Part shown: positions 1-64,000 of the stretch, one piece after another
How the letters are laid out: every line of letters starts with the position of its first letter
Numbering within the stretch: position 1 is the first letter of the stretch
Assembly (NCBI GenBank): GCA_016182555.1
Contig: JACPGJ010000008.1
Coordinates: 455,411 to 519,410, forward strand
From: Candidatus Kerfeldbacteria bacterium
GTDB taxonomy: Bacteria; Patescibacteriota; Patescibacteriia; UBA9570; XYC2-FULL-38-9
DNA length: 64,000 bases
Direction of reading: 5' to 3'
The notes under the pieces: generated by a model
Databases searched by the model: none
What the model was told of the DNA's origin: nothing
What the model saw: the letters and a program-made list of their open reading frames with translations, nothing else
Made by a program: the position numbers and the translations under genes

Positions 1-75
1 TCCATAATGGCCATGCACGAGTTTGTTGTTCCGAGGTCGATTCCTAATATTTTTCCCATACGTATATAAATTAAT

Positions 76-639
76 TTATTTAGCTATTTTTACTTTGGCG
101 TGCTGAATAATTTTGCCGCCCAGCATGAACCCCGCTGCCATCTCTTCGACAATTTCTCCACTTGGTGTGCCTGGCACATCGACTTCTTCAACCGCTTCAT
201 GTAATTCGGCGTTGAACGGCTGCCCAACGGTGTTCATAATTTCTACTCCGTGTTCTTGTAGCACTTTCAGAAAATTGGTTTGAATGTGCTCGATCCCTTT
301 CAGCCAACTGGAGTTGCGTTCCGATTCCGGAATACCTTTGAATGCGTAACGGAAGTGGTCAACCATCGGCAACAATTCCATGAGCAAGCCTTCGGTGGCG
401 TACTTCATGTTCTGCGAAATGCGTGCCGCGGTTTCTTTTTGCAAATTCTGGTAGTCTGCTCGGGCGCGTTTCCAGCCTTCCAAATATTCTCCGGCTTGTT
501 GTTTCAATTCAGCCAGTTCGTCTTGCGGTTCTTCTGCTGTCGCTTCTGGCGCTGCCGCAGGAGAACTTCCTTCTTCGGTCAAACGCGGTTCTTCATCCGG
601 CGCGTCTTCCGGTTTCGGTTTATGTGATGTGTTCTTCAT
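76..639 (-). CDS. grpE: nucleotide exchange factor GrpE
   Basis: 187-aa ORF; acidic N-terminus then GrpE-like helical region (ELKQQAGEYLEGWKRARADYQN); directly downstream of hrcA as in hrcA-grpE heat-shock operons. Confidence 0.85.
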   Translation of the reverse strand: MKNTSHKPKPEDAPDEEPRLTEEGSSPAAAPEATAEEPQDELAELKQQAGEYLEGWKRARADYQNLQKETAARISQNMKYATEGLLMELLPMVDHFRYAFKGIPESERNSSWLKGIEHIQTNFLKVLQEHGVEIMNTVGQPFNAELHEAVEEVDVPGTPSGEIVEEMAAGFMLGGKIIQHAKVKIAK

Positions 640-1348
640 TCTGTTGATCGATTAATGATTCCATATATTCCAAAATGGCAATATTGGTGGCGTAATCCAT
701 GCGCATTGGGCCCAAAATGCCCATCACTCCTTGCGTTTCGGTTTCCGGTAAAACATATTCCCCTACAACTATAGCAAATGTATTAGAGAATGGATTTTCG
801 GCGCCGAGTAACACGTCAATCTCTTGCCGCATCATCTGCTGCATATCGCTCATCACTTCATCCAAACGGTCGAACGCATCACCGAGCGATGTCATTACGT
901 TCGCTTCCGCAAATTCCGGTTTACGAACAATATGCGACATGCCTGTGTAGAGCACATCACCATTTCCGTCGGAAACAATTACGAGTTCTCCAGTGAGTTC
1001 CGAAACCGCGCGTGCAATACGTTTCAACCGTTCGCGTTCAGTATCAGCTTCTGCCGTGACCGCTTTGTCTAGCGTTGTTTGCTGCGCCTTTGGTAATGGA
1101 TCGTGTTGGAGAAAATGACGAATGTAATAATGATACCCCTTTTCGGTTGGCACACGGCCAGCAGAAGTATGGGGTTGGATAATTAAACCAGCATCTTCCA
1201 AAGCAGCCATGTCGTTGCGGACTGTGGCAGGAGAATAATCAAACCCATACTCTTCCACTAATACCTGCGAACTCACGGGATGAGCCGTTTTGATGTATTC
1301 CTGAATAATGGCTTGGAGAAGCAGCTTTCGCCGTTGAATTTTATCCAT
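620..1348 (-). CDS. hrcA: heat-inducible transcription repressor HrcA
   Basis: 242-aa ORF with N-terminal winged-helix region (YIKTAHPVSSQVLVEEY...TVRNDMAALE); perfect CIRCE element 9 nt upstream of start. Confidence 0.85.
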   Translation of the reverse strand: MDKIQRRKLLLQAIIQEYIKTAHPVSSQVLVEEYGFDYSPATVRNDMAALEDAGLIIQPHTSAGRVPTEKGYHYYIRHFLQHDPLPKAQQTTLDKAVTAEADTERERLKRIARAVSELTGELVIVSDGNGDVLYTGMSHIVRKPEFAEANVMTSLGDAFDRLDEVMSDMQQMMRQEIDVLLGAENPFSNTFAIVVGEYVLPETETQGVMGILGPMRMDYATNIAILEYMESLIDQQNEEHIT

Positions 1349-1357
1349 AATGAGATT

Positions 1358-1384
1358 TTAGCACTCGCAATGATAGAGTGCTAA
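1358..1384 (-). promoter_or_regulatory. CIRCE operator (TTAGCACTC-N9-GAGTGCTAA), HrcA binding site
   Basis: Sequence ttagcactc-gcaatgata-gagtgctaa matches the canonical CIRCE inverted repeat exactly; it sits between a consensus promoter and the hrcA start. Confidence 0.85.
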
Positions 1385-1387
1385 TTT

Positions 1388-1418
1388 ATTATAGCCACTC
1401 CCTGTTTCTTCTGTCAAG
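1388..1418 (-). promoter_or_regulatory. sigma-70-type promoter (TTGACA-N17-TATAAT) for hrcA-grpE
   Basis: Minus strand reads TTGACAgaagaaacagggagtggcTATAAT; CIRCE begins immediately downstream of the -10. Confidence 0.6.
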
Positions 1419-1467
1419 ATATAAAAAATACGCTATTTTTAGCGCATTTTTTATTCTTTTTTTACTG

Positions 1468-1608
1468 TTATTCGACGACCTCGAATGGTTGATGCTGTAT
1501 AGTCGCCGCAGGCACTTCCTCTAATTTCTCTAATTGCTGGGAAATTCGCGATTCGTGCTCTTGTAAAAAGAGATCAAACTTGTTCATAGATTCAAGAAAG
1601 TAATTCAT
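1468..1608 (-). CDS. small hypothetical protein (46 aa), not in ORF track
   Basis: ATG preceded by AAGGAGG at 4-5 nt; translation MNYFLESMNKFDLFLQEHESRISQQLEKLEEVPAATIQHQPFEVVE; followed by hairpin plus T-run. Confidence 0.3.
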   Translation of the reverse strand: MNYFLESMNKFDLFLQEHESRISQQLEKLEEVPAATIQHQPFEVVE

Positions 1609-1925
1609 ATATCCTCCTTATATAAATTAAAATTTGCTACTCTCTACCTACGCTTGCGGCCTTATTTCATGACCATTGGCATAATCAGCGCCATGAATAA
1701 TAGCGCAGAAACACCAATAAAAAGCATAGAAACAGAGAGCATTAACCGCTCGATTTTGTGGTCGTTCATAGGTTGTTAATTTTCTTTTTGTTTGTTTGAA
1801 GCACTTTTATACATACAGTATATCAAAAAAAAAGAGGTTCGTCAAACTACTACTCGAAAACTGCTACTCGAAAACACCGCTCCGATGAAGCAGCGGTGTT
1901 TATTCAATACGATGAATCTGCTCAA

Positions 1926-2663
1926 TTATTCTGTCATTTGGCTGTAGAGACTGTCTGCCTCTTCTAGTAATTTTGCGGCGTCAAGACTAGCTTGTACTGT
2001 CGAGCGCGTGCTTGTATCTAAGGTTTCTTGGCTGGGGTTATTGTGTGCAGCATCCCAATCATCTTGTGCCGTTTGGAGCGAATCCTGTGCAGTGGCTAAC
2101 AAACTGGCATAGGTCGTCGTATCTAGGGCATCATCTGCTTGAAAAAATGGCAATAGAGCATCAGCAGCATCAACCACTTCTTTATCCGCACCAATCGCTG
2201 CATTCAAACTATCCAAATAAATATCCAGCACCAAGTCTTTTGCTAAATCTTTATTCGCTTTCAACCATGCGATCGTATCAGCACGTGCAGCATCCAGTTC
2301 TGCGCTGGTGGTGGCACTGGAAACCGCTGCCTGCAAACTATTCACCTGTGATTGCGCATCATCAATCGCTGCTTGTCCATCTGATTTTGTTTCGTCTGAT
2401 GCATAATCAGATTGTTGTAATTGTGTTTCCACATCAGCCAGAATCGTTTCTGATTTGTCGAGCACCGTTATTAACGCTTCTTTACGTGCATCGAATGTTG
2501 CATCTTTTGCTTCGTTTACTGCTTCATTCACTGCAGCTTGCGTATCTTCATTTACACTGTTTTTGAGTGTGTCACCAATGGTGGCGACTTTCATCGCCTG
2601 AACAGACGGTGTGAAGAGTGTGAATATCACTAAGAGAGAGAAAATTGATGAAGTTTTTTTCAT
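1926..2663 (-). CDS. secreted hypothetical protein, Ala/Asp/Gln-rich helical
   Basis: 245-aa ORF with N-terminal signal peptide (MKKTSSIFSLLVIFTLFTPSVQA); remainder low-complexity. Confidence 0.6.
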   Translation of the reverse strand: MKKTSSIFSLLVIFTLFTPSVQAMKVATIGDTLKNSVNEDTQAAVNEAVNEAKDATFDARKEALITVLDKSETILADVETQLQQSDYASDETKSDGQAAIDDAQSQVNSLQAAVSSATTSAELDAARADTIAWLKANKDLAKDLVLDIYLDSLNAAIGADKEVVDAADALLPFFQADDALDTTTYASLLATAQDSLQTAQDDWDAAHNNPSQETLDTSTRSTVQASLDAAKLLEEADSLYSQMTE

Positions 2664-2680
2664 AAATATATCATTAGAGA

Positions 2681-3007
2681 TTATTCAACATCCTGTGGTA
2701 ATGCGTAGCTATCTGCATCATCACCACTCTCAACAGCATTCGTTGCCTCAGTGGCATAATCAGATGCATCTTGCATTTCATTCAACGTTTCTTCGATAGT
2801 CGCTTCATCTGTGGCATCATTACCAGTTGGTGTGCCTGGGTCTTGCACCGTTACTTCTTCTGTTGCACTAGAGTTGCTCACCGTATTAGTATTGCTCGAA
2901 CGATTGGTATTTGTGCTTTGTTTTCCGCACCCGGCACCCATGAGCACCATTCCGGCAACAAACAGTGTCACCGTGATACTTGCAAAAGATTTTTTTCGCA
3001 TAGTCAT
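2681..3007 (-). CDS. small putative lipoprotein
   Basis: 108-aa ORF; signal peptide ending in lipobox-like MGAGC; Ser/Thr/Asn/Asp-rich mature part. Confidence 0.5.
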   Translation of the reverse strand: MTMRKKSFASITVTLFVAGMVLMGAGCGKQSTNTNRSSNTNTVSNSSATEEVTVQDPGTPTGNDATDEATIEETLNEMQDASDYATEATNAVESGDDADSYALPQDVE

Positions 3008-3042
3008 TATGTATAAATAATTATTGCTATTTAATTTTTTCG

Positions 3043-4185
3043 TTATTTTTGCACTATCTTCGCTAAGGCGCGCACCACATAATCAACATCTTCTATCGTC
3101 GTACTCCGACCGAGCGTGAGACGAAGACTGCGACGTGCGTCTTGGCGTGCATACCCGAGAGCAAGTAACACGTGTGATGGTTCCAGTGAACCGGCGGTAC
3201 ACGCAGAACCAAGTGAAGCAGCAATCCCCTCTTGGTCAAGATGCAATAATAATGCTTCGCCATCAACCTCAGGGATAAATACGTTGAGATTATTTGGCAC
3301 ACGGCGTGTGCGGTCACCATTGAGGCGGCTGTGCGGAATGGCGCTAAGAATAGCGTCCATCAGGCGGTCGCGTAATTGCGTGAGGCGCATATTTTCCTGC
3401 TGTTGCTCGGCATGGACTAATTGCAGGGCAGCCGCGAAACCAACAATCCCCGCAACATTTTCTGTGCCGGGGCGCAGGCCGTGCTCTTGGTGCCCACCAT
3501 AGAGGAGTGGCCGCAAGGTTACGCCGCGTTTCACATATAAAGCTCCCACACCTTTAGGGCCATACACTTTACTGGCATTGATGCTGAGAAGATCCACACC
3601 GAGTTTGCCCATGTCGAGTGGTTGGCTTTCAGTCGCTTGGCAGGCATCGGTATGAAAGAGTATTTTTGAGTTAACGGCTTTCACTAGCTGAACGGTTTCT
3701 GTGACTGGTTGAATAGTGCCAATTTCGTTATTCACCATCATCATGCTCACGAGAATCGTTGTTTCTTTTACTGCAGCAACGAATTGTTGTGGATTCACAA
3801 TGCCGTTGGGTGCAACCGGCACGATTGTGAGTTCAAACCCCTCGCGTTCTAATGCCCGACACGTGTCAAGAACAGCAGGATGTTCAATAGCGGTGGTCAC
3901 AATGTGCCCACGGCCAAGATGACGTGCCGCTCCAAGTAACGCCATATTGATACTCTCGGTTCCGCCGGCAGTAAACACTAATTCCTGCGGCGAACAATGC
4001 AAAAAACGGGCAATCGTTGTGCGTGCGTCATCAATAGCGCGGCGAGCACGGTAACCAGGTGTGTGTGCTGAAGATGGATTCGCATACTCTTCACGCAACC
4101 ACGGTTCCATAGCCGAAAACACCTCGGGTGCAAGTGGAGTGGTGGCGGCATGGTCAAGGTAAATGCGGCGCTGTTGTTCAGACAT
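3043..4185 (-). CDS. cysteine desulfurase (class V aminotransferase, IscS/NifS family)
   Basis: 380-aa ORF; PLP-lysine region SINASKVYGPKGVGALYV and C-terminal active-site Cys loop (SLGSACTAGS); no iscU neighbour. Confidence 0.85.
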   Translation of the reverse strand: MSEQQRRIYLDHAATTPLAPEVFSAMEPWLREEYANPSSAHTPGYRARRAIDDARTTIARFLHCSPQELVFTAGGTESINMALLGAARHLGRGHIVTTAIEHPAVLDTCRALEREGFELTIVPVAPNGIVNPQQFVAAVKETTILVSMMMVNNEIGTIQPVTETVQLVKAVNSKILFHTDACQATESQPLDMGKLGVDLLSINASKVYGPKGVGALYVKRGVTLRPLLYGGHQEHGLRPGTENVAGIVGFAAALQLVHAEQQQENMRLTQLRDRLMDAILSAIPHSRLNGDRTRRVPNNLNVFIPEVDGEALLLHLDQEGIAASLGSACTAGSLEPSHVLLALGYARQDARRSLRLTLGRSTTIEDVDYVVRALAKIVQK

Positions 4186-4402
4186 ATATGACTAGCATAC
4201 AACCGATGCCAACGAAGTCAAGAACCGTAGAATATATACATTCGCGTTTGAATGTAAAGCATCCTCGAACCCATCACTTTCTAAAGGTGTGCATTTAGCA
4301 TATATACTTTTTATTAAAAAGAGGATATACTTTAAAGAACAAATATGTAAATGTACTGAAAAAACTTCACGTATTTGTCATTAATGATTTCATCTTACTA
4401 TT

Positions 4403-4897
4403 ATGGAGGCATTATTAGGTGAGAGCGCGGCATCGCCAAAAAAAAATAGACCAGAACTATCAAAAAAATTACCTACTGATAATGTTGAAAATGCTGAGAT
4501 ACATGCAACTGAACCTCATAATGCTATTGACTATACCAGCCCATCTGAAAGCAACGAAACTTGGCAACAGATACTCGATGCCCTAAGGGAAGCAAATGCT
4601 GGAGTTGATCATTCTGTGGCTACTCCAAGCAACGATCTTGAAACACTGGGACGAAGTATGAGAGAGCAGCTTACAAAAGAGCAGGCTAACGGTGGCTCAA
4701 AAACCAAAAGCATGCTATCGCCAGATGAAGTGAACGCAATTGCCGCGGCATTAGAAGAACCAACAGGACTCCTTGATGGTACATTTGAACCACAAGATTT
4801 GCTAGACATGACAAAGGAAAAATATGACGCATGGGAAAAAAAGCAAGCACTGGAAGAAGATCCTGAAGATCCCACTTTTTCTGAAGGAGAGCGGTAA
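4403..4897 (+). CDS. hypothetical acidic protein
   Basis: 164-aa ORF, Glu/Asp-rich, no recognisable motif; first gene of the low-GC stretch. Confidence 0.4.
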   Translation: MEALLGESAASPKKNRPELSKKLPTDNVENAEIHATEPHNAIDYTSPSESNETWQQILDALREANAGVDHSVATPSNDLETLGRSMREQLTKEQANGGSKTKSMLSPDEVNAIAAALEEPTGLLDGTFEPQDLLDMTKEKYDAWEKKQALEEDPEDPTFSEGER

Positions 4898-4948
4898 ACA
4901 AATAACTTTTTTTGTGCTACCCTACGTAAAACAGAACTTATCTAAAGT

Positions 4949-5010
4949 GTACCCCATTGTATTGAGAATTGGAACACCTTGATTCAAGATTTGAGGCATT
5001 GGTTTACTGT
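4949..5010. repeat. ~60-bp intergenic repeat, copy 1 of 3
   Basis: gtaccccattgtattgagaattggaacaccttgattcaagatttgaggcattggtttactgt; first 40 nt nearly identical to the copies at 6263 and 7344. Confidence 0.65.
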
Positions 5011-5038
5011 ATTGCAGCAAATGAATAAATAAACATAT

Positions 5039-6202
5039 TTATTGCGCAATTTGTTTCATATTTTTCCAACTTAACACGTGCCCTTGGCTACGTTGTTGAT
5101 TTTGCATACCGCCATAAATAACATATCCATGCTCTGCTGACATTCCAGCTAAATTCGTCCAGTACTGAATACCTTTAAAATAATCTGAAACAATTGTTTT
5201 ACCAGATTTAATTTCAATAGGAATTAATTGGTCACCTTGTTCAATAATACAATCAATTTCATGCCCTAAACGATCTCGCCAAAAATAACAATTGGGTTGT
5301 GCACCTTGATTAAAACGAAACTTCATCAATTCAGCAATAATAAAAGATTCAAATAAACCCCCATATAAATAATGCGTTTTTAATTGCGCAACATTCGTAA
5401 TATGCAATAAAGCACATGCTAAACCCGTATCATAAAAATAGAGTTTTGGCATTTTTATCAACCGTTTACTAAAATTTTTATGATGAGGCTGTAATAAAAA
5501 TACGATATAGCTAGACTCTAAAATACTCATCCACGCTTTTGCCGTATTATGCGTAATTCCACAATCATTGGCTAAAGAAGATAAATTCAGAATTTGTCCA
5601 ATTCTCCCAGCACATAATTTAATAAATTTTTGAAAGGCCTGTAGGTCAGAAATATTTTTAATCAAACGAACATCGCGCTCAACATACGTTTGAATATAAC
5701 TAGAATACCATTCAGAAGGATTCAGGTGTTGATCATAAATGCGTGGATAACATCCTGTAAACAAATAGCTCTCTATTGATTTTGTTTTGCTACTCGCTTG
5801 CTCTAATTCTTCTAAACTTAATGGTAATAACGTGAGCATTGCCACACGTCCGGCCAGAGTTTGCGAAACATGCTGTTGCAATAAATAGTTATGCGACCCT
5901 GTTAAGATAAATCGACCATTGACTGGCTGATTATCAATCATCGTTTGTAAATAGGATAGTAAATCTGGTACCCGTTGAATTTCATCAAAAATAGCCCCTT
6001 CTTGATATTGATCTAAAAATCTACGGGGGTCTGTTTGGGCAAATTCACGGGTATCTAAATCTTCGAGTGATACATACGGTTTATCACGAAACACCTTACG
6101 TACCAGAGTCGTTTTACCTGCTTGGCGTGGGCCAATGACTGCAATGGCTGGCATTTGTTGAGCCAATTGTTTTAACTTAACTTCTACATTACGCTTAATC
6201 AT
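5039..6202 (-). CDS. AAA+ ATPase of the DUF4143/COG1373 family
   Basis: 387-aa ORF; Walker A GPRQAGKTTL, Walker B-like IFDEIQRV, then TGSHNYLL; C-terminal region typical of DUF4143. Confidence 0.8.
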   Translation of the reverse strand: MIKRNVEVKLKQLAQQMPAIAVIGPRQAGKTTLVRKVFRDKPYVSLEDLDTREFAQTDPRRFLDQYQEGAIFDEIQRVPDLLSYLQTMIDNQPVNGRFILTGSHNYLLQQHVSQTLAGRVAMLTLLPLSLEELEQASSKTKSIESYLFTGCYPRIYDQHLNPSEWYSSYIQTYVERDVRLIKNISDLQAFQKFIKLCAGRIGQILNLSSLANDCGITHNTAKAWMSILESSYIVFLLQPHHKNFSKRLIKMPKLYFYDTGLACALLHITNVAQLKTHYLYGGLFESFIIAELMKFRFNQGAQPNCYFWRDRLGHEIDCIIEQGDQLIPIEIKSGKTIVSDYFKGIQYWTNLAGMSAEHGYVIYGGMQNQQRSQGHVLSWKNMKQIAQ

Positions 6203-6262
6203 AAAGCTATATTAGCATAGGTGTGACAAATTGTCAATTGAATTTACAATCTGTCCTATTTG

Positions 6263-6324
6263 GTACCCCATTGTATTGAGAATTGGAACACCTTGATTCA
6301 GGATTTGAAGCTGTGATTTACTGT
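6263..6324. repeat. ~60-bp intergenic repeat, copy 2 of 3
   Basis: gtaccccattgtattgagaattggaacaccttgattcaggatttgaagctgtgatttactgt between the ATPase and Fic genes. Confidence 0.65.
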
Positions 6325-6342
6325 CTTGCCTCAAATTGTAAA

Positions 6343-7311
6343 TTAACCATTTTGTAACAGTGCGTAAGACTCAAGCAATGCATCATAGATAAATGATTCC
6401 AAAAAAATGTATTTCTCTTCCAGTTGCGCTCGCTGTAAATAAGTATAATACGCTTGTTTCTTCTCTTGCTTAATTAACACTGGAGGTAATCCATATTGCA
6501 GAGCTTGTGCATGCATGAGTAATCTTCCAACACGTCCATTGCCATCAGAAAACGGATGAATTTGTTCAAACTGGGCATGAGTTTTTGCCATGTGCATGAC
6601 AATATCTTCTTCAGATGAGTGCTGGAGATCCTGGCCAAACGTATACATTCGATCATCAATCTTCAAATAATTCGTCGTAGGAACATGCGAACCAACGATG
6701 CGTACCCCATGACGGCGGTACATACCTGCGTCAGATCGAATACCATTCATCAAAATGGAATGAATTTTCTTTATCCAATCTTCTGTTATTTGTTTTGGCT
6801 TTTTATGTTGTGTTAACCACTGCATCAAATTTCCCAGTGCAGCTTGATGATTTTTTGCTTCTTGATGCTCAACGACTGTTTTATCAGGAATGGTCACATT
6901 ATCAAAAATAACCGCTCGCACTTCCGGTTCAGTGAATGTACTCCCTTCAATACTATTCGTATGATATGTCAGTTCAAGGACAAATGTTTCATACAGATCT
7001 TGCCGTTGTACTATATACTGTAACGGATGAGGAAATTGTTTTTTCAGTTCCGCCACCCGTTGCTTTTTTACCAAAAGCTCAGAGTCCGTCACTTCCTTAA
7101 CACCCGTATATTCTTGATACAATAGATCAATCTTCGCTTGTGCAATTTTACGTGGTAAACTCTTCCCATTCACCCAACTATTGAGTGTGACAAAACTGAC
7201 CTGCAGCATTTGAGCAAGCTCTGTTTGCGTTTTACCGCTTACTTTCAAAATTCGTTGAATTTTTTGCTGTACTGTCATAAGTACAGTATAACAAACTTTA
7301 TAAAGAATCAC
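6343..7311 (-). CDS. Fic-family AMPylator fused to an N-terminal XRE-type HTH
   Basis: 322-aa ORF; Fic motif HPFSDGNGRVGRLL; inhibitory-helix-like TNSIEG upstream of it; N-terminal HTH (KTQTELAQMLQVSFVTLNSWVNGKSLP). Confidence 0.8.
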   Translation of the reverse strand: MILYKVCYTVLMTVQQKIQRILKVSGKTQTELAQMLQVSFVTLNSWVNGKSLPRKIAQAKIDLLYQEYTGVKEVTDSELLVKKQRVAELKKQFPHPLQYIVQRQDLYETFVLELTYHTNSIEGSTFTEPEVRAVIFDNVTIPDKTVVEHQEAKNHQAALGNLMQWLTQHKKPKQITEDWIKKIHSILMNGIRSDAGMYRRHGVRIVGSHVPTTNYLKIDDRMYTFGQDLQHSSEEDIVMHMAKTHAQFEQIHPFSDGNGRVGRLLMHAQALQYGLPPVLIKQEKKQAYYTYLQRAQLEEKYIFLESFIYDALLESYALLQNG

Positions 7312-7343
7312 AAGTTTTATAAAGTTTCAATACTCAATGGTAT

Positions 7344-7403
7344 GTACTGCATTGTATTGAAAATTGGAACACCATAATTCAAAATTTACGCCATTGGTTT
7401 AAG
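7344..7403. repeat. ~60-bp intergenic repeat, copy 3 of 3
   Basis: gtactgcattgtattgaaaattggaacaccataattcaaaatttacgccattggtttaagga upstream of the Fic gene. Confidence 0.6.
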
Positions 7404-7419
7404 GAATTGAATGAAATTT

Positions 7420-7448
7420 TTGACACCTGTTTAAATGCTAATTAGAAT
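7420..7448 (+). promoter_or_regulatory. sigma-70-type promoter TTGACA-N17-TAGAAT
   Basis: TTGACAcctgtttaaatgctaatTAGAAT about 45 nt upstream of the 7491 ORF. Confidence 0.45.
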
Positions 7449-7490
7449 ATATATATAATTTAATAGTGTATTAAACAAAAAACTAGCTAT

Positions 7491-8129
7491 ATGGAAAGAT
7501 ATAATCCTGACACAAGACAAATGCATGGCCCATTTGAAAAATTTCAATTACGAGATATCCATTGGAAAGATACATTACCTTATACATTGCAAAAAAAAGC
7601 AGAAAGGCTAGACCCCTATTTTGATGAGCAAACTAATGATTATTCAAATCAATACTTCCATCAAAATTTTATAATCAACAATGATCAATTGGATTTTTTT
7701 GGATTAAGAAAAGTTTTTAAAAAAAAGGATCTTCAAATATTACTTAGAATCTGTAACAATGATTCGTTTATTCATCTTAAAATAGAACTTAATAAATATA
7801 CTGACAATTATTGTGTAATCACTGCTATAAAAAAAGAACGTGGATCAGCTACTTTACCTTCTAAATTGGGTATACAATTATATGAAAAATTGTTTGATTT
7901 CTTACAAGATTTAGCTGATACAACAGGTAAGCCGGTTACGCATATTGTAAGACGTGCTCCTGAAGAAATGAGCGATACACCTCTTACAATAGAACGTTGG
8001 AATCAAATATTTTTTCCTATTCTAAATAAAAATGGGAGAGTATACACCCTCGATCCAGAAACTGAACATACTTTTGAACATACTTTTCTACCTGAATCAA
8101 AAAAACCAAATACTCTGCAAGCTGCCTGA
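7491..8129 (+). CDS. hypothetical protein (AT-rich, probably foreign)
   Basis: 212-aa ORF, markedly lower GC than neighbours, no recognisable motif; abuts the tRNA-Glu 3' side. Confidence 0.5.
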   Translation: MERYNPDTRQMHGPFEKFQLRDIHWKDTLPYTLQKKAERLDPYFDEQTNDYSNQYFHQNFIINNDQLDFFGLRKVFKKKDLQILLRICNNDSFIHLKIELNKYTDNYCVITAIKKERGSATLPSKLGIQLYEKLFDFLQDLADTTGKPVTHIVRRAPEEMSDTPLTIERWNQIFFPILNKNGRVYTLDPETEHTFEHTFLPESKKPNTLQAA

Positions 8130-8214
8130 AAAAAACTGTTATCTTCTATACACGCAAGTGCGATAGATAAAAAATGTCTAAAACGCATCAAAAAATGGAA
8201 TTTTTTGTTGTCTG

Positions 8215-8286
8215 TACCCGCACGGGGAATCGAACCCCGATTATCGCGTTGAGAACGCGGCGTCCTAACCGTTAGACGATGCGGGC
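8215..8286 (-). tRNA. tRNA-Glu (anticodon CTC)
   Basis: Minus-strand sequence gcccgcatcgtctaacggttaggacgccgcgttCTCaacgcgataatcggggttcgattccccgtgcgggta folds as a cloverleaf: 7-bp acceptor, TTCGATT T-loop, anticodon loop ttCTCaa. Confidence 0.8.
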
Positions 8287-8375
8287 AAGGGGTTTTGTGC
8301 CGCCATGCAACACAAAAAACGCAGATGGATTCTACGTTTTTTTGATTGCTCAGTCAAGACGGACGGACAAAATTA

Positions 8376-9704
8376 TTATTGTTGAAGATATTGTGGCTGT
8401 ATCTCGTCTTTCCAATAATCGACACTGAAAAAATCATCCGGTGGAATATCTGTGATATTTTTTTGTTCATCAACAGTTGCGTGAGAAACTACTTGATTGT
8501 CTCGATACATGGTGTATTCCAGAATAGTATCATCCGTGGTATTAATAACAAATTCCACAGCTGGATCTGGTAAGCTTTCTTCTTCATTAAAAAATACATT
8601 TGACAGTTGATAACGTACACGTATGATTTCTTTACCAAGGTATTGTTCTTTTTCTTGTGACACCGGTTCTCCTAATTCATCAATACGCTGACGAATACTT
8701 AATGGATCCATAAATTGAGTTTCATATATATTTTCAATAGCGCGACCGAGAAAATCTTTTTGAACTGTTTTTTTATACTCTTCACGAAATGTTTCCAATT
8801 CTTCATTGCTAACAGTGCGAACCTGTATCGTATCAATATTCACTGCATACACTGCTGAGGAACGATCTCCGCTGACTATTTGAAATAAATGATCAGATGT
8901 ATTTTCCCTATGCGCGTTATATCGCATATCGCTGATATTTAGTGATACTTGATGTTGATATTTACCCTCAGCATCAACCCATGAATTAACGACGGATATG
9001 GAATCAATAAATCCAGATGCGCCAGTAGACATTTGTATATTCTCGTCATTTATTGATTCAGCGGTCGTCCAGGTAATGGATAGATCGCCACGAGGATCAT
9101 CTAAATGTTGTGCATGAACATTATTGAGAGCTAATGTTGTACCATTCATGAGTAATTTGGCAGTTCCCATATCAAAACCATCGCTACATTCAAATAAAAG
9201 ATTGACGTCCTTTACCGATGTAGTTTTTTCTTGTTGATAATCCACACGACAGCTTTGATTATCAACAGCGGAATAAAGAGTAGAACCTGTGAGCAAATCA
9301 AAACGCACATTGTTCCCCTGTTGCCAAATAGACACCTTCCCCATAAATCCACTGATTTCCTGATAACGAAATTCTGTAGAATTATTTGGATAAAAGGTAT
9401 TGTCAATAGATTTTGCAAGAACCTGGTTAATGTATATTCCATTTTTTGTATGTGGCCATGAACCAAATTCAATGATGCCAAAGACCGCAATAGCAAGCAC
9501 AACAGGAATGACACCAAAAGAAAATTTGTGTAATTTCATAAAACGAAATGGATGATGAGTAAATAGTGATGAAGAAATTAAATTTTCTTTCTGAAGAATG
9601 CGCGCAATGCGTTGTTGTAATTCACCTTGAAACACTTGGCGTTGTGGAATGATTTCACGTTGTAAAATTCGTGTTAATCGTTTGTTGAAGAAAAATTGTT
9701 TCAT
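8376..9704 (-). CDS. membrane-anchored protein, putative anti-sigma factor
   Basis: 442-aa ORF overlapping the ECF sigma gene by ATGA; ~60-aa cytoplasmic N-terminus, one TM (FGVIPVVLAIAVFGIIEF), large extracytoplasmic domain. Confidence 0.55.
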   Translation of the reverse strand: MKQFFFNKRLTRILQREIIPQRQVFQGELQQRIARILQKENLISSSLFTHHPFRFMKLHKFSFGVIPVVLAIAVFGIIEFGSWPHTKNGIYINQVLAKSIDNTFYPNNSTEFRYQEISGFMGKVSIWQQGNNVRFDLLTGSTLYSAVDNQSCRVDYQQEKTTSVKDVNLLFECSDGFDMGTAKLLMNGTTLALNNVHAQHLDDPRGDLSITWTTAESINDENIQMSTGASGFIDSISVVNSWVDAEGKYQHQVSLNISDMRYNAHRENTSDHLFQIVSGDRSSAVYAVNIDTIQVRTVSNEELETFREEYKKTVQKDFLGRAIENIYETQFMDPLSIRQRIDELGEPVSQEKEQYLGKEIIRVRYQLSNVFFNEEESLPDPAVEFVINTTDDTILEYTMYRDNQVVSHATVDEQKNITDIPPDDFFSVDYWKDEIQPQYLQQ

Positions 9705-10231
9705 AAATGTAATGGCGCTAATTGTTGACGAAGTATTTTTAATGCGCGAGATAGTGACGCGGCAACCGTACGCTCACCAATCTGCATAATTCCAGCAATT
9801 TCTTTATTGGATAGACCCGCTTGGTGACGCAGCAGCACGATCTCTTTTTGTCGTGACGGCAGTTGATCAATCGCCGCAAGTGCATGAGCAAGATTCAAAG
9901 AAAGATTTGCAACGGCATCACTCATTGCCGCAACAGGAATTTCAATAGCATCGATCGGAATATTGGTGTGTCGCTTTTTTCGGTAATAATCGATAAGCGC
10001 ATGACGAGCGATCGTGAAAATCCAACTACGCAATGTCGCTCCATCTTGTTCGTGGAAATCGTGAATATGTCGAACAACTTTTTCAAAAATGTCGCCAACA
10101 ATATCTTCTGTTTCTACCGTATTCCCAACACGAAAATAGATAAAGCGATACACGGGTTGAAAATAATCGTGAACAATAGTTTCGATTTGATATCTATGCA
10201 TAGGCAATATAAGGAAACGAATGAACAACAA
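9701..10231 (-). CDS. ECF-type sigma-70 family RNA polymerase sigma factor
   Basis: 176-aa ORF; region 2 (FIYFRVGNTVETEDIVGDIFEKV...ARHALIDYYRKK) and region 4 HTH (LPSRQKEIVLLRHQAGLSNKEIAGIMQIGERTV); start may be the internal Met at 10201. Confidence 0.8.
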   Translation of the reverse strand: MLFIRFLILPMHRYQIETIVHDYFQPVYRFIYFRVGNTVETEDIVGDIFEKVVRHIHDFHEQDGATLRSWIFTIARHALIDYYRKKRHTNIPIDAIEIPVAAMSDAVANLSLNLAHALAAIDQLPSRQKEIVLLRHQAGLSNKEIAGIMQIGERTVAASLSRALKILRQQLAPLHL

Positions 10232-10288
10232 AAATACTGCTTTTGGACGAATTCCGCAAGCAGTATTTTGAAATATTGTTATAGCAAT

Positions 10289-11323
10289 TTATACCGTTGC
10301 TTTACGCCCAACACCAATAGCCTGTTCTATTAAACGATGAGAATATCCATATTCGTTGTCATACCAGGCGACGACTTTCACCAAATTTCCGCCGACCACA
10401 TTGGTGAGCGCTAAATCAACGAGCGAAGAAACAGAGCGACCAATGACGTCGCTGGAGACAATAGGATCATTCGTGACTTCCAGGATGCCTTTGTAGCGCG
10501 GTGTCTCGGCAGCGCTCGTGAGAGCAGCGTTTACTTCTTCGGCAGTGACATCGCGCTTCAGTAACGCCGTAATATCGCTGACTGAACCGACCGGTACGGG
10601 TACACGAAATGCGAGGCCATCAAAAATACCGTTAAGCTGTGGAACTGTTTCCGCAGTAGCGATCGCTGCTCCGGTGGTGGTGGGAACAATATTGAGCGCA
10701 GCACTACGGGCACGACGAGGATCTTTATGAAAGCCGTCCACCAGGTTTTGATCTGCCGTGTATCCATGAATCGTGGACATCATCGCTTTTTCAATACCAA
10801 AAGTGCGCTCTAAAACTTCCATCACCGGCGCGATACAATTTGTGGTACACGATGCATTGGAAATGACTTGGTCTTTTGTTGCGTCAAAATCTTCGTGGTT
10901 CACACCAAGCACAAATGTACCAACAGGCTCCCCTGTTTTTGCTGGGGCGGAAATAATCACCACTTTCGCACCGCCCGCGAGGTGCCTTGCAGCCCCCTCT
11001 TTATTCGTAAACACACCCGTACATTCCAACACAACATCAACTGCCAAATCTTTCCACGGCAATTTTTCCGGTTCTTTTTCCGCGAATTTTTTGAACTGCA
11101 CGCCGTCAACGGAAATGAATCCGGAACCAGAGCTCACTGTATGTGGAAACGCACGATACACCGAGTCATATTTCAATACTTCTGCGGCTTGGGCTTCTGT
11201 TGATAGGTCGTTAATCGCAACGATTTCTACTTCATCAGCATGATGCTCATACGCAATTTTGAATGCGATTTTACCAATGCGTCCAAAACCGTTAATAGCG
11301 ATACGAATTTTTTTCTGTGCCAT
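10289..11323 (-). CDS. gap: glyceraldehyde-3-phosphate dehydrogenase
   Basis: 344-aa ORF; NAD-binding INGFGRIGK and catalytic ASCTTNCIAP motifs. Confidence 0.9.
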   Translation of the reverse strand: MAQKKIRIAINGFGRIGKIAFKIAYEHHADEVEIVAINDLSTEAQAAEVLKYDSVYRAFPHTVSSGSGFISVDGVQFKKFAEKEPEKLPWKDLAVDVVLECTGVFTNKEGAARHLAGGAKVVIISAPAKTGEPVGTFVLGVNHEDFDATKDQVISNASCTTNCIAPVMEVLERTFGIEKAMMSTIHGYTADQNLVDGFHKDPRRARSAALNIVPTTTGAAIATAETVPQLNGIFDGLAFRVPVPVGSVSDITALLKRDVTAEEVNAALTSAAETPRYKGILEVTNDPIVSSDVIGRSVSSLVDLALTNVVGGNLVKVVAWYDNEYGYSHRLIEQAIGVGRKATV

Positions 11324-11335
11324 AAAAATAAAAAA

Positions 11336-11838
11336 TTATAAAAATGAAAATACTCCTAAGGTGATTGCTGTGGCAATAACGCCCGCAAACAGAATACCGC
11401 CAAATAACATAGGAAAAGCTTTATGAAATGGGATGCCAAATAACCATGCCGCGAGTGCGCCACTCCACATGCCAGAACCGGGCAGTGGCAATGGAATAGC
11501 CACAAAAAACAACAAGGCTGCATTGCCCCATTTTTCATGTTTCGCATAAAAATCTTTACGCGTTTTTTCAAACAGCCAGGTAAAAAATCTGTTCATGATT
11601 TTTGAATGTCGGCGTAAGATATTAGCAATCGGTTCAATGAATAATAAAATCGCGATTCCCGGCACTAAGCTACCGCTCACGGCGAGCAGATAGACTTTCC
11701 ACCACGGTAAGTGCCACCCGCCAATACCGGCAGGAATAGCCGCACTCAATTCCAATGACGGTAACATGGCAATCAAAAAAACAGCCAACTCATGTGGAAT
11801 TGTCGCAAATGTTTCTAACGGGTTAATTCCAAGCATAA
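11336..11838 (-). CDS. small integral membrane protein (PLPGSG...WSG motif; small-multidrug-export-like family)
   Basis: ORF 11336..12001 trimmed to the internal Met (MLGINPLETF) to limit overlap with the upstream gene; several TMs; AIPLPLPGSGMWSGALAAWLFGIP. Confidence 0.5.
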
Positions 11839-12782
11839 TGTAAAAATGTCCATTCAATGATCTGTTTTGCGGTAGTAAACCGACCTTCTTCTGTTGGCGC
11901 ACCAAGCACGACAACAATGACATCGCGTTCGCTGTGTGGTTCACGTACTTCGACCACCACGCAGTAGCCAGCTTCATCTGTATAGCCTGTTTTTCCACCA
12001 ACGATGTTCAGATCTGTATCATATAATAATTTATCGGTGGTGTATACGGTAATCGGCTGGTGCGTATCTTCGATTTCTTGAGCGTGTTTGGTCATACTGG
12101 CTGGCACTTGAATTTCGGGTTTACTGAAGGCTTCTCGGGCAAGCAAGGCAATATCGAACGGGGTGGAAATGTTCCCTTTGTACAAGCCCGTGGGATCGAC
12201 AAATGTCGTATGTTCCATACTCAGTGCCTGAGCTTTGTGATTCATGGCAGCGACAAATTCGTCTTCGCTGAGTCTACTGCTGTGTGCCAGTGCGAGCGCC
12301 GTGTCATTATATGAAGCCACCAGGCTTGAGCGGAGTACATTGAACGTCGTCAGTTGTGCGCCATAAGGCAGATTCAATTCCTTCCCCCCAGGTGTATCAT
12401 CTTCTGGAGCGAATGTGTGAATATGATTTAACCCATCAGCAGGTTTATGATCAAGCCACACCAATGCGGTCATGAGTTTGGTAATGGAAGCAATAGACAC
12501 TTCGGCGTCTGGATTTTTTTGCCATAATACTTGTTGTGTTGCGGCGTCCATCACCACGCTACTGCGCGCATCAATTTCCGGACCGTGATCGTCATCAATT
12601 TTTTTTGGTGGAAGAAATGTCGTGTCAACCGCTGGCATCAACCGCCATTCAAACGCGTTCGCCTCTTCAGACGTGGTTGTTGGCACAATCACAAAATGCT
12701 CTGCCTGCGTCATCGCTTCCGGCAATGGCAGTTTGGCTAATTGAGTAATAATAGCAATACTCAGTAAAAAATTGGTGAGCAT
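11823..12782 (-). CDS. D-alanyl-D-alanine carboxypeptidase (serine peptidase S11/PBP fold)
   Basis: 319-aa ORF with signal peptide; SxxK (ASITK), SxN (SYN) and KTG (GGKTGYT) motifs. Confidence 0.75.
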   Translation of the reverse strand: MLTNFLLSIAIITQLAKLPLPEAMTQAEHFVIVPTTTSEEANAFEWRLMPAVDTTFLPPKKIDDDHGPEIDARSSVVMDAATQQVLWQKNPDAEVSIASITKLMTALVWLDHKPADGLNHIHTFAPEDDTPGGKELNLPYGAQLTTFNVLRSSLVASYNDTALALAHSSRLSEDEFVAAMNHKAQALSMEHTTFVDPTGLYKGNISTPFDIALLAREAFSKPEIQVPASMTKHAQEIEDTHQPITVYTTDKLLYDTDLNIVGGKTGYTDEAGYCVVVEVREPHSERDVIVVVLGAPTEEGRFTTAKQIIEWTFLHYAWN

Positions 12783-12812
12783 AGAAAATACGGTGAGTTA
12801 CTGACGTACAAA

Positions 12813-13385
12813 TTATACGGCTTGTTGAAAAAAATCTTCGGGGTTTTGTTGAGCTGCAAGCAATTCCTGCAGGTGCACATTCTTGTTCAACTCTTCGTAA
12901 TTTGGAAGATCGGTGATTTTATTTAATCCAAGATAGCGCAAAAATTCAATGGTCGCGCTATACACCGGCGTGCCAATTTCTGTTTCACCGACTTCTTCCA
13001 CGAGTCCGCGAATCATCAAATTGCGAAGAATAAGGCTGCAATTTACACCACGAATCAATTCAATTTCGGTTTTTGGAACCGGACCGCGATAGGCAATGAT
13101 CGTCAATGTTTCCAATGATGGGCGCGTCAGCTCTCCGGTTTCCTCTTCCTGAATATATTGCTGAATAAATGCAGATTCTGCTGGCGCAGTCATGAGCTGC
13201 ACCGTATTGCTTTCAATAACCAACGTCACTCCACCACCGCGTTGTTCATATTGGCCTTGCAATACAGTGACGGTTGTCGCTACCGCTTCTTCTTCTGCAC
13301 TGCATATATGTGCTAATTTCTTGAACGTGAATGGTTTAGATTCAAGAAACAGCAATGCTTCAATTTTTCGCTGCAGACTTTCCAT
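12813..13385 (-). CDS. scpB: segregation and condensation protein B
   Basis: 190-aa ORF, ScpB-like winged helices (IEALLFLESKPFTFKKLAHI); immediately downstream of scpA. Confidence 0.85.
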   Translation of the reverse strand: MESLQRKIEALLFLESKPFTFKKLAHICSAEEEAVATTVTVLQGQYEQRGGGVTLVIESNTVQLMTAPAESAFIQQYIQEEETGELTRPSLETLTIIAYRGPVPKTEIELIRGVNCSLILRNLMIRGLVEEVGETEIGTPVYSATIEFLRYLGLNKITDLPNYEELNKNVHLQELLAAQQNPEDFFQQAV

Positions 13386-13389
13386 AAAA

Positions 13390-14109
13390 TTATATATGTG
13401 AATGTTTTTTAATACGCATTTGTTTAAAGGATTGATCTTGTTCTACCACAATCGTCTGTTGTTTCACCAGTTCGAGTAATGCCAGAAATGTCACAACGAC
13501 TTCTCCACGATCTCGATTATCCGCAAGCAACTGGTCAAAACTCATGGTGATATTTTTTTCGATCAAGTTGCGCACCTGCGCCAATTTTTCACGCAAGCTC
13601 ATCACTTTTTCAATCGCAGCTTTTGGAATACGCACGACGGGTTCAAGACGGCTTAAGATGTCGACAAAAAATGTACGTAAGTGCTCAGTAGATATATCCT
13701 GCGGCGGATGAAATACCACTTGCGTAAATTTTTCACGAGGCGTTTTTTTCGCGTAGAGAAATTGTTTGCGACCGATCAGTTCTTCAATACCTACCGTTGC
13801 TTCCGCATATTTTTTATACATGCGCAGTTGTGCAGCCAACTCGCCAGGGTCTTCTTCGTCTTCTATTTGCAGATACGGCAAGAGTGCACGCGATTTAAGC
13901 AGCAGCAGCTTTGTGGCAACAACAAGGAAATCTGCCAGTTCTTCGGGTAAGCGCTCTTCAACCTCCTCTAAATACGCTAAGAATTGTTCGGTAACACTCG
14001 CGAGCGATACTTCCGTAATTTCCAATTGGTCTTCTTCAATGAGTTGCAATAACAAATCGAGCGGGCCAGTAAAATTTTCAAGTTCCAGCGCTTTTTTCAT
14101 GCTTGTCAC
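13390..14109 (-). CDS. scpA: segregation and condensation protein A
   Basis: 239-aa ORF; N-terminal LENFTGPLDLLLQLIEEDQLEITEVSLASVTEQFLAYL is characteristic of ScpA. Confidence 0.85.
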   Translation of the reverse strand: MTSMKKALELENFTGPLDLLLQLIEEDQLEITEVSLASVTEQFLAYLEEVEERLPEELADFLVVATKLLLLKSRALLPYLQIEDEEDPGELAAQLRMYKKYAEATVGIEELIGRKQFLYAKKTPREKFTQVVFHPPQDISTEHLRTFFVDILSRLEPVVRIPKAAIEKVMSLREKLAQVRNLIEKNITMSFDQLLADNRDRGEVVVTFLALLELVKQQTIVVEQDQSFKQMRIKKHSHI

Positions 14110-15372
14110 TTAGGAAGATGTTAAGTAGGCATCAATAAACGCATCGGGGTTTTTAGGATGACTCTCTGCAGCACGCTTGATAACAGCCTGATTCACTCGA
14201 CCTTGATATTTCTCGGTAAGACGATCTATTGCCTCAAGATATTCATCAATGAACCCATCAGGGTCTTTCAAGCTATTCAAAGCAGCATATTTGATAACAG
14301 TTTGACCCACTCGATCATGATATTTCTGACTCAGACGATCCATGATCTTAAGATATCCGTCAATAAAACCATCAGGATCCTTGGGATTACTCTCTGCGGC
14401 ATGCTTAATAACGCTTTGATCCACTCGACTTTGATATTTCTCGGTTAGATGACTCACGGTCTTAAGATATCCGTCAATAAAACCATCAGGGTCTTTCAAG
14501 CTATTCAAAGCAGCATATTTGATAACACCCTGATCAACTCGATCCTGATATTTCTCAGTAAGACGATCTACTGCCTCAAGATACTCATCAATAAAACCAT
14601 CAGGATCCTTGGGATTGCTCTCTGCGGCACGTTTGATAACTCTTTGATCCACTCGATCCTGATACTTCTGACTCAAACGATCCACGGTCTTAAGATATCC
14701 GTTAATGAAACGATCAGGATCCTTGGGATTGCTCTCTGCGGCACGTTTGATAACACTTTGATCCACTCGATCCTGATACTTCTCAGTAAGACAATCCACT
14801 GCCTCAAGATACTCATCAATAAAACCATCAGGATATCTAGGATTACTTACCGCGGCACGTTTGATAACTCTTTGATCCACTCGATCCTGATACTTTTCAG
14901 CGAGGCGCTCTATTTCTTTTGGATTGAGCCAATGAGATAACTCTGCAAATGCGAGTGTTGTCAAAAATGAATCCCCACGCCGATGTGATTGGCGCAGTGA
15001 CAAAATAAAATCAAACACGGCTTGATCAAAAATGGTTGCAAATTGTACTGTATTATGCAAAAGACTTTCTGGTGATTTTTTTTCTAATCTTGCTACAATT
15101 TTAATTTTTTTTTGCAGTGTGGATTGAAATACTTTTATAACATCATCGACTGATATTGCCCGTGCCTCTTCAAAATCTTTACTTATTTTCTTCCATTCAT
15201 TCTCTATCCATTCTCGATTGGCTTGAACAGCTACGGCAACAGCGGCTTCAAGTGTTGGTTTCACCTGTTCTTTAAAAGCTGTAGTTCCGACACCCTTAAT
15301 AGTAATTCCTTCCGTTAATGCTTGGCTTTTCGCTTTTCGGCCTTCGCGTATGAGGCTAGGTTTATAACGCAT
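14110..15372 (-). CDS. hypothetical protein with seven near-identical 38-aa tandem repeats
   Basis: ORF 14110..15441 trimmed to the Met at 15372 to avoid overlap with aspS; ~180-aa unique N-terminus, then repeats EKYQDRVDQxVIKRAAESNPKDPDGFIDEYLEAVDRLT. Confidence 0.7.
   Translation of the reverse strand: MRYKPSLIREGRKAKSQALTEGITIKGVGTTAFKEQVKPTLEAAVAVAVQANREWIENEWKKISKDFEEARAISVDDVIKVFQSTLQKKIKIVARLEKKSPESLLHNTVQFATIFDQAVFDFILSLRQSHRRGDSFLTTLAFAELSHWLNPKEIERLAEKYQDRVDQRVIKRAAVSNPRYPDGFIDEYLEAVDCLTEKYQDRVDQSVIKRAAESNPKDPDRFINGYLKTVDRLSQKYQDRVDQRVIKRAAESNPKDPDGFIDEYLEAVDRLTEKYQDRVDQGVIKYAALNSLKDPDGFIDGYLKTVSHLTEKYQSRVDQSVIKHAAESNPKDPDGFIDGYLKIMDRLSQKYHDRVGQTVIKYAALNSLKDPDGFIDEYLEAIDRLTEKYQGRVNQAVIKRAAESHPKNPDAFIDAYLTSS
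14113..14898. repeat. 114-bp tandem coding repeat, about 7 copies
   Basis: Near-identical 114-nt units visible in DNA (e.g. ...catcagggtctttcaagctattcaaagcagcatatttgataac... recurs at a 228-nt spacing); they generate artifactual antisense ORFs. Confidence 0.8.
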
Positions 15373-15376
15373 ATTT

Positions 15377-16765
15377 CTATCTTTCTTTGATCTGAATACC
15401 AAGTTCGTCCAGTTGTTGCTGTGCGACAACAGAAGGCGCACCCATCAACAAATCTCGTCCTTCGGCGGTTTTTGGAAATGCAATGACTTCGCGAATGCTT
15501 GGTTCATTGGCCAAAATCATGACAATGCGGTCAATACCCGGGGCAATTCCGCCATGAGGTGGTGCGCCATACGTAAACGCATTCAACATGTGACCAAAAC
15601 GAGATTCTTGCTCTTCTTTGCTAATGTTGAGCAGATTAAAAATTTTCTGCTGCATCGTCTGTTCATGAATACGAATGCTACCACTGGCAAGTTCATATCC
15701 ATTCAAAACTAAATCGTATGAATTTGCGCGAACACTCAATGGTTCGTTATCGAGCTTTGCAACATCTTCCGGTTTCACCGAACAGAATGGATGATGTTTA
15801 GCTTGTAAACTTCCATCATCCCCTTCTTCAAACATGGGAAAATCGAGCACCCAGCAAAATGCTAACTCATTTGGGTCTTCCGGATTTTTTCGTAAATCTG
15901 GTTTATCATGACCAAATTTTTCCATCGATTCTGCATACGTTAACCGTGGGAATGGAACGGTGGAAAGATGTTTTTCTGGCGCAGTCTGTTTCACCATTTC
16001 AATAAACATCGCTTCGGTGTATTGCAAAATATCTTCTTGGGTAATGAAAGACATTTCATAATCGAGTTGCGTAAATTCTGGTTGGCGGTCTCCGCGTGAA
16101 TCTTCATCTCGAAAGCACCGCGCAATTTGGAAGTATCGTTCTAACCCCGACACCATCAATAATTGTTTAAACTGTTGCGGCGATTGTGGCAATACATAAA
16201 ATTTTCCTTTTTGTAAACGCGATGGAACGATGTACTCTCGTGATCCTTCTGGTGTTCCTTTCATCATAATAGGCGTTTCAATTTCTAGAAAATCATGTTC
16301 ACCCATATACCTGCGGAAAAACGCAACAACCCGGTCACGCAACATGATATTCTTCTTCATTCGTTCTGTACGCAAATCAAGATAGCGGTATTTCATTCGC
16401 AATTCTTCGTTGATCGGCTGTGTATCTTGCGCAACATCAAACGGCGGCGTCTCCGCAGTGTTCAAAATAGTGAGCGCGAGGGCTTCAATTTCAATGGTGC
16501 CAGTTGGCGAGTTGGCATTCACCTGTTTTTCCGGGCGCGCATTTACTTGGCCACGAATTTCAACCACAAATTCCGGGCGCAGTCTTGCGGCTTCTTCCAA
16601 TGCCTCTTTATGATTCGGTAAAAAGACCACTTGGCAAATGCCTGAGCGGTCACGAAGATCAATAAAAATAAGCTTTCCCATGTCGCGGCGGACGTGTACC
16701 CAGCCTTTTAACACCACCTCCTGCCCTGTTTTTTGCAGGGTATCAATAATCCATGTACGTTCCAT
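15377..16765 (-). CDS. aspS: aspartyl-tRNA synthetase, short form without GAD insertion
   Basis: 462-aa ORF; N-terminal OB fold; class II motifs including FRDEDSRGDRQPEFTQLDYEMSF and GAPPHGGIAPGIDR. Confidence 0.85.
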   Translation of the reverse strand: MERTWIIDTLQKTGQEVVLKGWVHVRRDMGKLIFIDLRDRSGICQVVFLPNHKEALEEAARLRPEFVVEIRGQVNARPEKQVNANSPTGTIEIEALALTILNTAETPPFDVAQDTQPINEELRMKYRYLDLRTERMKKNIMLRDRVVAFFRRYMGEHDFLEIETPIMMKGTPEGSREYIVPSRLQKGKFYVLPQSPQQFKQLLMVSGLERYFQIARCFRDEDSRGDRQPEFTQLDYEMSFITQEDILQYTEAMFIEMVKQTAPEKHLSTVPFPRLTYAESMEKFGHDKPDLRKNPEDPNELAFCWVLDFPMFEEGDDGSLQAKHHPFCSVKPEDVAKLDNEPLSVRANSYDLVLNGYELASGSIRIHEQTMQQKIFNLLNISKEEQESRFGHMLNAFTYGAPPHGGIAPGIDRIVMILANEPSIREVIAFPKTAEGRDLLMGAPSVVAQQQLDELGIQIKER

Positions 16766-16837
16766 ACAAATTCAAAAAATAATAATTACGTATTTGCCAC
16801 TATACAGGATATATACGCTTTTTTCAACAATTGGGTG

Positions 16838-17914
16838 TTATAATTTTTTGTATCGCGTACCACGCCCCTGCCCGATACGCTTCAACTTTCCCAATTTCAC
16901 TAAACGATTCAGTGCCTGACGAACGGTGGGCATCACCACACCAGTGGCTTTCACTATCTCGGTTGGGCCAGCTTCTGCTACATCACCAAAATATTTCCAC
17001 ACGGCGTATTGTTTTGGCGAAAGCGTGTCTTCCACTTTTTCTTCTTGCAAGTACGCGAGTGCTTTTGTCGCTTGCTCTCGCACAACAGAAAGAAAAAAAT
17101 TCAACCACGGAGTAATAGTTTCACTCTCCGTGCCAAAAGTTTGTTGAGATTTTCGCAACGCAATATAATATTCGTCCTTCCGACGTTCTACAATTTGCTC
17201 GTGCGAAACATAGTGCACAAACTGATACCCCGATCGCAACAACAACAAATTCGTGAGCACACGTGAAGTTCGGCCATTCCCATCTTCAAACGGATGAATT
17301 TTCAAAAACTCAATAATAAAATTGGCAATGATTAACAGCGAATGAAAACGATTTTTCTCCAATGCAACTATTGTCCAATCCACCAACTCTTGCATCTCTT
17401 TTGCGGTCAAATACGCCGGTGTTGTTTCAAACATGATTCGCACCACTTGACCGTTCTGTCCCAATACACCCACCGTATTCTCTTTCTTTTTGTATTCACC
17501 TCGATGCAGATCATCTTTGGTAGAATATTTCAACAACTCTTTATGCAGCGCGGTAATGATGCTTTCTCGCAGCGGCAGTGTTTGAAAGCTCTCAAATACT
17601 TTTTGCAGGGTTTCCAAATAACCCTGCACTTCTTGTGAATCACGGTCAGCAAATTTTGAAACCGCAAGACCACGCATTATTTTTTCTACTTCTTCATCTG
17701 TGAGCTTGCTCCCTTCAATACGAGTAGAACTACCTGCAGAAGTGATAAGCGTGGATTTACGAAGATGGTCAATCGCTTGTGGCGTCATGCGCAAACCAGA
17801 CTTAAATTCACCACGAATACCATCAATTTCCGCCAAAAGAGCCACGATGTGGGGTTCGGGGTTATGTACTCGATTATCGTATTTTCGCTTAATATCGCTA
17901 TTATTTTCGCTCAT
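16838..17914 (-). CDS. Fic-family protein with C-terminal winged HTH
   Basis: 358-aa ORF; Fic motif HPFEDGNGRTSRVL; N-terminal inhibitory-helix motif STRIEGSK; C-terminal wHTH (PTEIVKATGVVMPTVRQALNRLVKLGKLKRIGQGRGTRY). Confidence 0.8.
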   Translation of the reverse strand: MSENNSDIKRKYDNRVHNPEPHIVALLAEIDGIRGEFKSGLRMTPQAIDHLRKSTLITSAGSSTRIEGSKLTDEEVEKIMRGLAVSKFADRDSQEVQGYLETLQKVFESFQTLPLRESIITALHKELLKYSTKDDLHRGEYKKKENTVGVLGQNGQVVRIMFETTPAYLTAKEMQELVDWTIVALEKNRFHSLLIIANFIIEFLKIHPFEDGNGRTSRVLTNLLLLRSGYQFVHYVSHEQIVERRKDEYYIALRKSQQTFGTESETITPWLNFFLSVVREQATKALAYLQEEKVEDTLSPKQYAVWKYFGDVAEAGPTEIVKATGVVMPTVRQALNRLVKLGKLKRIGQGRGTRYKKL

Positions 17915-17983
17915 ATATTAACGCTATAGTGTATATAGCGGATTATAGCCGATTATAGCGGAAAATGCAAATATGCCCTATTT

Positions 17984-19279
17984 TTATGGAGTAATGCGGT
18001 TGATCATGCGTGGAAACGGAATCGTTTCGCGGATATGCTTTGTGCCGGTAATCCAAGCGGTAATACGCTCTAAACCATACCCAAAACCGGAATGAGGCAC
18101 AGAGCCATATTTGCGTAAATCGAGGTACCATTCAAACGGTGCTCGTGGCAGGTTGAATTCTTCCATTTTGCGGACAAGCAAATCATAATCATCAATACGC
18201 TGCGAACCACCAATAATTTCGCCATAGCCTTCTGGTGCTAATAAATCAGAACACAACACGCGGCTCGAATCTTCTGGGTCTGGCTTCATATAAAACGCTT
18301 TCACTTTCGCTGGATATTTCATAATGAACATCGGCACATCGTACTGCTGCGTGAGTATTGTTTCGTCATCTGCGCCGAGGTCGTCATCTGCGGCGATGTC
18401 ACTCCCCAAAACATGCAACTTCTCCACTGCTTCCGCGTGAGTGATGCGTACAAATGGTTTTGTTACGGCGGTTTGCAACGGTGCCACATTTCGCTCCAAC
18501 ACACCCAACTCCACAACATTACGCTCCAACACTGCTGCAACAATATATTTCATCAACCCTTCCTGAATATCCATGTTGCCGATGTAATCCACAAACGCCG
18601 CTTCCGCATCCATCATCCAAAACTCAGTTAAGTGCCGGCGGGTTTTCGATTTTTCTGCACGAAACACCGGACCAAAATCAAACACACGGCCATGCGAAAA
18701 CATGGCGGCTTCCAAATATAACTGCCCACTCTGTGTCAAATACGCTTTTCCTTCATCAAAATAATTCAGTTCAAATAGTTCGGTCGTATCTTCGCAAGAA
18801 GTTGGCGTGAGCACCGGCGCATCAATTTTGATATAGCCTTCTTTATTCAAATATTCGTAGGTTGCGTTAATAATAGTATTGCGCACACGTTGAATTGCCC
18901 ACTGGGTTCCTGCACGCAACCACAGGTGCCGTTCGTTCAACAAAAAATCTGGGCCGTGTTCTTTTTTTCCAATCGGATATTCTTGCGCAATTTGCAATAC
19001 CGTCAACCCACTCACCTGCAATTCATATTCTTCTTTTTTGGGGTGCTTACTTACCGTGCCGGTTAATTCCACGGAAGATTCAATCGTCAGCTTCTGTGTG
19101 CTCTCCCATACTGGCGCAGGCACCGCGGTTTCCGAAACAATCGCCTGCGCAAAACCCGATCCGTCACGAATTTGTAAAAACGCGATCTTGCCCGATGAAC
19201 GCAGGTTATAGACCCATCCACGAAAGGTCACCTCTTCACCAACGTGTTTTGAAAATGCGAAAATGGTTGAATGTGTCAT
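17984..19279 (-). CDS. asnS: asparaginyl-tRNA synthetase
   Basis: 431-aa ORF; OB fold N-terminus; class IIb motifs FRAEKSKTRRHLTEFWMMDAE and GYGLERI. Confidence 0.85.
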   Translation of the reverse strand: MTHSTIFAFSKHVGEEVTFRGWVYNLRSSGKIAFLQIRDGSGFAQAIVSETAVPAPVWESTQKLTIESSVELTGTVSKHPKKEEYELQVSGLTVLQIAQEYPIGKKEHGPDFLLNERHLWLRAGTQWAIQRVRNTIINATYEYLNKEGYIKIDAPVLTPTSCEDTTELFELNYFDEGKAYLTQSGQLYLEAAMFSHGRVFDFGPVFRAEKSKTRRHLTEFWMMDAEAAFVDYIGNMDIQEGLMKYIVAAVLERNVVELGVLERNVAPLQTAVTKPFVRITHAEAVEKLHVLGSDIAADDDLGADDETILTQQYDVPMFIMKYPAKVKAFYMKPDPEDSSRVLCSDLLAPEGYGEIIGGSQRIDDYDLLVRKMEEFNLPRAPFEWYLDLRKYGSVPHSGFGYGLERITAWITGTKHIRETIPFPRMINRITP

Positions 19280-19290
19280 AAAATAGAAAT

Positions 19291-20028
19291 TTATTTTTTA
19301 TCTTCTCGCCGTTCCATCATACGCACCGCTTGTTCCATGGCGAGGGTTTGTTTACGCGCGGTTTCAAAACGTAACACACCAAGGTGTTCTTCGACGTGTC
19401 CGAGTAACTCCGCACGATCTGTATCATGCAGATAACGAAACGCCACTTCTTTCAGCGCGTGAATGGTTGGTTCCATGCGCGTGTCGGCATCAATCGCCGC
19501 GATGAACCCATACTTGAGCACATCAGCCGCACGTTGTTCATTGTACTGCGGTTCGAGTTGTTTACAGAAACGCACCATTTCATCACACAACGCATCTAAC
19601 TCATCAAATTTTTCTGCCATCATCTTCCCCGGCAAAATATATTCTTTGTATTCTGTTTCAATCAACTCAGCAACATCGTCTTCTCCATTTTCCATGTCAG
19701 CACGAATTTCGGTGAGAAAATCGTTCACCAAAAAATCGACTAACGCCGGGTTCACGGTTTCGGCCGCTTCAAAGTAGGAGAATAATTCTGCTTTCACGAA
19801 CGGACTACGCAGTGATTGCTGAGGCGAGGACAACAATGAATACACATGAGTACGGTCAGCTAGTTGGCGCTGAATTTCTTGGTATTCCAACACCGACTTC
19901 GCGAGTTCTTCGAGTTTCGTTATTTGTTCTTGCTTGGCCGTCAATGCAATCAATTGCTGCTCATATTGCACAATCTGGTCATGCAACTGTTGTTTCACTT
20001 CGAATATCTGTTGTTCGTTGATGTTCAT
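19291..20028 (-). CDS. hypothetical coiled-coil protein
   Basis: ORF 19291..20082 trimmed to an internal Met; Glu/Gln-rich predicted coiled coil; no motif recognised. Confidence 0.45.
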   Translation of the reverse strand: MNINEQQIFEVKQQLHDQIVQYEQQLIALTAKQEQITKLEELAKSVLEYQEIQRQLADRTHVYSLLSSPQQSLRSPFVKAELFSYFEAAETVNPALVDFLVNDFLTEIRADMENGEDDVAELIETEYKEYILPGKMMAEKFDELDALCDEMVRFCKQLEPQYNEQRAADVLKYGFIAAIDADTRMEPTIHALKEVAFRYLHDTDRAELLGHVEEHLGVLRFETARKQTLAMEQAVRMMERREDKK

Positions 20029-22690
20029 ATCGACGGTTATTGCGAATAATAAAACTATACTTAATAATCTCAATAATAGCAATAACCACTAGAGAAACAA
20101 CGATAATAATGCTCCATTCCTGGGTCCCCAAGGCAACGGTATTCAACAAGCGTTGTAAAAATGGAACATAGAGCGCGGCCAATTGAATACCTGCCGCCGC
20201 GCTGACCGCCACAAACAGCCAGGGATTGGTGAAAAAATGACGATGAAAAATGGGATGGCGAAGAGAACGCACAGAAAAAACATACAACAAGGAATCAACG
20301 GCGAGTGTCGCGAATACCACCGAACGCGCCAATTCCAGGTTGCCGGTCGTACGCCAAAAATAGAGAAAGACAAAAAAATTACCAACTCCGGTCACGAAAG
20401 AAATAATCAGTGCCAACAGTTTCATTTCGTTGTTCATAATCGGTTCAGTGGCCGGGCGCGGTGGTTCTTTCATGAGTTCGGGCTCTTTCGCTTCAACCGT
20501 GAGGGCCACATTCGGTAAACCATCAGCGACAAGGTTGATCCACAAAATTTGTGCAGCTGTGAGTGGGAGTGGAATGCCGGTGAGTAACGCCAAGCCAATA
20601 AGCAACACTTCAGAAAAAGAATCGGACAACAAGTAGAGTACAATTTTGCGAATGTTATCAAAAATACCACGACCTTCTTCGATCGCCGCCACAATAGTGG
20701 CATATTGATCGTCAAGCAGCACAATATCTGCCGTTTCTTTGGCTACATCTGTTCCGCTGCCGAGGGCTACGCCAATATCTGCCGCTTTCAAGGCCGGTGA
20801 ATCATTCACGCCGTCTCCAGTCATTGCAACTATGGCGCCACGCGACTGCCATGCACGAATAATATTAAGCTTATCTTCCGGCGAGACGCGCGCATACACA
20901 TGAATTTTTTCCACCACCGCATTTAATTCTTCTTGAGTCATGTTATGCAATTGCTCTCCATCGAGAATCTGTTCGTCACTGATGGCAAACCCCACTTCGC
21001 GCGCAATCGCCGTGGCGGTGAATCGATGATCGCCAGTAATCATGATGGTACGAATACCAGCTTGCTGCGTGCGAGCAAACGTTTCCGCAATATTCGGGCG
21101 AAGCGGATCTTTGATGCCAACAAAACCCACAAAAGTCATTTCCGCGCAATCTTCCGGAGTCAATGTGGTCTGTTTTTGTGGAACATCTTTATACGCGAGG
21201 GCGAGAATACGCAACCCTTGTTGCGAATATTCTTCAAACCGTTCTTCAAATTTTTTCCGGGCCGGCGCCATAAACCGTTTTTGTGAAGCACCGGTGCGAA
21301 TATGCGTACACATTTCTATTACTTTTTCTGGCGCGCCTTTCACATAGATACGACGATGACTATGCGGGTGTTGGTGCAACGTAGCCATAAATTTAATTTT
21401 AGAATTGAACGGAATCGAAGCGAGACGCGGTTCGCTTTCCCGCAATACTTCCGGGCTCAATCCTAAGTTCATTCCACCTAACAAAAAAGCTCGCTCAGTA
21501 AAATTTCCTACCACTACCGCTTCTTGCATGGCACTGGCTGCAACCACATGAGCATCGTTACAGAGCATGCCAATATTGAATGCAAACACTAACTCTTCTA
21601 ACCCTTCCGGTTCGTGGCGCTCAACTTCATGTAATTGTTTAAAATGATAATCATGTGTAACCAACGACACAATTTGCATATTCCCTTCGGTAATCGTTCC
21701 GGTTTTGTCCGTACAAATGACACTCGTGGAACCCAGTGTTTCTGCGGCTTGTAAATTGCGCACCAGCGCATGGCGTTTCAAAATACGTTGCATACCAATA
21801 GCCAGAATAATGGTCACCGAAACCACCAAACCTTCTGGAATGGCGGAAACGGCCACAGCCACCGCGGTCGTAAAAATATGCACAAAAGGCTCCCCTTTCA
21901 ACAAACCAATCAACACGATACCAATACAAATAGCGACAACAATACTGCCAATCTGCCGAGCAAAACTATCTAACCGTTTTTGCAACGGCGTTGCTTGCTG
22001 CTTCGTATGAGCCAGTAATTCGGCAACACGACCAATTTCAGTATACAATCCTGTTGCCGTCACTACGGCTTTGCCTGAACCTTTTGTCACGACCGTGCCG
22101 GTGTACACCATATTTGTTCGATCAGCCAGAGTGGTATTGGCATCGAGCTGCGCCACTTGTTTTACGATAGCCATGGATTCACCCGTGAGTGCTGCTTCAT
22201 TTAATTCTAATTCGATCGCTTCAAGTAAACGTGCATCAGCAGGTACTTTGTCACCGGCATCCAAAAAAATAATATCACCGGGCACGAGTTTTTTAGCATC
22301 AATAAAATCTTCTTTGCCTGCACGTATCACTTTTGCCTGCATAGTAATAACAGTACGCAAGCTCTCTAATGCGCGCTCGGCTTTCTGTTCTTGCAAAAAA
22401 CCAACAAGCACATTTAATAATACTGCCGCCAAAATAATATAGGCATCTGTGGCGTCATGCAGCGCGAAACTGACCGCTGCTGCGAGCAATAGAATACCGA
22501 TCAAAAAATTAGCGAATTGTTTGAAAAACAACACAAATACACTTACCCGTTTTGCCTGCGGCAGTTGATTTGGACCGATATGCGTAAACCGTTTTTCCGC
22601 CTCATGGGGCGACAAACCATTGGCACTCGTGTGCAGCGCAGAGCACGCCTCTGCTGACGTCAAAATATAAAAATGTTTTTCTGTATTCAC
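19979..22690 (-). CDS. P-type cation-transporting ATPase (type II, Ca2+/Mg2+-like)
   Basis: 903-aa ORF; phosphorylation site CTDKTGTIT, hinge TGDGVNDSPALKAADIGVA, about 10 TM helices. Confidence 0.85.
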   Translation of the reverse strand: MNTEKHFYILTSAEACSALHTSANGLSPHEAEKRFTHIGPNQLPQAKRVSVFVLFFKQFANFLIGILLLAAAVSFALHDATDAYIILAAVLLNVLVGFLQEQKAERALESLRTVITMQAKVIRAGKEDFIDAKKLVPGDIIFLDAGDKVPADARLLEAIELELNEAALTGESMAIVKQVAQLDANTTLADRTNMVYTGTVVTKGSGKAVVTATGLYTEIGRVAELLAHTKQQATPLQKRLDSFARQIGSIVVAICIGIVLIGLLKGEPFVHIFTTAVAVAVSAIPEGLVVSVTIILAIGMQRILKRHALVRNLQAAETLGSTSVICTDKTGTITEGNMQIVSLVTHDYHFKQLHEVERHEPEGLEELVFAFNIGMLCNDAHVVAASAMQEAVVVGNFTERAFLLGGMNLGLSPEVLRESEPRLASIPFNSKIKFMATLHQHPHSHRRIYVKGAPEKVIEMCTHIRTGASQKRFMAPARKKFEERFEEYSQQGLRILALAYKDVPQKQTTLTPEDCAEMTFVGFVGIKDPLRPNIAETFARTQQAGIRTIMITGDHRFTATAIAREVGFAISDEQILDGEQLHNMTQEELNAVVEKIHVYARVSPEDKLNIIRAWQSRGAIVAMTGDGVNDSPALKAADIGVALGSGTDVAKETADIVLLDDQYATIVAAIEEGRGIFDNIRKIVLYLLSDSFSEVLLIGLALLTGIPLPLTAAQILWINLVADGLPNVALTVEAKEPELMKEPPRPATEPIMNNEMKLLALIISFVTGVGNFFVFLYFWRTTGNLELARSVVFATLAVDSLLYVFSVRSLRHPIFHRHFFTNPWLFVAVSAAAGIQLAALYVPFLQRLLNTVALGTQEWSIIIVVSLVVIAIIEIIKYSFIIRNNRRYEHQRTTDIRSETTVA

Positions 22691-22722
22691 AAAACTATTG
22701 TAGCATTACTGTGAGTGCTATA

Positions 22723-22878
22723 TCAATGCATGTTTCTACCGGCAAACCGTGCAGCAACGACGACGATTGCGATAAATAAAATAATACTGAAAAAAAAGAC
22801 CCCCATTGATAACATCACGGCTTTTCGGACAATCGCCGTCTTCCCGGGTTCTTTCTGTTCTTTGCTGTTATCAGCCAT
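22723..22878 (-). CDS. small membrane protein (51 aa), not in ORF track
   Basis: ATG 3 nt after the upstream gene's stop; MADNSKEQKEPGKTAIVRKAVMLSMGVFFFSIILFIAIVVVAARFAGRNMH; one TM. Confidence 0.3.
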   Translation of the reverse strand: MADNSKEQKEPGKTAIVRKAVMLSMGVFFFSIILFIAIVVVAARFAGRNMH

Positions 22879-22881
22879 AGA

Positions 22882-23808
22882 CTATACCGTGCTTGAAGAA
22901 ACCATTGCCCGCTTTGACTTCAAGAAAAAATAAACCACGACTCCGAAGGTAATCACTGGCGAGACCCATTCCGGAATATGAAATCCAAAGCTATGCAGTA
23001 CCATAATACCACCGAGAAAAAGAATGGAATACATTGCGCCATTCTTTAAATATTTATATTTCTTAATACGCTCCACATTGCTCACCGTCAGTTGACGAAC
23101 CACAATCGCGCCAATACCATTTCCCACCAAAATCAACGGCACCGAAAGTGTGAACGCAAATGCACCCAGCACGCCATCAATTGAAAATGTCGCATCGATG
23201 ACTTCCAAATACAAAATTTTGCTGATGTCCGACATGCTCCCCTGTTGAATAAGTTGTTGTTCTCGTAATTCCGCATTTTTCTTAAATCCATGTGTAATGA
23301 AAAAAGCCGTAGAACCGACCACAGCACCGAAAGCCAGCAGCGGATCTTTATGCAACGCAAACCAAACAATCGTTGCTAATGCAATGGAAACCACGGCATA
23401 AAACCAAACGCCTTGACGGTAAAGAAATTTTTCTCCAAACAGACCAAAATGTTTTTCTTCCAAAAAAATCCAATGCAGAAAAAGAAAAACAAGGAATGTG
23501 CCACCACCAATGAGCAAAATAGGTGCCGATTTTTCAATCGCTGCCAATACTTGCGGATCGCTGCTAAATGTCGCGGTCAATGCACCAATGGGGCCGAGGC
23601 TTGGAATGGTTGCCCATACAATCGCCCACGGCATCAGACCGCGCACGAGAAACACCGCAATGAGAATACCCCACATCAAAAACCAACGGCGTGCTTTTTT
23701 CCCCATGGTCGAAAGCACCTCTGCATTAATAATGGCATTATCAATGCTGCTGATGGTTTCAAAGAGAACGAGTCCGCCAATAATGAGAAAAATTGAAAAA
23801 ATATTCAT
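22882..23808 (-). CDS. TerC-family integral membrane protein
   Basis: 308-aa polytopic protein; N-terminal ETISSIDNAIINAEVL resembles the TerC/UPF0053 signature. Confidence 0.6.
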   Translation of the reverse strand: MNIFSIFLIIGGLVLFETISSIDNAIINAEVLSTMGKKARRWFLMWGILIAVFLVRGLMPWAIVWATIPSLGPIGALTATFSSDPQVLAAIEKSAPILLIGGGTFLVFLFLHWIFLEEKHFGLFGEKFLYRQGVWFYAVVSIALATIVWFALHKDPLLAFGAVVGSTAFFITHGFKKNAELREQQLIQQGSMSDISKILYLEVIDATFSIDGVLGAFAFTLSVPLILVGNGIGAIVVRQLTVSNVERIKKYKYLKNGAMYSILFLGGIMVLHSFGFHIPEWVSPVITFGVVVYFFLKSKRAMVSSSTV

Positions 23809-23812
23809 AGGG

Positions 23813-23885
23813 TGGGTCGTGCAGGAATCGAACCTGCGACCATCAGCTTAAAAGGCTGTTGCTCTACCGACTGAGCTAACGACCC
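23813..23885 (-). tRNA. tRNA-Lys (anticodon TTT)
   Basis: Minus strand gggtcgttagctcagtcggtagagcaacagccttTTTaagctgatggtcgcaggttcgattcctgcacgaccca; canonical D and T arms; anticodon loop cttTTTaa. Confidence 0.85.
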
Positions 23886-23979
23886 ATGCACTTGAAAAGC
23901 ATGCAGCAGTATACCAAAGATATTAATCAATGTGAAGCAGATCATACCATCATTGCAGAGTTAGGTCAAGCGGTTGAGC

Positions 23980-24008
23980 TTGACCAGCTTCTCCAGCATG
24001 CCTATAAT
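23980..24008 (+). promoter_or_regulatory. sigma-70 consensus promoter TTGACC-N17-TATAAT
   Basis: TTGACCagcttctccagcatgccTATAAT about 45 nt upstream of the 24054 ORF; the -35 overlaps the 3' arm of a perfect 8-bp hairpin (ggtcaagc/gcttgacc, 23964-23985). Confidence 0.5.
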
Positions 24009-24053
24009 TGATGGCTCGACAATGAATTTTATTAACATACTAGTCTATTTCTC

Positions 24054-26807
24054 ATGATATATTCTCCCTCTATTCGCATGCGTATCGCCGCCGCCTTAAC
24101 CTTGGCTTCTTTTTTTATCAGTGTTTTTCACATCGGTTCGGAAATACGTACAGCAAATGCACAAAAAACCAGGCAGAAAAAAAATACAATCAATGTGCCT
24201 CTCCATATTAAAAATTCGAATAGTGTACCGCGAAACAATGCCATAGTCAGCTCAGGTATTCCCCTACCCGAAGCCAACCATATCACACGAACAAAAAAAT
24301 TACGCATTGTTGATGACACTGGAAAAATCATTCCTGCTCAATTTCAAGTACTTTCTCGGTGGAACGGTGGACCGCAAAATAAGCATAATCCTATTCAGTG
24401 GGTCTTAGTCGATTTTCAAGTGAAGAGCCTGCCGGCAAATGGGGAAAAAATATTTCGTTTGCAAACTGCTCCAGGAAACCATGTACCTCATAACCAAATT
24501 CACATTCAAAAAACAGCAGATCACTTTACGATCAATACCGGTGTAGCGCAGTTTGTATTAAACCGAAAACAATTTACGCTCTTTCAACAAGTGAAGATAG
24601 ATAGCGATGATGATGGCACTCTCGATACAGAATTACTGAATCCAGACACGGGAGGAGCCATACTCACCATGAATGGAAAAACCTATACGACACGCAATGG
24701 TGATATGCAAACCATGAAATTTGAACACCGCGGCCCATTGCATAGCGTGCTGTTAGTCAAAGGTTGGCACGAAAATAGTGCAGGGGAAAAAGCGCTGGCA
24801 TACACTACTCGGTTCCATTTTTATGCGAATAGTCCAGCAGTGACTGTGCAATATGCAGCTTGGAATGATGGAAAAATAGTGAATGAAGGTGGACAACCCG
24901 ATATCAAAGAATTTGGCAGTCCAAATACAGCCATATTTAGCGGCATCACACTCAACACCCAACTACAAACACATAATTCACCATCCTACACCATCGGTGG
25001 TACAGCAGATGAGCGTTGGAATGGAACACTCTATAATGAAGCTGTATTATATCAAGATTCCAGTGGTGGTCCGAAATGGAGCCACACCCCAGATAATGTG
25101 AATAATACCTTTCGCGGATTTACCGCCACTGCAAATGACACGACGATGCATGACAGTTGCGCAAACGATGCAGATTCTGCGAATTGCCGCGCTGTTGGCT
25201 GGATTGATCTCTCTTCTTCCGCTGGTGGACTTGCCGTTGGTGTGCGTGACTTTTGGCAAAACTATCCGAAGGGATTGCGGGTGAATACAAATGGAACCGT
25301 ACAGGTGGAACTGTTTCCAGAAGAATACAACGCGAATTTTGAATTGCGTGTCGGAGAACAAAAAACCCATACTATTTCCTACTACTTTCATGCACCGGAT
25401 ATCAGCAGTGAACAGATACAGCAACAGATGATCGGTGCAAATTCACCTCTACAAGCCTGGGCGCCTGCCAATTGGTATCTCAACAAAGCAGCCGTTTTTC
25501 ACCATGCCGTCGCATACAACAAGAAAAAATTCTCAGCGTTTGAAGGCTATAACAATGCGGCTATCTCTTACAAAGATGCGAACTTGTTCTTACTCGAAGA
25601 TGGCATACCAAATACAGGCTGGACGTATGGTGACCGACCAGAATCATACGGTTGGCGAAATTATGGCGACCGCATTGCCGAAGATGAAACATCTGGTGAT
25701 GGCTACCCTGTATTCACGAACATGCAATACGACCATACCTGGTTCTATATTCTTCAAACAATTCGCACACTGGGCAGTGGAAACAGTCGGTCAGATGACT
25801 GGTGGAATTTAGCAGCACCAGCGGCATTGCTGCAAGGCGATATTAATATTATTCATTCACGCTGTACCGGAAAAACGGCAACAGCCATGGGATCGTGCAT
25901 GGATTCAAGTACACCAATACCAATCGGTTGGGCAATGGGCGGCCGGCTGACTAACCAGTGGCATTCCTGGTCATCGGAACATATTCATCGCCACGCCTTA
26001 ATTGATTCTTGGGCCGGAGGATTGCATGGCCAGCTTTATTATTACTACCTTACCGGCGACGGTTTTGTGAAAGACGCTTGGAAAGAATATGCACGTAATA
26101 GTGCCTGGCGGATGGAGAATACGCCATGCAACCAAGACATAACAACAGATTGCGACCCAGGGTATGCATCAATGAATCCTCATGCGGCTCAAGATAACGA
26201 ATGGGGTCGAGGCGGAGCCTATATGTTGGAAATTCTTACTGACGCATGGAACGCCACGGGCAAGCAACGTTACTTGGATTCCGCACAAGCTGTCGTTGCA
26301 GCACTCAACCCAGATGGCACGTGGTTTACAGCACCAGATTTCACTTTAAATAGTAACGCAGAAGGAACTGGCCGTACGGTTTCACCTTGGGCAGTGGCGA
26401 TGGTCACCAAATCGTTAGGATATTATCTCGATAGCTACAAAGACCATTTTGGCACCATAGATACCAATGCTCAACATGATTTAATCGAATACGCCCACGT
26501 ACTGAGCAACTTTTGGCAACTAGGTGAGGACCAACCTACGCAATACCGCATTTATGAAAATGGAGCGTATACACCCGTAGAAAGTGACCCCCTGGATGTA
26601 GCTATGGCCGATGGATTGATTTGGGCGCTCGATTATGATGATGGCACACTAGACCGTGTTCGTATTGCAAAGGTGGCAGAAGCGGCTTTCAACGCCGGCA
26701 GCCATCCGTGGGGTTCATACGCCGAAAATACCTATATGACCACCAAAACCCACGTGATGATGGGAATCAATGGTTGGCGCTACATGAAATACGCACTCAA
26801 CAAATAA
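24054..26807 (+). CDS. large secreted hypothetical protein (917 aa)
   Basis: Signal peptide (MRIAAALTLASFFISVFHIGSEIRTANA); Trp/Tyr/Asn/Gly-rich extracellular protein; no catalytic motif recognised. Confidence 0.7.
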   Translation: MIYSPSIRMRIAAALTLASFFISVFHIGSEIRTANAQKTRQKKNTINVPLHIKNSNSVPRNNAIVSSGIPLPEANHITRTKKLRIVDDTGKIIPAQFQVLSRWNGGPQNKHNPIQWVLVDFQVKSLPANGEKIFRLQTAPGNHVPHNQIHIQKTADHFTINTGVAQFVLNRKQFTLFQQVKIDSDDDGTLDTELLNPDTGGAILTMNGKTYTTRNGDMQTMKFEHRGPLHSVLLVKGWHENSAGEKALAYTTRFHFYANSPAVTVQYAAWNDGKIVNEGGQPDIKEFGSPNTAIFSGITLNTQLQTHNSPSYTIGGTADERWNGTLYNEAVLYQDSSGGPKWSHTPDNVNNTFRGFTATANDTTMHDSCANDADSANCRAVGWIDLSSSAGGLAVGVRDFWQNYPKGLRVNTNGTVQVELFPEEYNANFELRVGEQKTHTISYYFHAPDISSEQIQQQMIGANSPLQAWAPANWYLNKAAVFHHAVAYNKKKFSAFEGYNNAAISYKDANLFLLEDGIPNTGWTYGDRPESYGWRNYGDRIAEDETSGDGYPVFTNMQYDHTWFYILQTIRTLGSGNSRSDDWWNLAAPAALLQGDINIIHSRCTGKTATAMGSCMDSSTPIPIGWAMGGRLTNQWHSWSSEHIHRHALIDSWAGGLHGQLYYYYLTGDGFVKDAWKEYARNSAWRMENTPCNQDITTDCDPGYASMNPHAAQDNEWGRGGAYMLEILTDAWNATGKQRYLDSAQAVVAALNPDGTWFTAPDFTLNSNAEGTGRTVSPWAVAMVTKSLGYYLDSYKDHFGTIDTNAQHDLIEYAHVLSNFWQLGEDQPTQYRIYENGAYTPVESDPLDVAMADGLIWALDYDDGTLDRVRIAKVAEAAFNAGSHPWGSYAENTYMTTKTHVMMGINGWRYMKYALNK

Positions 26808-26824
26808 ACTGTGTGTACAACACG

Positions 26825-26845
26825 GGGAAAGAATGTGTCTTTCCC
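26825..26845 (+). terminator. hairpin downstream of the 917-aa gene (no T-run)
   Basis: gggaaaga-atgtg-tctttccc: perfect 8-bp stem 18 nt after the stop codon. Confidence 0.3.
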
Positions 26846-26890
26846 TGCGTTGGCATTGGCAGAAATTTACGATAAGATACGGAGACACCT

Positions 26891-28282
26891 ATGGCAGAAA
26901 CATCTCTCATCCCTCAACCCGCTCTCGGCTTTGTGCCGCCAAATAACACCGAAGCTGAACAGGCGGTCCTCGGCGCGTTGCTGATTGACCAAAACGCCAT
27001 TATTCGGGTTGCCGATATTGTCGATTCTGATGATTTTTACGCCGAAAAGCACCGGTTGATTTATGAATCGATGATTGAGATTTACAGCAAACGTGAACCG
27101 ATTGACCTGGTGAGTTTGACCAACCGTTTGAACGAAAAAAATGTGCTGGAAAATATTGGCGGCCGTGCCTTTCTTGCGGGACTGACCAATAGCGTCCCAA
27201 CAGCCAGCAATGTCGAATTCTACGCCAAAATTGTTCACCAAAAAGCGACGCTACGTCGTTTAATCAAAACCGGTTACGACATTATCAAATTTGGACAAGA
27301 AGAAACCAATGATATTGAACATGTGTTGGACAAAGCTGAACAGGCACTCTTCACGGTATCGCAACAATCCCTGCGCCAAAACTTTGTCGCCATTCATTCT
27401 ATTTTGACGGATGCCTTTGACCGGTTGGACGAAATTCATCGTAATGAAGGAAAGTTGCGTGGCGTTTCAACCGGCTACAAAGCCTTAGATAATATGCTCG
27501 GTGGATTGCAGAAATCAGATCTCATCATTTTAGCAGCTCGACCATCGATGGGAAAAACCGGTTTGGCGTTGGATATTGCGCGGCATGTGTCGGTGCGAGA
27601 AAAAATTCCCACCGCGATTGTGTCACTGGAAATGAGTAAAGACCAATTAGGCGACCGCATGTTGTGTGCCGAAGCCAGCGTCGATTTATGGAAAATGCGC
27701 ACTGGCAAACTGCAAAACGATTCCGACTTTGCCAATATCGGCCGTGCGATGGGAGCACTCGCTGAAGCTCCCCTCTTCATCGACGACTCTGCGTCTGCCA
27801 ATATTATGGAAATTCGCACCAAGGCCCGCCGTTTGCAAATGGAACACGGTATCGGATTATTGATTATCGATTATTTACAATTAATGGAAGGGCGCAATAC
27901 CAATTCCGATAACCGCGTGCAAGAAATTGCCGAGATCTCTCGTGGGTTAAAATCGATTGCGCGTGAATTGAATGTACCGGTGCTCGCGTTGTCGCAGTTG
28001 TCTCGCGCCGTGGAACAACAAAATCCACCGATTCCAAAGCTCTCTCATTTACGTGAAAGTGGTAGCATTGAACAAGATGCCGATGTCGTCATGTTTATTT
28101 ACCGTGAAGAATATTATAAAAGAGATAGCGACCGAAAAAACATTGCGGACGTGATTATCGCTAAACACCGTAACGGTCCCGTAGGCCAAATTGAACTGTT
28201 CTTCGATATTGAAAAAGCATCGTTCAAAAACCTAGAAAAACGGTTTAATGATGTTGGCCCTCCCCCACCCGAAGCGTTCTAA
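26891..28282 (+). CDS. dnaB: replicative DNA helicase DnaB
   Basis: 463-aa ORF; N-terminal EAEQAVLGALLID; Walker A RPSMGKTGLALDIA; RecA-like C-terminal domain. Confidence 0.9.
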   Translation: MAETSLIPQPALGFVPPNNTEAEQAVLGALLIDQNAIIRVADIVDSDDFYAEKHRLIYESMIEIYSKREPIDLVSLTNRLNEKNVLENIGGRAFLAGLTNSVPTASNVEFYAKIVHQKATLRRLIKTGYDIIKFGQEETNDIEHVLDKAEQALFTVSQQSLRQNFVAIHSILTDAFDRLDEIHRNEGKLRGVSTGYKALDNMLGGLQKSDLIILAARPSMGKTGLALDIARHVSVREKIPTAIVSLEMSKDQLGDRMLCAEASVDLWKMRTGKLQNDSDFANIGRAMGALAEAPLFIDDSASANIMEIRTKARRLQMEHGIGLLIIDYLQLMEGRNTNSDNRVQEIAEISRGLKSIARELNVPVLALSQLSRAVEQQNPPIPKLSHLRESGSIEQDADVVMFIYREEYYKRDSDRKNIADVIIAKHRNGPVGQIELFFDIEKASFKNLEKRFNDVGPPPPEAF

Positions 28283-28363
28283 ATAGTAGGGCAGCTAACC
28301 CGGCTTGCGAGAGTAGCTCCGCTTCGATACAATACAAACACTTAACTGATTGATAACAAGTAT

Positions 28364-28669
28364 ATGTTTCAAAAACTGAAGCAGTATAAAGACCTGCGTG
28401 GTCAAGCAAAAAAAGCGCAATCTATCCTGGAATCCGTGACGGTTCATGCCGATGCGGCTGGCGGAAAAATTGCAATTGTGATGGATGGCAACCAAAAAAT
28501 TATGAATCTGGATATTGACGTTTCACTTTTTGCGCCAGAACACAAAAAGAAAGTGGAAGATGGGGTGAAAGAAGCCATTGAAAATGCAACGAAAAAATTG
28601 CAACGCGTGATGTTACAAAAAATTAAAGCGGGCGAATTGGAAATGCCAGATATGTCGAAACTGGCGTAA
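28364..28669 (+). CDS. ybaB: nucleoid-associated protein YbaB/EbfC
   Basis: 101-aa ORF; MFQKLKQYKDLRGQAKKAQSILESVTV...GGKIAIVMDGNQKIMNLDID; precedes recR as is usual. Confidence 0.85.
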   Translation: MFQKLKQYKDLRGQAKKAQSILESVTVHADAAGGKIAIVMDGNQKIMNLDIDVSLFAPEHKKKVEDGVKEAIENATKKLQRVMLQKIKAGELEMPDMSKLA

Positions 28670-28701
28670 AACGCGCCTGACCAGTTAGCTATACCGCGAA
28701 C

Positions 28702-29304
28702 ATGAAAATTGTTCCTCCATCCATTCAACGACTCATTCGTGAATTCAACAAATTTCCGGGCATTGGTTCAAAAACGAGCGAACGCTTTGTTTTTCATTTA
28801 CTGAAACAACCGCGCACGGAAATTGAACAGCTGGCGCAAACGCTGCAAGATGTAAAAGTGAAAGTGCACTTCTGTAAAGAATGTTATACGTATACCGAAC
28901 AAGAGGTGTGCGAAATTTGCCGCAACCCGGAGCGGAACCGGGCATTTTTGTGCGTCGTCGCGGAGCCAAAAGATGTGTTGTCTATTGAACAAACCGGGCA
29001 GTTTGATGGCCGCTATCATGTGTTAGGTGGCGTGATCAACCACGCTGATGGCATTGGGCCAGAGCAGTTGCGCATGAATGAATTACTGGAGCGCGTGGAA
29101 CGTGAACATGTGCAAGAAGTGGTGATTGCGACCAATCCAGATATGGAAGGTGAAACCACGGCGGTCTATATTGCAAAACGTTTGGAAGGAAAACCGGTGA
29201 CGGTCACTCGTATTGCGCGTGGGCTACCAGTTGGTGCGGATATTGAATTTGCCGATGAAGTCACTTTAGGTAGTGCCATGAAAGCTCGCCAAAAAATTCT
29301 GTGA
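28702..29304 (+). CDS. recR: recombination protein RecR
   Basis: 200-aa ORF; C4 zinc finger CKECYTYTEQEVCEIC; Toprim domain. Confidence 0.9.
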   Translation: MKIVPPSIQRLIREFNKFPGIGSKTSERFVFHLLKQPRTEIEQLAQTLQDVKVKVHFCKECYTYTEQEVCEICRNPERNRAFLCVVAEPKDVLSIEQTGQFDGRYHVLGGVINHADGIGPEQLRMNELLERVEREHVQEVVIATNPDMEGETTAVYIAKRLEGKPVTVTRIARGLPVGADIEFADEVTLGSAMKARQKIL

Positions 29305-29356
29305 TATGAGAATCTAAAAAACTCCGGTGATGACCGGAATTTTTTGTATCTCGCTA

Positions 29357-29674
29357 TTATGCAGAAATTTTAGTAATTTGGAGTTCAGTATATGGTTGAC
29401 GGTGGCCGTAGGTACGAGCGTAGCGAACTTTCGCTTTGAATTTCTTCACCATCACTTTGCGTGCTCTCCCCTGCTTGATAATTTTTGCCGTCACGGTTGC
29501 GCCATCCACCAGCGGACTGCCAATTTTGGCACTGCTGCCATCTTCTGCGCCAGTCATGAGGACTTCTTCAAAATTGATTGTCTCTTGTTCTTTGGCGTCC
29601 AATTTTTCTACCTGTAAAACATCTCCTTCTTTAACGAGATATTGTTTTCCGCCAGTCTTGATTACTGCCATCAT
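29357..29674 (-). CDS. rplU: 50S ribosomal protein L21
   Basis: ORF trimmed to MMAVIKTGGKQYLVKEGD; L21 signature. Confidence 0.85.
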   Translation of the reverse strand: MMAVIKTGGKQYLVKEGDVLQVEKLDAKEQETINFEEVLMTGAEDGSSAKIGSPLVDGATVTAKIIKQGRARKVMVKKFKAKVRYARTYGHRQPYTELQITKISA

Positions 29675-29865
29675 ATCGTTTTCCCTTGAAACTATTAATA
29701 AATGAATCGAATAATAGTGTACCAACTCTTGGGCAATGAGTCAAGCGCTGGTGGTTGCCATTTGACCAGGTAGTGACTGTGGATAACTATCTTGACCAAA
29801 TAGCCGAGTTTCAGTATAGTTTCGCAACTCTTGGGTTCAAATTCCTGTTTTTTTACTGTTTCCGA

Positions 29866-29896
29866 ACCCAAAAAACCGCGGCACCACTTCGGTGCC
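29866..29896 (-). terminator. rho-independent terminator, minus-strand orientation
   Basis: Minus strand reads ggcacc-gaagt-ggtgcc followed by gcggTTTTTTggg; lies upstream of rplU and on the far side of the GC-rich insert from the DUF192 gene. Confidence 0.5.
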
Positions 29897-29917
29897 AATG
29901 TGCTTGTGGAGGTTGTG

Positions 29918-30364
29918 ATGTCTCGCCATCTGTCCCGTGTTCGTTTTTCTACTCAGATGATTCTGGCTGGCATGATGCTGATTGCGGTACTCGCCGTGAC
30001 CTGTTTCCTCGTTCCGAATGCCCGAGCGGCCGGCTCGAGCTTCGTGATCGAAACCGCATTCGCCAGCCAGGTGCTTCCGGAAACCCTGCGCACTAACGTG
30101 ACGATTCCGGAAGGGTATCAATGCCAGGCAGGCACATTCGCGAACTACCTCGACGAGCAATCCGGTGAGACCTTCAACACCGCGCGCGTCGGTGGCTCGT
30201 TCGCATTCCTGCTCTCGACGCCCACCCCGGGGATGGTATACATCTGCGAATCCTTCCCCGACGGTTGGTACTACGGCGAGGACGGCTGGGAGTACTACGA
30301 CGATCCGGTGTTCTGCTATGGGCGGACATCGGGTCGTTCGTTGAGAACCCTCATCGGCGAATGA
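29918..30364 (+). CDS. small secreted protein, Trp/Tyr/Gly/Asp-rich, in a GC-rich insert
   Basis: GGAGG 6 nt upstream of ATG; MSRHLSRVRFSTQMILAGMMLIAVLAVTCFLVPNARAAG signal peptide; about 60% GC versus about 45% in flanks; the plus-strand track ORF 29831..30364 is trimmed to this start. Confidence 0.6.
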   Translation: MSRHLSRVRFSTQMILAGMMLIAVLAVTCFLVPNARAAGSSFVIETAFASQVLPETLRTNVTIPEGYQCQAGTFANYLDEQSGETFNTARVGGSFAFLLSTPTPGMVYICESFPDGWYYGEDGWEYYDDPVFCYGRTSGRSLRTLIGE

Positions 30365-30605
30365 TCGCAGACCCACCGCGCTGGAACCAGGTTCCGGCGC
30401 CGTTATCTCCTGCCCAGAAAAGGCGACCACACTATGCGCGTCAAAGGTCGCCACGTGCTCCTGCTCCATGCCCTTCTTCATTCCTCCTCGTACGACGTAC
30501 CTGTAATGGGCAACGTCAAACGAGCGTTCGATCAGTCGTTCCAACGGCAGACGAACAAAATGAAGCGGGGCTCTTTTTTTTACTTACCATTCAACATAAC
30601 AAACA

Positions 30606-31091
30606 CTACTCCGCATTCCCTATTTCCACACTATCGCCAACCTGTATATGATATCTATTCACATCTCCAGCATAAATTTCAATGACGCGGTTCACCGGCA
30701 TATTTGGATAATACACATGTAAATTCGCATCCGCCACACCAGGTTCGGACTGCACATTCGCAGTGATATCCACAATACGGTTTCCATCAATCCACAAAAA
30801 ATCTAACGGTATGAACGTATTCTTCATCCAAAAACCGGTGGTCTGTTTTCGTGGAAATTCAAACAACATGCCGTGGTGTAGCGGCAATGTGGTTCGGTTC
30901 TGCAACCCTTGTTCTCGCTCGGCATCTGAATCTGCAACTTCTAACATAAAATCCGCGTCTCCTAAACGCGCTTGTACAACCGTTTTTTCTTCCAACGCTT
31001 GTTGTGTGCGTTGTGTATGCAAATAGTACCGCACGCCGAGCACCGTTCCTGCGACCGCGGCCAACAAAAAAATGACCATTATTTTTCTCAT
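30606..31091 (-). CDS. DUF192-family protein (secreted or membrane-anchored)
   Basis: 161-aa ORF; N-terminal TM; HHGMLFEFPRKQTTGFWMKNTFIPLDFLWIDGNRIVDI matches the DUF192/COG1430 pattern. Confidence 0.7.
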   Translation of the reverse strand: MRKIMVIFLLAAVAGTVLGVRYYLHTQRTQQALEEKTVVQARLGDADFMLEVADSDAEREQGLQNRTTLPLHHGMLFEFPRKQTTGFWMKNTFIPLDFLWIDGNRIVDITANVQSEPGVADANLHVYYPNMPVNRVIEIYAGDVNRYHIQVGDSVEIGNAE

Positions 31092-32167
31092 ATACTTTTT
31101 CGGCGATAGGCACGTACCACAATAGCAGCGACAACAACCATGACGAAAACCAACACACCCATCGCGACAATTTTTTGTTTTGATTCCAAAAATAACGATA
31201 TGGTTCCAAACACCGCTGTTAATGTATATAACACTAATACTGCTTGCCGTTGCGACAAACCAATGTCCACCAAACGAAAATGCAAATGTTTTCGATCAGC
31301 AGCAAACGGTGAACGTTTTTCAAAAAACAACCGGCGCACAATAATCCACGCAACATCTAAAATCGGGATGCCCATAATCAACAACGCAGTCGCGATTTTT
31401 CCGCCAGAAATAATGGAAAGCACGCCTAACATAAAACCAGGATACAACGAACCGGCTTCACCCAAAAATATTTTTGCTGGGTGAAAATTCAATACCAAAA
31501 ATCCAGCAAAGGCGCAGCCAACAATAAACGCAATACCCGCGGTTTCCGGTTGATACACTTCCTGCGACAAGCTCAACCAAAACAAAATGAACATGCCGAT
31601 CACCGTAATCCCTGAAACCAACCCATCTAATCCATCTAAAAATTTGGTGGTATACATCATGCCCAATAACCACACAACGGTAAACACATCACTGAATACA
31701 GTGATCGAATACGGCAATCCGTTGATACGGAACAGGGTAATATCTACCACATCCAATCGCCAAATGCCGCCCAACGGGTTGGTAACATAATCAATTCCTA
31801 CTCCAGAAGCCACGATCACGACCACTGCAAGAACGGGCGCAATCACTTGATAGCGCGGCGGTAAATTATACCGATCATCCAGCCCTCCACCAATGCCAAT
31901 AATCAAACCGCCTAACAACACGCCGGCCAGATGTTTCCACAATAAATACCCGTGCACTAGCCAGGGCGATGCCACCAGCAACCCAATACTACAAGCGACA
32001 ATCACCGCCATGCCGCCAAGTAATGGTGTCGAGCGCGCATGCTGCTTTCGTTCATGCGTTGGTTCATCAATAATATGTTTCGCTAACGCAAAACGCCGTA
32101 CGAGTATAGTGAATACAACCGAAAGAAAAAATGTGCTGATTCCAATAATGAGTATATCTGTACTCAA
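31088..32167 (-). CDS. polyprenyl-phosphate N-acetylhexosamine-1-phosphate transferase (GT4, MraY/WecA family)
   Basis: 359-aa polytopic ORF; GGLIIGIGGGLDD and FLDGLDGLVSG motifs. Confidence 0.75.
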   Translation of the reverse strand: MSTDILIIGISTFFLSVVFTILVRRFALAKHIIDEPTHERKQHARSTPLLGGMAVIVACSIGLLVASPWLVHGYLLWKHLAGVLLGGLIIGIGGGLDDRYNLPPRYQVIAPVLAVVVIVASGVGIDYVTNPLGGIWRLDVVDITLFRINGLPYSITVFSDVFTVVWLLGMMYTTKFLDGLDGLVSGITVIGMFILFWLSLSQEVYQPETAGIAFIVGCAFAGFLVLNFHPAKIFLGEAGSLYPGFMLGVLSIISGGKIATALLIMGIPILDVAWIIVRRLFFEKRSPFAADRKHLHFRLVDIGLSQRQAVLVLYTLTAVFGTISLFLESKQKIVAMGVLVFVMVVVAAIVVRAYRRKSI

Positions 32168-32178
32168 GGTCGCAAAAA

Positions 32179-32577
32179 TTAATGACTCGAATGTTCATCC
32201 AAAAAATTCTGCAACATAATCTGTGCGGCAACGGCATCGCGGTCTTCATTTTTCACGCCTTGCAATAATTTCTTTGCCATCTCCGTGGTTAAACGTTCAT
32301 CAATCGTTTGTACGGGCACCGATACATGATTGCGTAATTTTTCAATAAACCGATTCACATGCTCGGTCATTTCCGTTGGTTCACCGCTCATATTTATTGG
32401 CAATCCCACAACCACTGATTCGACCTGATCTTCTTCAATGATCTGTTTAATACGGTCAATCACCTCTGGTTGGCTCGACAATGAAATACTTCCTTTCAAT
32501 ACGGCAAGACGACCTTCTGGATCAGAAATGGCAAGACCAGTGCGTTTTGAACCGTAATCAATTCCTAAGTATCGCAT
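32179..32577 (-). CDS. ruvX: Holliday-junction resolvase-like RuvX/YqgF
   Basis: 132-aa ORF; MRYLGIDYGSKRTGLAISD. Confidence 0.85.
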   Translation of the reverse strand: MRYLGIDYGSKRTGLAISDPEGRLAVLKGSISLSSQPEVIDRIKQIIEEDQVESVVVGLPINMSGEPTEMTEHVNRFIEKLRNHVSVPVQTIDERLTTEMAKKLLQGVKNEDRDAVAAQIMLQNFLDEHSSH

Positions 32578-32580
32578 ACA

Positions 32581-33327
32581 TTATTGTTGAGTCAGTATTT
32601 CTGGACCGCGTTCTGTAATCACGATCGTATCTTCAAAATGTGCGGATAGTGTACCATCGAAGGTGCGAACCGTCCACCCATCATCTTCAAAAACAACACG
32701 AGCGCTGCCAATATTCACCATAGGCTCAATAGCCAATACCATCCCCGCTGCTAACCGAGGACCCGTATGTGGTTGCCCATAATTTGGTACCTGCGGTTCT
32801 TCGTGCACATCTTCGCCAACGCCGTGCCCCACCAATACACGCACCACACTAAAATTCTCCGCTTCCACATAAGTTTGAATTGCTGCACCAATATCACCAA
32901 TAGTATTGTCTGGTACTAATTCTTGCACACCTAAACGTAGAGATTCCTCCGTAATGCGAATCAATTTTTGAGCCTCCGCAGTAATAATGCCCACCGGAAT
33001 TGTACGCGCCATATCGGTACAAAAACCCTTGAAACGAACGCCGCAGTCTAAACTCAATATATCTCCTTCTGCAATTACCCGCTTCCCCGGAATGGCATGC
33101 ACCACTTCATCATTGATCGACGTGCAGATGGATTTTGGATATCCACGATAACCTAAAAAAGAAGATTCTGCACCGTGTTGTTGAATCGTTTTAACAAATA
33201 GTGCATCCAAATCATTCGTGGTCATCCCAGGACGAACAGCATCAATCAACACCGCCATGGCGTTAGCTAAAATTTTTCCACCTTCGCGCAATGCTTGAAT
33301 TTGTTTGGGTGTTTTAATCAAAGCCAT
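32581..33327 (-). CDS. map: type I methionine aminopeptidase
   Basis: Trimmed to MALIKTPKQIQALREGGKIL; metal ligands in HGVGEDVHE...; follows adk. Confidence 0.85.
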   Translation of the reverse strand: MALIKTPKQIQALREGGKILANAMAVLIDAVRPGMTTNDLDALFVKTIQQHGAESSFLGYRGYPKSICTSINDEVVHAIPGKRVIAEGDILSLDCGVRFKGFCTDMARTIPVGIITAEAQKLIRITEESLRLGVQELVPDNTIGDIGAAIQTYVEAENFSVVRVLVGHGVGEDVHEEPQVPNYGQPHTGPRLAAGMVLAIEPMVNIGSARVVFEDDGWTVRTFDGTLSAHFEDTIVITERGPEILTQQ

Positions 33328-33337
33328 ACACGGGCGG

Positions 33338-33982
33338 TTATGCCAATGCAGCAAGCACCCGTTGCCAAACATCGTCAATACTTCCAACGCCATCAATACG
33401 GTGCAATACACCGCGCTGTTCATATCTGGCCAGCAGTGGTTCGGTTTCTTGGTGATAAATCGTTAACCGTTGTTTAATGCCTTCCGGTGTATCGTCTGGG
33501 CGTTGAATCAATTCGCGCCCACACACATCGCAGCGGTTTGCTGATTTTGGCGGTTTGAATTCTAAATGATAGGTGATATTGCAATTGGTACATGAACGTC
33601 TTTGCGACAAACGCCGTATGGATTCGCTTTCTGGAATATCAATCAACAGTGCATGCGTTACCGTCGCCATAGCATCCATCGCATTCGCTTGATCTTCATT
33701 ACGTGGGTAACCATCAATAACAAACCCATTCACAGCATCTTCTTTTTCTAATTCTTTTTTCACTACCCAATTCGTCAATTCATTTGGCATCAATTTGCCG
33801 GCGTTGTAAATTTCTTCAATTTGCTGGCCAATTTCAGACTGTTGAGCAATCTCTTGCCGGAAAATATTACCTGGGTAAATATGTGGAATACCAAAAAAAG
33901 CACTCAACCGTTCGGCTTGCGTCCCCTTGCCAGATCCTTGTGGCCCAAATAAGATAATTTTTTTTGGGTCGCTCTCTGGCAT
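33338..33982 (-). CDS. adk: adenylate kinase
   Basis: Trimmed to MPESDPKKIILFGPQGSGKGTQ; LID zinc motif CTNCNITYH...CDVCG. Confidence 0.85.
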   Translation of the reverse strand: MPESDPKKIILFGPQGSGKGTQAERLSAFFGIPHIYPGNIFRQEIAQQSEIGQQIEEIYNAGKLMPNELTNWVVKKELEKEDAVNGFVIDGYPRNEDQANAMDAMATVTHALLIDIPESESIRRLSQRRSCTNCNITYHLEFKPPKSANRCDVCGRELIQRPDDTPEGIKQRLTIYHQETEPLLARYEQRGVLHRIDGVGSIDDVWQRVLAALA

Positions 33983-33983
33983 A

Positions 33984-35276
33984 TTAAAATTGTTCGTAAT
34001 CACGAAGAGTGAGTTGCGCTTCAATCTGTTTCACGGTTTCGAGAGCCACAGAAACAACGATCAATAAACTGGTACCACCGATGGCAAAATTTTGTAAACC
34101 GCCACTAGCAAATGCTTGTAAAATAAGTGGTAATACCGCAATGATTCCTAAAAATAACGCACCAGTTAATAAAATACGGTTCGATGTTTGGTGCAAATAA
34201 TCAGCCGTGGCTTTGCCAGGACGAACACCGGGAATAAAACTACCACCACGTTGTAAATTTTCTGCAATGCGGTCAGGGTGAAAAACAACAGCAGTATAAA
34301 AATAGGTAAAGGCGACCACCAATACAAAATAGATAATGCCATAAATAAGCTGATTGGCAAATGCAGCGATAACACGATCTAAAAACCCATTTAAATGAGG
34401 GATATTATACGGCTTCAAATATTGTGCAATTAATGAGGGAGCCAACACCAATGAAACTGCAAAAATAATGGGAATGACACCGGCTTGGTTAATACGCATG
34501 GGTAAATGACTTTGTTGCCCCGAAGTGGTGTGGTGCCGCGCGTGAGAAATAGGAATATTGCGCTGGCCTTCGGTGATAAAAACCACTCCAATAATGGTAA
34601 TAAACCCAACAAGTAAAAAACCGAGCAATGATGGTAATTGAGAAGAATCAAAGGTGACAAAAACTTGTTGAATATTGGAAGGAAGCCCGGCAATAATACC
34701 CGCAAAAATAATCAGTGATACACCATTACCCACATGTTTTTCAGAGATCAGCTCACCCAACCACATGAGAAAAATAGAACCCGCCGTCACTACGGTGATT
34801 GCAACCACCCAATCAAACACACTCATACCGTTCGATAAAATACTACCACCAGAAGCATTCTGGAGCAGGGTAATCGTGCCGTATCCTTGCAACGCTGCAA
34901 GTGGAACGGCAAGCAAGCGTGTATATTGATTGATCCGTTGCTGACCAGAAGCTCCTTCTTTCGCCATCTCTTCCATTTTCGGAACAATCATCTGTAATAA
35001 TTGGAAAATAATGGATGCCGTGATATATGGCCCCACGCCTAACATGACAATAGAAAAATTTTCCAACGCGCCTCCGGAAAAAATATTTAAAAACCCAAGA
35101 AATTGATTCTGGGAAAACAATGATTCCAGAGCACCGGTATTAACGCCCGGAATAGGAATATGCGCCGCAATACGAAAAATACACAGCAGCATCAAAACAA
35201 TTGCAATCGTTTTGCGCAATTCTTTTGTTTTCCAAATTTTTTTCACCACGTTGTTCATTGATCTTCTCCTCCTCAC
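33984..35276 (-). CDS. secY: preprotein translocase SecY
   Basis: 430-aa, 10-TM ORF following rplO. Confidence 0.9.
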   Translation of the reverse strand: MRRRRSMNNVVKKIWKTKELRKTIAIVLMLLCIFRIAAHIPIPGVNTGALESLFSQNQFLGFLNIFSGGALENFSIVMLGVGPYITASIIFQLLQMIVPKMEEMAKEGASGQQRINQYTRLLAVPLAALQGYGTITLLQNASGGSILSNGMSVFDWVVAITVVTAGSIFLMWLGELISEKHVGNGVSLIIFAGIIAGLPSNIQQVFVTFDSSQLPSLLGFLLVGFITIIGVVFITEGQRNIPISHARHHTTSGQQSHLPMRINQAGVIPIIFAVSLVLAPSLIAQYLKPYNIPHLNGFLDRVIAAFANQLIYGIIYFVLVVAFTYFYTAVVFHPDRIAENLQRGGSFIPGVRPGKATADYLHQTSNRILLTGALFLGIIAVLPLILQAFASGGLQNFAIGGTSLLIVVSVALETVKQIEAQLTLRDYEQF

Positions 35277-35283
35277 TCAATGG

Positions 35284-35781
35284 TTATTTTTTTGTTGTGA
35301 CTACTTTTTTCTTACCGCGAGATTTGATTGATTTTTTGGTCGGGTGAAGCACTGCTTCAAATGATCCTTTCGCATGAATAATGGCAGTTTGAGCAGTTGC
35401 AGATGCGGCGTGTACACGAACGGTTAAAGCTTTTTTGAGTTTACCGGTCGACAATATTTTCACTGGCGCTTCAATCGTTTGAATCAATCCTTTTGCAAGC
35501 AACGCAGCGGAATCGACCACGGCACCATTTTCAAAATGTTTTTCTAATTGTTTTAAGCTGACCACTTGGGTGCTGCCCGCTAATGAACGAAAACCTCGGG
35601 TTTTCGGCAATGCCATAATACTCTGTTTCAACCCACGCAATTTCAAACCACTGCGGCCACCAGAACGTGCACGTTGTCCTTTCAAACCACGGCCTGCATA
35701 ATTTCCTTTCGAAGCATTACCACGACCATAGCGTTTGCGTTTTTTTCCGTGAGCTTTGGGGAGTGAGTGTAGAGTCAACAT
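35284..35781 (-). CDS. rplO: 50S ribosomal protein L15
   Basis: KRKRYGRGNASKGNYAGRGLKGQRARSGG; directly follows rpsE with no L30 gene between. Confidence 0.9.
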   Translation of the reverse strand: MLTLHSLPKAHGKKRKRYGRGNASKGNYAGRGLKGQRARSGGRSGLKLRGLKQSIMALPKTRGFRSLAGSTQVVSLKQLEKHFENGAVVDSAALLAKGLIQTIEAPVKILSTGKLKKALTVRVHAASATAQTAIIHAKGSFEAVLHPTKKSIKSRGKKKVVTTKK

Positions 35782-35782
35782 A

Positions 35783-36460
35783 TTATTGATGTGCTTTTAT
35801 CTTTTGAATATCCTCGCCTGTAGAGAGGCTGCGCAGCGCTTCTAACACGGCACTGACATTACTAATTTTATTCTTTGAACCTTGCATTTTCGCTACAATA
35901 TTTTTAATACCGGTCAATTCCATCACCACACGAGTTGGACCACCAGCGATGACGCCAATACCTGGTTTTGCCGGTTTCAATAATATTTGCGCTCCTTTAA
36001 ATTTCTGTGTCACTTGGTGCGGAATCGTACCATTCATGAGCCGTACATGAATCAAATGCTTTTTGGCTTGCTCGGTGGCTTTTGCGACTGCTAATTGAAC
36101 ATCTGCGCCTTTCATCACCCCCATACCAACACGACCTTTTTTGTCGCCCACCAACACACAAGCGCGGAAACTCATACGTTTGCCACCAGCCATAACGCGG
36201 GTGACGCGAGCCAAATCAATAATCGTAGATTCAAATTCATCTTTCTGGCGGTCATCACCTTTTCGACCCCGCCCTCTTCCACCACGGCCTCCGCGACCAC
36301 CTTGGTTATTGCCACCACGTCCGCCTTGTCCTCCACCATAACCACCACGACCACCCGAGCGTTCATTCCGTCGGTTCGGTGATGCTACCGGTGCAGCAGA
36401 AATTGGAGCTGGTGTTGTATCCATATTTGGTGTTGCTGATAATGCTTCTGGTTGTGTCAT
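35783..36460 (-). CDS. rpsE: 30S ribosomal protein S5 with ~70-aa Gly/Arg-rich N-terminal extension
   Basis: IIDLARVTRVMAGGKRMSFRACVLVGDKKGRVGMGV S5 core; N-terminus GGRGGYGGGQGGRGGNNQGGRGGRGGRGRGRKG. Confidence 0.9.
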   Translation of the reverse strand: MTQPEALSATPNMDTTPAPISAAPVASPNRRNERSGGRGGYGGGQGGRGGNNQGGRGGRGGRGRGRKGDDRQKDEFESTIIDLARVTRVMAGGKRMSFRACVLVGDKKGRVGMGVMKGADVQLAVAKATEQAKKHLIHVRLMNGTIPHQVTQKFKGAQILLKPAKPGIGVIAGGPTRVVMELTGIKNIVAKMQGSKNKISNVSAVLEALRSLSTGEDIQKIKAHQ

Positions 36461-36483
36461 ACAATGATTCGTTCTCGTAATTA

Positions 36484-36831
36484 TTAAAATTGCAATCCAG
36501 CTGCGCGTGCGCCTTCTGCCACTGCTTTCACTCGACCATGATAGCGAAATGCACCACGATCGAAAATCACTGCTTCAACCCCCTTTGCCTTCGCCTGTTC
36601 TGCAATCAAGGTACCAACGGCCGTTGCGCGCTGCGATTTTGCACCAGGAATTTTCTTATCATCAGCGAATGCTAACGTTGTGCCTGCATCATCATTAATC
36701 AACTGCGCGCTAATGTGTTTCAGTGTACGGTGAACAGACAGCCGTGGACGTGTTGCGGTGCCATGGATGCGCGCACGGGTGCGGTGTGCTCGGCGTGCGT
36801 TTGCTAATTGTTTCGTTTTTGCGGTATTCAT
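36484..36831 (-). CDS. rplR: 50S ribosomal protein L18
   Basis: 115-aa ORF, L18 signature, position between rplF and rpsE. Confidence 0.9.
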   Translation of the reverse strand: MNTAKTKQLANARRAHRTRARIHGTATRPRLSVHRTLKHISAQLINDDAGTTLAFADDKKIPGAKSQRATAVGTLIAEQAKAKGVEAVIFDRGAFRYHGRVKAVAEGARAAGLQF

Positions 36832-36860
36832 AGTATGTACTGATTCATCTTATCATGTAT

Positions 36861-37412
36861 TTATCCCTTATCACCAGCGGCTTGTTTCCCAGCCTTACGT
36901 CGGATCTGCTCATCAGCATATTTAATCCCCTTCCCTTTATATGGTTCGGGTAATCTGATTTTGCGAATATTGGCAGCAAGTTCACCAACTAACTGTTTAT
37001 CAATACCGGCAAGTGTGAGTACGTTACCTTCGACACTGGCGGTGATACCCTCTGGTAATTCCACCACTACCGGGTGCGAATATCCACATTTAATAGTGAG
37101 ATTCTTGCCAGCGACATTCCATCCATATCCCACGCCATTGATCTCTAACTTTTTCTCATAGCCGGCCGAAACACCAGTAATCATATTTTTCATCAGCGAG
37201 ACAAAGGTGCCCCATACTGCGGACTGTTTTTTCACTTCCGGTTTTTCAACACTCACCAACACACCATCCGGCCCAATATTCATGGAGACTACCGGGTGAA
37301 TCGCGTGCTGCAATGTTCCTTTTGATCCTTTAACGGTCACCACGCCGGCATCCACAGTGACGGTCACGGATTCTGGAATAATAATGGCTCGTTTTCCTGC
37401 TCGTATAGACAT
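36861..37412 (-). CDS. rplF: 50S ribosomal protein L6
   Basis: Trimmed to MSIRAGKRAIIIPESVTV. Confidence 0.9.
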   Translation of the reverse strand: MSIRAGKRAIIIPESVTVTVDAGVVTVKGSKGTLQHAIHPVVSMNIGPDGVLVSVEKPEVKKQSAVWGTFVSLMKNMITGVSAGYEKKLEINGVGYGWNVAGKNLTIKCGYSHPVVVELPEGITASVEGNVLTLAGIDKQLVGELAANIRKIRLPEPYKGKGIKYADEQIRRKAGKQAAGDKG

Positions 37413-37416
37413 AGAA

Positions 37417-37806
37417 TTAAAAAATTTCGCAAATAACTTCTCCACCAATTTTCTCTGTTCGGGCTTGCGTATTGGTCATGAGCCCTCGAGAAGTAGAGAT
37501 AATGGCTAACCCAAGGTTATCAAAGACATACGGCAACTTCTTGAAACCAACATACACACGGCGCCCAGGGGTGCTAATACGTTTAATCACCTGAATGGCT
37601 GGACGTTTATTGAGGTACTTTAACTCAATCTGTAATACGGGGAATCGTTCATTTTTCAGCACATTCACGCTTTTTACATACCCTTCAGCTAATAAAATAT
37701 CGGCCAGCTGATGCTTCATTTTTGAGTATGGCAACGTCACCTCGGTTTTATCAACCGCCTGAGCGTTACGTATGCGTGTTAACATGTCTGCAATTGGGTC
37801 TGTCAT
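37417..37806 (-). CDS. rpsH: 30S ribosomal protein S8
   Basis: MTDPIADMLTRIRNAQ. Confidence 0.95.
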   Translation of the reverse strand: MTDPIADMLTRIRNAQAVDKTEVTLPYSKMKHQLADILLAEGYVKSVNVLKNERFPVLQIELKYLNKRPAIQVIKRISTPGRRVYVGFKKLPYVFDNLGLAIISTSRGLMTNTQARTEKIGGEVICEIF

Positions 37807-37829
37807 ATATCTATAATCATTTTATCGAT

Positions 37830-38024
37830 TTACCAGCTGGATTTCCGTATTCCTGGAATATCCCCTTTACTCGCCAGTTCGCGGAAGCAGATACGGCATA
37901 GTTCAAAATCGCGCATATATCCATGGCCGCGGCCGCACTTCCAGCAGCGTCGGTTCACCCGCGTAGAAAATTTTGCTTTCACTCGCGAGCGTCGTGATTT
38001 CACAATTTGGGATGTTTTTGCCAT
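37830..38024 (-). CDS. rpsN: 30S ribosomal protein S14, type Z (zinc-binding)
   Basis: 64 aa; [20 protein letters not shown]. Confidence 0.9.
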
Positions 38025-38034
38025 AGGTCGTCAA

Positions 38035-38601
38035 CTATCGTTTCTTAGATTCTTTTGGTTCCTCTTTCTCGAATGGGAAACCGATAAGCGTGAGAAGCGC
38101 GCGACCGTGCTCATCATTCTGTGCCGAGGTCACCACATTAATTTCCATTCCCACAATCTTTTCAATTTCATCTGAAGCAATTTCTGGGAAGACAATGTGT
38201 TCATTGAAACCTAAGGAATAATTGCCTTTACCATCAAATCCCGTGCGTGGAATACCGCGGAAATCGCGCACGCGAGGCAAAGCCACATTAATCAACTTAT
38301 CCAGAAAGGCATACATACGTTCACCGCGCAGAGTAACTTTTGCACCAACCACCATCCCTTTACGAATTTTGAAATTCGAAATAGACTTCTTCGCCAAGGT
38401 CTTCACTGGCTGCTGGCCAGTAATACGCGACAACACACTCACCGCTGCTTCAACAAAATCTGAATCCTGAATGGACTTTCCTAAACCAGCATTCACCACT
38501 ATTTTTTGAATGCGTGGGACAGCGTGCACGTTGACAATACCCAATTGTTCTTTCAGTTTGGGTAGCACCTCTTTCTGATATTTTTCTTCAAGTCTATTCA
38601 T
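38035..38601 (-). CDS. rplE: 50S ribosomal protein L5
   Basis: Trimmed to MNRLEEKYQKEVLPKLKEQ. Confidence 0.9.
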   Translation of the reverse strand: MNRLEEKYQKEVLPKLKEQLGIVNVHAVPRIQKIVVNAGLGKSIQDSDFVEAAVSVLSRITGQQPVKTLAKKSISNFKIRKGMVVGAKVTLRGERMYAFLDKLINVALPRVRDFRGIPRTGFDGKGNYSLGFNEHIVFPEIASDEIEKIVGMEINVVTSAQNDEHGRALLTLIGFPFEKEEPKESKKR

Positions 38602-38602
38602 A

Positions 38603-38935
38603 TTAAAATGTTTCATTACATTTTTTACATTGGCGGTGTTTTTGCCGCGTCCCATCTTCTCCAACCGTCAACTGGTATGCAACACGGGTCGGCTTGCTAC
38701 ATTTTGGGCATACCAATGCCACTTTCGAAATGTGAATTGGAGCAAAAAAATCTAACCGTTGACCTTTTTCATCACGCCGTTGTGATTTCAGGTGACGAAT
38801 CGTTTTATTCACACCGTCTACCACAATCTTTTGTAAACTTGGAAACACTTGAGATACCGTACCGGTTTTTCCTGCATCTTTCCCGCGTAATATTTTGACT
38901 GTATCTCCAGTTTTGATTTTTAACTGTGTGTTCAT
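38603..38935 (-). CDS. rplX: 50S ribosomal protein L24 with C-terminal zinc ribbon
   Basis: KIKTGDTVKILRGKDAGKTG KOW motif; C-terminal CPKC...CKKC. Confidence 0.9.
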   Translation of the reverse strand: MNTQLKIKTGDTVKILRGKDAGKTGTVSQVFPSLQKIVVDGVNKTIRHLKSQRRDEKGQRLDFFAPIHISKVALVCPKCSKPTRVAYQLTVGEDGTRQKHRQCKKCNETF

Positions 38936-38940
38936 AAGCG

Positions 38941-39309
38941 TTATAATACTTCAGGAGCTAAAGAAGCAATTTTGGCAAAACCACGTTGTTTCACCTCTCG
39001 GGCGATCGGACCAAAAATACGTGTTCCTTTTGGTTCATTATTTTTTTCCACAATTACGCAGGCATTTTCGCTAAAACGAATGTAGGTTCCGTCTGGGCGG
39101 CGCATTTCTTTCGCTTGTCGAACAATCACCGCGCGCACGACATCTCCTTTTTTCACCATGCCATGCGGCTGCGCTTGTTTGACTGCACAAATAATCACAT
39201 CACCAACACGGGCATACCGTGGGCGGAAACCACCAAGAATACGGAAGCATTCCACTTGTTGGGCTCCGGTATTATCAGCAACTTGTAACCATGTTTCTAC
39301 TTGAATCAT
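38941..39309 (-). CDS. rplN: 50S ribosomal protein L14
   Basis: [16 protein letters not shown]. Confidence 0.95.
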
Positions 39310-39333
39310 ATCATTCGTCTTATTCGGTCTTCA

Positions 39334-39615
39334 TTATTCCTGTTCATTTTTATAGAGCACACGCCAGCGTTTCAATTTACTAATCGGCCGGCATTCCACA
39401 AATTCCACGACATCCTTAACTGTATACTGATTTTTTTCATCATGCACATGAAATCGACGGGTGCGTTTATACAACTTACCATACAATTTATGGCGTAAGG
39501 TGCGTTCGACCGCCACGACCAGTGTTTTATCCCCTTTATCAGAAACCACGATGCCCGAAAAACGACGGTGTTGTGCTTGTACGGCTGGTTGTTTGGTTGT
39601 ACTTGTTTCGGACAT
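39334..39615 (-). CDS. rpsQ: 30S ribosomal protein S17
   Basis: 93 aa; GIVVSDKGDKTLVVAVER. Confidence 0.9.
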   Translation of the reverse strand: MSETSTTKQPAVQAQHRRFSGIVVSDKGDKTLVVAVERTLRHKLYGKLYKRTRRFHVHDEKNQYTVKDVVEFVECRPISKLKRWRVLYKNEQE

Positions 39616-39621
39616 AGAGGT

Positions 39622-39852
39622 TTATGAATTAGTGGATGGTTGAATTGCTGATGACGCCTGTGTTGTTGCAGCTTGTTGTTGCAAAACGGTTTGGATACGA
39701 GCAATCGTTGTACGCACTACGCGAATGCGATGCACATCTTTGAGCTGCGCATTGACTGTTTTGAATCGCAATTCTTGCAATTCTTGACGCGCATCTTTCA
39801 AGAGTTGTTCCAATTCTTGACGAGTTTTATTTTTTAAATCATGCATGTTCAT
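39622..39852 (-). CDS. rpmC: 50S ribosomal protein L29
   Basis: 76 aa; LKNKTRQELEQLLKDARQELQELRF. Confidence 0.85.
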   Translation of the reverse strand: MNMHDLKNKTRQELEQLLKDARQELQELRFKTVNAQLKDVHRIRVVRTTIARIQTVLQQQAATTQASSAIQPSTNS

Positions 39853-39861
39853 ACGTGTAGA

Positions 39862-40275
39862 TTATTTCTGAATAAAACTCGTTTTCACGGATAACTTGTG
39901 TGAAGCCAAACGCATGGCTTCTCGTGCCTGAGCTTCTGCCACACCATCAATTTCAAACAAAACAGTTCCTGGTTTAACAATGGAAACATAGTGATCCACT
40001 GCTCCTTTTCCACTACCCATGCGAATTTCTCCACCTTTCAGTGTTACCGGACGTTGTGGGAAAATACGCACCCAAATTTTTCCACCACGCTGCACAAAGC
40101 GAGTCATGGCACGACGAGCCGCTTCAATTTGGCGAGCGGTAATCCATCCACCTTCTTGTGATTTCAACCCAAACTCACCAAATGCCAATACGGTTTTCCG
40201 TGTGGCCACTTGAGGGTTCTTTGGCACCGGCTGGTTGTGCCATTTTCGATGTTTAACTTTCTTTGGGATTAACAT
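39862..40275 (-). CDS. rplP: 50S ribosomal protein L16
   Basis: [13 protein letters not shown]. Confidence 0.95.
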
Positions 40276-40290
40276 AGAATCATGGATAGA

Positions 40291-41100
40291 TTACTTGGTT
40301 TCTTTTTCAATCGGTGCGGGTTCAATCTTCTTCACCGCTTCTTTTTCCACATCAGCTTTTTTGCGTAAAATCAATTTCTGACCACCGGTCTGTAAATGAC
40401 TGCGTTTCTGGCGCAGAGGTGCTTTTGCTGGTTTCGGTTTCTGCTCTTGCATATCTTCTTCAGAAAACACATCACCTTTATAAACCCATACTTTGATACC
40501 AATCACTCCATAGACGGTTTGAGCTACTCCACGACTGTAATCGATATTTGCGCGCAATTTCTGCAGTGGCAGTCGACCCTTTGATACGGTTTCGCGACGA
40601 GCAATATCTGCGCCATTCAACCGACCGCTAATTTGAATTTTGCAACCCAACGCGCCTCCACGCATAACATTTTCTAAAGAACGTTTGATAGCGCGACGAA
40701 ATGGGATACGTTGTTCGATTTGATCACGAATACCTTGATAAATCAATTCCGCTGTTGTATCTGGATCAGAAATTTCTTGAATGTTGATATTGATCTTGAT
40801 TTTTTCGCTGCCGAAAAATTTCTTTTTCACTTCTTGTTTTAATTCTTCAATGAGCGAACCACCACGACCAATCACCACACCCGGTTTTGAAGTGTGCACA
40901 ATAATCTTGACTTCACCCAACGCTCGTTCGATATCAATACGTGCTACCCCACCATCACGAAATTTTTTCTGAATCAGTTTACGGATACCAATATCCACGC
41001 GCAAATTTTTCGCGAAAATTTCTCGTGAAGCAAACCAGCGCGACGGTAACTGGTACGTCGTGACTGTTCTGAATGATCGTGGGTTGACTTTTGATCCCAT
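40291..41100 (-). CDS. rpsC: 30S ribosomal protein S3 with Lys-rich C-terminal tail
   Basis: MGSKVNPRSFR...KH domain. Confidence 0.95.
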   Translation of the reverse strand: MGSKVNPRSFRTVTTYQLPSRWFASREIFAKNLRVDIGIRKLIQKKFRDGGVARIDIERALGEVKIIVHTSKPGVVIGRGGSLIEELKQEVKKKFFGSEKIKININIQEISDPDTTAELIYQGIRDQIEQRIPFRRAIKRSLENVMRGGALGCKIQISGRLNGADIARRETVSKGRLPLQKLRANIDYSRGVAQTVYGVIGIKVWVYKGDVFSEEDMQEQKPKPAKAPLRQKRSHLQTGGQKLILRKKADVEKEAVKKIEPAPIEKETK

Positions 41101-41125
41101 AATAGTTTACGGCAATGAGGTTAGG

Positions 41126-41581
41126 CTATTGTTTATCGTTCTTTTCTGTCTTCTTTTCGGGTTTTTTCTCCGCTTTCTTTTCAGGTTTTGGTGTTTCGGC
41201 TTTCACATCTGTTTTCACTTTTTTTGCTTTCGGAAGTCGCGTCACCTGTTCATCAAGTACAACCGTGAGTCGACTCGTGCGTTTACGAATCATACCAGCC
41301 CGGCCAAATGCGCGTGGACGAAACCGTTTAATCGTAAACCCTTGATCAGCAAAAATAGATTGAACGATTAAATTTTTTTTCTCTGCTTTATTATTGTGCA
41401 CCGCATTTGCTGCAGCAGAACGAACAAGTTTCAACACTGGCTCTGCTCCTTTTTTATTCATGAATAACAATGCTCGTTCTGCTTGTTCAACAGAAAGACC
41501 ACGAACTTGGTCCAAAACCAGGCGGACTTTGCGAGGAGAGATTCTGACTGATGTTGCGGTTGCGCGTACTTGCATATCCAT
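41126..41581 (-). CDS. rplV: 50S ribosomal protein L22 with Lys-rich C-terminal extension
   Basis: ATATSVRISPRKVRLVLDQVRG. Confidence 0.9.
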   Translation of the reverse strand: MDMQVRATATSVRISPRKVRLVLDQVRGLSVEQAERALLFMNKKGAEPVLKLVRSAAANAVHNNKAEKKNLIVQSIFADQGFTIKRFRPRAFGRAGMIRKRTSRLTVVLDEQVTRLPKAKKVKTDVKAETPKPEKKAEKKPEKKTEKNDKQ

Positions 41582-41584
41582 AGA

Positions 41585-41923
41585 TTATTTAGTCGTTGTT
41601 TGTTGCGCTTTCTGAACCTGCGCTTTTGCTGCCGCTTGTGCAGCAGCTGCTTCTTCTTTCGCCATCTTACCACCATGGCCACGGAATTTTCGTGTATGCG
41701 CAAATTCACCTAGCTTATGACCAACCATATTTTCAACCACAAACACATCCAAAAAATCTTTGCCATTGTGTACCTGAAACGTCATCCCAATCATCTCTGG
41801 AACAATAACCGAAGAGCGTGACCATGTTTTAATGGGCTTCTTGGAATTGGTTTGTTTCGCTACCATCACCTTTTTCATTAAGTGGTCAGCAACGAATGGT
41901 CCTTTTTTTAAACTTCTGCTCAT
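41585..41923 (-). CDS. rpsS: 30S ribosomal protein S19
   Basis: [15 protein letters not shown]...[11 protein letters not shown]. Confidence 0.95.
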
Positions 41924-41926
41924 AAA

Positions 41927-42769
41927 TTATTTCTTGCGTTTTTTACGGCTGCTCACAATATAGGCATCGGATTCTTTCTGCTTACGGCGCGTTTTGACAC
42001 CCAATGCTGGTTTACCTTGTGCAGTTTTTGGATGTTTCAAACCGATTGGCTGATTTCCCTCTCCACCACCATGCGGGTGATCCACAGGGTTCATGGCTTT
42101 ACCACGAACACGAGGGCGAATACCCCGATAGCGCATACGACCGGCTTTTCCCCAACGAATATTTCCCCAATCTGGATTCGACACTTGACCAACTGAAGCG
42201 CGACAACGTTCATCAAACTTTCGAATTTCTCCAGAAGACAATTTCAACTGTACAAAACCACCATCTTGAGACATCACCGTGGCGCTGCTACCAGCTGAAC
42301 GAACAATCGCCCCACCTTTTCCTGGAAACAATTCAATGTTGTGTACGGGTGTACCAATAGCGATATCCCCTAACGGTAAACGGTTACCTGGATTCAAATC
42401 TGCGTGTTTATCTGTGAATACAATACGATCCCCCGGTTTCATGCCATCAGCCGCTAAGATATAGGCTTGATCATCATTCGTATAGGCGATCAAGGCAATA
42501 CGAGCAGAACGATTTGGATCATACTCAATGGTGAGAACATTCACGTTATCATCTAGTCGCTTTTGTGCAAAATCGACCAAGCGATAGCGTCGTTTCACTC
42601 CACCACCTTTATGACGAACGGTAATTTTTCCTTGGTTGTTACGGCCAGCATGCTTCTTCAATCGGATGGTGAGTTTTTTCACCGGCGTGCTCTTGGAAAT
42701 ATCAGAAAAATCATCTCCGGAAGAGAGTCGGCGCCCTGCTGATGTTGGTTTATGCTTTCTTACTGCCAT
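41927..42769 (-). CDS. rplB: 50S ribosomal protein L2
   Basis: 280 aa; GRNNQGKITVRHKGGG...HPHGGGEG. Confidence 0.95.
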   Translation of the reverse strand: MAVRKHKPTSAGRRLSSGDDFSDISKSTPVKKLTIRLKKHAGRNNQGKITVRHKGGGVKRRYRLVDFAQKRLDDNVNVLTIEYDPNRSARIALIAYTNDDQAYILAADGMKPGDRIVFTDKHADLNPGNRLPLGDIAIGTPVHNIELFPGKGGAIVRSAGSSATVMSQDGGFVQLKLSSGEIRKFDERCRASVGQVSNPDWGNIRWGKAGRMRYRGIRPRVRGKAMNPVDHPHGGGEGNQPIGLKHPKTAQGKPALGVKTRRKQKESDAYIVSSRKKRKK

Positions 42770-42780
42770 ATAATCATTGT

Positions 42781-43221
42781 CTATGTTCCTGAGTACACAT
42801 TAATAGTTTCTCCTGCCTTCAAACGGACAACCGCTTTCTTCCAGTCTTTCCGCTTTCCTTCACGGTTATTCCAGCGAACCGCTTTACCGGCTACATTCAT
42901 TATACGCACACTCACTGGGGTCACTCCATAAATCTGTTGAATCGCTTTCTTCACCTCTTGTTTATTCGCGTTGATGTGTGTTTGAAAAATATACACACCA
43001 TGCAACGTTGCTTTTTCTGTAATAAGCGGTTTCAACATCACCTGTTCTGGACGAGCAACTAATTGTTTACCAGATTTCGCCACCTTCGCTTTTGGTGCTT
43101 TTTCCTTCACTACGTTCTTCTCTCCAGATTTCTTTGCTGGTTTTGCAGCAGCATCAGAAGAAACGACGTTGTCTGTACCCGTTTTGGAATCTTTTTTTCG
43201 TAATTTATCGAGAATACTCAT
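42781..43221 (-). CDS. rplW: 50S ribosomal protein L23 with N-terminal Lys-rich extension
   Basis: 146 aa; L23 core ...LKPLITEKAT... Confidence 0.85.
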   Translation of the reverse strand: MSILDKLRKKDSKTGTDNVVSSDAAAKPAKKSGEKNVVKEKAPKAKVAKSGKQLVARPEQVMLKPLITEKATLHGVYIFQTHINANKQEVKKAIQQIYGVTPVSVRIMNVAGKAVRWNNREGKRKDWKKAVVRLKAGETINVYSGT

Positions 43222-43227
43222 AGGGGT

Positions 43228-43860
43228 TTATTTTGAATACTGTGCAAGAATAGATTCCACACCAGCGGTATCAATCACTAATGTATGGTATTTCAACAAG
43301 TCAATCACATTCAAGGAATCTGCTAACATGGTGCTTGCCTGTGGCATATTTTTTGCGCAGCGAGTCAACAGATCATTCTTTTTCGCTGAAGCAATAAGGA
43401 ATGAGCGACCTTTCACTGGTAATTTTTTCAATGTGATAGATAAATCTTTTGTTTTTCCGGTGAGTTGATCCAGAGAATCCACAACCACAATACGGCTATC
43501 CGCTAATTTATCAGATAACACCATCGATAATGCTTTTCGGCGTGTTTTCTTGTTTACTTTTAGGGTCATATTCCTTTCGCTCGTTGGACCAAATACAATA
43601 CCACCTTTTCTCCACTGTGGAGCACGAATAGAACCTTGGCGAGCACTCCCCGTGCCTTTTTGCTTCCATGGTTTTCTACCACCACCACGCACTTCAGAGC
43701 GTGTTTTTGTGTCTGCATATGGAATATGAGCATTCGCTCGTTGCGCACGAACAACAAATTGAACCAACTTTGGATCGGCTTTCACAGCAAATACCTTATC
43801 ATCAAGCGTGATTTCCTTTGTTGATTCTCCTTTCAAATTGTATACCTTGATTGTGGCCAT
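43228..43860 (-). CDS. rplD: 50S ribosomal protein L4
   Basis: 210 aa; RGGGRKPWKQKGTGSARQGSIRAPQWRKGG. Confidence 0.95.
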   Translation of the reverse strand: MATIKVYNLKGESTKEITLDDKVFAVKADPKLVQFVVRAQRANAHIPYADTKTRSEVRGGGRKPWKQKGTGSARQGSIRAPQWRKGGIVFGPTSERNMTLKVNKKTRRKALSMVLSDKLADSRIVVVDSLDQLTGKTKDLSITLKKLPVKGRSFLIASAKKNDLLTRCAKNMPQASTMLADSLNVIDLLKYHTLVIDTAGVESILAQYSK

Positions 43861-43866
43861 AATCCG

Positions 43867-44493
43867 TTATTTTTTCTTTCTGCTATTACGAGCGGTTTTG
43901 ATAAACAACACCATACCTCGGCTACCAGGAACAGCACCGCGGACTTTGATTTGATTCTTTTTTGCATCCACCGAAACAATTTTCAAATTCTTGGTAGTTA
44001 CCTGTGCTGCACCCATTTGGCCAGACATGCGCATACCTTTAAACACATGTTGCGGTTCACCAGCACCAATGGAACCAGACATACGCAATTGATCTTTGTG
44101 ACCATGTGTTTTGAGCGAACCACTGAAACCATGACGCTTCACCACACCAGCATATCCACGACCGATCGATGTCCCAGTTACATCTACCATATCTCCTGCT
44201 TCAAACGATTCTGCGGTAATGACCTGTCCACGTTCGTACGCATCGGTTGTTTTAAATTCTTTCAGCACGGCAAATGTCCCCAAGTCTTTCAAATGGCCTT
44301 TCACGGGTTTGCTCACATTCTTTGCTTTGCGTGTACCAAAACCAACCTGAACAGCTTGATAACCATCTTTCTCTGTTTTTTTCACTTGGGTCACGGTAAT
44401 TGGACCAGCTTCAAGAATAGTGACTGGTGTGACAGTGCCATCTTCACTAAATTCCTGGCTCATCTCAATTTTTTTCGCAATAATGAATTTCAT
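43867..44493 (-). CDS. rplC: 50S ribosomal protein L3
   Basis: 208 aa; FEAGDMVDVTGTSIGRGYAGVVKRHGF. Confidence 0.95.
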   Translation of the reverse strand: MKFIIAKKIEMSQEFSEDGTVTPVTILEAGPITVTQVKKTEKDGYQAVQVGFGTRKAKNVSKPVKGHLKDLGTFAVLKEFKTTDAYERGQVITAESFEAGDMVDVTGTSIGRGYAGVVKRHGFSGSLKTHGHKDQLRMSGSIGAGEPQHVFKGMRMSGQMGAAQVTTKNLKIVSVDAKKNQIKVRGAVPGSRGMVLFIKTARNSRKKK

Positions 44494-44643
44494 GGATCTA
44501 TAGTAAAAGCGGCATAGAAGCCGCGTTTAACGCAATTATTCAATTCGTTTCTCTCATACAACGACTGATATCCGAGGCGATATTTCGCGCCGGGATCACT
44601 TCCGTTCGATTGAGATAAACAACGTACTGTATCCTGACAAATA

Positions 44644-45024
44644 TTATAACATCTTCATTTCGATGTCAACCCCTGCTGGCAAACTCAAGTTTGAGAGCGC
44701 ATCAATCGTCTTTGGATTGGCACTGACAATGTCGATCAATCGCTTGTGCACCCGCATTTCAAACTGGTCACGGGCGTCTTTACGAATGAACGTGGATTTC
44801 AAAACCGTATACTTTTTCTTTTCTGTTGGAAGAGGGACTGGACCAACCACGCTCGCACCGGTGCGGACCACCGTTTCGATAATAATTTTGGTTGTTTTAT
44901 CGATAATTTTATTATCGTAGGCACGAATTTTCACACGAATACGCGCAGAAACTGGTGCCTGCTCTTCGGTGTTGTTGATCTGTTCTGTGGTCTTTGTTGC
45001 TGACATGTTGGTATAAAAGAGCAT
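44644..45024 (-). CDS. rpsJ: 30S ribosomal protein S10
   Basis: IRVKIRAYDNKIIDKTT; start may be the internal Met at 45006. Confidence 0.9.
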   Translation of the reverse strand: MLFYTNMSATKTTEQINNTEEQAPVSARIRVKIRAYDNKIIDKTTKIIIETVVRTGASVVGPVPLPTEKKKYTVLKSTFIRKDARDQFEMRVHKRLIDIVSANPKTIDALSNLSLPAGVDIEMKML

Positions 45025-45038
45025 TCGTCTCGTACATC

Positions 45039-45081
45039 TCTCGGGGCCCAGGCCCTCCTAGCCGTATCCAGAGCCCCGAGA
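45039..45081 (-). promoter_or_regulatory. GC-rich hairpin in the tuf-rpsJ intergenic leader
   Basis: tctcggggc ... gccccgaga 9-bp stem with 25-nt loop; no T-run; positioned like an S10-operon leader structure. Confidence 0.35.
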
Positions 45082-45095
45082 ATATGACGACGATA

Positions 45096-46286
45096 TTATG
45101 CAATAATCTTAGTTATCACTCCTGCGCCAACGGTTCGGCCACCCTCACGGATAGCAAAGCGTTGTTTTTCTTCCATAGCGACCGTCTTTCCAAGTTTGAC
45201 AGTAAAGGTAATCGTATCGCCAGGCATGACCATTTCGGTGCCTTCTTTCAATATCACCTCACCAGTCACATCAGTTGTACGCATATAGAATTGTGGCTTG
45301 TATCCTTTCGTGAATGGCGTAGCGCGTCCACCTTCTTCTTTAGAAAGAATATAGACTTCAGCTTCAAATTCCGTGTGTGGGGTAATGCTACCTGGTTTTG
45401 CGAGCACTTGACCACGTTCTACTTCATCTTTCTTTGTACCACGAAGCAATAACCCAGCATTGTCACCAGCCAAACCTTCATCTAACTGCTTGTTAAACAT
45501 TTCAATACCAGTCACAACAGTCTTTTTGGTGTCCATCAAACCAACAATCTCTAATTCTTCGTTAATTTTTACCTTACCGCGTTCAATACGACCAGTCACC
45601 ACCGTTCCACGACCTTCAATAGAGAAGATGTCTTCAATAGGCATCAAGAATGGCTTGTCGGTATCCCGTTCTGGTTGAGGGATATATTCATCCAACGTTT
45701 TCAACAATTCCACAATCGGCTTCGCTGCTTCTGCATCTGTTGGGTTTTCCAACGCTTTCAAGGCTGAACCACGAATAATAGGTGTTTCATCGCCAGGGAA
45801 TTCGTATTTATTGAGCAAGTCGCGAATTTCCACTTCAACCAACATCAACAATTCTTCATCTTCGACTTGGTCACATTTGTTCAAGAATACCACAATCGAA
45901 GGCACACCAACCTGACGAGCCAACAAAATATGTTCGCGTGTTTGAGGCATTGGGCCGTCTGTTGCAGAAACAACCAAAATCGCGCCGTCCATTTGAGCCG
46001 CACCAGTGATCATGTTCTTCACGTAGTCAGCATGTCCTGGACAGTCAACGTGTGCGTAGTGACGGTTATCCGTTTCGTATTCAACGTGGGAGGTATTAAT
46101 GGTAATACCACGCTCGCGTTCTTCTGGAGCGTTATCAATATCTGCAAATCCTTTGTTTTGAGCGGATTTTCCTTGAGCGTTACAGACCGCCAAAATAGCG
46201 GCTGTAGTTGTGGTTTTTCCATGGTCGACGTGACCAATGGTACCAACGTTGACGTGCGGTTTGGCGCGATTAAACTTGTCTGCCAT
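45096..46286 (-). CDS. tuf: elongation factor Tu
   Basis: 396 aa; [21 protein letters not shown]. Confidence 0.97.
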
Positions 46287-46496
46287 ACATTAGCAATTTG
46301 TTAATAAAGTAAAATAAGTCAATCAAACTCTTCGCACAAAGAATGTACGAAGGTAGAAATAACGATAATAGTTTTACGAGAAGCTGTCAAGTGTTTGGCA
46401 GGCTTCGATGCAAAACAGAATGATTATAACGACAAAGCAATAAAATGACAAGAATTACTGGTGTTTATGGTTTGTGGATAAGTAGACCAAATTTCA

Positions 46497-46961
46497 TTAT
46501 CTTTTCTCTCTCAAGCGACCAGAAAGAAATGGAGATGGAAGATAATCTTCTATGGTAGCAACTATCACTCGAGATTTATCAGTATTTGAATAGAGTGTGA
46601 GCATTGGCTCTACGCTCGCCATTTGGCTAAATTCAAATATAATTTGCCGGCACCGACCGCACGGACCACTTGGTGCATCGACAGACATACCGTCGTTGCG
46701 GACAATAGTTGCAATCGCGGTGAATTCACGCTCCCCTGCCATATTGGCCGCGAGGAAGGCCGCAACTTCAGCGCACGCAGTCATGCCGGTTGTCGAGAGC
46801 GTGACGTTTGCACCCGTATAGATTTTCCCACTTTTTCCGCGGATGGCGGCACCAACAACAAAATTCGACCGAGGATTCCAGCCTCGCTCCATCGCTTTTT
46901 CTGCAGCGTTGAGTAATTCTTGTTGTTCCGGTTCAAGTGCTTCCAATCGTTTTTCGGTCAT
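46497..46961 (-). CDS. cdd: cytidine deaminase (homotetrameric type)
   Basis: Trimmed to MTEKRLEAL; zinc ligands CAE and PCGRCRQ; noticeably higher GC than neighbours. Confidence 0.75.
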   Translation of the reverse strand: MTEKRLEALEPEQQELLNAAEKAMERGWNPRSNFVVGAAIRGKSGKIYTGANVTLSTTGMTACAEVAAFLAANMAGEREFTAIATIVRNDGMSVDAPSGPCGRCRQIIFEFSQMASVEPMLTLYSNTDKSRVIVATIEDYLPSPFLSGRLREKR

Positions 46962-47007
46962 TGTGGTGTATTTAATACTATAGTGAAAAAAGTATATCAG
47001 AAATAGA

Positions 47008-48270
47008 TTATAACTCCCAGGCACGAATATGCTCTATGCCATTCCGGTTCCCCAGTGAAATATCATCCAAGCTGATCACTATTTTTTTATACTGATCTCG
47101 AATGGCTTCCAAATTTCCAAATTCTCTTTCTATGGTTTCCGTAGAATCCAATATATACGCTACTTGCACATAGATGCGCTCCTTTCCTTTTTCCAGAACA
47201 AAGTCTACCTCTTTATTACGCAACTCCCCCACCCGCACCGTATAGCCCTGCGCTTTGTAATGAAGAAAAATCGCATTCTCCAGAATATGCCCAATGTTGC
47301 TATCTGCTTGCTGCAAACCTTGCGAACGCAATGCCAAATCATTCAAATAATATTTTTTTGTGTTGGTGAACACGGCCTTTCCGCGAATATCAAAACGGTC
47401 GACGGCGTGAATAAGATACGTTTGCTCCAGATAGGTGAGATATTTCCCCAACGTTTCATTATTGGTGGGGGTGTGGTTACTATTCAAATAACGAACAATC
47501 TTTTCTGTAGAAAACAGACTGCCGATGTTGCCCGCAATAAATTGAAAAAGCTGTTCGAGCAACACCGCATTTTTTACTGCATATTTTTGCACCACATCTT
47601 GAAACAAAATAGTATTTACTAATGCGTGAATATAATGCGTTTGAATCTCTGTGTCTTTTTGCAAATGATATAATTCCGGCAAACCACCCAATTCCAAATA
47701 GCGCACAAACTGTTCTTTGGTTTTTGGTACATCAAAAAATTGCGTAAATTCATCAAACGAAAACGATTGCACTTCAAACGGCACATACCGGCCACTTAAA
47801 TAGGTAGAGAGTTCTGAAGAGAGCATGGTGGAATTTGAACCGCTGATATACACCTCATACGCATCACGGTAATCTTGCGAAAAAGAATTGATTGCCCTCT
47901 CCCACTGATCAATTTCTTGCACCTCATCTATAAAGAGAAAAACTTTACCTTTCACCTGTTCTGTTTTTTTGTAGAGCTCAACGAGTTTTGCTAAATCGGT
48001 GTGCGTTTTCACCATTTCAAAATCGACGATCTCTTTATTGAGATAGAAAATATTTTTCGGGTTCACGCCTTGCGCAATCAATTCTTTCATTATTTGACGC
48101 AGCAAATAGCTCTTTCCCACGCGCCGCTGCCCCATAATGACTTTTATTAAACCATTATTGATGAAGGGTTTTATGCGTTCAAGATAGGTTGTTCTGGTTA
48201 AACCCGTTGGTATTTCTTGATTTTTCTCCCAAAAATTGGATTTTTTGAGATATTCTAATATTTCGTTCAT
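47008..48270 (-). CDS. AAA+ ATPase of the DUF4143/COG1373 family (second copy)
   Basis: 420 aa; Walker A GQRRVGKSYL, Walker B LFIDEVQEI, sensor ISGSNSTML; C-terminal DUF4143-like region. Confidence 0.8.
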   Translation of the reverse strand: MNEILEYLKKSNFWEKNQEIPTGLTRTTYLERIKPFINNGLIKVIMGQRRVGKSYLLRQIMKELIAQGVNPKNIFYLNKEIVDFEMVKTHTDLAKLVELYKKTEQVKGKVFLFIDEVQEIDQWERAINSFSQDYRDAYEVYISGSNSTMLSSELSTYLSGRYVPFEVQSFSFDEFTQFFDVPKTKEQFVRYLELGGLPELYHLQKDTEIQTHYIHALVNTILFQDVVQKYAVKNAVLLEQLFQFIAGNIGSLFSTEKIVRYLNSNHTPTNNETLGKYLTYLEQTYLIHAVDRFDIRGKAVFTNTKKYYLNDLALRSQGLQQADSNIGHILENAIFLHYKAQGYTVRVGELRNKEVDFVLEKGKERIYVQVAYILDSTETIEREFGNLEAIRDQYKKIVISLDDISLGNRNGIEHIRAWEL

Positions 48271-48346
48271 ATTTGAATTTTATGTTATTTTTACATATAT
48301 TTCAAGTATACTTGAATTTTATGCATCTGTCAATGAATACATAACT

Positions 48347-48375
48347 TTGACACAAGAAATATTGGGGGTATGATA
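48347..48375 (+). promoter_or_regulatory. sigma-70-type promoter TTGACA-N16-TATGAT
   Basis: TTGACAcaagaaatattgggggTATGAT about 70 nt upstream of the RelA/SpoT-like gene. Confidence 0.4.
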
Positions 48376-48446
48376 AAATTATGAAATACTGATGTAGTAT
48401 ACAGAAGTCGAATAATTTATTTTTTTATTCTTAGAAATAAGCCAAA

Positions 48447-49502
48447 ATGTCATTCGCGAAACCATCAAAAGTGTCCAGAAGTCGAATAAATAAAGCCGGT
48501 AAAACTCTTAAAAAAGAGATTATTAATTCAGATTTTGAATCTGCAGTAAAGTTAGCTGATAATTGGAGAGCGTGTCATGCCTATCCCATTAATACCTTCC
48601 AATCAACATTGAGAACCAAGCTTCGAAAATATCAAAATGAACCTATCGTAGCGCAACGTCTTAAACGCATGCCAACAATTATAGATAAACTGCAACGATA
48701 TCCAAACATGCAGCTAACAACAATGCAAGATATTGGAGGTATTAGGGCAATTCTAGGATCAATCGAAGATGTTTATAAACTAGCAAAAGACTACAGAGAG
48801 AACAAACGCCTTCCTCATGAACTTTATAATGAGAATAATCATATTCAGACTCCGAGAAATGAAGATGGCTATCGTAGTTTGCATCTAATGTACAAATACC
48901 GAAATCCACAAGCAAAAGAATATGATGGTCTACGAGTAGAGCTACAAATACGTACAAAAACCCAACATATTTGGGCTACAGCAGTTGAAACTATGGGAAC
49001 ATTTCTAGGACAAGCGCTTAAATCAAGACAGGGGGACAAAGACTGGCTCGATTTTTTTGCCACAGTATCATCTGCATTTGCTTGCATTGAGAAAACACCA
49101 GTATTACCTAGACATCAAAACATGACAAAACTAGAAATATTTAAGGCGGTTGCAAACACAGAAAAAAAACTCGGCGCATTAGAAAAAATGAATGCATTCT
49201 ATAAAGCCGCAGATGAAATCACAGGAAAACGCAAAAGTGAAGGGTCATCGTATCATCTAATAATACTAAACTCATTAGAAAAAACTGTTGAAGTAAAACC
49301 ATATAGTCGAGATGAGTTCAAAAAGGCAGTTGCAGATTACGCTCAAATTGAAGCTGAGGCAGTGAAGGGGAAAAAAATCGAACCAGTTCTCGTATCTGCT
49401 GGTCCATTAAGCACGCTAAAACGCGCATATCCCAACTTTTTCCTTGATATTTCTGAATTCTGTAAAGCTGTAGCAGAAATAGTAGATAAAACAAAAAAGT
49501 AA
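48447..49502 (+). CDS. standalone RelA/SpoT synthetase-domain protein (toxSAS-like), 351 aa
   Basis: Rel/Spo nucleotidyltransferase motifs DIGGIRAI, GYRSLHL, ELQIRTKTQHIWATAVETMG; basic N-terminus KVSRSRINKAGKTLKK; ~130-aa C-terminal extension; AT-rich. Confidence 0.75.
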   Translation: MSFAKPSKVSRSRINKAGKTLKKEIINSDFESAVKLADNWRACHAYPINTFQSTLRTKLRKYQNEPIVAQRLKRMPTIIDKLQRYPNMQLTTMQDIGGIRAILGSIEDVYKLAKDYRENKRLPHELYNENNHIQTPRNEDGYRSLHLMYKYRNPQAKEYDGLRVELQIRTKTQHIWATAVETMGTFLGQALKSRQGDKDWLDFFATVSSAFACIEKTPVLPRHQNMTKLEIFKAVANTEKKLGALEKMNAFYKAADEITGKRKSEGSSYHLIILNSLEKTVEVKPYSRDEFKKAVADYAQIEAEAVKGKKIEPVLVSAGPLSTLKRAYPNFFLDISEFCKAVAEIVDKTKK

Positions 49503-49550
49503 AAAGAGCCGGCGAGATGCCGACCCTTTTTATTTTCTGCGACTCAAAAT

Positions 49551-51689
49551 TTATTCTTCGTCTTCAGTGGCGACTGAACCTCCACGCGCTTCAATCACTT
49601 CTTTGGCCACATTCTTTGGCACTTCAGCATATTTCTCGAATTCCATGGAATAGTTTGCACGACCTTGAGACATCGAACGAAGGCTGGTCGCATAACCAAA
49701 CATTTCGGCCAATGGGACTAAGGCACGCACAACTTTCACAGTTCCGCGGTCGGTCATTTCCTGAATTTGTCCACGTTTAGAATTGATATCGCCCATCACA
49801 TCACCCATGAACTGTTCGGGAGTCATCACTTCTACTTTCATAATCGGTTCCAACAATACTGGGTCGGCTTTACGTGCCGCATTACGGAACGCTTTTGAAC
49901 CCGCAATTTTGAACGCCGCTTCTGAAGAGTCGACTTCATGGTACGAACCATCAAGCAAGGTGACGCGAATATCTAACAATGGATAGCCAGCCAAAATACC
50001 GCGATCCAGTGCTTCACGAATACCTTTTTCAACAGCAGGAATGTATTCATTTGGAATAGATGCTCCTTTAATCGCATTCTTGAATTCAAAATGTTCAACC
50101 TCTTCACCCTCTTCCACTTCGCTCTCCAACACCTGTAATGGTTCAACTTTCAATACAACATGACCATATTGACCGCGACCACCAGTCTGTTTCACATACT
50201 TCTCTTCTCCTTCTGCGGAGCGTTTAATCGTTTCTTTATAAGCCACCTGTGGTTTACCGGCAGTGGCTTCCACCCCAAATTCGCGCTTCATGCGTTCAAT
50301 AATCACTTCCAAATGCAGTTCACCCATACCAGCCAAAATAGTTTGATTGGTTTCTTCGTCTGAACGCACACGCAAGGATGGGTCTTCATCTGTCAGGCGC
50401 GCGATAGCCATACCCATTTTTTCTTGGTCAGCTTTAGTTTTCGGTTCAATGGCAATAGAGATCACCGGTTCTGGTGCGATAATTGGTTCCAAAATAATTG
50501 GATGATCTTCATCGCATAATGTGGTGCCAGTTTTTGCATCTTTCACACCGACTGCTGCGGCGATATCACCGGCATGAATTTCACTAATTTCTTCACGAGA
50601 ATTTGCATGCAAACGTACCAAACGCGAGATGCGTTCTTTTTTACCTGTCGCCATGTTGAGCACATACGAACCCGATTTCAATACGCCGGAATAGACGCGA
50701 ATGAAAATGAGTTTGCCCACAAATGGATCTGAAGCAATTTTGAAAGCAAGTGCTGCCAATGGTTCGCCATCTTCTGGTTTACGAGAAATTTTTTGTTCTA
50801 AATCGTCTGGGTCTGAACCAACCGTTGGTGGAATGTCGAGTGGAGATGGCAAATACGCAACCACCGCATCCAACATAAACTGCACGCCTTTGTTTTTGAG
50901 CGCTGAACCGCAGAGTACTGGAACAACGTTGTTTGCAATCACGGCTTGGCGCAATACTCGGTGAATATCTGCTTCAGATGGTTCATTGCCTTCCAAGTAC
51001 GCGTTCATGAGCGCTTCATCATTTTCGACAATCGCTTCAATGAGCTGTGTGCGGTACATGGCTGCGCGTTCTTTTTCTTCTGCCGGAATGTCTACTTCTT
51101 CAAATTCACGACCCATTTCATCTTTATAGATCACGGCTTTTTGACGAATGAGATCGATGATGCCTTGGAATGTATCAGCCGCACCAATAGGCAGCTGAAT
51201 TGGATGCGCGTTTTTGGTGAGCCGGTCATGGATCATCCCCAAATCTTTGTAGAAATCTGCACCTGTGCGATCCATTTTGTTAATAAAACACATGCGAGGA
51301 ACTTTGTATTCTTCTGCATAATGCCAGTTAGTTTCGGATTGCGGTTCCACACCGGCAACACCGTCGAATACCACCACCGCGCCGTCGAGCACGCGCAGAG
51401 AACGCTTCACTTCTACGGTAAAGTCGATGTGGCCAGGAGTATCGATGAGGTTGATTTTATGCTCTTTCCAAAAACAGGTGGTCGCTGCAGCGGTAATGGT
51501 GATACCACGTTCTTGTTCCTGTTCCATCCAGTCCATGGTTGCTTCACCTTCATGCACTTCACCAATTTTGTGAGTCTTGCCGGTGTAATACAACACCCGT
51601 TCAGACACCGTCGTTTTTCCGGCGTCGATGTGTGCAATGATACCGATGTTCCGCGTATCTTGTAATGGATATACTTTTTCTTCAGACAT
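49551..51689 (-). CDS. fusA: elongation factor G
   Basis: 712 aa; [17 protein letters not shown]. Confidence 0.97.
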
Positions 51690-51703
51690 ATATTGTGTGT
51701 ATG

Positions 51704-52168
51704 TTAAGCGAAGTGAGCAAAGGCACGGTTAGATTCTGCCATGCGTTGCACATCTTCTTTCTTCTTCATTGCCGCACCTTCATTGCGGCTCGCATCCATC
51801 AGTTCCAACGCGAGTTTTTCGCGCATTGGTTTACCGGCACGGGCTGATGCAGCTTCAATGATCCAACGAGATGCTAATGTGAAGCGACGTTCTGGGCGCA
51901 CTTCAACTGGCACCTGATAATTCGCCCCACCAATACGGCGAGCACGTACTTCCAATGATGGCGACACATTTTGCATCGCTTTCATCCACACATCATAGCC
52001 TGGTTCACCGGTTTTCTTTTCAATGTAGTCAAAGGCACCATAGACAATTTTGGTTGCCACGGTTTTTTTGCCACGTTGCATGATGTAGTTAATAAATTTC
52101 GAAACTTGTGTTGATTTATATCGTGGGTCTGGCGCGACATTGCGTTTTGGAGCTTGTTTACCTCTCAT
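51704..52168 (-). CDS. rpsG: 30S ribosomal protein S7
   Basis: 154 aa; S7 signature; downstream of rpsL. Confidence 0.92.
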
Positions 52169-52194
52169 ATCTTTATTGGTTCAGTGTAGTTAAA

Positions 52195-52614
52195 TTATTT
52201 CTTTGGGCGTTTTGCGCCATACTGGGAGCGACTTTGCATTCGTTTTTCTACGCCTTGCGTATCATAGACTCCACGAACAATACGATAGCGAACACCTGGT
52301 AGGTCTGGCACGCGACCACCTTTAATCAACACAATGCTGTGCTCTTGCAAGTTGTGTCCTTCTCCAGGAATATATGCCGTTACTTCCATTCCGTTGGATA
52401 AACGGACACGAGCAATTTTTCGCAGAGCGGAGTTTGGTTTCTTTGGTGTGGTGGTGGTGACTTTCACACAAACGCCACGTTTAAAGGCCGCACCTTTTGG
52501 CAGCTTCTTTCGTTTACGATGAAGGGCATCGAAGGTGGATTGAAGGGCTGGGGTTTTGGATTTTCTCTTGGCTGTACTGCGCCCTTTGCGCACCAATTGA
52601 TTCATTGTTGGCAT
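52195..52614 (-). CDS. rpsL: 30S ribosomal protein S12
   Basis: Trimmed to [12 protein letters not shown]; [10 protein letters not shown]. Confidence 0.92.
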
Positions 52615-52845
52615 GGAAATGCAAATTAAAAATAAAGAATGATCGTTATCATTCATTCACGATTGAAACAGTTTACAGAGTATGATCTTCTCAGTTCATT
52701 GAAGGTCACATCCAGGAAACATTGATACATATTTTTTCAAGCCTGTCAGCCATGACAAACTCGAGGAACCGAAGCGATTATAAAATATGTATAAAATATT
52801 GTCAACCGATATAAAATATGATACTATACAAATTAATATATTCTT

Positions 52846-53094
52846 ATGGGTACAGAAATATTTCCAAAAATTCTTTTCTTCATTCAATTTGTGGTTGGCA
52901 CCATCGGTGTGGTCACATTGCTCACTGTGCTGATTTCATTTATCAGCCTGCTGCGTCACCGTAACGATAAAAAAATGATCACCCAAATGCGTGAACAAAT
53001 TGTGAGCGGTTTGATCGCGTTTATTATTATTCTCATTGTTTACGTGCTCTTCAGCGGCATTGGTCCAGCATTTCGTGTCCTCTTTTCAAAGTAG
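52846..53094 (+). CDS. small two-TM membrane protein
   Basis: 82-aa hydrophobic ORF; no motif recognised. Confidence 0.35.
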   Translation: MGTEIFPKILFFIQFVVGTIGVVTLLTVLISFISLLRHRNDKKMITQMREQIVSGLIAFIIILIVYVLFSGIGPAFRVLFSK

Positions 53095-53114
53095 CGCGAC
53101 GTGTAAAACTGGTG

Positions 53115-53741
53115 TTAGAAAATAAGTTGCAACGTCAGGTTATAGAAAAATTCGAAGAGACTGGCGATAAATCGGTCGCCAAAAAAAACGAGGGCGAGCA
53201 ACAACCACATGCCATAGCGTTCGAGGAACAGCACAATGTCTGGGCGTTTGTGGCCAATAAATGTATAAAGCAGTTTAGCACCATCGAGTGGTGGAATGGG
53301 AATGAGGTTAAACACCGCCAACAAAATATTCACTTGAATCAAAATAATAAAGAACACAATCATTAAATTATCTGGCGCGAAATCGCCAAAACGGTAAATG
53401 ATACTAAGGGCGGTGCCGATAACAACCACCACAAGGGTGTTAGCAATTGGCCCAGCCAGCGCCACCAGCGCCGGACCAAACCGTTTATATTTCAAGTTAT
53501 ATGGGTTAAATGGGGTTGGTTTTGCCCAACCAAACCCAGCAACCACCAGTAAGAAAAAACCCAACCAGTCAATGTGCGCTAACGGGTTTAATGTGAGACG
53601 ACCTTCATATTCTGCGGTTTTGTCTCCTTGCAAACGACCAGCAAAGGCGTGGGAAAATTCATGAATCGTCAGCGCAAGGATCACCGCCATCACCCATAAG
53701 ACAAAATAGATTGGCCGTTCTAATAAATCATTAATAAGCAT
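53115..53741 (-). CDS. site-2 protease family metalloprotease (peptidase M50)
   Basis: 208 aa; HEFSHA zinc motif and FNLIPIPPLDG (LDG motif). Confidence 0.7.
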   Translation of the reverse strand: MLINDLLERPIYFVLWVMAVILALTIHEFSHAFAGRLQGDKTAEYEGRLTLNPLAHIDWLGFFLLVVAGFGWAKPTPFNPYNLKYKRFGPALVALAGPIANTLVVVVIGTALSIIYRFGDFAPDNLMIVFFIILIQVNILLAVFNLIPIPPLDGAKLLYTFIGHKRPDIVLFLERYGMWLLLALVFFGDRFIASLFEFFYNLTLQLIF

Positions 53742-53838
53742 AAAACGTGAATGTGAATTGACAAATTTTTTAACCGTCGCTATAATCTGAAAACTGCTGA
53801 AGAAGTATCAACCTTCATTATTACGATAATATCTGCTT

Positions 53839-54015
53839 ATGTCAAAAGTCTGTGATATCTGCGAACGCGGATACTTAAAAGGGAATTCACGCTCTCACTC
53901 TAATATTGCGACTATCAAGCGCCAACAGGTGAACTTGCAAAGCGCAACCATCGAAGGCAAACGAGTGAAAGCCTGCACCCGCTGCATCCGCACCGTCGCC
54001 AAAAACGCTCAATAA
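53839..54015 (+). CDS. rpmB: 50S ribosomal protein L28 (58 aa, below ORF-track cutoff)
   Basis: MSKVCDICERGYLKGNSRSHSNIATIKRQQVNLQSATIEGKRVKACTRCIRTVAKNAQ; L28 pattern; followed by an intrinsic terminator. Confidence 0.8.
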   Translation: MSKVCDICERGYLKGNSRSHSNIATIKRQQVNLQSATIEGKRVKACTRCIRTVAKNAQ

Positions 54016-54020
54016 AAATA

Positions 54021-54050
54021 CCCGCTCTCTGTAGCGGGAATTTTTTTATT
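54021..54050 (+). terminator. rho-independent terminator after rpmB
   Basis: cccgc-tctctgta-gcggg followed by aaTTTTTTTaTTTT. Confidence 0.65.
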
Positions 54051-54210
54051 TTCGATTTTGATTTTCATAAAATGAAGAGACGGCGCTAGAAAGTTATCCA
54101 CAGTCGAATTTATCTCTATCCTTAGCTAAAAATGATATTCGGCGAAAAATAGACGGCTGCACTTAGCCAATAACATAGTGGACTTTTTGCTATATCCGCG
54201 CATATACTCT

Positions 54211-54347
54211 ATGTACCGCTCTCAACCCGGACACGACAACGAATCCTGGTTTGTACATCTACTATTGAATCCCGCCAGTTACTGAGAGCGTCGGTTGAAC
54301 TGTTGTGCGTTTGTGCAGCAAATACAAACCGACGCTTTCTCTTTTTT
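54211..54347 (+). promoter_or_regulatory. candidate attenuator leader: 24-codon ORF plus alternative antiterminator/terminator hairpins
   Basis: cgctctca (54217-54224) can pair with tgagagcg (54283-54290), or gagagcgtcggtt can pair with aaccgacgctttctc followed by TTTTTT (54284-54347); mini-ORF MYRSQPGHDNESWFVHLLLNPASY ends at a TGA inside the switch segment. Confidence 0.35.
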
Positions 54348-54392
54348 CTTCATTTCTATATACTAAGTATAATCTACTAATAATACGTTTTT

Positions 54393-55982
54393 ATGAAAAG
54401 AAAAAATATTATCTCCTTTTGTGCCATATTGAGCATTATAGGATTACTATCCGCGTACTATCTTTACACCAGCAAGGGTTGTGGAGTATCTTCAAAAATA
54501 TGTATCGAGTCTCAACGTATAAGTATACAAATTGATATTCACAAAATTGGAAACAATGGAGTAGTAACATTTGGTGTTGGTTTAACAGATAATACCGGTA
54601 CTCGATTAACAGGAACAGAACGCGATTTTCATGAACAATGGAATTTTGGTGATGAAACATCACAACCAATTCAAGAGGCCCATGCTGATGGAGCTTTGCC
54701 CACATACGAAGCAAGCTACGAAAAAAAATATAGATATACAAAACCCGGAACATATACTGCATACATGCAAATGTTAGATGCAGAAAATGAAGTGCTGCGA
54801 AAATCAAATACTATTACCGTCACAATTCCGGAATCTTCATTCACTACAGCAGCGGAAACGACAACAGACGCTACAGATAGCGCAACACAACCAGAAGAGC
54901 AACGCGGTACACTCTTCTATGCCACAAATACAAAAAAACAACTCCTTATTTCTACCTATAACCCTGATACACAAGAGACACCAACTACCCAAACCATCCC
55001 GTTTGAAGAACAGATAAACCAAACCGGTAGAAATTCTTCCGGTGGAAACGATGCGGTTCAATTCAACCCCACAACACAGGAAATATTTATTTCTACACAA
55101 GGCAAAAGTGAATCAGCCTTTGAAAATTGCATAAATACAGATGGAACCTGCACCTCGCGTATATACAAAATCACTGCCAACAGCACAACACCAACTATTC
55201 TGTACGAATCAGAAAATCCACCAATCAATTGGGTAGTCAACCCTTATGATGATTCGTTGCTACTCAGTTCAACCGTTGAGGGAAAACAGATACTCACAAA
55301 ATTGAATGCGCAAGATGGTTCGGTGGTGTTTACTCAGGAATATATTATTCCCAAAAATACTGGTCTTAAAAATCTTGTGCTCAGCAATGATGGGAAAATA
55401 CTCTACCAAGCTTCGATAGAATCAGAAGATGGAAAAGCAATCAACGAAACTCTCCGTTTACGTGAATTTGATACCACAACCGGCGAGCTTACAGAAGTAG
55501 AAATATTTCAATTCAACTCAATTGACGCAACAACCACTATTTCTCCTAATAACAAATGGATTGCATTTTATGTAAACGCCTACGAAGCGCCACAATTAGT
55601 CATATGGGAGATTAAGGGGAAACAACCGCCTTCAATAAATCCATATCCATACACATCAAAAACAACGGGAGAAATTAGTAATTTCAATCTTTCCTGGTCT
55701 GGTGACAGCAAACGTCTATTCTACATGCGTGCTGATGGTTTAGTGTATTTCGACACCACAACCGGAACACATTCATTTGTCACAACAAGTAAAGAACGCA
55801 GAGAAACGCCATTCGTGTTAGAAGCAACGGGCGCCGAATCAGAAAACTATGTCTTCTATGTTTCTTCTGTAGACAGAACCATTGTACTGTACAACACCGC
55901 AATAGGAAAATATATCACCACGCCATTTTCTATGGTGCAAGATAATGAATCAGTGAATATTAACGGAGTCGCCTGGTATTAA
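54393..55982 (+). CDS. membrane-anchored extracellular protein with N-terminal PKD-like domain
   Basis: 529 aa; N-terminal TM; WNFGDETSQ...YTKPGTYTAYMQMLD PKD-like motif; long Thr/Asn-rich C-terminal region. Confidence 0.7.
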   Translation: MKRKNIISFCAILSIIGLLSAYYLYTSKGCGVSSKICIESQRISIQIDIHKIGNNGVVTFGVGLTDNTGTRLTGTERDFHEQWNFGDETSQPIQEAHADGALPTYEASYEKKYRYTKPGTYTAYMQMLDAENEVLRKSNTITVTIPESSFTTAAETTTDATDSATQPEEQRGTLFYATNTKKQLLISTYNPDTQETPTTQTIPFEEQINQTGRNSSGGNDAVQFNPTTQEIFISTQGKSESAFENCINTDGTCTSRIYKITANSTTPTILYESENPPINWVVNPYDDSLLLSSTVEGKQILTKLNAQDGSVVFTQEYIIPKNTGLKNLVLSNDGKILYQASIESEDGKAINETLRLREFDTTTGELTEVEIFQFNSIDATTTISPNNKWIAFYVNAYEAPQLVIWEIKGKQPPSINPYPYTSKTTGEISNFNLSWSGDSKRLFYMRADGLVYFDTTTGTHSFVTTSKERRETPFVLEATGAESENYVFYVSSVDRTIVLYNTAIGKYITTPFSMVQDNESVNINGVAWY

Positions 55983-55998
55983 AATCGACAACTATTGA

Positions 55999-56346
55999 TT
56001 GAGAAAATGTATGAAAAATAAAAAATGGTTTAAGGTTCTTGTTGTATTTGTAATCATTATTGTTATTATAGCGATTATTATTTTTTTAGGATTTCAAAAA
56101 CATACGCTGAACACTACAGTGCTCTCTTGCACTGAAAAAAATCTCGTAACAACAACAGGAAAATATCGCTTTCCACCGCAGTGGGGATTAGAAGGATACA
56201 AAATTCTTGTTCATCCTCAACCAGGAGGAATGTTTGATGCGATTTATCCAAATCAAATATGTAATAGTGAATCAAATTTCGTTCATGAAATCATCGCTAT
56301 AGAATACACGGGGTTGGGTTATATTACAGCGATTTACGTTCGTTAA
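55999..56346 (+). CDS. small membrane-anchored hypothetical protein
   Basis: 115 aa; N-terminal TM (VLVVFVIIIVIIAIIIFLGF). Confidence 0.45.
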   Translation: MRKCMKNKKWFKVLVVFVIIIVIIAIIIFLGFQKHTLNTTVLSCTEKNLVTTTGKYRFPPQWGLEGYKILVHPQPGGMFDAIYPNQICNSESNFVHEIIAIEYTGLGYITAIYVR

Positions 56347-56368
56347 TTTTTATGGGGTATTTGAATTT

Positions 56369-56827
56369 ATGAAAATGAAAATTGTATCCACGATAGGTTC
56401 GATATTTATCATCATCGCTCTACTACTCTCTTACTATTTATATACTGGCAGAAGCTGCGGTGTATCTTCAAAAATATGTATAGAATCACGAAAAATAAGT
56501 GTGGGTACGAGTGTGGAAAGAATTGGAAAAAATGGAAAAGTGATCTTTAATATCGGCTTAATAGATAATACCCGCACATATGACATTGACATGCAACTAC
56601 GTGATGAATGGAATTTTGGTGATGAGAATTCTACAACGCAATTAAGCGAGGAAGTACATACCGGTAGAATGATGCCAGATTATTTAATTGCCAGCTATAC
56701 AAAAGAATATACCTACACCAAGCCAGGAACATATACCGTTTTATTGAAAATCATTGATGCTACACACCACACAACATACACAGCAGAACCACTGAGCGTT
56801 ACGATTCCCGAATCTGCATTCAAGTAA
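56369..56827 (+). CDS. PKD-like domain protein, paralog of the N-terminus of 54393..55982
   Basis: 152 aa; aligns to the first ~150 aa of the upstream gene (LLSxYYLYTxxxCGVSSKICIESxxIS...WNFGDE...YTKPGTYTV...TIPES). Confidence 0.65.
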   Translation: MKMKIVSTIGSIFIIIALLLSYYLYTGRSCGVSSKICIESRKISVGTSVERIGKNGKVIFNIGLIDNTRTYDIDMQLRDEWNFGDENSTTQLSEEVHTGRMMPDYLIASYTKEYTYTKPGTYTVLLKIIDATHHTTYTAEPLSVTIPESAFK

Positions 56828-56848
56828 AAAAGCTGAACACTAAAATAT

Positions 56849-57460
56849 TTACGCGCTCGCTTCAGCAAAACGAGCGCTGACCACTTTCCAATCAATCACG
56901 TTGAAAAAGGCTTTGATATAGTCCGCTCGGTTCACGCCGTAATCCAGCATGTACGCATGTTCAAACACATCGAGAATCAACAGCGGCACACCGCCTGCCA
57001 AGTGGCCAAGGTCGTGTTCGTTAATCCAGACATTGAATAAACGCTTCGCTTGTGGGTCGTAATAAAGAATGGCCCAACCAATGCCGCGCATACTTGCCGT
57101 CGCAATAAAATCTTTTTCCCAAGTTTCATACGCACCAAAATCTTCAACCAATTTTTTGTGCAACGAATTTTCTACATCATTTGTTTGTGGCTCTTGTGTC
57201 ATGTTCCCAAAATAGAGTTCATGCAAGCGCATGCCGTTGAACTCCCAACCGAAACGGCGTTTCAATTCAGCGTATTGCGGCGAAGTGGGATCGAGCGTTT
57301 TTAATAAATCACTCACTGCATTCGTATTTTTCACATAGCCTTGATACAGCTTGAAATGATTTTCCAATAATTGATTGCTAAAGCCCGGAAGGCCGAGCAA
57401 TGATGCATAGTCTTTTGCTTCGTATAACATAGGCGTGAATAAATAATTAAATTTTTCCAA
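56849..57460 (-). CDS. Fe/Mn superoxide dismutase
   Basis: 203 aa; C-terminal DVFEHAYMLDYGVNRADYIKAFFNVIDW signature. Confidence 0.85.
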   Translation of the reverse strand: MEKFNYLFTPMLYEAKDYASLLGLPGFSNQLLENHFKLYQGYVKNTNAVSDLLKTLDPTSPQYAELKRRFGWEFNGMRLHELYFGNMTQEPQTNDVENSLHKKLVEDFGAYETWEKDFIATASMRGIGWAILYYDPQAKRLFNVWINEHDLGHLAGGVPLLILDVFEHAYMLDYGVNRADYIKAFFNVIDWKVVSARFAEASA

Positions 57461-58052
57461 CTAAATCCAAACCCGGTTTGAGCGTTTTTTCGCCTGGCTT
57501 CCAATTTGCTGGGCACACTTCGGAGCCGTGTTCACGCACAAACTGCGCCGCTTGCAACTTGCGCAATAATTCAGTACTACTACGGCCAATACTATTGTCA
57601 TGGACTTCATACGCTTTCAACACGCCATCGGGGTCGATAATAAATGAACCACGCAACGATAATCCTTCTGCAGGAATATAGGTGCCAAACGCTTTGCACA
57701 ATTTTCCAGTTGGGTCAGCGACCATGGGGAAAGTGATTTTTTTGATCGCTTCAGATTCATCGTGCCATGCTTTGTGAACAAACACCGTATCTGTACTCAC
57801 GCTCAACACTTCAGCATTCAGTTTTTGAAATTCCGGGTACAATTCCGCCATTTCTTTTAGTTCCGTCGGGCAGACAAACGTAAAATCAGCCGGGTAGAAA
57901 AACAACACTAACCATTTACCACTATAATCATTTAGCGTGATCTGTTTGACTTGTTCTTCATGGAAGGCTTCAAATTCCATCGTGCCCAGATGACCATGGC
58001 CGAGTTCACTCACCCGCTGACCGATGGAAATAGAACCAGAATTATTACACAT
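57447..58052 (-). CDS. 2-Cys peroxiredoxin (AhpC/Prx1 family)
   Basis: 201 aa; peroxidatic FTFVCPTEL. Confidence 0.85.
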   Translation of the reverse strand: MCNNSGSISIGQRVSELGHGHLGTMEFEAFHEEQVKQITLNDYSGKWLVLFFYPADFTFVCPTELKEMAELYPEFQKLNAEVLSVSTDTVFVHKAWHDESEAIKKITFPMVADPTGKLCKAFGTYIPAEGLSLRGSFIIDPDGVLKAYEVHDNSIGRSSTELLRKLQAAQFVREHGSEVCPANWKPGEKTLKPGLDLVGKI

Positions 58053-58227
58053 ATCGTATTTTGGCTAATCATTAATCTCTCCTTCCCAGTATAGCAACGG
58101 CTTCAAAAAAGTCGAGCTGATCACTTGCAAACTAATCATGAGACCCCCTTGCATTGCAACACTATTCAGCCTATAATAAATTAAGACGTCCCCACCCTTT
58201 GTGGGTTTTATTATTTTCTTTTTTGCT

Positions 58228-58638
58228 ATGGATGAGGACGTTAAATGGTTACTACAAAAATTGGTTACCTGGACAAAACTCAAGCTGAAAATACATATTT
58301 TACAAGATACTCATCTTGTTTACTTTCACGAAAGAGAAATCTGGTGGTGTTCCCTAGGCATAAATATAGGATATGAACAAAACGGAAAAAATCAGTATTT
58401 TGAACGACCAGTGTTAGTGGTAAAAAAATTCAACAGATATTTACTATGGGCAGTTCCCTTAACCAGTAAACAAAAATCGGGAAAATTTTATTATGAAACA
58501 TGGTATGAAGGAAAAAAATACTCTATCATTTTGTCTCAAATGAGAGCAATCAGTAGCAAACGACTGTTGAGAAAAATACGCACTGTACCGCAGTCAGAAT
58601 TTACTGAGGTAAAAAAACAGATAAAACTCTTTTTATAA
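58228..58638 (+). CDS. MazF/PemK-fold endoribonuclease toxin homolog (solitary)
   Basis: Track ORF 58201 starts at a GTG inside a hairpin and is trimmed to the ATG at 58228; EREIWWCSLGINIGYEQNGK...ERPVLVVKKFN...LWAVPLTSK...SQMRAISSKRLLRKIRTV matches the MazF/PemK pattern. Confidence 0.6.
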   Translation: MDEDVKWLLQKLVTWTKLKLKIHILQDTHLVYFHEREIWWCSLGINIGYEQNGKNQYFERPVLVVKKFNRYLLWAVPLTSKQKSGKFYYETWYEGKKYSIILSQMRAISSKRLLRKIRTVPQSEFTEVKKQIKLFL

Positions 58639-58666
58639 AAAACGATCTCCCGCGTGAAAGCGGGAG
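58632..58666 (-). terminator. rho-independent terminator downstream of nth
   Basis: Minus strand: ctcccgc-tttcac-gcgggag then aTcgTTTTTTaT. Confidence 0.5.
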
Positions 58667-58761
58667 TCTCGGAGCCCAAAGGCCATTTGTATAATAAGTA
58701 TATATCTATTTGTTCCTGTAGTCAATAGTGAAAATATTTTACTGAAAATCACTACGAAACA

Positions 58762-59409
58762 TTATATTTTCTTTACATTTTTCTTCCCAGTGGGGCAAAT
58801 ATCGTTCAACGGGCACTGCGCACAGAGCGGACGCGGTTTGCAAATCGCGCGGCCGTGCATAATCATAAATTCATTCACGTCGAGGTAATCTTTGGGCGGA
58901 AATAATTTTTCTAAATCGGCACTAATCTTGTTTGGCGAATCATGCTTCGTTAAACCGAGCCGCGGAGCAAGACGCCGCACATGTGTATCCACGGCTACCC
59001 CAACGTGTTGGCCATGCGCCTTGGCCATAATTAAATTCGCTGACTTATACGCAACACCCGGTAGCAACAATAATTCTTCGCGCGTGCGAGGAACTTCTCC
59101 GTTAAAACGCGCAACCAACAACTCCCCTATTCCTTTCAAATATCGCGCCTTCGATTTATAAAACGTCACCGAACCGATCTCTTGTTCAAGCGTGTGCAGG
59201 TCGGCTTTCGCGTAATCTGCTGCTGTACGGTACTTGCGGAATAACGTTGGCGTGACCATGTTAATACGTTTATCCGTGCACTGCGCAGAAAGAACCACGG
59301 CAATAACTAATTCCAGTGCGTTGCTCCACTGCACAAAGGTGTCGGTTTGGCGCGTGTACAACCCGCGAAGCCGACGCAATATTTCGTGTGCGCGTTCACG
59401 CTTGGTCAT
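58762..59409 (-). CDS. nth: endonuclease III
   Basis: Trimmed to MTKRERAHEIL; HhH-GPD motif and 4Fe-4S cluster CKPRPLCAQCPLNDIC. Confidence 0.85.
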   Translation of the reverse strand: MTKRERAHEILRRLRGLYTRQTDTFVQWSNALELVIAVVLSAQCTDKRINMVTPTLFRKYRTAADYAKADLHTLEQEIGSVTFYKSKARYLKGIGELLVARFNGEVPRTREELLLLPGVAYKSANLIMAKAHGQHVGVAVDTHVRRLAPRLGLTKHDSPNKISADLEKLFPPKDYLDVNEFMIMHGRAICKPRPLCAQCPLNDICPTGKKNVKKI

Positions 59410-59414
59410 ACTGG

Positions 59415-60827
59415 TTATGCCATTTCGCTCAGCAATGCCGCCATGCAGCAAGTTAATTTTTTCACCGCCGCGATATCGAGGGCTTCATTCACAGCGTGTG
59501 CATTTCCGTTCGGACCAAGTACACCCGTAATCACAAATTGCGTTTGCGGAAAACGTTCGCCTAACATATTCATAAAGGGAATCGAACCGCCCTCGCCCAT
59601 GAACGCCGGTGCGGCACCAAAATATTCTTGTGAAGCGCTGGTGAGTGCCGCGGCCAATACGGAAGAACTTGTTGGAGCATTCCACCCGTTCACCGCACTG
59701 TCAATTTCAAATGAAACACGCGCACCATAGGGCGCATCGGCTTCCAAAATTTCTTTCAAGCGCGCGGCGGCAATAGCGCTGTCACAGCGTGGTGGAATAC
59801 GCAAAGATAATTTCAACGCAGTCCATGGGCGCATGACATTTCCGGCTTGGTGCATCGGCGGAAATCCATCTGCGCTAATCACTTCCATGCCCGGTTTCCA
59901 CGTACGGTTCAATAATAACTCAACGATGTCGGTAGTGAGAGGGTGTGCACCAGAAACAAATGGATATTGTGCCACCAACTCAGGCGCTAAAATTTTTGCG
60001 GTTTCTCCCGCTTCACTCACGCGATGCGGTGGAATGTCTACAAAAAACACGGGATCCAAAATTTCACCAGTGATCGAATTTTCAATGCGCGACAACAACT
60101 CGCGTGCAATACGAAACGTCGATGGCACAACACCAGTGGCTTCTCCAGAATGAACACCATGCTCCAACATTTCTACTCGCAACGTTCCTGCGACAATGCC
60201 GCGCAGAGATGTGGTTAACCACAACTGATCATAGTTCCCTGCACCAGAATCTAAACAAATAATAAGCTGCGGGGTACCAATACGTTCTGCGAGTGCATCA
60301 ACATAAAACGGTAAATCCGTACTGCCACTTTCTTCATCGCATTCAATAATAATCACACAACGTAGATGACGCGCACCGGCTTGTTGCACCGCTTTGATTG
60401 CCGCGATGCATGCAAATACGGCATAGCCATCGTCCACACTGCCTCGGCCATACAATTTTCCGTCACGCACAAGTGGTGAGTACGGCGCAAATCCTTCTGC
60501 CCACCCATCCAACGGAGGCTGTTTATCAATATGACCATAGAGCAATACTGTTTGGCTCGCGTCCCCTTCTATGTCTATATACATCAGCGGCGTTCGTCCT
60601 TCCAACCGTTCCACACTCACACTTAGGCCTGATACGTTTTGGGCTTTCACCCAATTCAGCACCAAGTCCATGGCCGCATCGATGTGACCATTCGTTTGCC
60701 AGTCCGGATCATATTCCGGTGATTGGTTTGGGATGCGAATATAATCTTGAAGGGTCGGCATCACCGCCTCTTCCCAATACTGATTCACAAAATCGCGAAA
60801 ATTTTTCATATAAATTACGCTTAACAA
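59415..60827 (-). CDS. M20-family metallopeptidase (dipeptidase-like)
   Basis: 470 aa; LLYGHIDKQPP, GRGSVDDGYAV, IIIECDEESGS metal-ligand blocks. Confidence 0.8.
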   Translation of the reverse strand: MLSVIYMKNFRDFVNQYWEEAVMPTLQDYIRIPNQSPEYDPDWQTNGHIDAAMDLVLNWVKAQNVSGLSVSVERLEGRTPLMYIDIEGDASQTVLLYGHIDKQPPLDGWAEGFAPYSPLVRDGKLYGRGSVDDGYAVFACIAAIKAVQQAGARHLRCVIIIECDEESGSTDLPFYVDALAERIGTPQLIICLDSGAGNYDQLWLTTSLRGIVAGTLRVEMLEHGVHSGEATGVVPSTFRIARELLSRIENSITGEILDPVFFVDIPPHRVSEAGETAKILAPELVAQYPFVSGAHPLTTDIVELLLNRTWKPGMEVISADGFPPMHQAGNVMRPWTALKLSLRIPPRCDSAIAAARLKEILEADAPYGARVSFEIDSAVNGWNAPTSSSVLAAALTSASQEYFGAAPAFMGEGGSIPFMNMLGERFPQTQFVITGVLGPNGNAHAVNEALDIAAVKKLTCCMAALLSEMA

Positions 60828-60923
60828 TATCGCTTAGTATAGCACAGGAATAAAAAATGACCCGTTGCGTGGTTCACGCCTCGAGCCATTTTTCTCCTCC
60901 TCAGATATCAGAATGAGCGAACG

Positions 60924-61169
60924 TTATTGCTTGTCTTTTGTACCCATACCGGCGCACATTTTACAATCGCCTTTATGCATACCAACCAAATAGAGCGCAG
61001 ATAAACCAACTAATATATAGATAAGGCGTGAAAGCATGGCGTCTTGGCCGCCAAATAATTCACCAATATCCCATTTAAATAAACCAACGAGCAACCAGTT
61101 CAACCCGCCAATAATGACGAGCAAGAACGTGATCATGTGCATTCCTTTTTTATTTTGCATATTTTCCAC
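60924..61169 (-). CDS. DUF378-family small membrane protein
   Basis: 81 aa; GGLNWLLVGLFKWDIGELFGG pattern; GGAGG ribosome-binding site. Confidence 0.6.
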   Translation of the reverse strand: MENMQNKKGMHMITFLLVIIGGLNWLLVGLFKWDIGELFGGQDAMLSRLIYILVGLSALYLVGMHKGDCKMCAGMGTKDKQ

Positions 61170-61461
61170 CTCCTCTCAATGTTATATTCCTATAGTTGAG
61201 TATACCACGAATACGTATAGTGGTCATCTTTAGTGGGTGGAACGGGATCTCTCTTCTATACACAACGGGTTGTTTACAGAAGAGAGACGAGGAGCGATGG
61301 TTGCAGAAACCGGCGTGACTCAATATCGTCCCTCAATGAAGTGCGTCTTATCAGACGACCCTCATGCGTCCGCGTTGGAGATCGCGGGCGTCTTCCTCAG
61401 TTGGCTTTCGCGTCCCTGAAGCGTTTGAATGTTTGCGGGTGTGGGTTTCTCGGGCGGTTGA

Positions 61462-62589
61462 TCAGTAGCTGGCGATGTCGTCGGGATTATTATTCTCCAC
61501 GACGCAGTCCGTCATTGAGGGCTCGGCATTGCGAAGATACATTCCTCCACCACTTTCGCCCGCCGAATTTTCTGTCACTTCAACCCGAGTGAGCGTCGGG
61601 TTTGCGTGATCAATGTAGACCCCACCACCCCACAAATCAGCCTCGTTGCTGTGAATGGTGAGGTCTGTAAGTTCAACTCCCGCATCCTGTCCCACGTAGA
61701 TTCCTCCACCTCCGGCCACAGCGTAATTGTCCATGAAGGAAGAATTCGTCACCACGCCGGATGAATAGCGACCGAAAGACACCCCCATGCCATAGTAGCC
61801 GACGTTGGAGTTGAAAGAACATTCAGTCACCTCAACATCAGCATCCTGATTGACATGAATACCCGCGCCGTTATAGGTCACGAAGTTCTCGGCAAAAAAT
61901 GACTCTGTGACCGTCAGTTCAGCGTGTTCACCAGCATAGATACCACCTCCGTCGCCGTTGGCTACACACCAAGTGAATATGCTGTGCTGAAACGCAGCCC
62001 GCGTGAACTCGGTGTAGACACAACCTCCGTCGCCACCAGTGGTTGTAGTGGAGTTAGTGAAGGTGACGTTCCTAAAAGTTGGATCGGCATATTCCCCGAT
62101 CCAGACTAACCCGCCATTTCCGCTCTCTCCATTAGTCAGGGTAAACCCATCCACAACTCCATCTTCCGTATACGCTGTGAATGACATTACTCGTCCCAAG
62201 AACTGAGCGTCGATCGTCGTCACCTCGGCGCCTTTGCTGGAGAGCAGCGTGAGTGCCTTTCCTCCGAAATGCAGGTCGTGTTCGAGATACGTCCCTGGGC
62301 CCACTGAAACAGTGTCCCCATCGTTAGCCGCGTCGATCGCGGACTGGATAGTGACGTAGCAGTTTTCCTGCACAGCCACAGTTCCCGTGTCGCTCACGCC
62401 GTCACAGTTCTGGTCTACGCCATCGCATTCCTCTGCCGCACCGGGATGAATTTCCGGATTCGTGTCGTCGCAGTCGCCATCGTCCACGGTCCAGCCGTCC
62501 CCATCGATATCGGGATCGTCACAAGACGAAATCCCGCTCAACAGCGTGCAAACGCTCGAAAAAACAACGGTGAAAAACAGGTGCCTCAT
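61462..62589 (-). CDS. parallel beta-helix lipoprotein with N-terminal Cys/Asp-rich MopE-like motif, in a GC-rich insert
   Basis: 375 aa; signal plus lipobox LLSGISSC; DGDGWTVDDGDCDDTNPEIHPGAAEECDGVDQNCDG; repeated GGGIY/NxxxG beta-helix rungs; about 60% GC; GGAGG ribosome-binding site. Confidence 0.7.
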   Translation of the reverse strand: MRHLFFTVVFSSVCTLLSGISSCDDPDIDGDGWTVDDGDCDDTNPEIHPGAAEECDGVDQNCDGVSDTGTVAVQENCYVTIQSAIDAANDGDTVSVGPGTYLEHDLHFGGKALTLLSSKGAEVTTIDAQFLGRVMSFTAYTEDGVVDGFTLTNGESGNGGLVWIGEYADPTFRNVTFTNSTTTTGGDGGCVYTEFTRAAFQHSIFTWCVANGDGGGIYAGEHAELTVTESFFAENFVTYNGAGIHVNQDADVEVTECSFNSNVGYYGMGVSFGRYSSGVVTNSSFMDNYAVAGGGGIYVGQDAGVELTDLTIHSNEADLWGGGVYIDHANPTLTRVEVTENSAGESGGGMYLRNAEPSMTDCVVENNNPDDIASY

Positions 62590-62619
62590 GATTCACTCCT
62601 CCGCTGTGCTTCATTTCGG

Positions 62620-62646
62620 AATGTGGGAAAGAAATTCCCCCACATT
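62620..62646. promoter_or_regulatory. perfect 8-bp inverted repeat upstream of the beta-helix gene (candidate operator)
   Basis: aatgtggg-aaagaaattcc-cccacatt centred about 45 nt upstream of the start codon. Confidence 0.4.
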
Positions 62647-62773
62647 TTCGCGTTCTTGCGCACAGCAAAATACTATCCAGTGATGCATAGTACATTGCTA
62701 TAAACAAAAAAGCCTCTTAAACTGGGCTATCTTATATCGCAAAACAAATTTTTTGTCAATCGATGTCGTCTAG

Positions 62774-62844
62774 AGCGGGATACCAGAATCGAACTGGCGC
62801 CTCAACCTTGGGAAGGTCGCATACTACCACTATACTAATCCCGC
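62774..62844 (-). tRNA. tRNA-Gly (anticodon CCC)
   Basis: Minus strand gcgggattagtatagtggtagtatgcgaccttCCCaaggttgaggcgccagttcgattctggtatcccgct; cloverleaf with anticodon loop ttCCCaa. Confidence 0.8.
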
Positions 62845-63244
62845 ACGGTACATAATATTGTAGAGAATTCAGGAAAACATGCAAGAGCCGCTGTACTCGC
62901 CCCAAAAAACACAAAAGCCCGGACATGCCGGGTTCTTATGTGTGCTCTGCTGCTCTTATTCATCCAGGCTTCCTGCAATATAAGTGGGCTTATGCCGCCA
63001 CGACATCAGTGATGGGGCAGCACATCGCTGATACAGCATTTGTGCGAAAGGTTTAACGCCTTCGCGCAATAGTAGACAGCGCCTATTACCGCATGGGGTT
63101 CGCATCCACTCGCCAGCAAAAAAGCGGCAAGCAGATATATGAACCCTACAGGAAACGATTTGTCGAAGCTGGATGAATATGTTGTGCGAGCAGAGTGCCT
63201 TCACAAGGAAGGCATGGATATTATACATCGAAGGATCGAGTGCA

Positions 63245-64000
63245 TCAAGCGCCAATACGATAAGGAATGGTTTTTGACTTCGTTCTGTGTTTTGTCGCAA
63301 ATTGAATATGCAGTGTTTGTAACCAATCAAAATATTGACCACTCGGTTGCCCCGCAATATATTTTTCTGCGTTCAATAATTTTTCTTTTAAGGGCCGCAC
63401 GCCACGTTCAACACGCTCTTGAAGACGCATCATTCTCCCTGCATCGATCATATCATCTAATTCACCATTGTTTAATCTGCGCTTCGTTTCTTGACCAAAA
63501 TCATAATTCGGATTCAGCTGCAAACTCATATCCACAATACGCCGACCAATCTGTTCGTGCCCATTGGCGAGATAGGCAATGGCGGTGTTGGTAAATAGCC
63601 GATAAACTTCGCGGTTGGTAAGGTGTTGTTTGAGTAAGATTGTAAAACAGGTTTCAAATTCTTGAATCGCTTGCTCATACTGTTGTTGCTGTAAATATTC
63701 TCGTGCGCGTTCTTCGTGTTGCAACCATTCATCATTACCCAAATTCGTCACGTGAACACGCAGAGGGCGATCAATCGGTGCATCAACATTCTGCAGTAAT
63801 TCCACCATATCTTGCGGAGATTTGCCAGCAAGTGATTTCAAGGGCGTAATATTATGCAAATCCTGCACCGCTCGCAATAACTCGTTCATGGCCTCCGTAG
63901 AACAACGTTCATCCAGTAACCCAATCAATATGGGCATAATCGTCTCTCTTTCGCCGGCCACTTCATTGGTGATCCATTCTTGAATTGTTTCGACGGACAC
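63245..64000 (-). CDS. hypothetical protein, N-terminus beyond window edge
   Basis: 251 aa of an ORF running off the window; no motif recognised. Confidence 0.45.
   Translation of the reverse strand: MSVETIQEWITNEVAGERETIMPILIGLLDERCSTEAMNELLRAVQDLHNITPLKSLAGKSPQDMVELLQNVDAPIDRPLRVHVTNLGNDEWLQHEERAREYLQQQQYEQAIQEFETCFTILLKQHLTNREVYRLFTNTAIAYLANGHEQIGRRIVDMSLQLNPNYDFGQETKRRLNNGELDDMIDAGRMMRLQERVERGVRPLKEKLLNAEKYIAGQPSGQYFDWLQTLHIQFATKHRTKSKTIPYRIGA

Follow-up and report, generated by a model that had tools for sequence, protein, structure and literature searches.

A lineage-specific insert with a predicted CapRel-type toxSAS gene in a variable slot between fusA and tuf of a Candidatus Kerfeldbacteria bacterium

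Introduction

Hotspots of defence and accessory genes between core genes are known from pan-genome studies of E. coli and Pseudomonas. A described system close to one of the genes reported here is CapRel-SJ46 of the Salmonella prophage SJ46 (PDB 7ZTB, 9ERV; Zhang et al. 2022, PMC9712102). In this protein, R79 and R116 coordinate ATP, Y155 belongs to the G-loop, and A77, V338, L339, A341, and A351 are the autoinhibition interface residues. The YXXY neutralisation motif (Y352, Y355) blocks the ATP-donor site, and the Y355A mutation makes the protein constitutively toxic (PMC9712102). The pseudo-zinc-finger domain (pseudo-ZFD) differs between CapRel-SJ46 and CapRel-Ebc (PMC9712102). For a second gene, the closest described family is PDC-S01, a common, unvalidated candidate that combines an ATPase with a PD-(D/E)xK domain and ranks fourth in abundance among prokaryotic “defence” candidates (PMC12988326).

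Here, we describe a locus in a 64,000-nucleotide stretch of a Candidatus Kerfeldbacteria genome, which will be called the window. Taken as a whole, the reading that we propose with good confidence is a lineage-specific 3.07-kb insert that occupies a recurrently used slot between fusA and tuf and carries three single-gene cargo units with proposed functions.

Organization of the Locus

In the window, tuf and fusA are separated by a gap of 3,264 bp, which contains a cytidine deaminase gene (cdd), an AAA_14 + DUF4143 ATPase gene, and a divergent RelA/SpoT gene (rel). The three gene identities are backed by Pfam and NCBIfam. A preliminary description of this DNA had given the same layout, with a gap of ~3.2 kb, the same three genes, a divergent rel, and a 176-bp AT-rich region from which rel and the ATPase diverge, and all of this has proved exact. 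A 175-aa ORF with a GTG start is an over-extended version of cdd, and the 154-aa version with an ATG start has been taken. The features of the locus are:

45096–46286, minus strand, tuf (EF-Tu), native flanking core gene, 396-aa ORF
46287–46481, minus strand, native upstream spacer of tuf, 195 bp, 32% GC, outside the insert
46473–46481, minus strand, TTATCCACA motif, which matches the DnaA-box consensus exactly and marks the border of the slot toward tuf
46482–49550, inserted DNA by synteny comparison, 3,069 bp, 38.7% GC, missing from the closest insert-free relatives
46497–46961, minus strand, cdd, 154 aa, with the ATG start used by the gene callers
47008–48270, minus strand, AAA_14 + DUF4143 ATPase, 420 aa
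48271–48446, divergent intergenic promoter region, 176 bp, 22.7% GC
48447–49502, plus strand, RelA/SpoT gene (rel), 351 aa
49500–49532, bidirectional intrinsic terminator serving both rel (plus) and fusA (minus)
49551–51689, minus strand, fusA (EF-G), native flanking core gene, 712-aa ORF, Candidatus Kerfeldbacteria elongation factor G

The RelA/SpoT Gene

Judged by sequence and predicted fold, the product of rel is reasonably likely to be a fused toxSAS toxin-antitoxin with a CapRel-type function. Residues 7–348 match positions 6–343 of the 349 in the PADLOC PDC-S33 profile PDLC04999 (8.6e-120), and the Pfam RelA_SpoT domain covers residues 70–178 (4.6e-16), as required of an N-terminal toxSYNTH domain. 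A phmmer comparison with CapRel (PDB 7ZTB/9ERV) gives a full-length match (4e-34), and at E ≤ 1 no toxSAS chain other than CapRel was recovered when rel was searched against PDB sequences. With the AlphaFold2 (AF2) model of rel (pLDDT 83), the top Foldseek match is again CapRel (TM 0.68–0.70, 356 columns), and among the Foldseek matches only the CapRel structures align to rel over its full length. The C-terminal half of the model consists of strands at 269–275 and 280–286, a helix at 288–306, a strand at 311–317, and then a helix at 336–350, and residues 265–320 contain no cysteine. This arrangement is that of a predicted pseudo-zinc-finger-like domain (strand-strand-helix-strand plus a terminal helix) of the autoinhibitory or sensor type.

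R79, R116, and Y155 of CapRel-SJ46 correspond to R71, R100, and Y142 in rel, all three of which are invariant in 30 family members. The interface residues A77, V338, L339, A341, and A351 correspond to A69, V314, L315, S317, and A327, of which four are identical and the fifth is a conservative replacement.

The YXXY motif aligns to Y328-P-N-F331 in rel, where Y352 corresponds to Y328 and the second position keeps the aromatic ring without the hydroxyl. Across the rel family the first tyrosine of the lock never varies, and at least 90% of the members have phenylalanine at the second position. Given the constitutive toxicity of the Y355A mutant of CapRel-SJ46, a YxxF lock may operate in another way in the rel family. 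Within the family, conservation is high in the pseudo-ZFD-like domain and lowest in the helices at 216–262. Between CapRel-SJ46 and CapRel-Ebc it is the pseudo-ZFD that is reported to vary, so that the sensing surface or the trigger of rel may differ as well. An unlikely further possibility is that the PDC-S33 clade senses a conserved, non-capsid trigger, which would fit both the YxxF lock and a sensor domain conserved across phyla. No mention of PDC-S33 was found in the literature searched, and the link between this family and CapRel is drawn here from sequence and predicted fold, not from a database.

The gene could instead be a housekeeping small alarmone synthetase that makes (p)ppGpp for a stringent-type response. 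It would then be no toxin-antitoxin and have no part in defence; we regard this reading as improbable. In its favour, RelP/RelQ structures match the catalytic domain of rel, the NCBIfam YjbM family matches weakly, and the source databases label rel and its relatives GTP pyrophosphokinase or (p)ppGpp synthetase. However, the score against that family (GTPPhKinYjbM) is 58.1 bits, compared with a cutoff of 320. The housekeeping structures span only ~190 N-terminal residues of rel, whereas CapRel matches all 351; RelP, RelQ, and YjbM are single-domain proteins of ~200–230 aa, and rel has an additional conserved C-terminal half of ~160 aa. The retained autoinhibition interface also argues against a housekeeping enzyme. 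High conservation in different phyla extends over the entire protein; this would be unusual for an arms-race sensor and counts in favour of the housekeeping reading, while the distribution of the gene has the pattern of an accessory gene. Rel is missing from this site in close relatives, and its homologues (more than 3,800 at ≥60% identity, across phyla) are patchily distributed, with 108 plasmids and 21 viral contigs among their locations. They stand alone in unrelated gene contexts, and the closest ones are found in other CPR phyla. A gene of Salmonella phage SJ46 is 29.6% identical to rel over 97% of its length. A fused CapRel-type protein thus remains the preferred assignment.

The ATPase and the Cytidine Deaminase

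The ATPase matches both Pfam AAA_14 (5e-32) and DUF4143 (2e-18) above the cutoffs, and residues 22–419 match the PADLOC PDC-S01 subtype PDLC04787 over the full length (1.4e-136). The Walker A and B motifs are intact. In the C-terminal part, E354, D356, E360, K361, and Q369 are invariant in the subfamily, in which Q-V-A replaces the E-x-K of the canonical PD-(D/E)xK motif. A fold search places the archaeal AAA+ proteins 2FNA and 2QEN, ORC/Cdc6, and the STAND NTPases nearest, with a similarity that is generic, and a PDB profile search with the ATPase returned no matches. A metagenome scan with the ATPase alone found one relative, at 32%. The ATPase homologues stand alone, and the closest ones belong to other CPR phyla, where the surrounding genes are unrelated. 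Homology and the PADLOC candidate status of the two families (PDC-S33 and PDC-S01) make rel and the ATPase candidate defence genes; for the ATPase, a defence role is possible and is put forward tentatively.

The translation of cdd has the CAE and PCxxC zinc/catalytic motifs. It scores 88.2 bits against NCBIfam PRK05578 (cutoff 74), also matches Pfam dCMP_cyt_deam_1, and aligns with PDB structures of cytidine deaminases (CDA) at 1e-18, end to end with the housekeeping enzyme. The PADLOC search gave no match for cdd. In a search of representative sequences, the best matches are 36–48% identical, and there are few named clusters (Chloroflexota). By sequence, cdd is an intact cytidine deaminase of the homotetrameric type and is probably a pyrimidine-salvage passenger.

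Cdd follows the ATPase on the same strand after 46 bp, no promoter-like or terminator-like site is found between the two genes, and cdd is probably co-transcribed with the ATPase. Nucleotide-deaminating defence enzymes are known, and together with this arrangement they would favour a functional two-gene module, for example a deaminase effector controlled by the ATPase that alters cytosine nucleotides on infection. Such a module seems quite improbable, given that no cdd neighbour is present in the two closest groups of ATPase homologues or in the other ATPase loci fetched, and that cdd has no PADLOC match, passes the ordinary cytidine deaminase cutoff, and can be aligned with housekeeping structures along its entire length. 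Co-transcription with a passenger gene is therefore preferred.

Insertion between fusA and tuf

The closer relatives have been gathered by protein search and contig look-ups; in a scan of a genome collection with EF-G, the identity among the matches listed was at most 66%. The product of tuf in the window is 85–89% identical to EF-Tu of the Kerfeldbacteria relatives, and the closest available relative is 85% identical in EF-G. Three Kerfeldbacteria relatives with EF-G 78–80% identical (L089/90, L091/92, and L093) have empty fusA-tuf spacers of 233, 178, and 238 bp, and the insert-free relatives keep the same upstream gene order (HhH-GPD/AhpC/Sod/M50/S12/S7). Two other relatives have unrelated cargo at the site. 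In L094/L095 it consists of four unknown ORFs and an AcrB-type transporter, and in L088, from a sister lineage, it is a 62% GC segment with a 73-aa ORF containing two TM segments. Together with the window, three different cargos have been found at the slot, as in a variable hotspot. An insertion between fusA and tuf is almost certain from these comparisons. The preliminary description named, as grounds for its own refutation, the presence of the three genes at this site in all related genomes, and the Kerfeldbacteria relatives do not have them there.

That fusA and tuf are normally adjacent, as the preliminary description assumed, holds for most of the bacterial loci that were fetched and have tuf following fusA (median gap ~72 bp; 2 of 46 above 300 bp), but interruptions of the str operon are commoner in CPR bacteria than it supposed.

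The alternative that the three genes are ancestral Kerfeldbacteria synteny, with the empty sites arising by secondary deletion, is very unlikely and has been largely refuted. It could draw on the near-native composition of the three genes and on the similar hairpin that follows fusA in the window, L088, and L094, by which an occupied slot could be old. Against it, no homologue of rel, the ATPase, or cdd is found at the site in the relatives, and the sister lineage L088 carries a different cargo. The empty sites fall in both subclades of the EF-G tree, a single-protein neighbor-joining (NJ) tree without support values, and, because the closest relative is only 85% identical in EF-G, the distinction between gain and loss, its timing, and its direction rest on this tree. 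In the empty sites TTATCCACA begins 0–12 nt past the fusA stop without any scar, and both rel and the ATPase have their nearest homologues in the unrelated contexts of other CPR phyla noted above. Insertion therefore remains the preferred reading.

An assembly or binning artefact, that is, a chimeric contig, has a negligible chance of explaining the junctions. In its favour, the sequence is a metagenome-assembled genome and one Logan contig ends near the tuf start. Against it, the 598-kb NCBI contig and the assemblies of two independent read sets (SRR12113422 and SRR12113419) all contain the rel-fusA junction, the junction from cdd to the native spacer, including TTATCCACA, is also found in a Logan contig (L001 251–259), and a base-by-base alignment with the spacers of relatives is obtained for each flank.

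Borders and Expression Signals

In relatives without an insert, the whole fusA-tuf spacer aligns with the tuf spacer of the window; in L094 and L088, the tuf-proximal spacer does so. It contains the conserved promoter-like blocks TATAATC and CTTGACAG, with promoter-like sites on the minus strand at 46451–46423 and 46390–46362. TTATCCACA is invariant in 6 of 6 aligned Kerfeldbacteria sequences and begins 15 nt past the cdd stop in the window. The window holds three copies of the DnaA box against 0.88 expected, and 4 of 100 shuffles reach three, which is too weak to add to the conservation across genomes.

The divergent region has a predicted near-consensus promoter on each strand, the two standing back to back, TTGACA-17-TATACT at 48333–48305 (minus) and TTGACA-16-TATGAT at 48347–48374 (plus), each with 11/12 matches. 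A 27-nt direct repeat (D2) is located at 48258–48284 and 48297–48323. The terminator at 49500–49532 has a 14-pair stem between A and T tracts (-26.1 kcal/mol, z = -6.1). Similar hairpins after fusA are found in L094 and L088 and are lacking in the empty-site relatives; the terminator may belong to the architecture of the slot and not to the cargo. A sub-threshold Rfam sRNA match that overlaps the L088 terminator has been dismissed, and nothing was found within the island at the Rfam gathering thresholds.

None of the features of an integrase-mediated genomic island (an integrase or recombinase, a tRNA or att target, flanking direct repeats) has been found. The insert consists of the three genes only, with no mobility gene, integrase, or recombinase; there is no tRNA near it, and a search for direct or inverted repeats at its borders, the former suggested by the preliminary description, was negative. 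AAATTT near both junctions has been dismissed as a border repeat, being a chance occurrence in AT-rich DNA. As neither an integrase nor a repeat was found, the simplest guess is that the insert entered by homologous recombination between conserved flanking sequences. The slot may also be a site of site-specific cassette exchange and not just a permissive gap, since three independent cargos share the 0–12-nt interval with a similar terminator hairpin on one side, the invariant TTATCCACA on the other, and no integrase in cis; this is an unlikely possibility.

The suggestion that the DNA is mobile or defence-related is supported, as two of the three genes give full-length matches to PADLOC candidate families and rel is a homologue of the phage-sensing CapRel in sequence and predicted structure; the caveat is that no mobility gene, tRNA, or flanking repeat was found. 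The GC content of cdd is 0.488, compared with a mean of 0.439 (sd 0.046) for the genes of the window (z = +1.1), and the other two genes are mildly AT-richer (z = -1.0 and -1.5). The reported contrast between a GC-rich cdd and AT-rich neighbours is correct in direction and only mild in size. In composition and codon usage none of the three genes is significant (all |z| < 2), and mixed composition is a weak argument for multiple acquisitions, as all three lie within 2 sd of the window genes. On the other hand, the three genes never co-occur in the loci of relatives that were fetched, so that they appear to be independent single-gene units, and this non-co-occurrence makes separate acquisition plausible.

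Proposed Model

We propose that the slot runs, in the str/S10 region of Kerfeldbacteria, from the fusA stop (here with the terminator hairpin) to the tuf promoter spacer headed by TTATCCACA. Since tuf retains promoters in its spacer and fusA receives a terminator from the insert side, cargo could sit in the slot with no disturbance to these two essential genes. By homology, the C-terminal pseudo-zinc-finger domain of rel would hold the Y-P-N-F lock in the ATP-donor pocket of toxSYNTH, and binding of a phage protein to this domain would release it. The unlocked protein would then pyrophosphorylate the 3' ends of tRNAs, stopping translation and aborting the infection. The ATPase, with an AAA+/STAND-like core, a winged-helix region, and a PD-(D/E)xK-like C-terminal domain, may be an ATP-dependent nucleic-acid sensor or effector. 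Behind it, the presumably co-transcribed cdd would most likely be carried along as a pyrimidine-salvage gene.

If this is correct, accessory and defence genes turn over in a CPR bacterium with a reduced genome even inside the str/S10 cluster of translation genes. A predicted CapRel-type phage sensor would be placed in the Patescibacteria, whose phage defences are little characterised experimentally, and the PDC-S33 family could be re-labelled CapRel-like on sequence and fold evidence. The YxxF motif of this family is a natural variant of the lock on which the CapRel autoinhibition model could be tested. Cassette exchange, if true, would imply a trans-acting or unrecognised recombination system in CPR bacteria, or targeting linked to the DnaA box.

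Comparison with Known Systems

Like rel, CapRel-SJ46 is a single ORF of ~350–370 aa that joins a toxSYNTH domain at the N terminus to a three-stranded, cysteine-free, pseudo-zinc-finger-like domain and a terminal helix at the C terminus; in rel this C-terminal part is known from the model. CapRel-SJ46 is also a stand-alone gene on mobile elements, as are the rel homologues. The two are only ~29% identical and differ in the lock, which is YPNY in CapRel-SJ46 and YPNF, nearly invariant, in the rel family. Unlike in CapRel-SJ46, the C-terminal domain of rel is well conserved across phyla and the helical linker 216–262 is variable. The host of rel is a CPR bacterium, and rel is known here by its sequence and predicted fold. 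The PDC-S33 profile matches rel over its full length, but PDC-S33 is a computational candidate.

The ATPase shares with PDC-S01 (COG1373) the full-length match, both Pfam domains, and the habit of standing alone as a single gene, and has nothing distinctive. Cdd shares with the B. subtilis Cdd type (PDB 1JTK) the CAE and PCxxC motifs, the length, and the end-to-end alignment, but is divergent and follows a candidate defence ATPase in the fusA-tuf gap.

The known hotspots between core genes are likewise variable or empty across relatives, carry defence-type cargo, and have no integrase at the site. The present slot differs from those of E. coli and Pseudomonas in lying inside the str/S10 ribosomal-protein cluster of a CPR bacterium and in its confinement to 0–12 nt from the fusA stop to TTATCCACA. 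The insert is real and its components are of known kinds, and current understanding is not overturned; as a variable hotspot for defence genes, the fusA-tuf slot is tidy but otherwise ordinary.

Gene layout of the fusA-tuf gap

The gap between tuf and fusA is occupied by a real lineage-specific insertion, which places a deaminase gene and two single-gene systems of defence type in a recurrently used slot. The genes of the region are as follows, with the three inserted ones identified by Pfam and NCBIfam:

45096-46286, minus strand, tuf
46497-46961, minus strand, cytidine deaminase gene (cdd, 154 aa)
47008-48270, minus strand, AAA_14+DUF4143 ATPase gene (420 aa)
48447-49502, plus strand, RelA/SpoT-domain gene (rel, 351 aa)
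49551-51689, minus strand, fusA, followed by rpsG and rpsL on the same strand

The coordinates and gene content assigned to this island in the preliminary description, which was made from the sequence alone, agree with the ORFs and domain matches. The tuf-fusA distance of 3,264 bp is unusual, since the median spacing is ~72 bp among 46 fetched bacterial loci with tuf after fusA and only two of these exceed 300 bp. The junction between rel and fusA recurs in two independent read-set assemblies (SRR12113422 and SRR12113419).

The same description took a GC-rich cdd and two AT-rich genes as a sign of several acquisitions. Compared with 70 window ORFs (gene GC mean 0.439, sd 0.046), cdd has a GC of 0.488 (z=+1.1), the ATPase gene 0.391 (z=-1.0), and rel 0.367 (z=-1.5; GC3 z=-1.9), and the codon-usage scores of all three are unremarkable. 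The argument from mixed composition is weak because the deviations are small and codon usage is ordinary.

Synteny with Kerfeldbacteria relatives

The relatives used for comparison are contigs of the best EF-G matches from a protein-collection search; a scan of species-representative genomes gave no EF-G match above 66% identity among the matches listed. In three relatives (L089/L090, L091/L092, and L093; EF-G 78-80% identical), the order S12-S7-fusA-tuf-S10-L3 is found with gene-free fusA-tuf spacers of 233, 178, and 238 bp, respectively. The upstream order HhH-GPD/AhpC/Sod/M50 is common to the window and these empty-site relatives. In L094/L095 (EF-G 76%), the same position carries other cargo of ~6.9 kb, consisting of four unknown ORFs and an AcrB-family transporter. 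These ORFs (L094 10272-13604) overlap in tandem beside the RND transporter, encode 268-285 aa, and have no match in Pfam or PADLOC. The closest relative, L088 (EF-G 85%), has a 650-bp spacer. Its additional DNA has a GC content of 62% and carries, on the opposite strand, a two-TM ORF of 73 aa preceded by a AAGGAGGT Shine-Dalgarno sequence.

No counterpart of rel, cdd, or the ATPase was found at the site in any compared relative. Ancestral synteny shared among the relatives, which would have refuted an insertion, is thus not seen, and the proposal that inserted DNA separates fusA and tuf stands. In a simple neighbour-joining tree of a single protein, EF-G, built without support values, the window pairs with L088 as its sister, the empty-site L089 and L091 come next, and L094 groups with the empty L093 in another subclade. 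This distribution implies that occupancy was gained or lost more than once, with cargo differing even between sister lineages.

Borders of the insert and the slot

Alignment of the spacers identifies 46287-46481 as native DNA upstream of tuf. An invariant TTATCCACA opens this spacer, and after it come conserved TATAATC and CTTGACAG blocks that overlap promoter-like sites. The TTATCCACA motif starts 0, 8, or 12 nt past the fusA stop in the empty-site relatives and 15 nt past the cdd stop in the window. The inserted DNA is therefore 46482-49550 (3,069 bp).

At the fusA border, the stops of fusA and rel are 48 bp apart, and the DNA between them is predicted to fold into a strong terminator that works in both directions (-26.1 kcal/mol, z=-6). 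Since similar hairpins (AAAAGxGxCGG...CCGGCTCTTTTTA) follow fusA in the occupied L094 and L088 and are absent from the empty sites, the terminator may be a regular feature of occupied slots. The permissiveness of the slot is explained by tuf retaining its own promoters and fusA gaining a terminator. The close agreement in position among the cargos may reflect either targeting or selection. Gene content, tRNA, and repeat searches revealed no integrase, tRNA, or flanking repeat at the insert.

TTATCCACA corresponds to the DnaA-box consensus and has three perfect copies in the window (46473-46481, 29778-29786, and 54094-54102) against 0.88 expected; at least three copies arose in 4 of 100 shuffles. 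The copy that precedes tuf does not vary among six Kerfeldbacteria, and the remaining two are intergenic and lie beside compositionally odd or lineage-specific genes.

The RelA/SpoT-domain protein is of the CapRel type

Rel matches the PADLOC candidate defence family PDC-S33 end to end (8.6e-120), and its residues 8-347 align with PDB 7ZTB/9ERV (4e-34), the structures of CapRel-SJ46, a fused toxSAS toxin-antitoxin that senses capsid (PMC9712102). It is 29.6% identical to the SJ46 prophage gene over 97% of the length. Residue roles described for CapRel-SJ46 (PMC9712102) were mapped onto rel by alignment.

Functional residues of CapRel-SJ46 and their counterparts in rel
ATP-coordinating arginines: CapRel-SJ46 R79, R116; rel R71, R100
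G-loop tyrosine: CapRel-SJ46 Y155; rel Y142
Autoinhibition interface: CapRel-SJ46 A77, V338, L339, A341, A351; rel A69, V314, L315, S317, A327
YXXY lock: CapRel-SJ46 Y352, Y355; rel Y328, F331

At the second position of the lock, at least 90% of 30 aligned family members have Phe. Unlike in the published CapRel, the pseudo-ZFD-like domain is conserved in the rel family (majority fraction 0.78), and the most variable part is the helical linker 216-262 (0.59).

In the AlphaFold2 model of rel (pLDDT 83, pTM 0.81), the C-terminal domain is a cysteine-free strand-strand-helix-strand unit followed by a terminal helix. CapRel is the only full-length Foldseek match of this model (TM 0.68-0.70, 356 columns, 29% identity); housekeeping SAS enzymes match over ~190 residues only. 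The high rmsd (9-10 Å) could arise if the model and the open-state crystal structures differ in how the two domains are placed relative to each other. By homology (PMC9712102, PMC11782079), rel would likely act by pyrophosphorylation of tRNA 3' ends, being autoinhibited until freed by a phage protein.

The rel family comprises 3,834 homologue matches, of which the best 120 are all at least 59% identical, and it is found on 108 plasmids and 21 IMG/VR viral contigs. Named relatives belong to CPR phyla, Pseudomonadota, Nitrospirota, Omnitrophota, Chloroflexota, and one archaeon. The closest relatives (70-77% identical) have unrelated, CPR-like gene surroundings that contain neither the ATPase nor cdd, and rel therefore behaves as a horizontally mobile single-gene unit. 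In a Candidatus Gottesmanbacteria locus (L084 8001-9485, GCA_016186795.1), a NUDIX hydrolase gene lies 4 bp after a 70%-identical rel homologue, and the pair also occurs on two short Logan contigs. The hydrolase may act in trans against a CapRel-like toxin, as an antidote or by reversing its effect.

The ATPase, the cytidine deaminase, and their expression signals

The ATPase matches subtype PDLC04787 of the PADLOC candidate family PDC-S01 over its full length (1.4e-136). PDC-S01 proteins are described as ATPases fused to a PD-(D/E)xK domain and rank as the fourth commonest 'defence' candidate in prokaryotes, with experimental validation pending (PMC12988326); DUF4143 has been placed in the PD-(D/E)xK superfamily (PMC3424549). 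The Walker A (GQRRVGKS), Walker B (DE, 115-116), and sensor motifs are all intact. In the C-terminal part, E354, D356, E360, K361, and Q369 are invariant across the subfamily, with Q-V-A where E-x-K is expected. A PDB sequence search found no relative of the ATPase; the nearest matches of its predicted fold (pLDDT 88) are the uncharacterised archaeal AAA+ proteins 2FNA and 2QEN, followed by ORC/Cdc6 and STAND NTPases. Its homologues are at most 59% identical, the named ones mostly from Patescibacteria, and they stand alone in unrelated contexts.

Cdd is an intact homotetrameric-type cytidine deaminase with CAE and PCxxC motifs; it scores above the NCBIfam PRK05578 cutoff, and its alignment with CDA structures spans the whole length. 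Its relatives are only 36-48% identical, and it has no match in PADLOC. Because cdd lies 46 bp behind the ATPase gene with no promoter or terminator signal between, the two are probably co-transcribed. A functional pairing of ATPase and cdd has a low probability, and cdd is treated as a salvage passenger because the ATPase homologues have no cdd neighbour.

The region between the divergent ATPase and rel genes (176 bp, 22.7% GC) contains two back-to-back promoter-like sites, TTGACA-17-TATACT (minus strand) and TTGACA-16-TATGAT (plus strand), with 11/12 consensus matches each, together with a 27-nt direct repeat. A 20-nt repeat (AGTATACAGAAGTCGAATAA / AGTGTCCAGAAGTCGAATAA, 90% identical) is found at 48396-48415 in the rel 5' leader and at 48470-48489 in rel codons 8-14; it may have a regulatory role or be the scar of a duplication.

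Other accessory loci

Further accessory or compositionally odd genes have been observed in the window:

5039-6202, AAA_14+DUF4143 ATPase, PDC-S01 subtype PDLC04790 (9e-108), 21% identical to the island ATPase
6343-7278, Fic-domain protein matching PDC-S04/SoFic
7491-8129 and 8376-9704, two unknown genes, 30-36% GC
29837-30481, 214 aa, no Pfam match, GC 0.578 (z=+3.0), atypical codon usage
54393-56827, plus strand, three genes (529-aa PD40-like, 111-aa unknown, 152-aa PKD-like), GC 0.33-0.39
58228-58638, PemK/MazF-type toxin gene, GC 0.326
61462-62589, 375-aa beta-helix/MopE-motif protein, GC 0.54 (z=+2.2), atypical codon usage

The genes of 5039-9704 form a second low-GC accessory patch, which adjoins tRNA-Glu (8214-8286). 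The three genes at 54393-56827 lie between Peptidase_M50 and Fe-SOD, and look like another lineage-specific insert because these two are neighbours in L089 and L091, separated at most by a small gene for ribosomal protein L28. The toxin gene separates AhpC and HhH-GPD, a pair adjacent in L089.

The str operon is interrupted in other CPR lineages too. In a Paceibacterota locus (L083, 5645-11924), two genes, one of them a 2OG-Fe(II) oxygenase, lie between rpsG and fusA, and two small ORFs lie between fusA and tuf. In L007 (5950-8000), ~2 kb separates rpsG and fusA. In L026 and L012, tuf was not found downstream of fusA within 8 kb and ~2.9 kb of sequence, respectively.

Comparison with known systems

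The components of the insert are all of known kinds, namely a CapRel-type toxSAS (PDC-S33), a PDC-S01 protein, and Cdd, and variable hotspots between core genes are known too. Modestly new are the CPR host, the position within the str/S10 cluster, a very narrow slot adjoining a DnaA-box-like motif that is conserved, and a CapRel lock of the YxxF form.

Follow-up and report, generated by a model that had tools for sequence, protein, structure and literature searches.

A candidate fused CapRel-type toxin-antitoxin gene between fusA and tuf in a Candidatus Kerfeldbacteria genome

CapRel and its toxSAS relatives

CapRel is the most widely distributed toxSAS subfamily, and its fused form has already been described as the predominant one. 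CapRelSJ46 from Salmonella phage SJ46 (PDB 7ZTB, 9ERV; Zhang et al. 2022) is a prophage-borne representative, encoded by a single ORF of 373 aa, that pyrophosphorylates tRNA. Its catalytic G-loop tyrosine is Y155 and the adenine of ATP is coordinated by R79 and R116, while autoinhibition requires both tyrosines of a YXXY motif, Y352 and Y355, together with A77, V338, L339, A341, and A351 (Zhang et al. 2022, PMC9712102). The topology of its pseudo-zinc-finger domain (pseudo-ZFD, or pZFD) and of the associated helical anchors has also been published (PMC9712102). All of the fused CapRels characterized to date defend against phage, and different homologues have different triggers.

In several other toxSAS systems, including Mycobacterium CapRel:ATcapRel, the Phrann PhRel pair gp29:gp30, and FaRel2:ATfaRel2, the toxin and antitoxin are separate genes. 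Donor-site inhibition of the pZFD type goes with toxSAS enzymes that target tRNA, while in makers of (pp)pApp the block comes from Tis1-like domains and falls on the acceptor site (PMC11782079). The synthetase fold and its motifs are also found in RelQ and RelP, which are non-toxic makers of (p)ppGpp and do not have a C-terminal antitoxin region.

Here, we describe a CapRel-like gene on the chromosome of a tiny, uncultured CPR bacterium of groundwater type, Candidatus Kerfeldbacteria. Positions are those of the window, by which we mean the whole stretch of 64,000 nt that was analyzed. We consider it probable, at roughly three chances in four, that this gene encodes a single-polypeptide (fused) CapRel-type toxin-antitoxin with an autoinhibited, tRNA-targeting toxin that is triggered by phage. 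It shares the toxSYNTH toxin with the bipartite systems and, by homology, would also share an antitoxin element of the pZFD/YXXY type that blocks the ATP donor site, but here the two parts lie on one chain.

The 351-residue protein and its closest relatives

The gene and the parts of its product are laid out as follows.

48447 to 49502, plus strand: coding sequence of the putative fused CapRel-type toxSAS toxin-antitoxin, PADLOC PDC-S33 family, 351 aa, ATG start
48447 to 49016, plus strand: N-terminal toxin part, aa 1-190, with leading helices and the toxSYNTH nucleotidyltransferase core (from Pfam and motifs); key residues of the core are R71, D95-R100 (DIGGIR), the G-loop G141-H146 (GYRSLH, including Y142), and E165-T170 (ELQIRT)
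49017 to 49232, plus strand: linker ("anchor") helices, aa 191-262, with AlphaFold2 helices predicted at aa 198-215, 228-242, and 244-259
49233 to 49400, plus strand: predicted pseudo-zinc-finger (pZFD) antitoxin/sensor domain, aa 263-318, about 55 aa, from the AlphaFold2 topology
49401 to 49499, plus strand: putative C-terminal helical anchor with the hinge Y328-P-N-F331 (nt 49428 to 49439), from alignment and AlphaFold2

An NCBI entry that belongs to a Candidatus Kerfeldbacteria MAG and is named "RelA/SpoT domain-containing protein" has exactly this sequence (100% identity). RelA_SpoT is its sole Pfam domain (aa 70-178, E 4.6e-16), and no HD, TGS, or ACT domain was found in the Pfam search, in keeping with the initial annotation of this DNA, which had described a synthetase without the hydrolase, TGS, and ACT domains. 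The synthetase signature named there is present in full, with DIGGIRAI at aa 95-102, GYRSLHL at aa 141-147, and ELQIRTKTQHIWA at aa 165-177. For the long RSH model TIGR00691 the score is 27.7 bits, far below the cut-off of 499. Single-domain RelQ/YjbM proteins are about 210 aa long, and here about 170 aa follow the Pfam synthetase match; the C-terminal extension that had been proposed therefore exists, but it is longer than the figure of about 130 aa given for it. That no small antitoxin ORF adjoins the gene, as had also been claimed, was borne out, since neither the 176-nt upstream spacer nor the downstream spacer holds a credible small ORF, and the stop codon lies 48 nt from that of the convergent fusA (49551).

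The best sequence match in the PDB is CapRelSJ46 (7ZTB/9ERV; query aa 8-347 against 14-371, E 4e-34), and by BLASTP the two proteins are 30% identical over their full length (E 2e-41). A profile made from 75 diverse family members matches CapRelSJ46 in the PDB at 1.2e-79, RelQ at 3e-22 over the N-domain only, and FaRel2 marginally at 1e-3, with no structure of the (pp)pApp synthetase Tas1 among its matches at E up to 1. The query by itself is matched by RelP and RelQ only over aa ~62-183, the region in which fold and motifs are common to them, at E about 1e-9 (3e-9). The RelQ/RelP E-values are worse than those of CapRelSJ46 by 25 orders for the single sequence and by 57 orders for the family profile. 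In annotated phage genomes the sole full-length match, which is also the best, is phage SJ46 itself; Phrann is absent from the phage matches at E <1e-5.

The predicted fold gives the same picture. An AlphaFold2 model of the protein, for which 38 homologues were used as input, has a pLDDT of 83.6 and a pTM of 0.82. When compared with the PDB by Foldseek, its first matches are 7ZTB and 9ERV over approximately 354 columns (TM 0.69-0.71), and the remaining SAS structures cover the N-domain only (TMq about 0.35-0.44). The rmsd between the model and the open crystal form of CapRelSJ46 is 9 Å, so the domain arrangement of the model differs from that form. The initial annotation had left two options, a toxSAS toxin or a fused CapRel-like module, and it is the second that agrees with these results: CapRelSJ46 is the closest solved structure over the full length by both sequence and predicted fold, and the alignment proposed there as a check takes in the C-terminal domain.

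The two proteins are collinear and carry the same catalytic and ATP-site residues in toxSYNTH. To read conservation, the query and SJ46 were aligned together with 129 representatives of clusters, and counts were taken over 130 family sequences.

SJ46 R79, query R71: kept in 130/130
SJ46 R116, query R100: kept in 129/130
SJ46 Y155, query Y142: kept in 130/130

With Y142, R71, and R100 retained, the synthetase looks catalytically competent. An alternative is a housekeeping synthetase of the RelQ/RelP kind, which would supply (p)ppGpp to a CPR bacterium of reduced genome without a role as a toxin or in defense. The gene does sit among translation genes, CPR genomes are reduced, and the window covers only 64 kb of this one, so that any further RSH may lie outside it. 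We nevertheless regard this explanation as highly improbable. The initial annotation had named RelQ/RelP-type best homologs as the outcome that would speak for it, and these proteins turned out to be N-domain matches that align to aa ~62-183 alone, with the NCBIfam RelQ (YjbM) equivalog at 58.1 bits against a cut-off of 320. In addition, the extra 170 aa correspond to the CapRel antitoxin region, and the low GC of the gene, its patchy spread across phyla at ~60% identity, and contexts that differ even among the closest relatives argue for horizontal transfer and not for a core function.

The C-terminal region and a proposed mechanism

Beyond the synthetase core, the query and CapRelSJ46 share the same order of elements, from anchor helices to the pseudo-ZFD to C-terminal helices. 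The linker helices (aa 191-262) align with the α7-α9 region of CapRelSJ46. In the AlphaFold2 model, the pZFD reads strand (aa 269-275), strand (aa 280-286), long helix (aa 288-306), strand (aa 311-317), in agreement with the three-stranded antiparallel sheet of a pseudo-ZFD, whose helix comes between the second and the third strand, and no cysteine occurs within aa 263-318 of the protein sequence, leaving the domain without zinc-binding Cys. The loop between β6 and β7 of the pZFD is shorter than in CapRelSJ46, with a gap of eight residues. As modeled, the C-terminus has the published CapRelSJ46 arrangement of a pseudo-ZFD with helical anchors. The possibility, raised in the initial annotation, that this part of the protein is an unrelated and widespread domain does not agree with the comparison, in which it aligns as the CapRel antitoxin/sensor region.

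The hinge Y328-P-N-F331 sits between predicted helices at aa 321-327 and 336-350, in a part of the model where the pLDDT falls below 50. LKRAYPNFF in the query aligns to LKKAYPNYF in CapRelSJ46, so that the motif is equally placed in the two proteins and reads YPNF where CapRelSJ46 has YPNY. The interface residues of the V/L/A type are conserved, with serine in the query at the position of A341. Across the family, the positions required for autoinhibition in CapRelSJ46 are occupied as follows.

SJ46 A77, query A69: mostly kept
SJ46 V338, query V314: mostly kept
SJ46 L339, query L315: mostly kept
SJ46 A341, query S317: Ser is the family majority
SJ46 A351, query A327: mostly kept
SJ46 Y352, query Y328: Y in 121/130
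SJ46 Y355, query F331: Y in 104/130, F in 21/130

The YXXF form is the norm in the query's own clade. By alignment, the autoinhibition device appears to be present as a conservative YXXF variant of YXXY. The pZFD is the most variable segment among the 130 family representatives. Within the query's close clade, pairwise identity is 66% for the pZFD against 73% for toxSYNTH; here the sensor is about as conserved as the enzyme, in contrast to enterobacterial CapRel, whose sensor is fast-evolving. The protein appears to combine several features of a fused CapRel, namely the synthetase residues, the predicted pseudo-ZFD topology, a single ORF, and a fused CapRel as best full-length relative; of YXXY it has only the variant YXXF.

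By homology, we infer that the protein shares with CapRelSJ46 its toxicity, a tRNA substrate, autoinhibition, an anti-phage role, and a trigger. The N-terminal toxSYNTH would be an ATP-dependent pyrophosphotransferase that most likely pyrophosphorylates the 3'-CCA of tRNA, bringing translation to a stop. In the resting state, the pZFD would be folded back onto the enzyme in a closed form, in which Y328-P-N-F331 is lodged between R71 and R100 in the ATP site, where the pyrophosphate donor would otherwise bind. During infection, a phage-associated protein would bind the C-terminal domain and hold the enzyme open, so that the 3' ends of tRNA become pyrophosphorylated, translation shuts down, and the phage is not propagated, as in abortive infection. 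The trigger itself cannot be predicted, as characterized CapRels answer to different proteins. For the same reason, the proposal in the initial annotation that the C-terminal domain senses phage capsid is best read as sensing some phage-associated protein.

The choice of tRNA over nucleotides as the substrate is supported by the association of tRNA-targeting enzymes with inhibition of the pZFD/YXXY kind at the donor site. Alternatively, the protein may be an autoinhibited alarmone synthetase that makes (pp)pApp, like FaRel/Tas1, or (p)ppGpp, and acts through nucleotide pools. The RelA_SpoT fold is generic, all of its nucleotide-binding motifs are intact, and RelQ and RelP are the next-best structural relatives, all of which would suit such an enzyme. 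We find it unlikely, although not to the degree of the housekeeping explanation above, given that the nearest characterized relative, CapRelSJ46, modifies tRNA and that inhibition of the pZFD/YXXY kind at the donor site has been reported with tRNA-targeting toxSAS (PMC11782079). The match to FaRel2 is weak, a Tas1 structure is missing from the PDB matches, and the window holds no Tis1-like or SAH antitoxin/immunity gene, the mark of FaRel/Tas1, beside the gene or elsewhere.

Several observations count against the fused CapRel reading. Identity to CapRelSJ46 is only about 30%, the second tyrosine of YXXY is phenylalanine, A341 is serine, and the confidence of the AlphaFold2 model is lowest at the hinge. 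The pZFD is conserved in the close clade, the defense-island signal discussed below is modest, and the host is an uncultured CPR bacterium.

Genomic setting, distribution, and possible cues

Read along the minus strand, the genes come in the order rpsL, rpsG, and fusA, followed by the plus-strand CapRel-like gene, an AAA_14/DUF4143 ATPase gene, a cytidine deaminase gene, and tuf. The distance between fusA and tuf is 3264 nt; across 40 metagenomic loci, the median for this distance is 107 nt, and it stays below 400 nt in 31 of them. The arrangement of the CapRel-like locus is identical in two independent assemblies, which shows that it is not a chimera. In the metagenome collection, the best EF-G relative is 68% identical, and the closest relatives of the 351-aa protein (70-75% identity) lie in unrelated genomic contexts. 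The gene has a GC content of 0.367 and a GC3 of 0.251, the 7th lowest GC among the 72 ORFs of the window (mean GC 0.439, sd 0.045; mean GC3 0.401, sd 0.076); it is AT-rich, as had been noted, but moderately and not extremely so. Taken together, low GC and relatives in unrelated contexts point to horizontal acquisition. The gene was probably acquired as a solo gene, and it belongs to a small accessory islet that appears to have been inserted into the fusA-tuf gap. In related CPR genomes, other toxin-antitoxin genes occupy the same gap.

The ATPase gene and the region between it and the CapRel-like gene have the following features.

47008 to 48270, minus strand: AAA_14 + DUF4143 ATPase of 420 aa, PADLOC candidate PDC-S01 (Pfam, PADLOC)
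48258 to 48323, no strand assigned: 27-nt imperfect direct repeat and palindrome, from a repeat search
48271 to 48446, no strand assigned: AT-rich divergent intergenic region of 176 nt (GC 0.23), common to the AAA_14/DUF4143 gene and with divergent promoter-like sites

The ATPase matches AAA_14 (E 4.7e-32), DUF4143 (E 2.1e-18), and PDC-S01 (E 1.4e-136), and the GC content of its gene is 0.39. It is conceivable that the two divergent genes form one system, as they have this control region in common, are both below the average GC, and are both PADLOC candidates. This is the least probable of the explanations considered here, and we give it almost no weight. Across 80 other loci, an AAA_14/DUF4143 homologue never comes within 6 kb of the CapRel-like gene and no neighbor family recurs, and a second AAA_14/DUF4143 gene within the window stands alone at 5039 to 6202. 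Since it is not conserved beside the CapRel-like gene elsewhere, the ATPase is treated as a separate resident of the same islet and not as a conserved partner.

By profile match, the family of the query is PADLOC PDC-S33 (E 8.6e-120, aa 7-348 against 6-343 of the 349 profile positions). The PDC families are candidates that were picked because their genes lie inside BREX, DISARM, and type I RM loci, an approach called "guilt by embedding". PDC-S33 is an untried candidate with no mechanism attached, to which the query brings the relationship to CapRel; our literature search found nothing that links PDC-S33 to CapRel and nothing that reports CapRel in Patescibacteria. PHROG 4773 also matches the protein end to end (E 1e-98), and relatives are found on 21 IMG/VR viral contigs. 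An exhaustive search returned 5031 clusters at 50% identity with E up to 1e-3, and 1352 with E up to 1e-30, in which nearly all relatives are 340-370 aa long and align end to end. Scanning one genome per species gave 238 genomes with relatives, spread over Patescibacteria, Pseudomonadota, Nitrospirota, Planctomycetota, Bacteroidota, Chloroflexota, and archaea.

Clustering of all ORFs within 3 kb in the 80 loci, which come from many phyla, gave no recurrent neighbor family, which is consistent with a system of one gene that is complete in itself and moves alone. A partner acting as a NUDIX/HD "reset enzyme" was considered for a Gottesmanbacteria homologue with NUDIX and HD_3 genes downstream and was rejected, as this arrangement was seen nowhere else. 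The immediate neighbors of homologues (n=145), scanned against PADLOC and Pfam, are mainly housekeeping genes, with scattered DNA methylases (5), type III restriction subunits, MADS genes, and integrases. The defense-island signal is modest, because most of these neighbors are housekeeping genes.

Such neighbors would also suit a fused toxin-antitoxin that has no phage trigger and is selfish or responsive to stress, serving as an addiction module or as a brake on translation that reacts to signals from the host or from episymbiosis. In the close clade the sensor domain is well conserved over very different hosts, and the toxin-antitoxin genes found in the fusA-tuf gap of related CPR genomes point in the same direction. 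Even so, all characterized fused CapRels are anti-phage, the family had independently been recognized for its embedding in defense systems, and relatives are carried by viral contigs and grouped in a PHROG family. We therefore judge the lack of a phage trigger to be improbable, somewhat more so than the alarmone synthetase and less so than a housekeeping role.

For a phage-triggered fused CapRel, the conservation of the sensor raises the question of what is sensed. Within the close clade it extends over Patescibacteria, Nitrospirota, Planctomycetota, Bacteroidota, and archaea, and a sensor about as conserved as the enzyme domain may not track fast-evolving capsids. One speculation, to which we attach a low probability, is that the PDC-S33 clade with the YXXF hinge senses a single conserved cue, for example a protein that is widespread among phages or a host factor that infection disturbs. 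CapRelEbc senses a phage protein together with FtsZ. A PDC-S33-type protein could also double as a general translation brake in genome-reduced episymbionts.

The CPR/Patescibacteria are largely without CRISPR, and their defenses are poorly known. The gene described here would extend fused CapRel-type immunity to this group. It also ties an untried PADLOC family, which counts thousands of sequences across many phyla, to CapRel, whose mechanism is understood, and so suggests a concrete, testable mechanism for that family. Being small and conserved, the gene lends itself to heterologous screens for toxicity and for triggers. The picture of toxSAS biology is unchanged; the gene is a further member of a known family.

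Elements flanking the gene

Closer to the coding sequence are a promoter-like site, a pair of direct repeats, and a terminator-like hairpin.

48347 to 48374, plus strand: promoter-like site TTGACA-16-TATGAT, 11/12 consensus positions, pattern match only
48396 to 48415, plus strand: direct repeat, upstream copy, in the putative 5' UTR; 20 nt, 18/20 identical, with an exact 14-nt core at 48402 to 48415
48470 to 48489, plus strand: direct repeat, second copy, inside the CDS at codons 8-15; 20 nt, 18/20 identical
49500 to 49532, both strands: bidirectional terminator-like hairpin between the convergent CapRel-like gene and fusA, consensus match only

A 14-bp direct repeat had been placed at 48403 and 48477; the repeat is exact, but each position is off by one base, and the copies start at 48402 and 48476. 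The chance expectation is 0.02, and, one tandem array aside, the window holds no other close repeat of this kind. A functional role for the repeat was considered and dropped: 73 homologous loci of other genomes lack it, its copies do not form an in-frame duplication, and the upstream copy lies outside any ORF. The repeat is lineage-specific, with no visible link to function. An Rfam scan of 45000 to 53000 gave a single sub-threshold chance match. Of the earlier proposal that the gene has its own promoter, what stands is the promoter-like site, a consensus match only, which lies 73 nt upstream of the start codon.

Cargo between fusA and tuf

The gap between fusA and tuf is usually about 100 nt in most bacteria. 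The corresponding gaps in the window and in L041, a Candidatus Daviesbacteria locus with which it was compared, are as follows.

Window 46287..49550: fusA-tuf gap
L041 5799..7774: fusA-tuf gap

Between fusA and tuf, the Daviesbacteria locus carries a CapRel homologue that is 54% identical to the CapRel-like protein of the window, and a Phd/ParE pair shares the gap with it. Phd-like, PemK or HicAB genes are found between fusA and tuf in four further loci (L107, L108, L113, and L131), which were selected because their EF-G, the fusA product, is among the nearest to that of the window. In CPR-like genomes, it seems that toxin-antitoxin and defence cargo repeatedly lands in this gap.

Enzymes beside the Gottesmanbacteria homologue

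In L003, a locus from Candidatus Gottesmanbacteria, a NUDIX hydrolase gene lies 3 nt downstream of a 70%-identical CapRel homologue, and an HD_3 phosphohydrolase gene comes next, an order found only in this lineage.

L003 9048..9485: NUDIX hydrolase gene
L003 9711..10301: HD_3 phosphohydrolase gene

The products of these two genes could reverse pyrophosphorylation.

Repeats at the CapRel-like gene

Window 48258..48323: imperfect direct repeat of 27 nt, 81% identity, spacing 39 nt
Window 49042..49061 and 49368..49387: inverted repeat of 20 nt, 90% complementary, 306 nt apart

A palindrome lies within the direct repeat, which overlaps both the beginning of the divergent AAA_14/DUF4143 gene and its promoter region and could be an operator. 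Both arms of the inverted repeat lie within the CapRel-like coding sequence.

Other low-GC genes and repeats in the window

There are two AAA_14 and DUF4143 ATPase genes within the 64-kb window, both of which are below average in GC, and the first listed below strongly matches the phage defence candidate family PADLOC PDC-S01. A second low-GC islet adjoins a tRNA-Glu gene; one of its ORFs encodes an HTH-Fic protein, and the other two have no Pfam matches (GC 0.30 and 0.36).

47008..48270 (-): AAA_14 and DUF4143 gene
5039..6202 (-): AAA_14 and DUF4143 gene
6343..7311 (-): islet ORF
7491..8129 (+): islet ORF
8214..8286: tRNA-Glu
8376..9704 (-): islet ORF
58201..58638 (+): PemK/MazF-family toxin gene, GC 0.32
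14346..14870: tandem repeat, 114-nt period, within ORF 14110..15441

Follow-up and report, generated by a model that had tools for sequence, protein, structure and literature searches.

What is a hairpin with all the marks of a transcription terminator doing just ahead of a gene, rather than directly behind one? The locus that raises this question lies in a 64-kb window (the window is the whole stretch of DNA analysed, and positions count from its first nucleotide). The first-pass annotation had read the region as a leader with mutually exclusive antiterminator and terminator hairpins, compatible with control by a ribosome translating a short open reading frame. The setting is a str/S10/spc ribosomal-protein region in which S12, EF-Tu and S10 are identified; a 154-aa ORF adjoining S12 appears S7-like by sequence, and a 712-aa ORF (49551-51689) is presumably EF-G by its placement. 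The gene upstream is rpmB, which encodes the 58-aa ribosomal protein L28 on the plus strand (53839-54015; PF00830, E = 1.5e-11) and has orthologues of 78-85% identity in relatives. Top matches of the adjoining M50 peptidase come from MAGs that carry the label Candidatus Kerfeldbacteria or that of other Patescibacteria; identity is 61-71% for species-representative genomes and reaches 80% for a single metagenome contig. On its 3' side rpmB has an intrinsic terminator of its own at 54021-54047 on the plus strand: a 6-nt loop on a 6-bp stem, five pairs of which are G-C, followed by the tail AATTTTTTTA. It appears bidirectional because of an A-run on its 5' side. The downstream gene (54393-55982, plus strand) encodes a 529-aa protein with a predicted signal/anchor sequence; the product carries a hydrophobic segment at its N-terminus and, in Pfam, matches PKD weakly and also PD40/beta-propeller. 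The spacer between the rpmB terminator, which ends near 54047, and this gene is ~345 nt long, and not the ~170 nt that had been given for it.

The prominent feature of the spacer is a two-tier hairpin of 56 nt at 54284-54339 on the plus strand, identified by its fold energy and by a census of all hairpins next to a U-rich run, taken over both strands of the 64-kb window. The basal stem (54284-54296 paired with 54327-54339) comprises 13 bp, 12 of them Watson-Crick and one G·U. The upper stem (54301-54308 paired with 54313-54320) comprises 8 bp, of which three are G·U, and is closed by a GUUU loop; an internal loop of 4/6 nt separates the two. The U-rich tail TCTTTTTTCTT is read directly from the sequence at 54340-54350 and, as UCUUUUUUCUU, stands immediately 3' of the 13-bp stem. 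The coordinates previously given for this stem and its terminal T-run (54284-54347) hold; what had been taken for the terminator's loop is indeed a stretch of ~30 nt, but one that contains the inner 8-bp hairpin. The hairpin folds with an energy of -30.6 kcal/mol, against -14.4 ± 2.7 kcal/mol in dinucleotide shuffles (z = -6.1; 0 of 200 shuffles equal it), and it ranks second among all the hairpin-plus-U-tail sites of the census. Its reverse complement reaches only -22.7 kcal/mol, 8 kcal/mol weaker, and is not followed by a U-tail; on the minus strand the four G·U pairs turn into A·C mismatches. The G·U pairs and the weaker minus-strand fold thus establish the structure as a feature of plus-strand RNA.

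The terminator half of the earlier interpretation, a strong strand-specific hairpin with a U-tail upstream of the gene, is accordingly the half that has stood. The hairpin is almost certainly an intrinsic (Rho-independent) terminator, as its predicted fold and tail have it; that it would terminate transcription in vivo, and do so constitutively, we infer. With canonical Rho-independent terminators it shares a G+C-rich stem whose base abuts a U-rich tract, great stability and a single direction. It differs from them in its length of 56 nt, its two tiers and its 4/6-nt internal loop, and also in its location: it is attached to no recognisable gene, but stands 268 nt beyond the terminator of the preceding gene, rpmB. 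On its other side, the hairpin is 53 nt from the 529-aa gene and the U-tract 42 nt from the ATG.

Two other hairpins in the window deserve mention in their own right. The strongest hairpin with a U-run is at 45022-45095 on the minus strand (-31 kcal/mol), between tuf (45096-46286) and rpsJ (called at 44644-45024). Because the Pfam S10 match begins only at residue 30 of the called ORF, rpsJ probably starts further downstream, which would place the hairpin between the genes, either as the terminator of tuf or as an S10 operon leader. Another strong orphan hairpin with a U/A-rich tail (11650-11723, minus strand, -25.5 kcal/mol) occupies part of the 251 nt that separate the genes at 11823-12782 and 11356-11571, ~100 nt after the one and ~80 nt before the next, an arrangement that resembles the placement of the 54284 hairpin.

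Comparison with relatives places the element in DNA that is peculiar to this lineage. The 2.8 kb at 54048-56848, between rpmB and a convergent gene for an Fe/Mn superoxide dismutase (SOD), holds the leader region, the 529-aa gene, a 115-aa ORF whose product is membrane-anchored, and a 152-aa ORF; the last of these also matches PKD domains and looks, by eye, similar to the N-terminus of the 529-aa protein. The G+C content of this stretch is 0.32-0.41, compared with 0.44-0.48 in its flanks. In the three closest relatives that have both genes (L083, at 80% M50 identity; L002 and L085, at 68%) the order orf82-M50-rpmB is conserved, and rpmB is directly convergent on the SOD gene with a single shared terminator. 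Since rpmB abuts SOD in all three, the element belongs to an inserted island of lower G+C. In other relatives the sequence 3' of the rpmB terminator is unrelated. Homologues of the 529-aa protein are few, three among 5.8 billion proteins (38-50% identity); in the two that come with contigs (L081 and L082) the upstream regions are unrelated to the leader discussed here, and one homologue follows an HTH gene after a gap of 23 nt. On the sequence evidence, the island has most likely been acquired recently.

The leader is equally solitary as DNA and as RNA. Sensitive blastn and nhmmer searches with 54016-54392 against 80 and then 162 related loci gave chance matches only; an exact 25-mer from the hairpin is absent from metagenome contigs and a stem-based gapped pattern from viral contigs; distant blastn of the region against phage records returned nothing; and a single-sequence covariance model of the element run over 526 kb recovered only the element itself. 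A scan of 53000-56000 with Rfam 15, at E up to 10, returned terminator-like noise around the rpmB terminator and an frnS match over the hairpin that, at 19 bits, is counted as noise. Laxer filters applied to 54150-54400 returned nothing, and at the gathering thresholds of Rfam 15 the whole window yields three tRNAs only. The Rfam scan that had been suggested for a riboswitch, leader or small RNA thus finds no relevant family even at E up to 10. The paired segments of the leader are not conserved in relatives either, but this reflects a region missing altogether from all the relatives found and not one that is there in diverged form. With nothing homologous found in which covariation might appear, the comparison speaks neither for nor against attenuation.

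What, then, is the terminator for? The reading that we prefer, at a probability of about 40%, is that the element is an unconditional terminator that insulates the 2.8-kb island from the strongly promoted rpmB gene. The rpmB promoter, at 53758-53786 on the plus strand, is a perfect sigma-70 consensus (TTGACA, a 17-nt spacer and TATAAT; 12/12 matches) and a likely source of strong transcription towards the leader region; with a terminator as modest as the 6-bp hairpin behind it, rpmB would deliver read-through polymerase to the island. Polymerase arriving in this way, or started at weak local sites, would meet the hairpin and U-tract at 54284-54350 and be released there, and that release would insulate the downstream surface-protein gene. 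Expression of the 529-aa gene would be low and would come either from the weak -10 element at 54368-54373, a start position that we infer, or from residual read-through. The 8-bp helix and the 24-codon ORF that had suggested regulation would then be incidental, although the ORF may alternatively be the 3' remnant of a gene formerly located ahead of the terminator.

Four observations pull against insulation, and the first concerns promoters. As judged by its sequence, this genome appears to use near-consensus sigma-70 promoters: those in the window that match at 11/12 positions or better are almost all intergenic and lie 35-140 nt 5' of gene starts. Against this norm, no promoter of at least 10/12 is found in 54048-54392, and so none between the terminator and the start codon, although the genome normally shows strong ones. 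The best that the region offers are two 9/12 sites, one on each side of the terminator. The upstream one is TGGACT, an 18-nt spacer and TATACT (54179-54208, plus strand). The downstream one is the TATAAT at 54368-54373, which is present after the terminator as had been stated, is perfect as a -10 element and ends 20 nt 5' of the start codon, with a best -35 match of 3/6. Sites of 9/12 quality are as common in shuffled sequence (11 found, 10.3 expected), and the TATAAT is weak evidence for a promoter because intergenic TATAAT (19 in 16 kb of strand) occurs at about the frequency that base composition predicts. The poor -35 of this site and the mere 42 nt from U-tract to ATG imply that the 529-aa gene may depend on transcription through the terminator. 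Second, an ORF that stops at the base of the stem is above chance expectation (p about 0.03-0.07). Third, the alternative helix is predicted to form with a probability above 0.9 in nascent transcripts. Fourth, a second terminator 268 nt past the first is odd for a simple back-up.

Two observations on the promoters of the window are set down here for themselves. Four intergenic 10/12 sigma-70 matches are orphans with no same-strand gene near (29792-29820 and 38920-38947 on the plus strand, 1845-1817 and 58725-58697 on the minus strand), and it is possible that they mark the starts of unannotated small RNAs or small ORFs. Some consensus promoters end 7 nt before a start codon (e.g., 22726-22697 and 6237-6209, minus strand), which suggests leaderless mRNAs.

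If insulation is not the whole purpose, the terminator may have a transcription unit of its own to end: a small RNA of ~135 nt from about 54215, or a tiny mRNA for a peptide of 24-35 aa. This alternative is possible, if doubtful. Its attraction is anatomical. Like intergenic sRNA genes with intrinsic terminators, the region runs, over ~135 nt and behind a promoter-like site, from a 5' hairpin through a linker to a strong terminator hairpin with a U-tail, and the whole stretch of 136 nt folds with z = -3.3. For the peptide version there is a 24-codon mini-ORF, MYRSQPGHDNESWFVHLLLNPASY followed by TGA, at 54211-54285 on the plus strand. Its ATG (54211-54213) and its stop codon (54283-54285), which falls within the segment shared by the two alternative pairings, are where the earlier reading of the sequence had put them, and its frame is open back to 54136, with a GTG at 54178 that would lengthen the peptide to 35 aa. 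The stop at the stem base is uncommon by chance: an ATG-initiated ORF of at least 24 codons ends there in 3.4% of shuffles, and in 7.2% if GTG and TTG starts are allowed, so the coincidence is a matter of 3-7%. The spacing from stop codon to terminator is also that of genes in this DNA, rpmB and the 712-aa gene at 49551-51689 being examples. The mini-ORF has no Shine-Dalgarno sequence, which is uninformative on its translation because such a motif precedes only 4 of the 72 gene starts called in the window; this genome seems to initiate translation largely independently of it, and the missing motif is no argument against a peptide.

The balance nevertheless tips the other way. The 9/12 promoter that would drive such a unit matches at chance frequency, whereas real promoters here are near consensus, and by its position RNA from 54179-54208 would begin near 54214-54216, past the ATG at 54211. 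By codon usage the mini-ORF ranks within the lowest 1% of real in-frame windows of the genome, below rpmB and the small neighbouring ORFs. No credible homologue of the mini-ORF is found among 1.84 billion representative proteins. For the RNA version, neither a family match nor any conserved homologue turns up in Rfam, among the 162 related loci or in the collections of metagenome and viral contigs.

It is unlikely, on present evidence, that the hairpin terminates conditionally within the 5' leader of the 529-aa gene, as the attenuator of the first-pass annotation would. The topology is correct for one. The pairing of cgctctc (54217-54223) with gagagcg (54284-54290) that had been pointed out is there at those positions and extends by one pair to 8 bp: fold prediction and an inverted-repeat search give a helix with a 5' arm, CGCUCUCA, at 54217-54224 (antiterminator or P1-like) and a 3' arm, UGAGAGCG, at 54283-54290, both on the plus strand, the 3' arm overlapping the stop codon of the mini-ORF and the first 7 nt of the terminator stem. 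A small hairpin is also predicted within the leader, at 54224-54251 on the plus strand. In truncated transcripts that lack the 3' arm of the terminator the alternative helix has a predicted probability above 0.9 for any assumed 5' end, and it is lost from the predicted fold once that arm is present. Antiterminator and terminator are therefore thermodynamically real alternatives in the nascent RNA. What the statistics do not show is that the pairing is more than accidental. With transcription starting at 54215, the interaction energy of the nascent 5' arm is -10.3 kcal/mol, against -8.6 ± 2.7 kcal/mol with shuffled upstream sequence (p = 0.26); with a start at 54180 it is -13.0 kcal/mol, against -9.1 ± 3.0 kcal/mol (p = 0.10). 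Perfect 8-nt inverted repeats number three in the 600-nt region, where ~2.7 are expected (600²/2/4⁸). The domain that the helix closes (about 74-80 nt) is marginally more stable than its shuffles, at z = -1.9. By shuffles and by 8-mer count alike, the alternative helix does not stand out from chance.

Two mechanisms could make use of such a helix or of the ORF beside it. In the translation-coupled version, which would be pyrBI-like, a ribosome finishing the mini-ORF covers 54284-54296 and blocks the terminator. The size of the ribosome footprint is well established, and by that geometry a ribosome terminating at the base of the stem would cover the whole of the 5' arm. The kinship with the leader-peptide attenuators (trp, his and leu, and pyrBI) is plain up to this point: a short ORF precedes the terminator, part of the stem can pair instead in an alternative helix, and the stop codon stands just where a ribosome would mask the 5' arm. 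It ends there. The only candidate for a run of regulatory codons in the mini-ORF is His-Leu-Leu-Leu, which does not amount to the codon runs of those systems, and the target is a surface protein and not a biosynthetic gene. Codons 3-5, at the beginning of the ORF, hold the antiterminator's 5' arm, which the logic of trp-type stalling would have 3' of a stall site. Chance-level pairing, the atypical codons of the ORF, and the lack of a protein homologue, of conservation and of an Rfam leader match leave ribosome-mediated attenuation, as it had been suggested, unsupported beyond its geometry.

The second version is controlled by a ligand or a protein: the helix 54217-54224/54283-54290 would be a P1-type antiterminator comparable to that of ON-type purine riboswitches. 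In transcriptional ON riboswitches such as the pbuE (ydhL) adenine riboswitch, the 3' strand of the P1 helix overlaps the 5' arm of the terminator, and stabilisation of P1 prevents termination. The helix considered here likewise closes a domain, and its 3' strand likewise overlaps the terminator's 5' arm. The domain differs from an aptamer in matching no riboswitch of Rfam 15, in its z of -1.9 and in having no homologues that would show a conserved core. Common to both versions is the argument from spacing, in that 42 nt, holding no strong promoter, separate the end of the terminator from the start codon, a spacing typical of attenuators and riboswitch expression platforms. Common to both are also the objections that the homologues of the 529-aa protein that come with contigs do not have such a leader and that the sole candidate promoter upstream is weak.

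The joint proposition that the region is a riboregulator specific to the lineage, be it a new attenuator or ON-type riboswitch in which 54217-54224/54283-54290 competes with the terminator, or a new sRNA of ~135 nt, strikes us as improbable. If it were true, the surface-protein island beside rpmB, which evolves rapidly, would be controlled or accompanied by this RNA.

More improbable again is that the element is a fossil: insertion or rearrangement of the island would have truncated a gene and left only its 3' end and its terminator, which would have no role now. All six frames of the leader are interrupted, the longest open one running for 49 codons (54136-54282) and stopping exactly at the terminator; this, the position at the boundary of the island, a G+C content below that of the flanking core genes and a weak similarity to a TPR protein speak for a fossil. 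A search of 1.84 billion representative proteins with the 49-codon frame gives two weak matches (E = 2.5e-4 and 6.7e-4), both to long proteins and both scattered over 5-6 stretches. On inspection, the better match is to a TPR-repeat protein, and its score depends on summing many repeats of the target. Pfam, at E up to 10, returns nothing for this frame or for the leader's other frames long enough to scan. With weak repeat-summed matches only and no Pfam family, a pseudogene remnant identifiable through the 49-aa frame was rejected. So was a decayed paralogue of the neighbouring 115-aa ORF, for which a likeness (QPG...ES.FVH) had been seen by eye: BLASTP gives no alignment and a DNA alignment shows nothing, and the two are unrelated. 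A two-tier hairpin of 21 bp that served no purpose would, besides, be expected to decay in a streamlined genome, yet this one is perfectly preserved.

A repeat, or a MITE- or REP-like element, can be dismissed: neither the 64-kb window nor the related loci contain a second copy, and 8-mer repeats are at chance level. Some internal likenesses may be recorded all the same. The 8-mer CCGCTCTC of the rpmB terminator (54022-54029) recurs in the leader at 54216-54223, and 54023-54038 of that terminator is 81% complementary over 16 nt to 54275-54290, which ends in the 5' arm of the hairpin; similarity of this kind between the rpmB terminator and the leader occurs at the frequency expected by chance for 8-mers in 600 nt. 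An A+T-rich inverted repeat of 17 nt and 88% complementarity (54056-54072 and 54389-54405) flanks the whole leader and spans the ATG of the 529-aa gene. It is probably a chance product, although the 5' end of a read-through transcript could pair by it with the region of the start codon.

We know of no native regulatory RNA of the Candidate Phyla Radiation that has been characterised experimentally. In a review (PMC11665869), riboswitches appear only as prospective engineering tools. If true, an attenuator or sRNA that precedes a gene for a surface protein would be a useful first example for the Candidate Phyla Radiation, and surface proteins of this kind are plausibly involved in attachment to a host. 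The evidence assembled here supports only something more ordinary: an unusually strong predicted intrinsic terminator at the boundary of a recently acquired island, in a lineage that works with canonical sigma-70 promoters and intrinsic terminators and almost without Shine-Dalgarno sequences.

Follow-up and report, generated by a model that had tools for sequence, protein, structure and literature searches.

Probable lateral acquisition of a predicted lipid-anchored β-helix protein beside tRNA-Gly(CCC) in a Candidatus Kerfeldbacteria genome

Introduction

The closest described relatives of the protein considered here are the 'MopE-related / parallel beta-helix repeat' lipoproteins (P0003, P0009, P0371; NCBI 'MopE-related protein'), an abundant, already annotated yet uncharacterised class from Myxococcota, Planctomycetota, Desulfobacterota and Pseudomonadota. 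These proteins share with our target a lipobox signal peptide, an acidic linker, a PF11617 module that abuts the β-helix N-cap (TIQxAIDAAxxGDxVxVxPGTY) and PMP-type coils. Chlamydial Pmps (TIGR01376/PF02415), which are adhesins, likewise carry GGG(I/V/M) and N-x-A repeats on a right-handed β-helix, and are autotransporters with a C-terminal β-barrel. PfbA of Streptococcus pneumoniae (3zpp/4mr0) is a surface β-helix adhesin that resembles the target at fold level only, as it has a C-terminal LPXTG sortase anchor and no MopE-like module. The Asp/Cys-rich motif DGDG...DC[DN]D...HPGAAE...DGVDxNCDG is also found near the N-terminus of the MopE*/CorA proteins of methanotrophs. In MopE*, the high-affinity Cu(I) site consists of two histidines and a Trp-derived kynurenine in the β-sandwich core, while the N-terminal stretch, disordered or cleaved in the crystal, plays at most a part in weak binding of Cu(II) (PMC3423442, PMC3912023). 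At the level of the locus, the nearest parallel is the tRNA-linked genomic island, in which cargo of foreign composition sits directly 3′ of a tRNA gene and differs in content between related genomes.

CPR bacteria rely on being physically attached to host cells, and few of the surface molecules that mediate this attachment are known. That genes are transferred into CPR genomes is already accepted. Here we describe a gene in a 64-kb stretch of DNA (the window, in what follows) from the groundwater MAG (43.5% GC) of a minute episymbiont, Candidatus Kerfeldbacteria (CPR/Patescibacteria). The EF-G encoded here shows 100% identity to a protein of a Kerfeldbacteria MAG (598,550-nt contig), and the target protein itself is deposited from that MAG. 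Kerfeldbacteria are described as particularly strongly host-attached (He et al. 2021, PMC7906910). We read positions 61235-62589 as a lateral acquisition that encodes a lipid-anchored surface β-helix, most likely an adhesin or glycan-binding rod, and give this reading a probability of roughly 0.65. The gene thus becomes a concrete candidate attachment molecule, laterally acquired and predicted to be lipid-anchored, at a locus that differs between related genomes, and it illustrates how reduced genomes may diversify their surface by gene capture. Because the protein class is abundant and annotated and transfer into CPR genomes is accepted, this credible but fairly ordinary instance of gene capture supplies a further example but no new principle. 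The earlier note on this DNA had missed that the host is a CPR bacterium, and that the gene directly adjoins the 3′ end of tRNA-Gly(CCC), where the content of the slot changes from one Kerfeldbacteria genome to the next.

Results

Architecture of the locus

The features of the locus, from high to low coordinates, are as follows.

62773-62844, minus strand: tRNA-Gly(CCC), found by ARAGORN and Rfam, its 3′ end facing the insert; conserved anchor of the variable slot
62731-62759, minus strand: candidate promoter TTGACA-17 nt-TATAAG, directly 3′ of the tRNA, by direct reading
62650-62713, minus strand: leader hairpin 1, a long imperfect stem, from RNA folding
62621-62645 (as DNA, 62620-62646), minus strand: leader hairpin 2, the palindrome AATGTGGG-N11-CCCACATT, which in RNA gives a 10-bp stem through G-U extension
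62596-62602, minus strand: ribosome-binding site GGAGGAG, 6 nt ahead of the ATG, by direct reading
61462-62589, minus strand: lipoprotein CDS of 375 aa, from the open reading frame list; the exact protein is present in NCBI and Logan
62521-62589, minus strand: predicted signal peptide with lipobox (residues 1-23, ...LSGISS|C23), by direct reading and a lipobox rule scan
62389-62520, minus strand: MopE-like module (residues 24-67) with DxDxDG-type loops DIDGDG and DQNCDG and Cys40/55/62
61486-62379, minus strand: right-handed parallel β-helix (residues ~71-368) with PMP-type GGG/N-x-A repeats
61288-61461, minus strand: non-coding GC-rich 3′ flank, 56.9% GC, part of the foreign segment
61248-61287, minus strand: strong 3′ hairpin at the distal GC boundary, with one G-U pair, pairing better on the minus strand and lacking a U tract
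60924-61169, minus strand: DUF378 (Pfam), lineage-specific cargo in the interval from tRNA-Gly to the conserved Nth gene
59415-60827, minus strand: M20 peptidase (Pfam), lineage-specific cargo in the same interval

In the organization that we propose, 61235-62589, with its one intact gene, would have entered a hypervariable slot immediately 3′ of tRNA-Gly(CCC) by lateral acquisition. Transcription would probably start near 62725, just 3′ of the tRNA, and pass through a structured leader of ~135 nt, with the palindrome folded as a hairpin in the RNA, before terminating at the strong hairpin (61248-61287). A type II (lipobox) signal peptide would direct export of the product, which a lipid on Cys23 would tether to the outer face of the cell membrane, there displaying, in order, a short acidic linker, one MopE-like DxDxDG module and a right-handed β-helix of ~300 residues with PMP-type repeats.

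Predicted export and lipidation

The CDS (MBI2411504.1, locus tag HYV32_06455) was deposited as a 'hypothetical protein'. Under a PROSITE-type rule for lipoproteins cleaved by SPase II, the n-region of the signal peptide is positive, the h-region carries no charge and the lipobox reads [LVI][ASTVI][GAS]C, its cysteine falling at position 15-35. The N-terminus of the target (MRHLFFTVVFSSVCTLLSGISSC) has R2 near its start, an uncharged h-region, [AGS] at -1 and Cys23 (MRHLFFTVVFSSVCTLLSGISS|C23), so that direct reading and the rule agree on the lipoprotein with lipobox LSGISSC described previously. Many close homologs likewise have an acidic linker after an N-terminal lipobox, and the canonical native lipoprotein start LMGAGC occurs within the window (~3001, minus strand), with another at a related Kerfeldbacteria locus (L085). 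Cys23 was also considered as a structural cysteine of the MopE-like module, but 47 of 76 homolog modules have no cysteine within 12 residues upstream of DGDG, and we therefore read it as the cysteine of the lipobox. The predicted mature protein is poor in Lys (2) and Arg (6) and has a pI of 4.05. P0250, the representative of the 90% cluster that contains the target, is an unrelated 54-aa protein and was set aside as a database artefact.

Fold and likely role

The stretch that follows the module matches PF13229 (Beta_helix, E 9.6e-16) and is modelled by AlphaFold2 as a continuous β-solenoid with a mean pLDDT of 90.2, confirming the right-handed parallel β-helix that had been read in this position. 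The POMP repeat TIGR01376 reaches 25.5 bits (cutoff 15), with PF02415 below its own cutoff. In contrast to the Pmp autotransporters, the protein ends after its last coil, at residue 375, without a barrel domain, and its predicted anchor is an N-terminal lipid; the latter also distinguishes it from the sortase-anchored PfbA.

Fold class and lifestyle make it most likely that the protein serves this host-attached bacterium in binding or attachment at the surface, as an adhesin or a glycan-binding rod, and is neither an enzyme nor a copper protein. Against an adhesin role, polysaccharide lyases or epimerases account for many of its best structural neighbours. The β-helix might accordingly belong to a surface-anchored, polysaccharide-acting enzyme of pectate-lyase fold (a lyase, epimerase or glycosidase) that degrades or remodels host capsule or EPS and is no passive adhesin, an alternative that we consider unlikely. 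The target is only 13-19% identical to PL6 alginate lyases and AlgE/AlgG mannuronan C5-epimerases, and no HMM of these families scores above cutoff; NosD PF05048 reaches 22.1 against 23.6, and TIGR04247 28.2 against 300. Reading of the target sequence revealed no AlgE-type DPHD-like catalytic motif.

Leader, palindrome and transcript ends

The candidate promoter was not listed by a consensus scan because its -10 hexamer ends in G instead of T. RNA folding of 62590-62730 (minus strand) yields -45 kcal/mol with a z of -3.46, and none of 200 shuffles folds as well. Hairpin 1 is specific to the minus-strand RNA, since its stem depends on G-U pairs. No Rfam family matched the leader.

The perfect 8-bp inverted repeat AATGTGGG-N11-CCCACATT exists as previously described, at 62620-62646. 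Repeats of this kind occur at 0.42 per kb in the window and in 86 of 2000 shuffles (4.3%) of the 183-nt leader, placing the palindrome only marginally beyond chance. The earlier note had placed an operator here, and a DNA site for a dimeric repressor of the gene, possibly part of a regulon, would fit a perfect repeat with an 11-bp spacer located 31 nt upstream of the ATG and seen in so few shuffled leaders. However, the suggested search for further copies retrieved neither a second palindrome nor an excess of half-sites in the 64-kb window, and the base rate of such repeats also speaks against an operator. The sole promoter-like element lies upstream of the palindrome, which would fall within the transcribed leader; there, G-U pairs lengthen it to an RNA stem of 10 bp, next to another hairpin that is strand-specific, and there is no adjacent regulator gene. 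An operator is thus improbable, and a hairpin in the mRNA leader accounts better for the palindrome.

At the other end, the two 19-nt arms of the hairpin at 61248-61287 show 89% complementarity, including the perfect outer 10 bp already noticed; counting itself, the window holds three non-overlapping hairpin-type repeats of this strength. A permissive Rfam scan of 61150-62900 returned the tRNA only, plus a meaningless miRNA match on the hairpin.

Composition, homologs and origin

A GC content of roughly 60% had been claimed for the insert, and this proved too high: the value is 53.9% for 61235-62660 and 54.0% for the CDS, with 60% reached only at 62200-62500. The compositional anomaly itself is sound. 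The segment is the most GC-rich 1.36-kb stretch of the window (average 43.4%, sd 3.8) and ranks 1-2 of 627 by tetranucleotide distance. Back-translation of the same protein with host codons (5000 trials) gave a GC of 47.2% and a GC3 of 40.1 ± 2.4%, with a maximum of 48.7%, whereas the observed values are 54.1% and 59.6%, respectively (z 8.2 for GC3). The codons of the signal peptide appear foreign too, because their GC3 is 0.65. The 5′ leader has 39.9% GC versus 56.9% in the 3′ flank, and tblastn with 120 homologs against 61170-61480 detected no C-terminal coding remnant in that flank (nothing below E 0.04).

Best homologs among 5.8 billion proteins are only 31-37% identical to the target, and an exhaustive HMMER search yielded 70,155 relatives, none closer in the β-helix; relatives at E ≤ 1e-30 number roughly 2,700. 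The named homologs come from Planctomycetota, Myxococcota, Desulfobacterales, Pseudomonadota and similar groups, with none from CPR, and one homolog locus has 70% GC; homologs are thus not confined to close relatives of similar GC, a restriction that had been named as one finding that would overturn a foreign origin. At 31-37% identity no donor can be named, myxobacterial or other, and the direction and age of the transfer would accordingly be read from composition. For the 29.9-kb ORF, with which the earlier note had proposed repeated capture from a high-GC donor, a homology search gave only the self-hit and marks that ORF as an ORFan. A viral origin was considered and rejected, as IMG/VR contains no relative of the gene and PHROG gave no match.

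In comparison with the MopE-related lipoproteins of high-GC diderms, the target is encoded in a 43% GC CPR genome, carries one module only, forms fewer coils and is missing a C-terminal region of ~100-250 aa. It could be a decaying or truncated copy, because at 375 aa it is shorter than most homologs (450-650 aa) and lacks that region.

Could the gene be native, its GC excess stemming from a composition rich in Gly, Asp, Ala and Thr or from codon selection? Amino-acid composition alone does lift the expected GC to the 47.2% given above, over a background of 43.5%, and GC at fourfold-degenerate sites is no outlier (z 0.96), the excess lying mainly at twofold sites. Yet GC3 stands 8 sd over the expectation from host usage, and expression bias does not explain this, since EF-Tu, EF-G, S7 and S12, which are highly expressed host genes, have a GC3 of ~0.41. 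The excess also extends into the non-coding 3′ flank (57% GC), no CPR protein is among the named matches, and the gene is absent from all five related Kerfeldbacteria loci. A native gene is therefore very unlikely. Composition beyond the amino-acid effect, absence from relatives and distant named homologs are the operational marks of horizontal acquisition, and as all three are found here, the foreign origin of the gene is well supported.

Assembly support

A chimeric join with a high-GC organism, through misassembly or misbinning, would also produce a GC-rich block, and the MAG does come from a complex groundwater community. The earlier note had asked for read support across both junctions. 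Logan contig SRR12113422_20494, assembled from one run, is 100% identical to the window over 51462-62802, including both GC boundaries, although the Logan and MAG assemblies may share reads and are not fully independent. By coordinate inference this contig reaches window position 46223. One of its ends falls inside the adjacent tRNA, which could favour an artefact; since the two ends lie in tuf and tRNA-Gly, however, it terminates in conserved genes and away from the GC shifts. An artefact would moreover imply that two joins, 1.4 kb from each other, were so precise as to leave an intact ORF preceded by a host-type RBS and leader. Because a second assembly is identical across both boundaries, chimerism is highly improbable.

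The Asp/Cys-rich module

Within the module, DIDGDGWTVDDGDCDDTNPEIHPGAAEECDGVDQNCDG matches Pfam PF11617 (Cu-binding_MopE) over residues 39-67, with an E of 3.8e-12 and 46.7 bits against a cutoff of 27. The motif DC[DN]D...PGAxE...DGxDx[DN]CDG is kept across homolog modules, placing the target in this family. From its motif the module is probably of a disulfide-stapled, Ca2+-binding DxDxDG type.

The earlier description of a MopE-like Cys/Asp module thus stands as to family, while metal binding in the manner of MopE was overstated. The module aligns to residues 3-54 of MopE* (2vov, E 3.4e-7), with a second, non-significant stretch; this is the N-terminal segment and not the copper site, and the β-sandwich core with its Cu(I) site has no counterpart in the target. 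A MopE/CorA-like role in copper acquisition, to which the name of the Pfam family and the match to 2vov might point, is effectively refuted by this alignment range.

The tRNA-Gly(CCC) slot

Relatives share a conserved frame running from tRNA-Gly to Nth/AhpC-Sod-M50-S12-S7-EF-G, within which the cargo next to the tRNA varies. Two related loci (L083 and L085) have the same tRNA-Gly(CCC) in the same orientation, and homology ends at the tRNA 3′ end. Their slots hold one secreted and one membrane protein (L083) and a 396-aa lipoprotein (L085). At a third locus (L087), two Fic genes sit beside a tRNA-Gly(GCC), and at a fourth (L092), where the tRNA is absent from the stretch fetched, a secreted fn3 protein is encoded upstream of the Nth gene. 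The stretch with DUF378 and the M20 peptidase (59415-61169) is missing from five related loci.

The locus differs from tRNA-linked genomic islands in several respects. Those mediated by an integrase have a tyrosine integrase next to the tRNA and, at their far boundary, directly repeat the tRNA 3′ end; here, no att-type direct repeat of that end (62773-62800) was found within 57.5-64 kb, and the flanking genes scanned include no integrase, transposase or other mobility gene. The cargo is also small, comprising a single gene, or ~3.3 kb if DUF378 and the M20 peptidase are counted.

We tentatively suggest that the slot 3′ of tRNA-Gly(CCC), upstream of Nth/AhpC-Sod-M50-rpsL-rpsG-fusA, could be a dedicated hotspot for 'surface-protein swapping', an idea that we hold as doubtful. 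Each lineage would carry a different exported or lipid-anchored protein there, inserted independently of an integrase and tuning attachment specificity; in the present genome it would have been captured from a high-GC diderm, which might be the bacterium's own host.

Co-transfer of the M20 peptidase with the lipoprotein gene was considered and rejected, as none of 160 M20-bearing loci has a homolog of the lipoprotein or of DUF378. An M20 gene does lie close to one lipoprotein homolog (locus L090), but this gene shows no relationship to the M20 gene of the window, whose best relatives are proteobacterial sequences with 45-55% identity.

Anatomy and composition of the lipoprotein gene

The one long ORF in the GC-rich interval 61235-62660 encodes a 375-aa protein, and the core reading of it as a foreign gene for an exported lipoprotein with a MopE module and a beta-helix holds. 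The gene and its upstream features are as follows.

61462-62589 (-): lipoprotein CDS, 375 aa (ORF list)
6 nt before the ATG (-): ribosome-binding site GGAGGAG (sequence reading)
62621-62645 (-): leader hairpin, 10-bp stem (RNA fold)
62650-62713 (-): long leader stem that needs G-U pairs (RNA fold)
62759-62731 (-): candidate promoter, TTGACA-17-TATAAG (sequence reading)
62773-62844 (-): tRNA-Gly(CCC), 184 nt upstream of the ATG on the same strand (tRNA search)

The architecture described in the earlier note, a lipoprotein with a MopE-like module and a beta-helix, is confirmed. The N-terminus, MRHLFFTVVFSSVCTLLSGISS directly before C, satisfies the lipobox rule in a rule scan. After the lipobox cysteine the protein reads DDPDIDGDGWTVDDGDCDDTNPEIHPGAAEECDGVDQNCDG, with a Pfam match to PF11617 (Cu-binding_MopE; 46.7 bits, cutoff 27), and the remainder matches PF13229 (Beta_helix; 58.2 bits, cutoff 25.9). 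A POMP repeat scores above the NCBIfam cutoff, the repeats being of PMP type, and an AlphaFold2 model built with 66 homologs (mean pLDDT 90.2, pTM 0.84) forms an unbroken beta-solenoid over residues ~71-368. The mature protein is strongly acidic (pI 4.05; 2 Lys, 6 Arg), and its module possesses two DxDxDG-type loops (D27-I-D-G-D-G32 and D59-Q-N-C-D-G64) and three cysteines. Its database entry, MBI2411504.1 (locus tag HYV32_06455), reads 'hypothetical protein [Candidatus Kerfeldbacteria bacterium]'; the style of the accession, like the 43% GC, would fit an origin in the groundwater work of He et al. 2021 (PMC7906910).

Although a GC content of roughly 60% had been proposed, this is too high: the interval has 53.9% and the CDS 54.0%, with 60% reached only within 62200-62500. 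The segment is the GC maximum of the window (43.5% overall; mean of 43.4%, sd 3.8, for its 1355-nt windows), and it ranks 1-2 of 627 by tetranucleotide distance. Its GC3 is 0.596, versus 0.394 ± 0.071 in fifty other ORFs (maximum 0.53). The amino-acid effect was split from codon choice by back-translating the protein 5000 times with window codon usage, yielding an expected GC of 47.2 ± 0.8% and GC3 of 40.1 ± 2.4% (maximum 48.7%). The gene itself has 54.1% and 59.6% (z 8.2 for GC3), with the caveat that fourfold-site GC taken alone falls in the host range (z 0.96). By this test, the Gly/Asp/Thr/Ala-rich protein accounts for roughly a third of the extra GC, and the other two thirds come from non-host codons, such as GAC (fraction 0.59 vs 0.26 in the host), TTC (0.61 vs 0.24), ATC (0.57 vs 0.20), CTG (0.35 vs 0.13) and GAG (0.43 vs 0.18). 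Translational selection does not account for this, since tuf, fusA, rpsG and rpsL, which are highly expressed in the host, have a GC3 of about 0.41. Between the stop codon and the 3' hairpin, 174 nt of non-coding DNA have 56.9% GC, against 39.9% in the 5' leader.

Assembly chimerism, raised earlier as what would undo this reading, is unlikely, although the Logan and MAG assemblies may share reads. The exact protein lies on a 16,580-nt contig of the Logan assembly of run SRR12113422 (SRR12113422_20494), the fetched part of which is 100% identical to window positions 51462-62802; judged from the coordinates, the full contig would cover 46223-62802. Both GC transitions (~61235 and ~62590) are spanned. 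The contig ends inside tuf (46223) and inside tRNA-Gly (62802), both conserved, and conserved sequences are typical break points of metagenome graphs; the breaks may reflect related strains co-existing in the sample.

Distant homologs in other phyla

In a search that covered 5.8 billion clustered proteins, the closest homologs over the full length were only 31-37% identical. Those with names belong to Planctomycetota, Myxococcota, Desulfobacterales, Thermodesulfobacteriota, Pseudomonadota, Eisenbacteria, Zixibacteria and Armatimonadetes, with no Patescibacteria among them. The protein's own 90%-identity cluster is missing from this search because the cluster representative (P0250) is a 54-aa protein of a JGI contig with no relation to it, a database artefact. 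An exhaustive HMMER search of 1.84 billion representatives returned 70,155 relatives (2,758 at E ≤ 1e-30), dominated by giant multi-cassette proteins that each repeat the unit of MopE-like module plus beta-helix many times. Named examples include 'MopE-related protein [Pseudomonadota]' and 'VCBS repeat-containing protein [Deltaproteobacteria]'. Higher identities in this list stem from the short module, the beta-helix remaining at about 31%. The class is very large and already annotated, yet uncharacterised.

One homolog locus has 70% GC and a GC3 of 91%. Of the proposed capture from a high-GC donor, the foreign gene for an exported lipoprotein stands, but the donor is unsupported, the relatives being just 31-37% identical. 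Many close homologs also start with a lipobox and an acidic linker (for example ...LLAAVGC followed by DDPLRLDGDGDGY in the homolog P0371), and the signal-peptide codons of the Kerfeldbacteria gene are of the foreign type (GC3 0.65); the export signal therefore most likely came along with the gene.

A hypervariable slot beside tRNA-Gly

EF-G (49551-51689) has a 100% match in a Candidatus Kerfeldbacteria MAG, and its next relatives, 85-70% identical, come from Kerfeldbacteria and other Patescibacteria. The comparison covered the fusA neighbourhoods of five related Kerfeldbacteria genomes (EF-G 76-80% identical). These share the block (Nth)-AhpC-Sod-M50-x-S12-S7-EF-G, with Nth at the matching position 68% identical in L087 and 59% in L092. 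Loci L083 and L085 carry tRNA-Gly(CCC) in the orientation seen in the window, L087 has tRNA-Gly(GCC) in its place, and L092 has no tRNA within the fetched stretch. Alignment similarity ends at the 3' end of tRNA-Gly.

Cargo beside the tRNA or upstream of Nth
Window: the 375-aa lipoprotein, DUF378 and an M20 peptidase
L085: 396-aa lipoprotein (LMGAGC; 3322-4512) and an oxidoreductase
L083: secreted 237-aa protein (4805-5518) and a membrane protein (5639-6259)
L087: two Fic proteins
L092: secreted fn3 protein, upstream of Nth (1102-2913)

The exported cargo proteins of L085, L083 and L092 have no kinship with one another or with the window's lipoprotein, and the five related loci encode no relatives of the lipoprotein, DUF378 or the M20 peptidase. 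Because the cargo differs in every genome, the lipoprotein gene sits in a hypervariable slot, at the end nearest the tRNA. No integrase, mobility gene or att-like repeat of the tRNA 3' end was found around this slot; it is not a classical integrative island. The interest of the gene lies in its CPR episymbiont host and its location in a tRNA-adjacent variable slot.

The M20 peptidase gene (59415-60827, minus strand, 49% GC) has best relatives 45-55% identical in GTDB genomes and JGI metagenomes. Because it is absent here in related Kerfeldbacteria and its named genome matches are mostly Woeseiaceae and Burkholderiales, it was probably acquired separately, from Proteobacteria. Among 160 loci with an M20 gene, not one carries a homolog of the lipoprotein or of DUF378 close to it.

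Structured flanks of the gene

On the mRNA strand, the 141-nt region before the ATG reaches a folding energy of -45 kcal/mol (z -3.46), matched by 0 of 200 shuffles. The perfect 8-bp inverted repeat at 62620-62646 exists as the earlier note had it; its proposed role as an operator is unsupported. Perfect 8-bp repeats with loops of 3-20 nt have a density of 0.42 per kb in the window and turn up in 4.3% of shuffled leaders, making the palindrome marginal, and no second copy, the hoped-for sign of a regulon, occurs in the 64-kb window. The repeat gains its 10-bp stem through G-U extension, and because dependence on G-U pairs is strand-specific, the leader structures point to RNA structure rather than a DNA operator. 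Directly after the tRNA, the near-consensus candidate promoter lacks the invariant last T and is absent from the promoter-scan list.

The downstream hairpin at 61248-61287 is present as described, among the strongest in the 64 kb and unique there. Its pairing is better on the minus strand, and no U tract follows, unlike at 62932-62918, where a canonical hairpin with a U tract ends the gene that lies upstream of the tRNA. The 61248-61287 hairpin marks the distal edge of the GC-rich DNA, and a promoter-like site for DUF378 comes after it.

A putative surface rod

The MopE likeness gives no support to a role in metal acquisition. Similarity is limited to residues 3-54 of MopE* (E 3.4e-7). In the MopE* crystal, the first 46 residues cannot be seen or have been cleaved off, and the first 24 contribute at most to weak Cu(II) binding (PMC3423442). 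The Cu(I) site of MopE*, two His and a kynurenine, lies in a core (PMC3423442, PMC3912023) that is absent from the Kerfeldbacteria protein. The DxDxDG loops suggest that the module may be a Ca2+-stabilised, disulfide-stapled spacer. As 47 of 76 homolog modules lack a Cys in the 12 residues upstream, Cys23 is not a conserved module cysteine, which leaves it available for lipidation. A gene of host composition at ~2680-3007 (minus strand) reads with a textbook lipoprotein start, MRKKSFASITVTLFVAGMVLMGAGC, which suggests that the host itself makes lipoproteins.

Kerfeldbacteria are reported to be strongly host-attached (PMC7906910). Together with the acidic mature protein, its PMP-type repeats, module and lipobox, this favours a lipid-anchored binding or attachment rod on the cell surface (probability about 0.55 within the acquired-gene reading). 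A surface polysaccharide-active enzyme ranks below it and seems improbable.

Other regions of the window

The patch at 29.9-30.5 kb (about 600 nt, 59% GC), attributed earlier to the same donor, contains one plausible gene.

29918-30364 (+): 148-aa protein with a signal peptide, GC3 0.72

This protein is an ORFan: among 5.8 billion proteins it matches only its own copy on a Logan contig, and Pfam and PHROG give no match; the long minus-strand ORF 29837-30544 looks spurious. The patch and the lipoprotein gene are alike in being GC-rich and exported, and no evidence ties the two to one donor.

An AT-rich PemK-family toxin gene (58201-58638, plus strand, 32-37% GC) lies between Nth and AhpC, which are directly adjacent in L087 and L092. 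Between Sod and the M50 peptidase, 54393-56827 encodes a PD40/PKD protein of 529 aa, a 111-aa protein and a PKD protein of 152 aa; this gap is empty or holds L28 in relatives. The three genes are one more insertion specific to the lineage, of proteins that look exported. The interval between fusA and tuf (46497-49502) holds genes for a RelA_SpoT-like protein, an AAA_14/DUF4143 ATPase and a cytidine/dCMP deaminase; tuf directly follows fusA in L083, L087 and L088, and other relatives have different insertions there. The AT-rich stretch 6800-8750 (about 33% GC), second most atypical in composition, may be another tRNA-adjacent variable region: beside tRNA-Glu (8214-8286) are a Fic/HTH gene (6343-7311), ORFs 7491-8129 and 8376-9704 with no Pfam match, and then an ECF-type sigma factor. 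Finally, 15377-19279 carries two paralogous class II aminoacyl-tRNA synthetase genes (tRNA-synt_2 plus OB anticodon domain; 462 and 431 aa) with a Fic-domain gene (16838-17914) between them.
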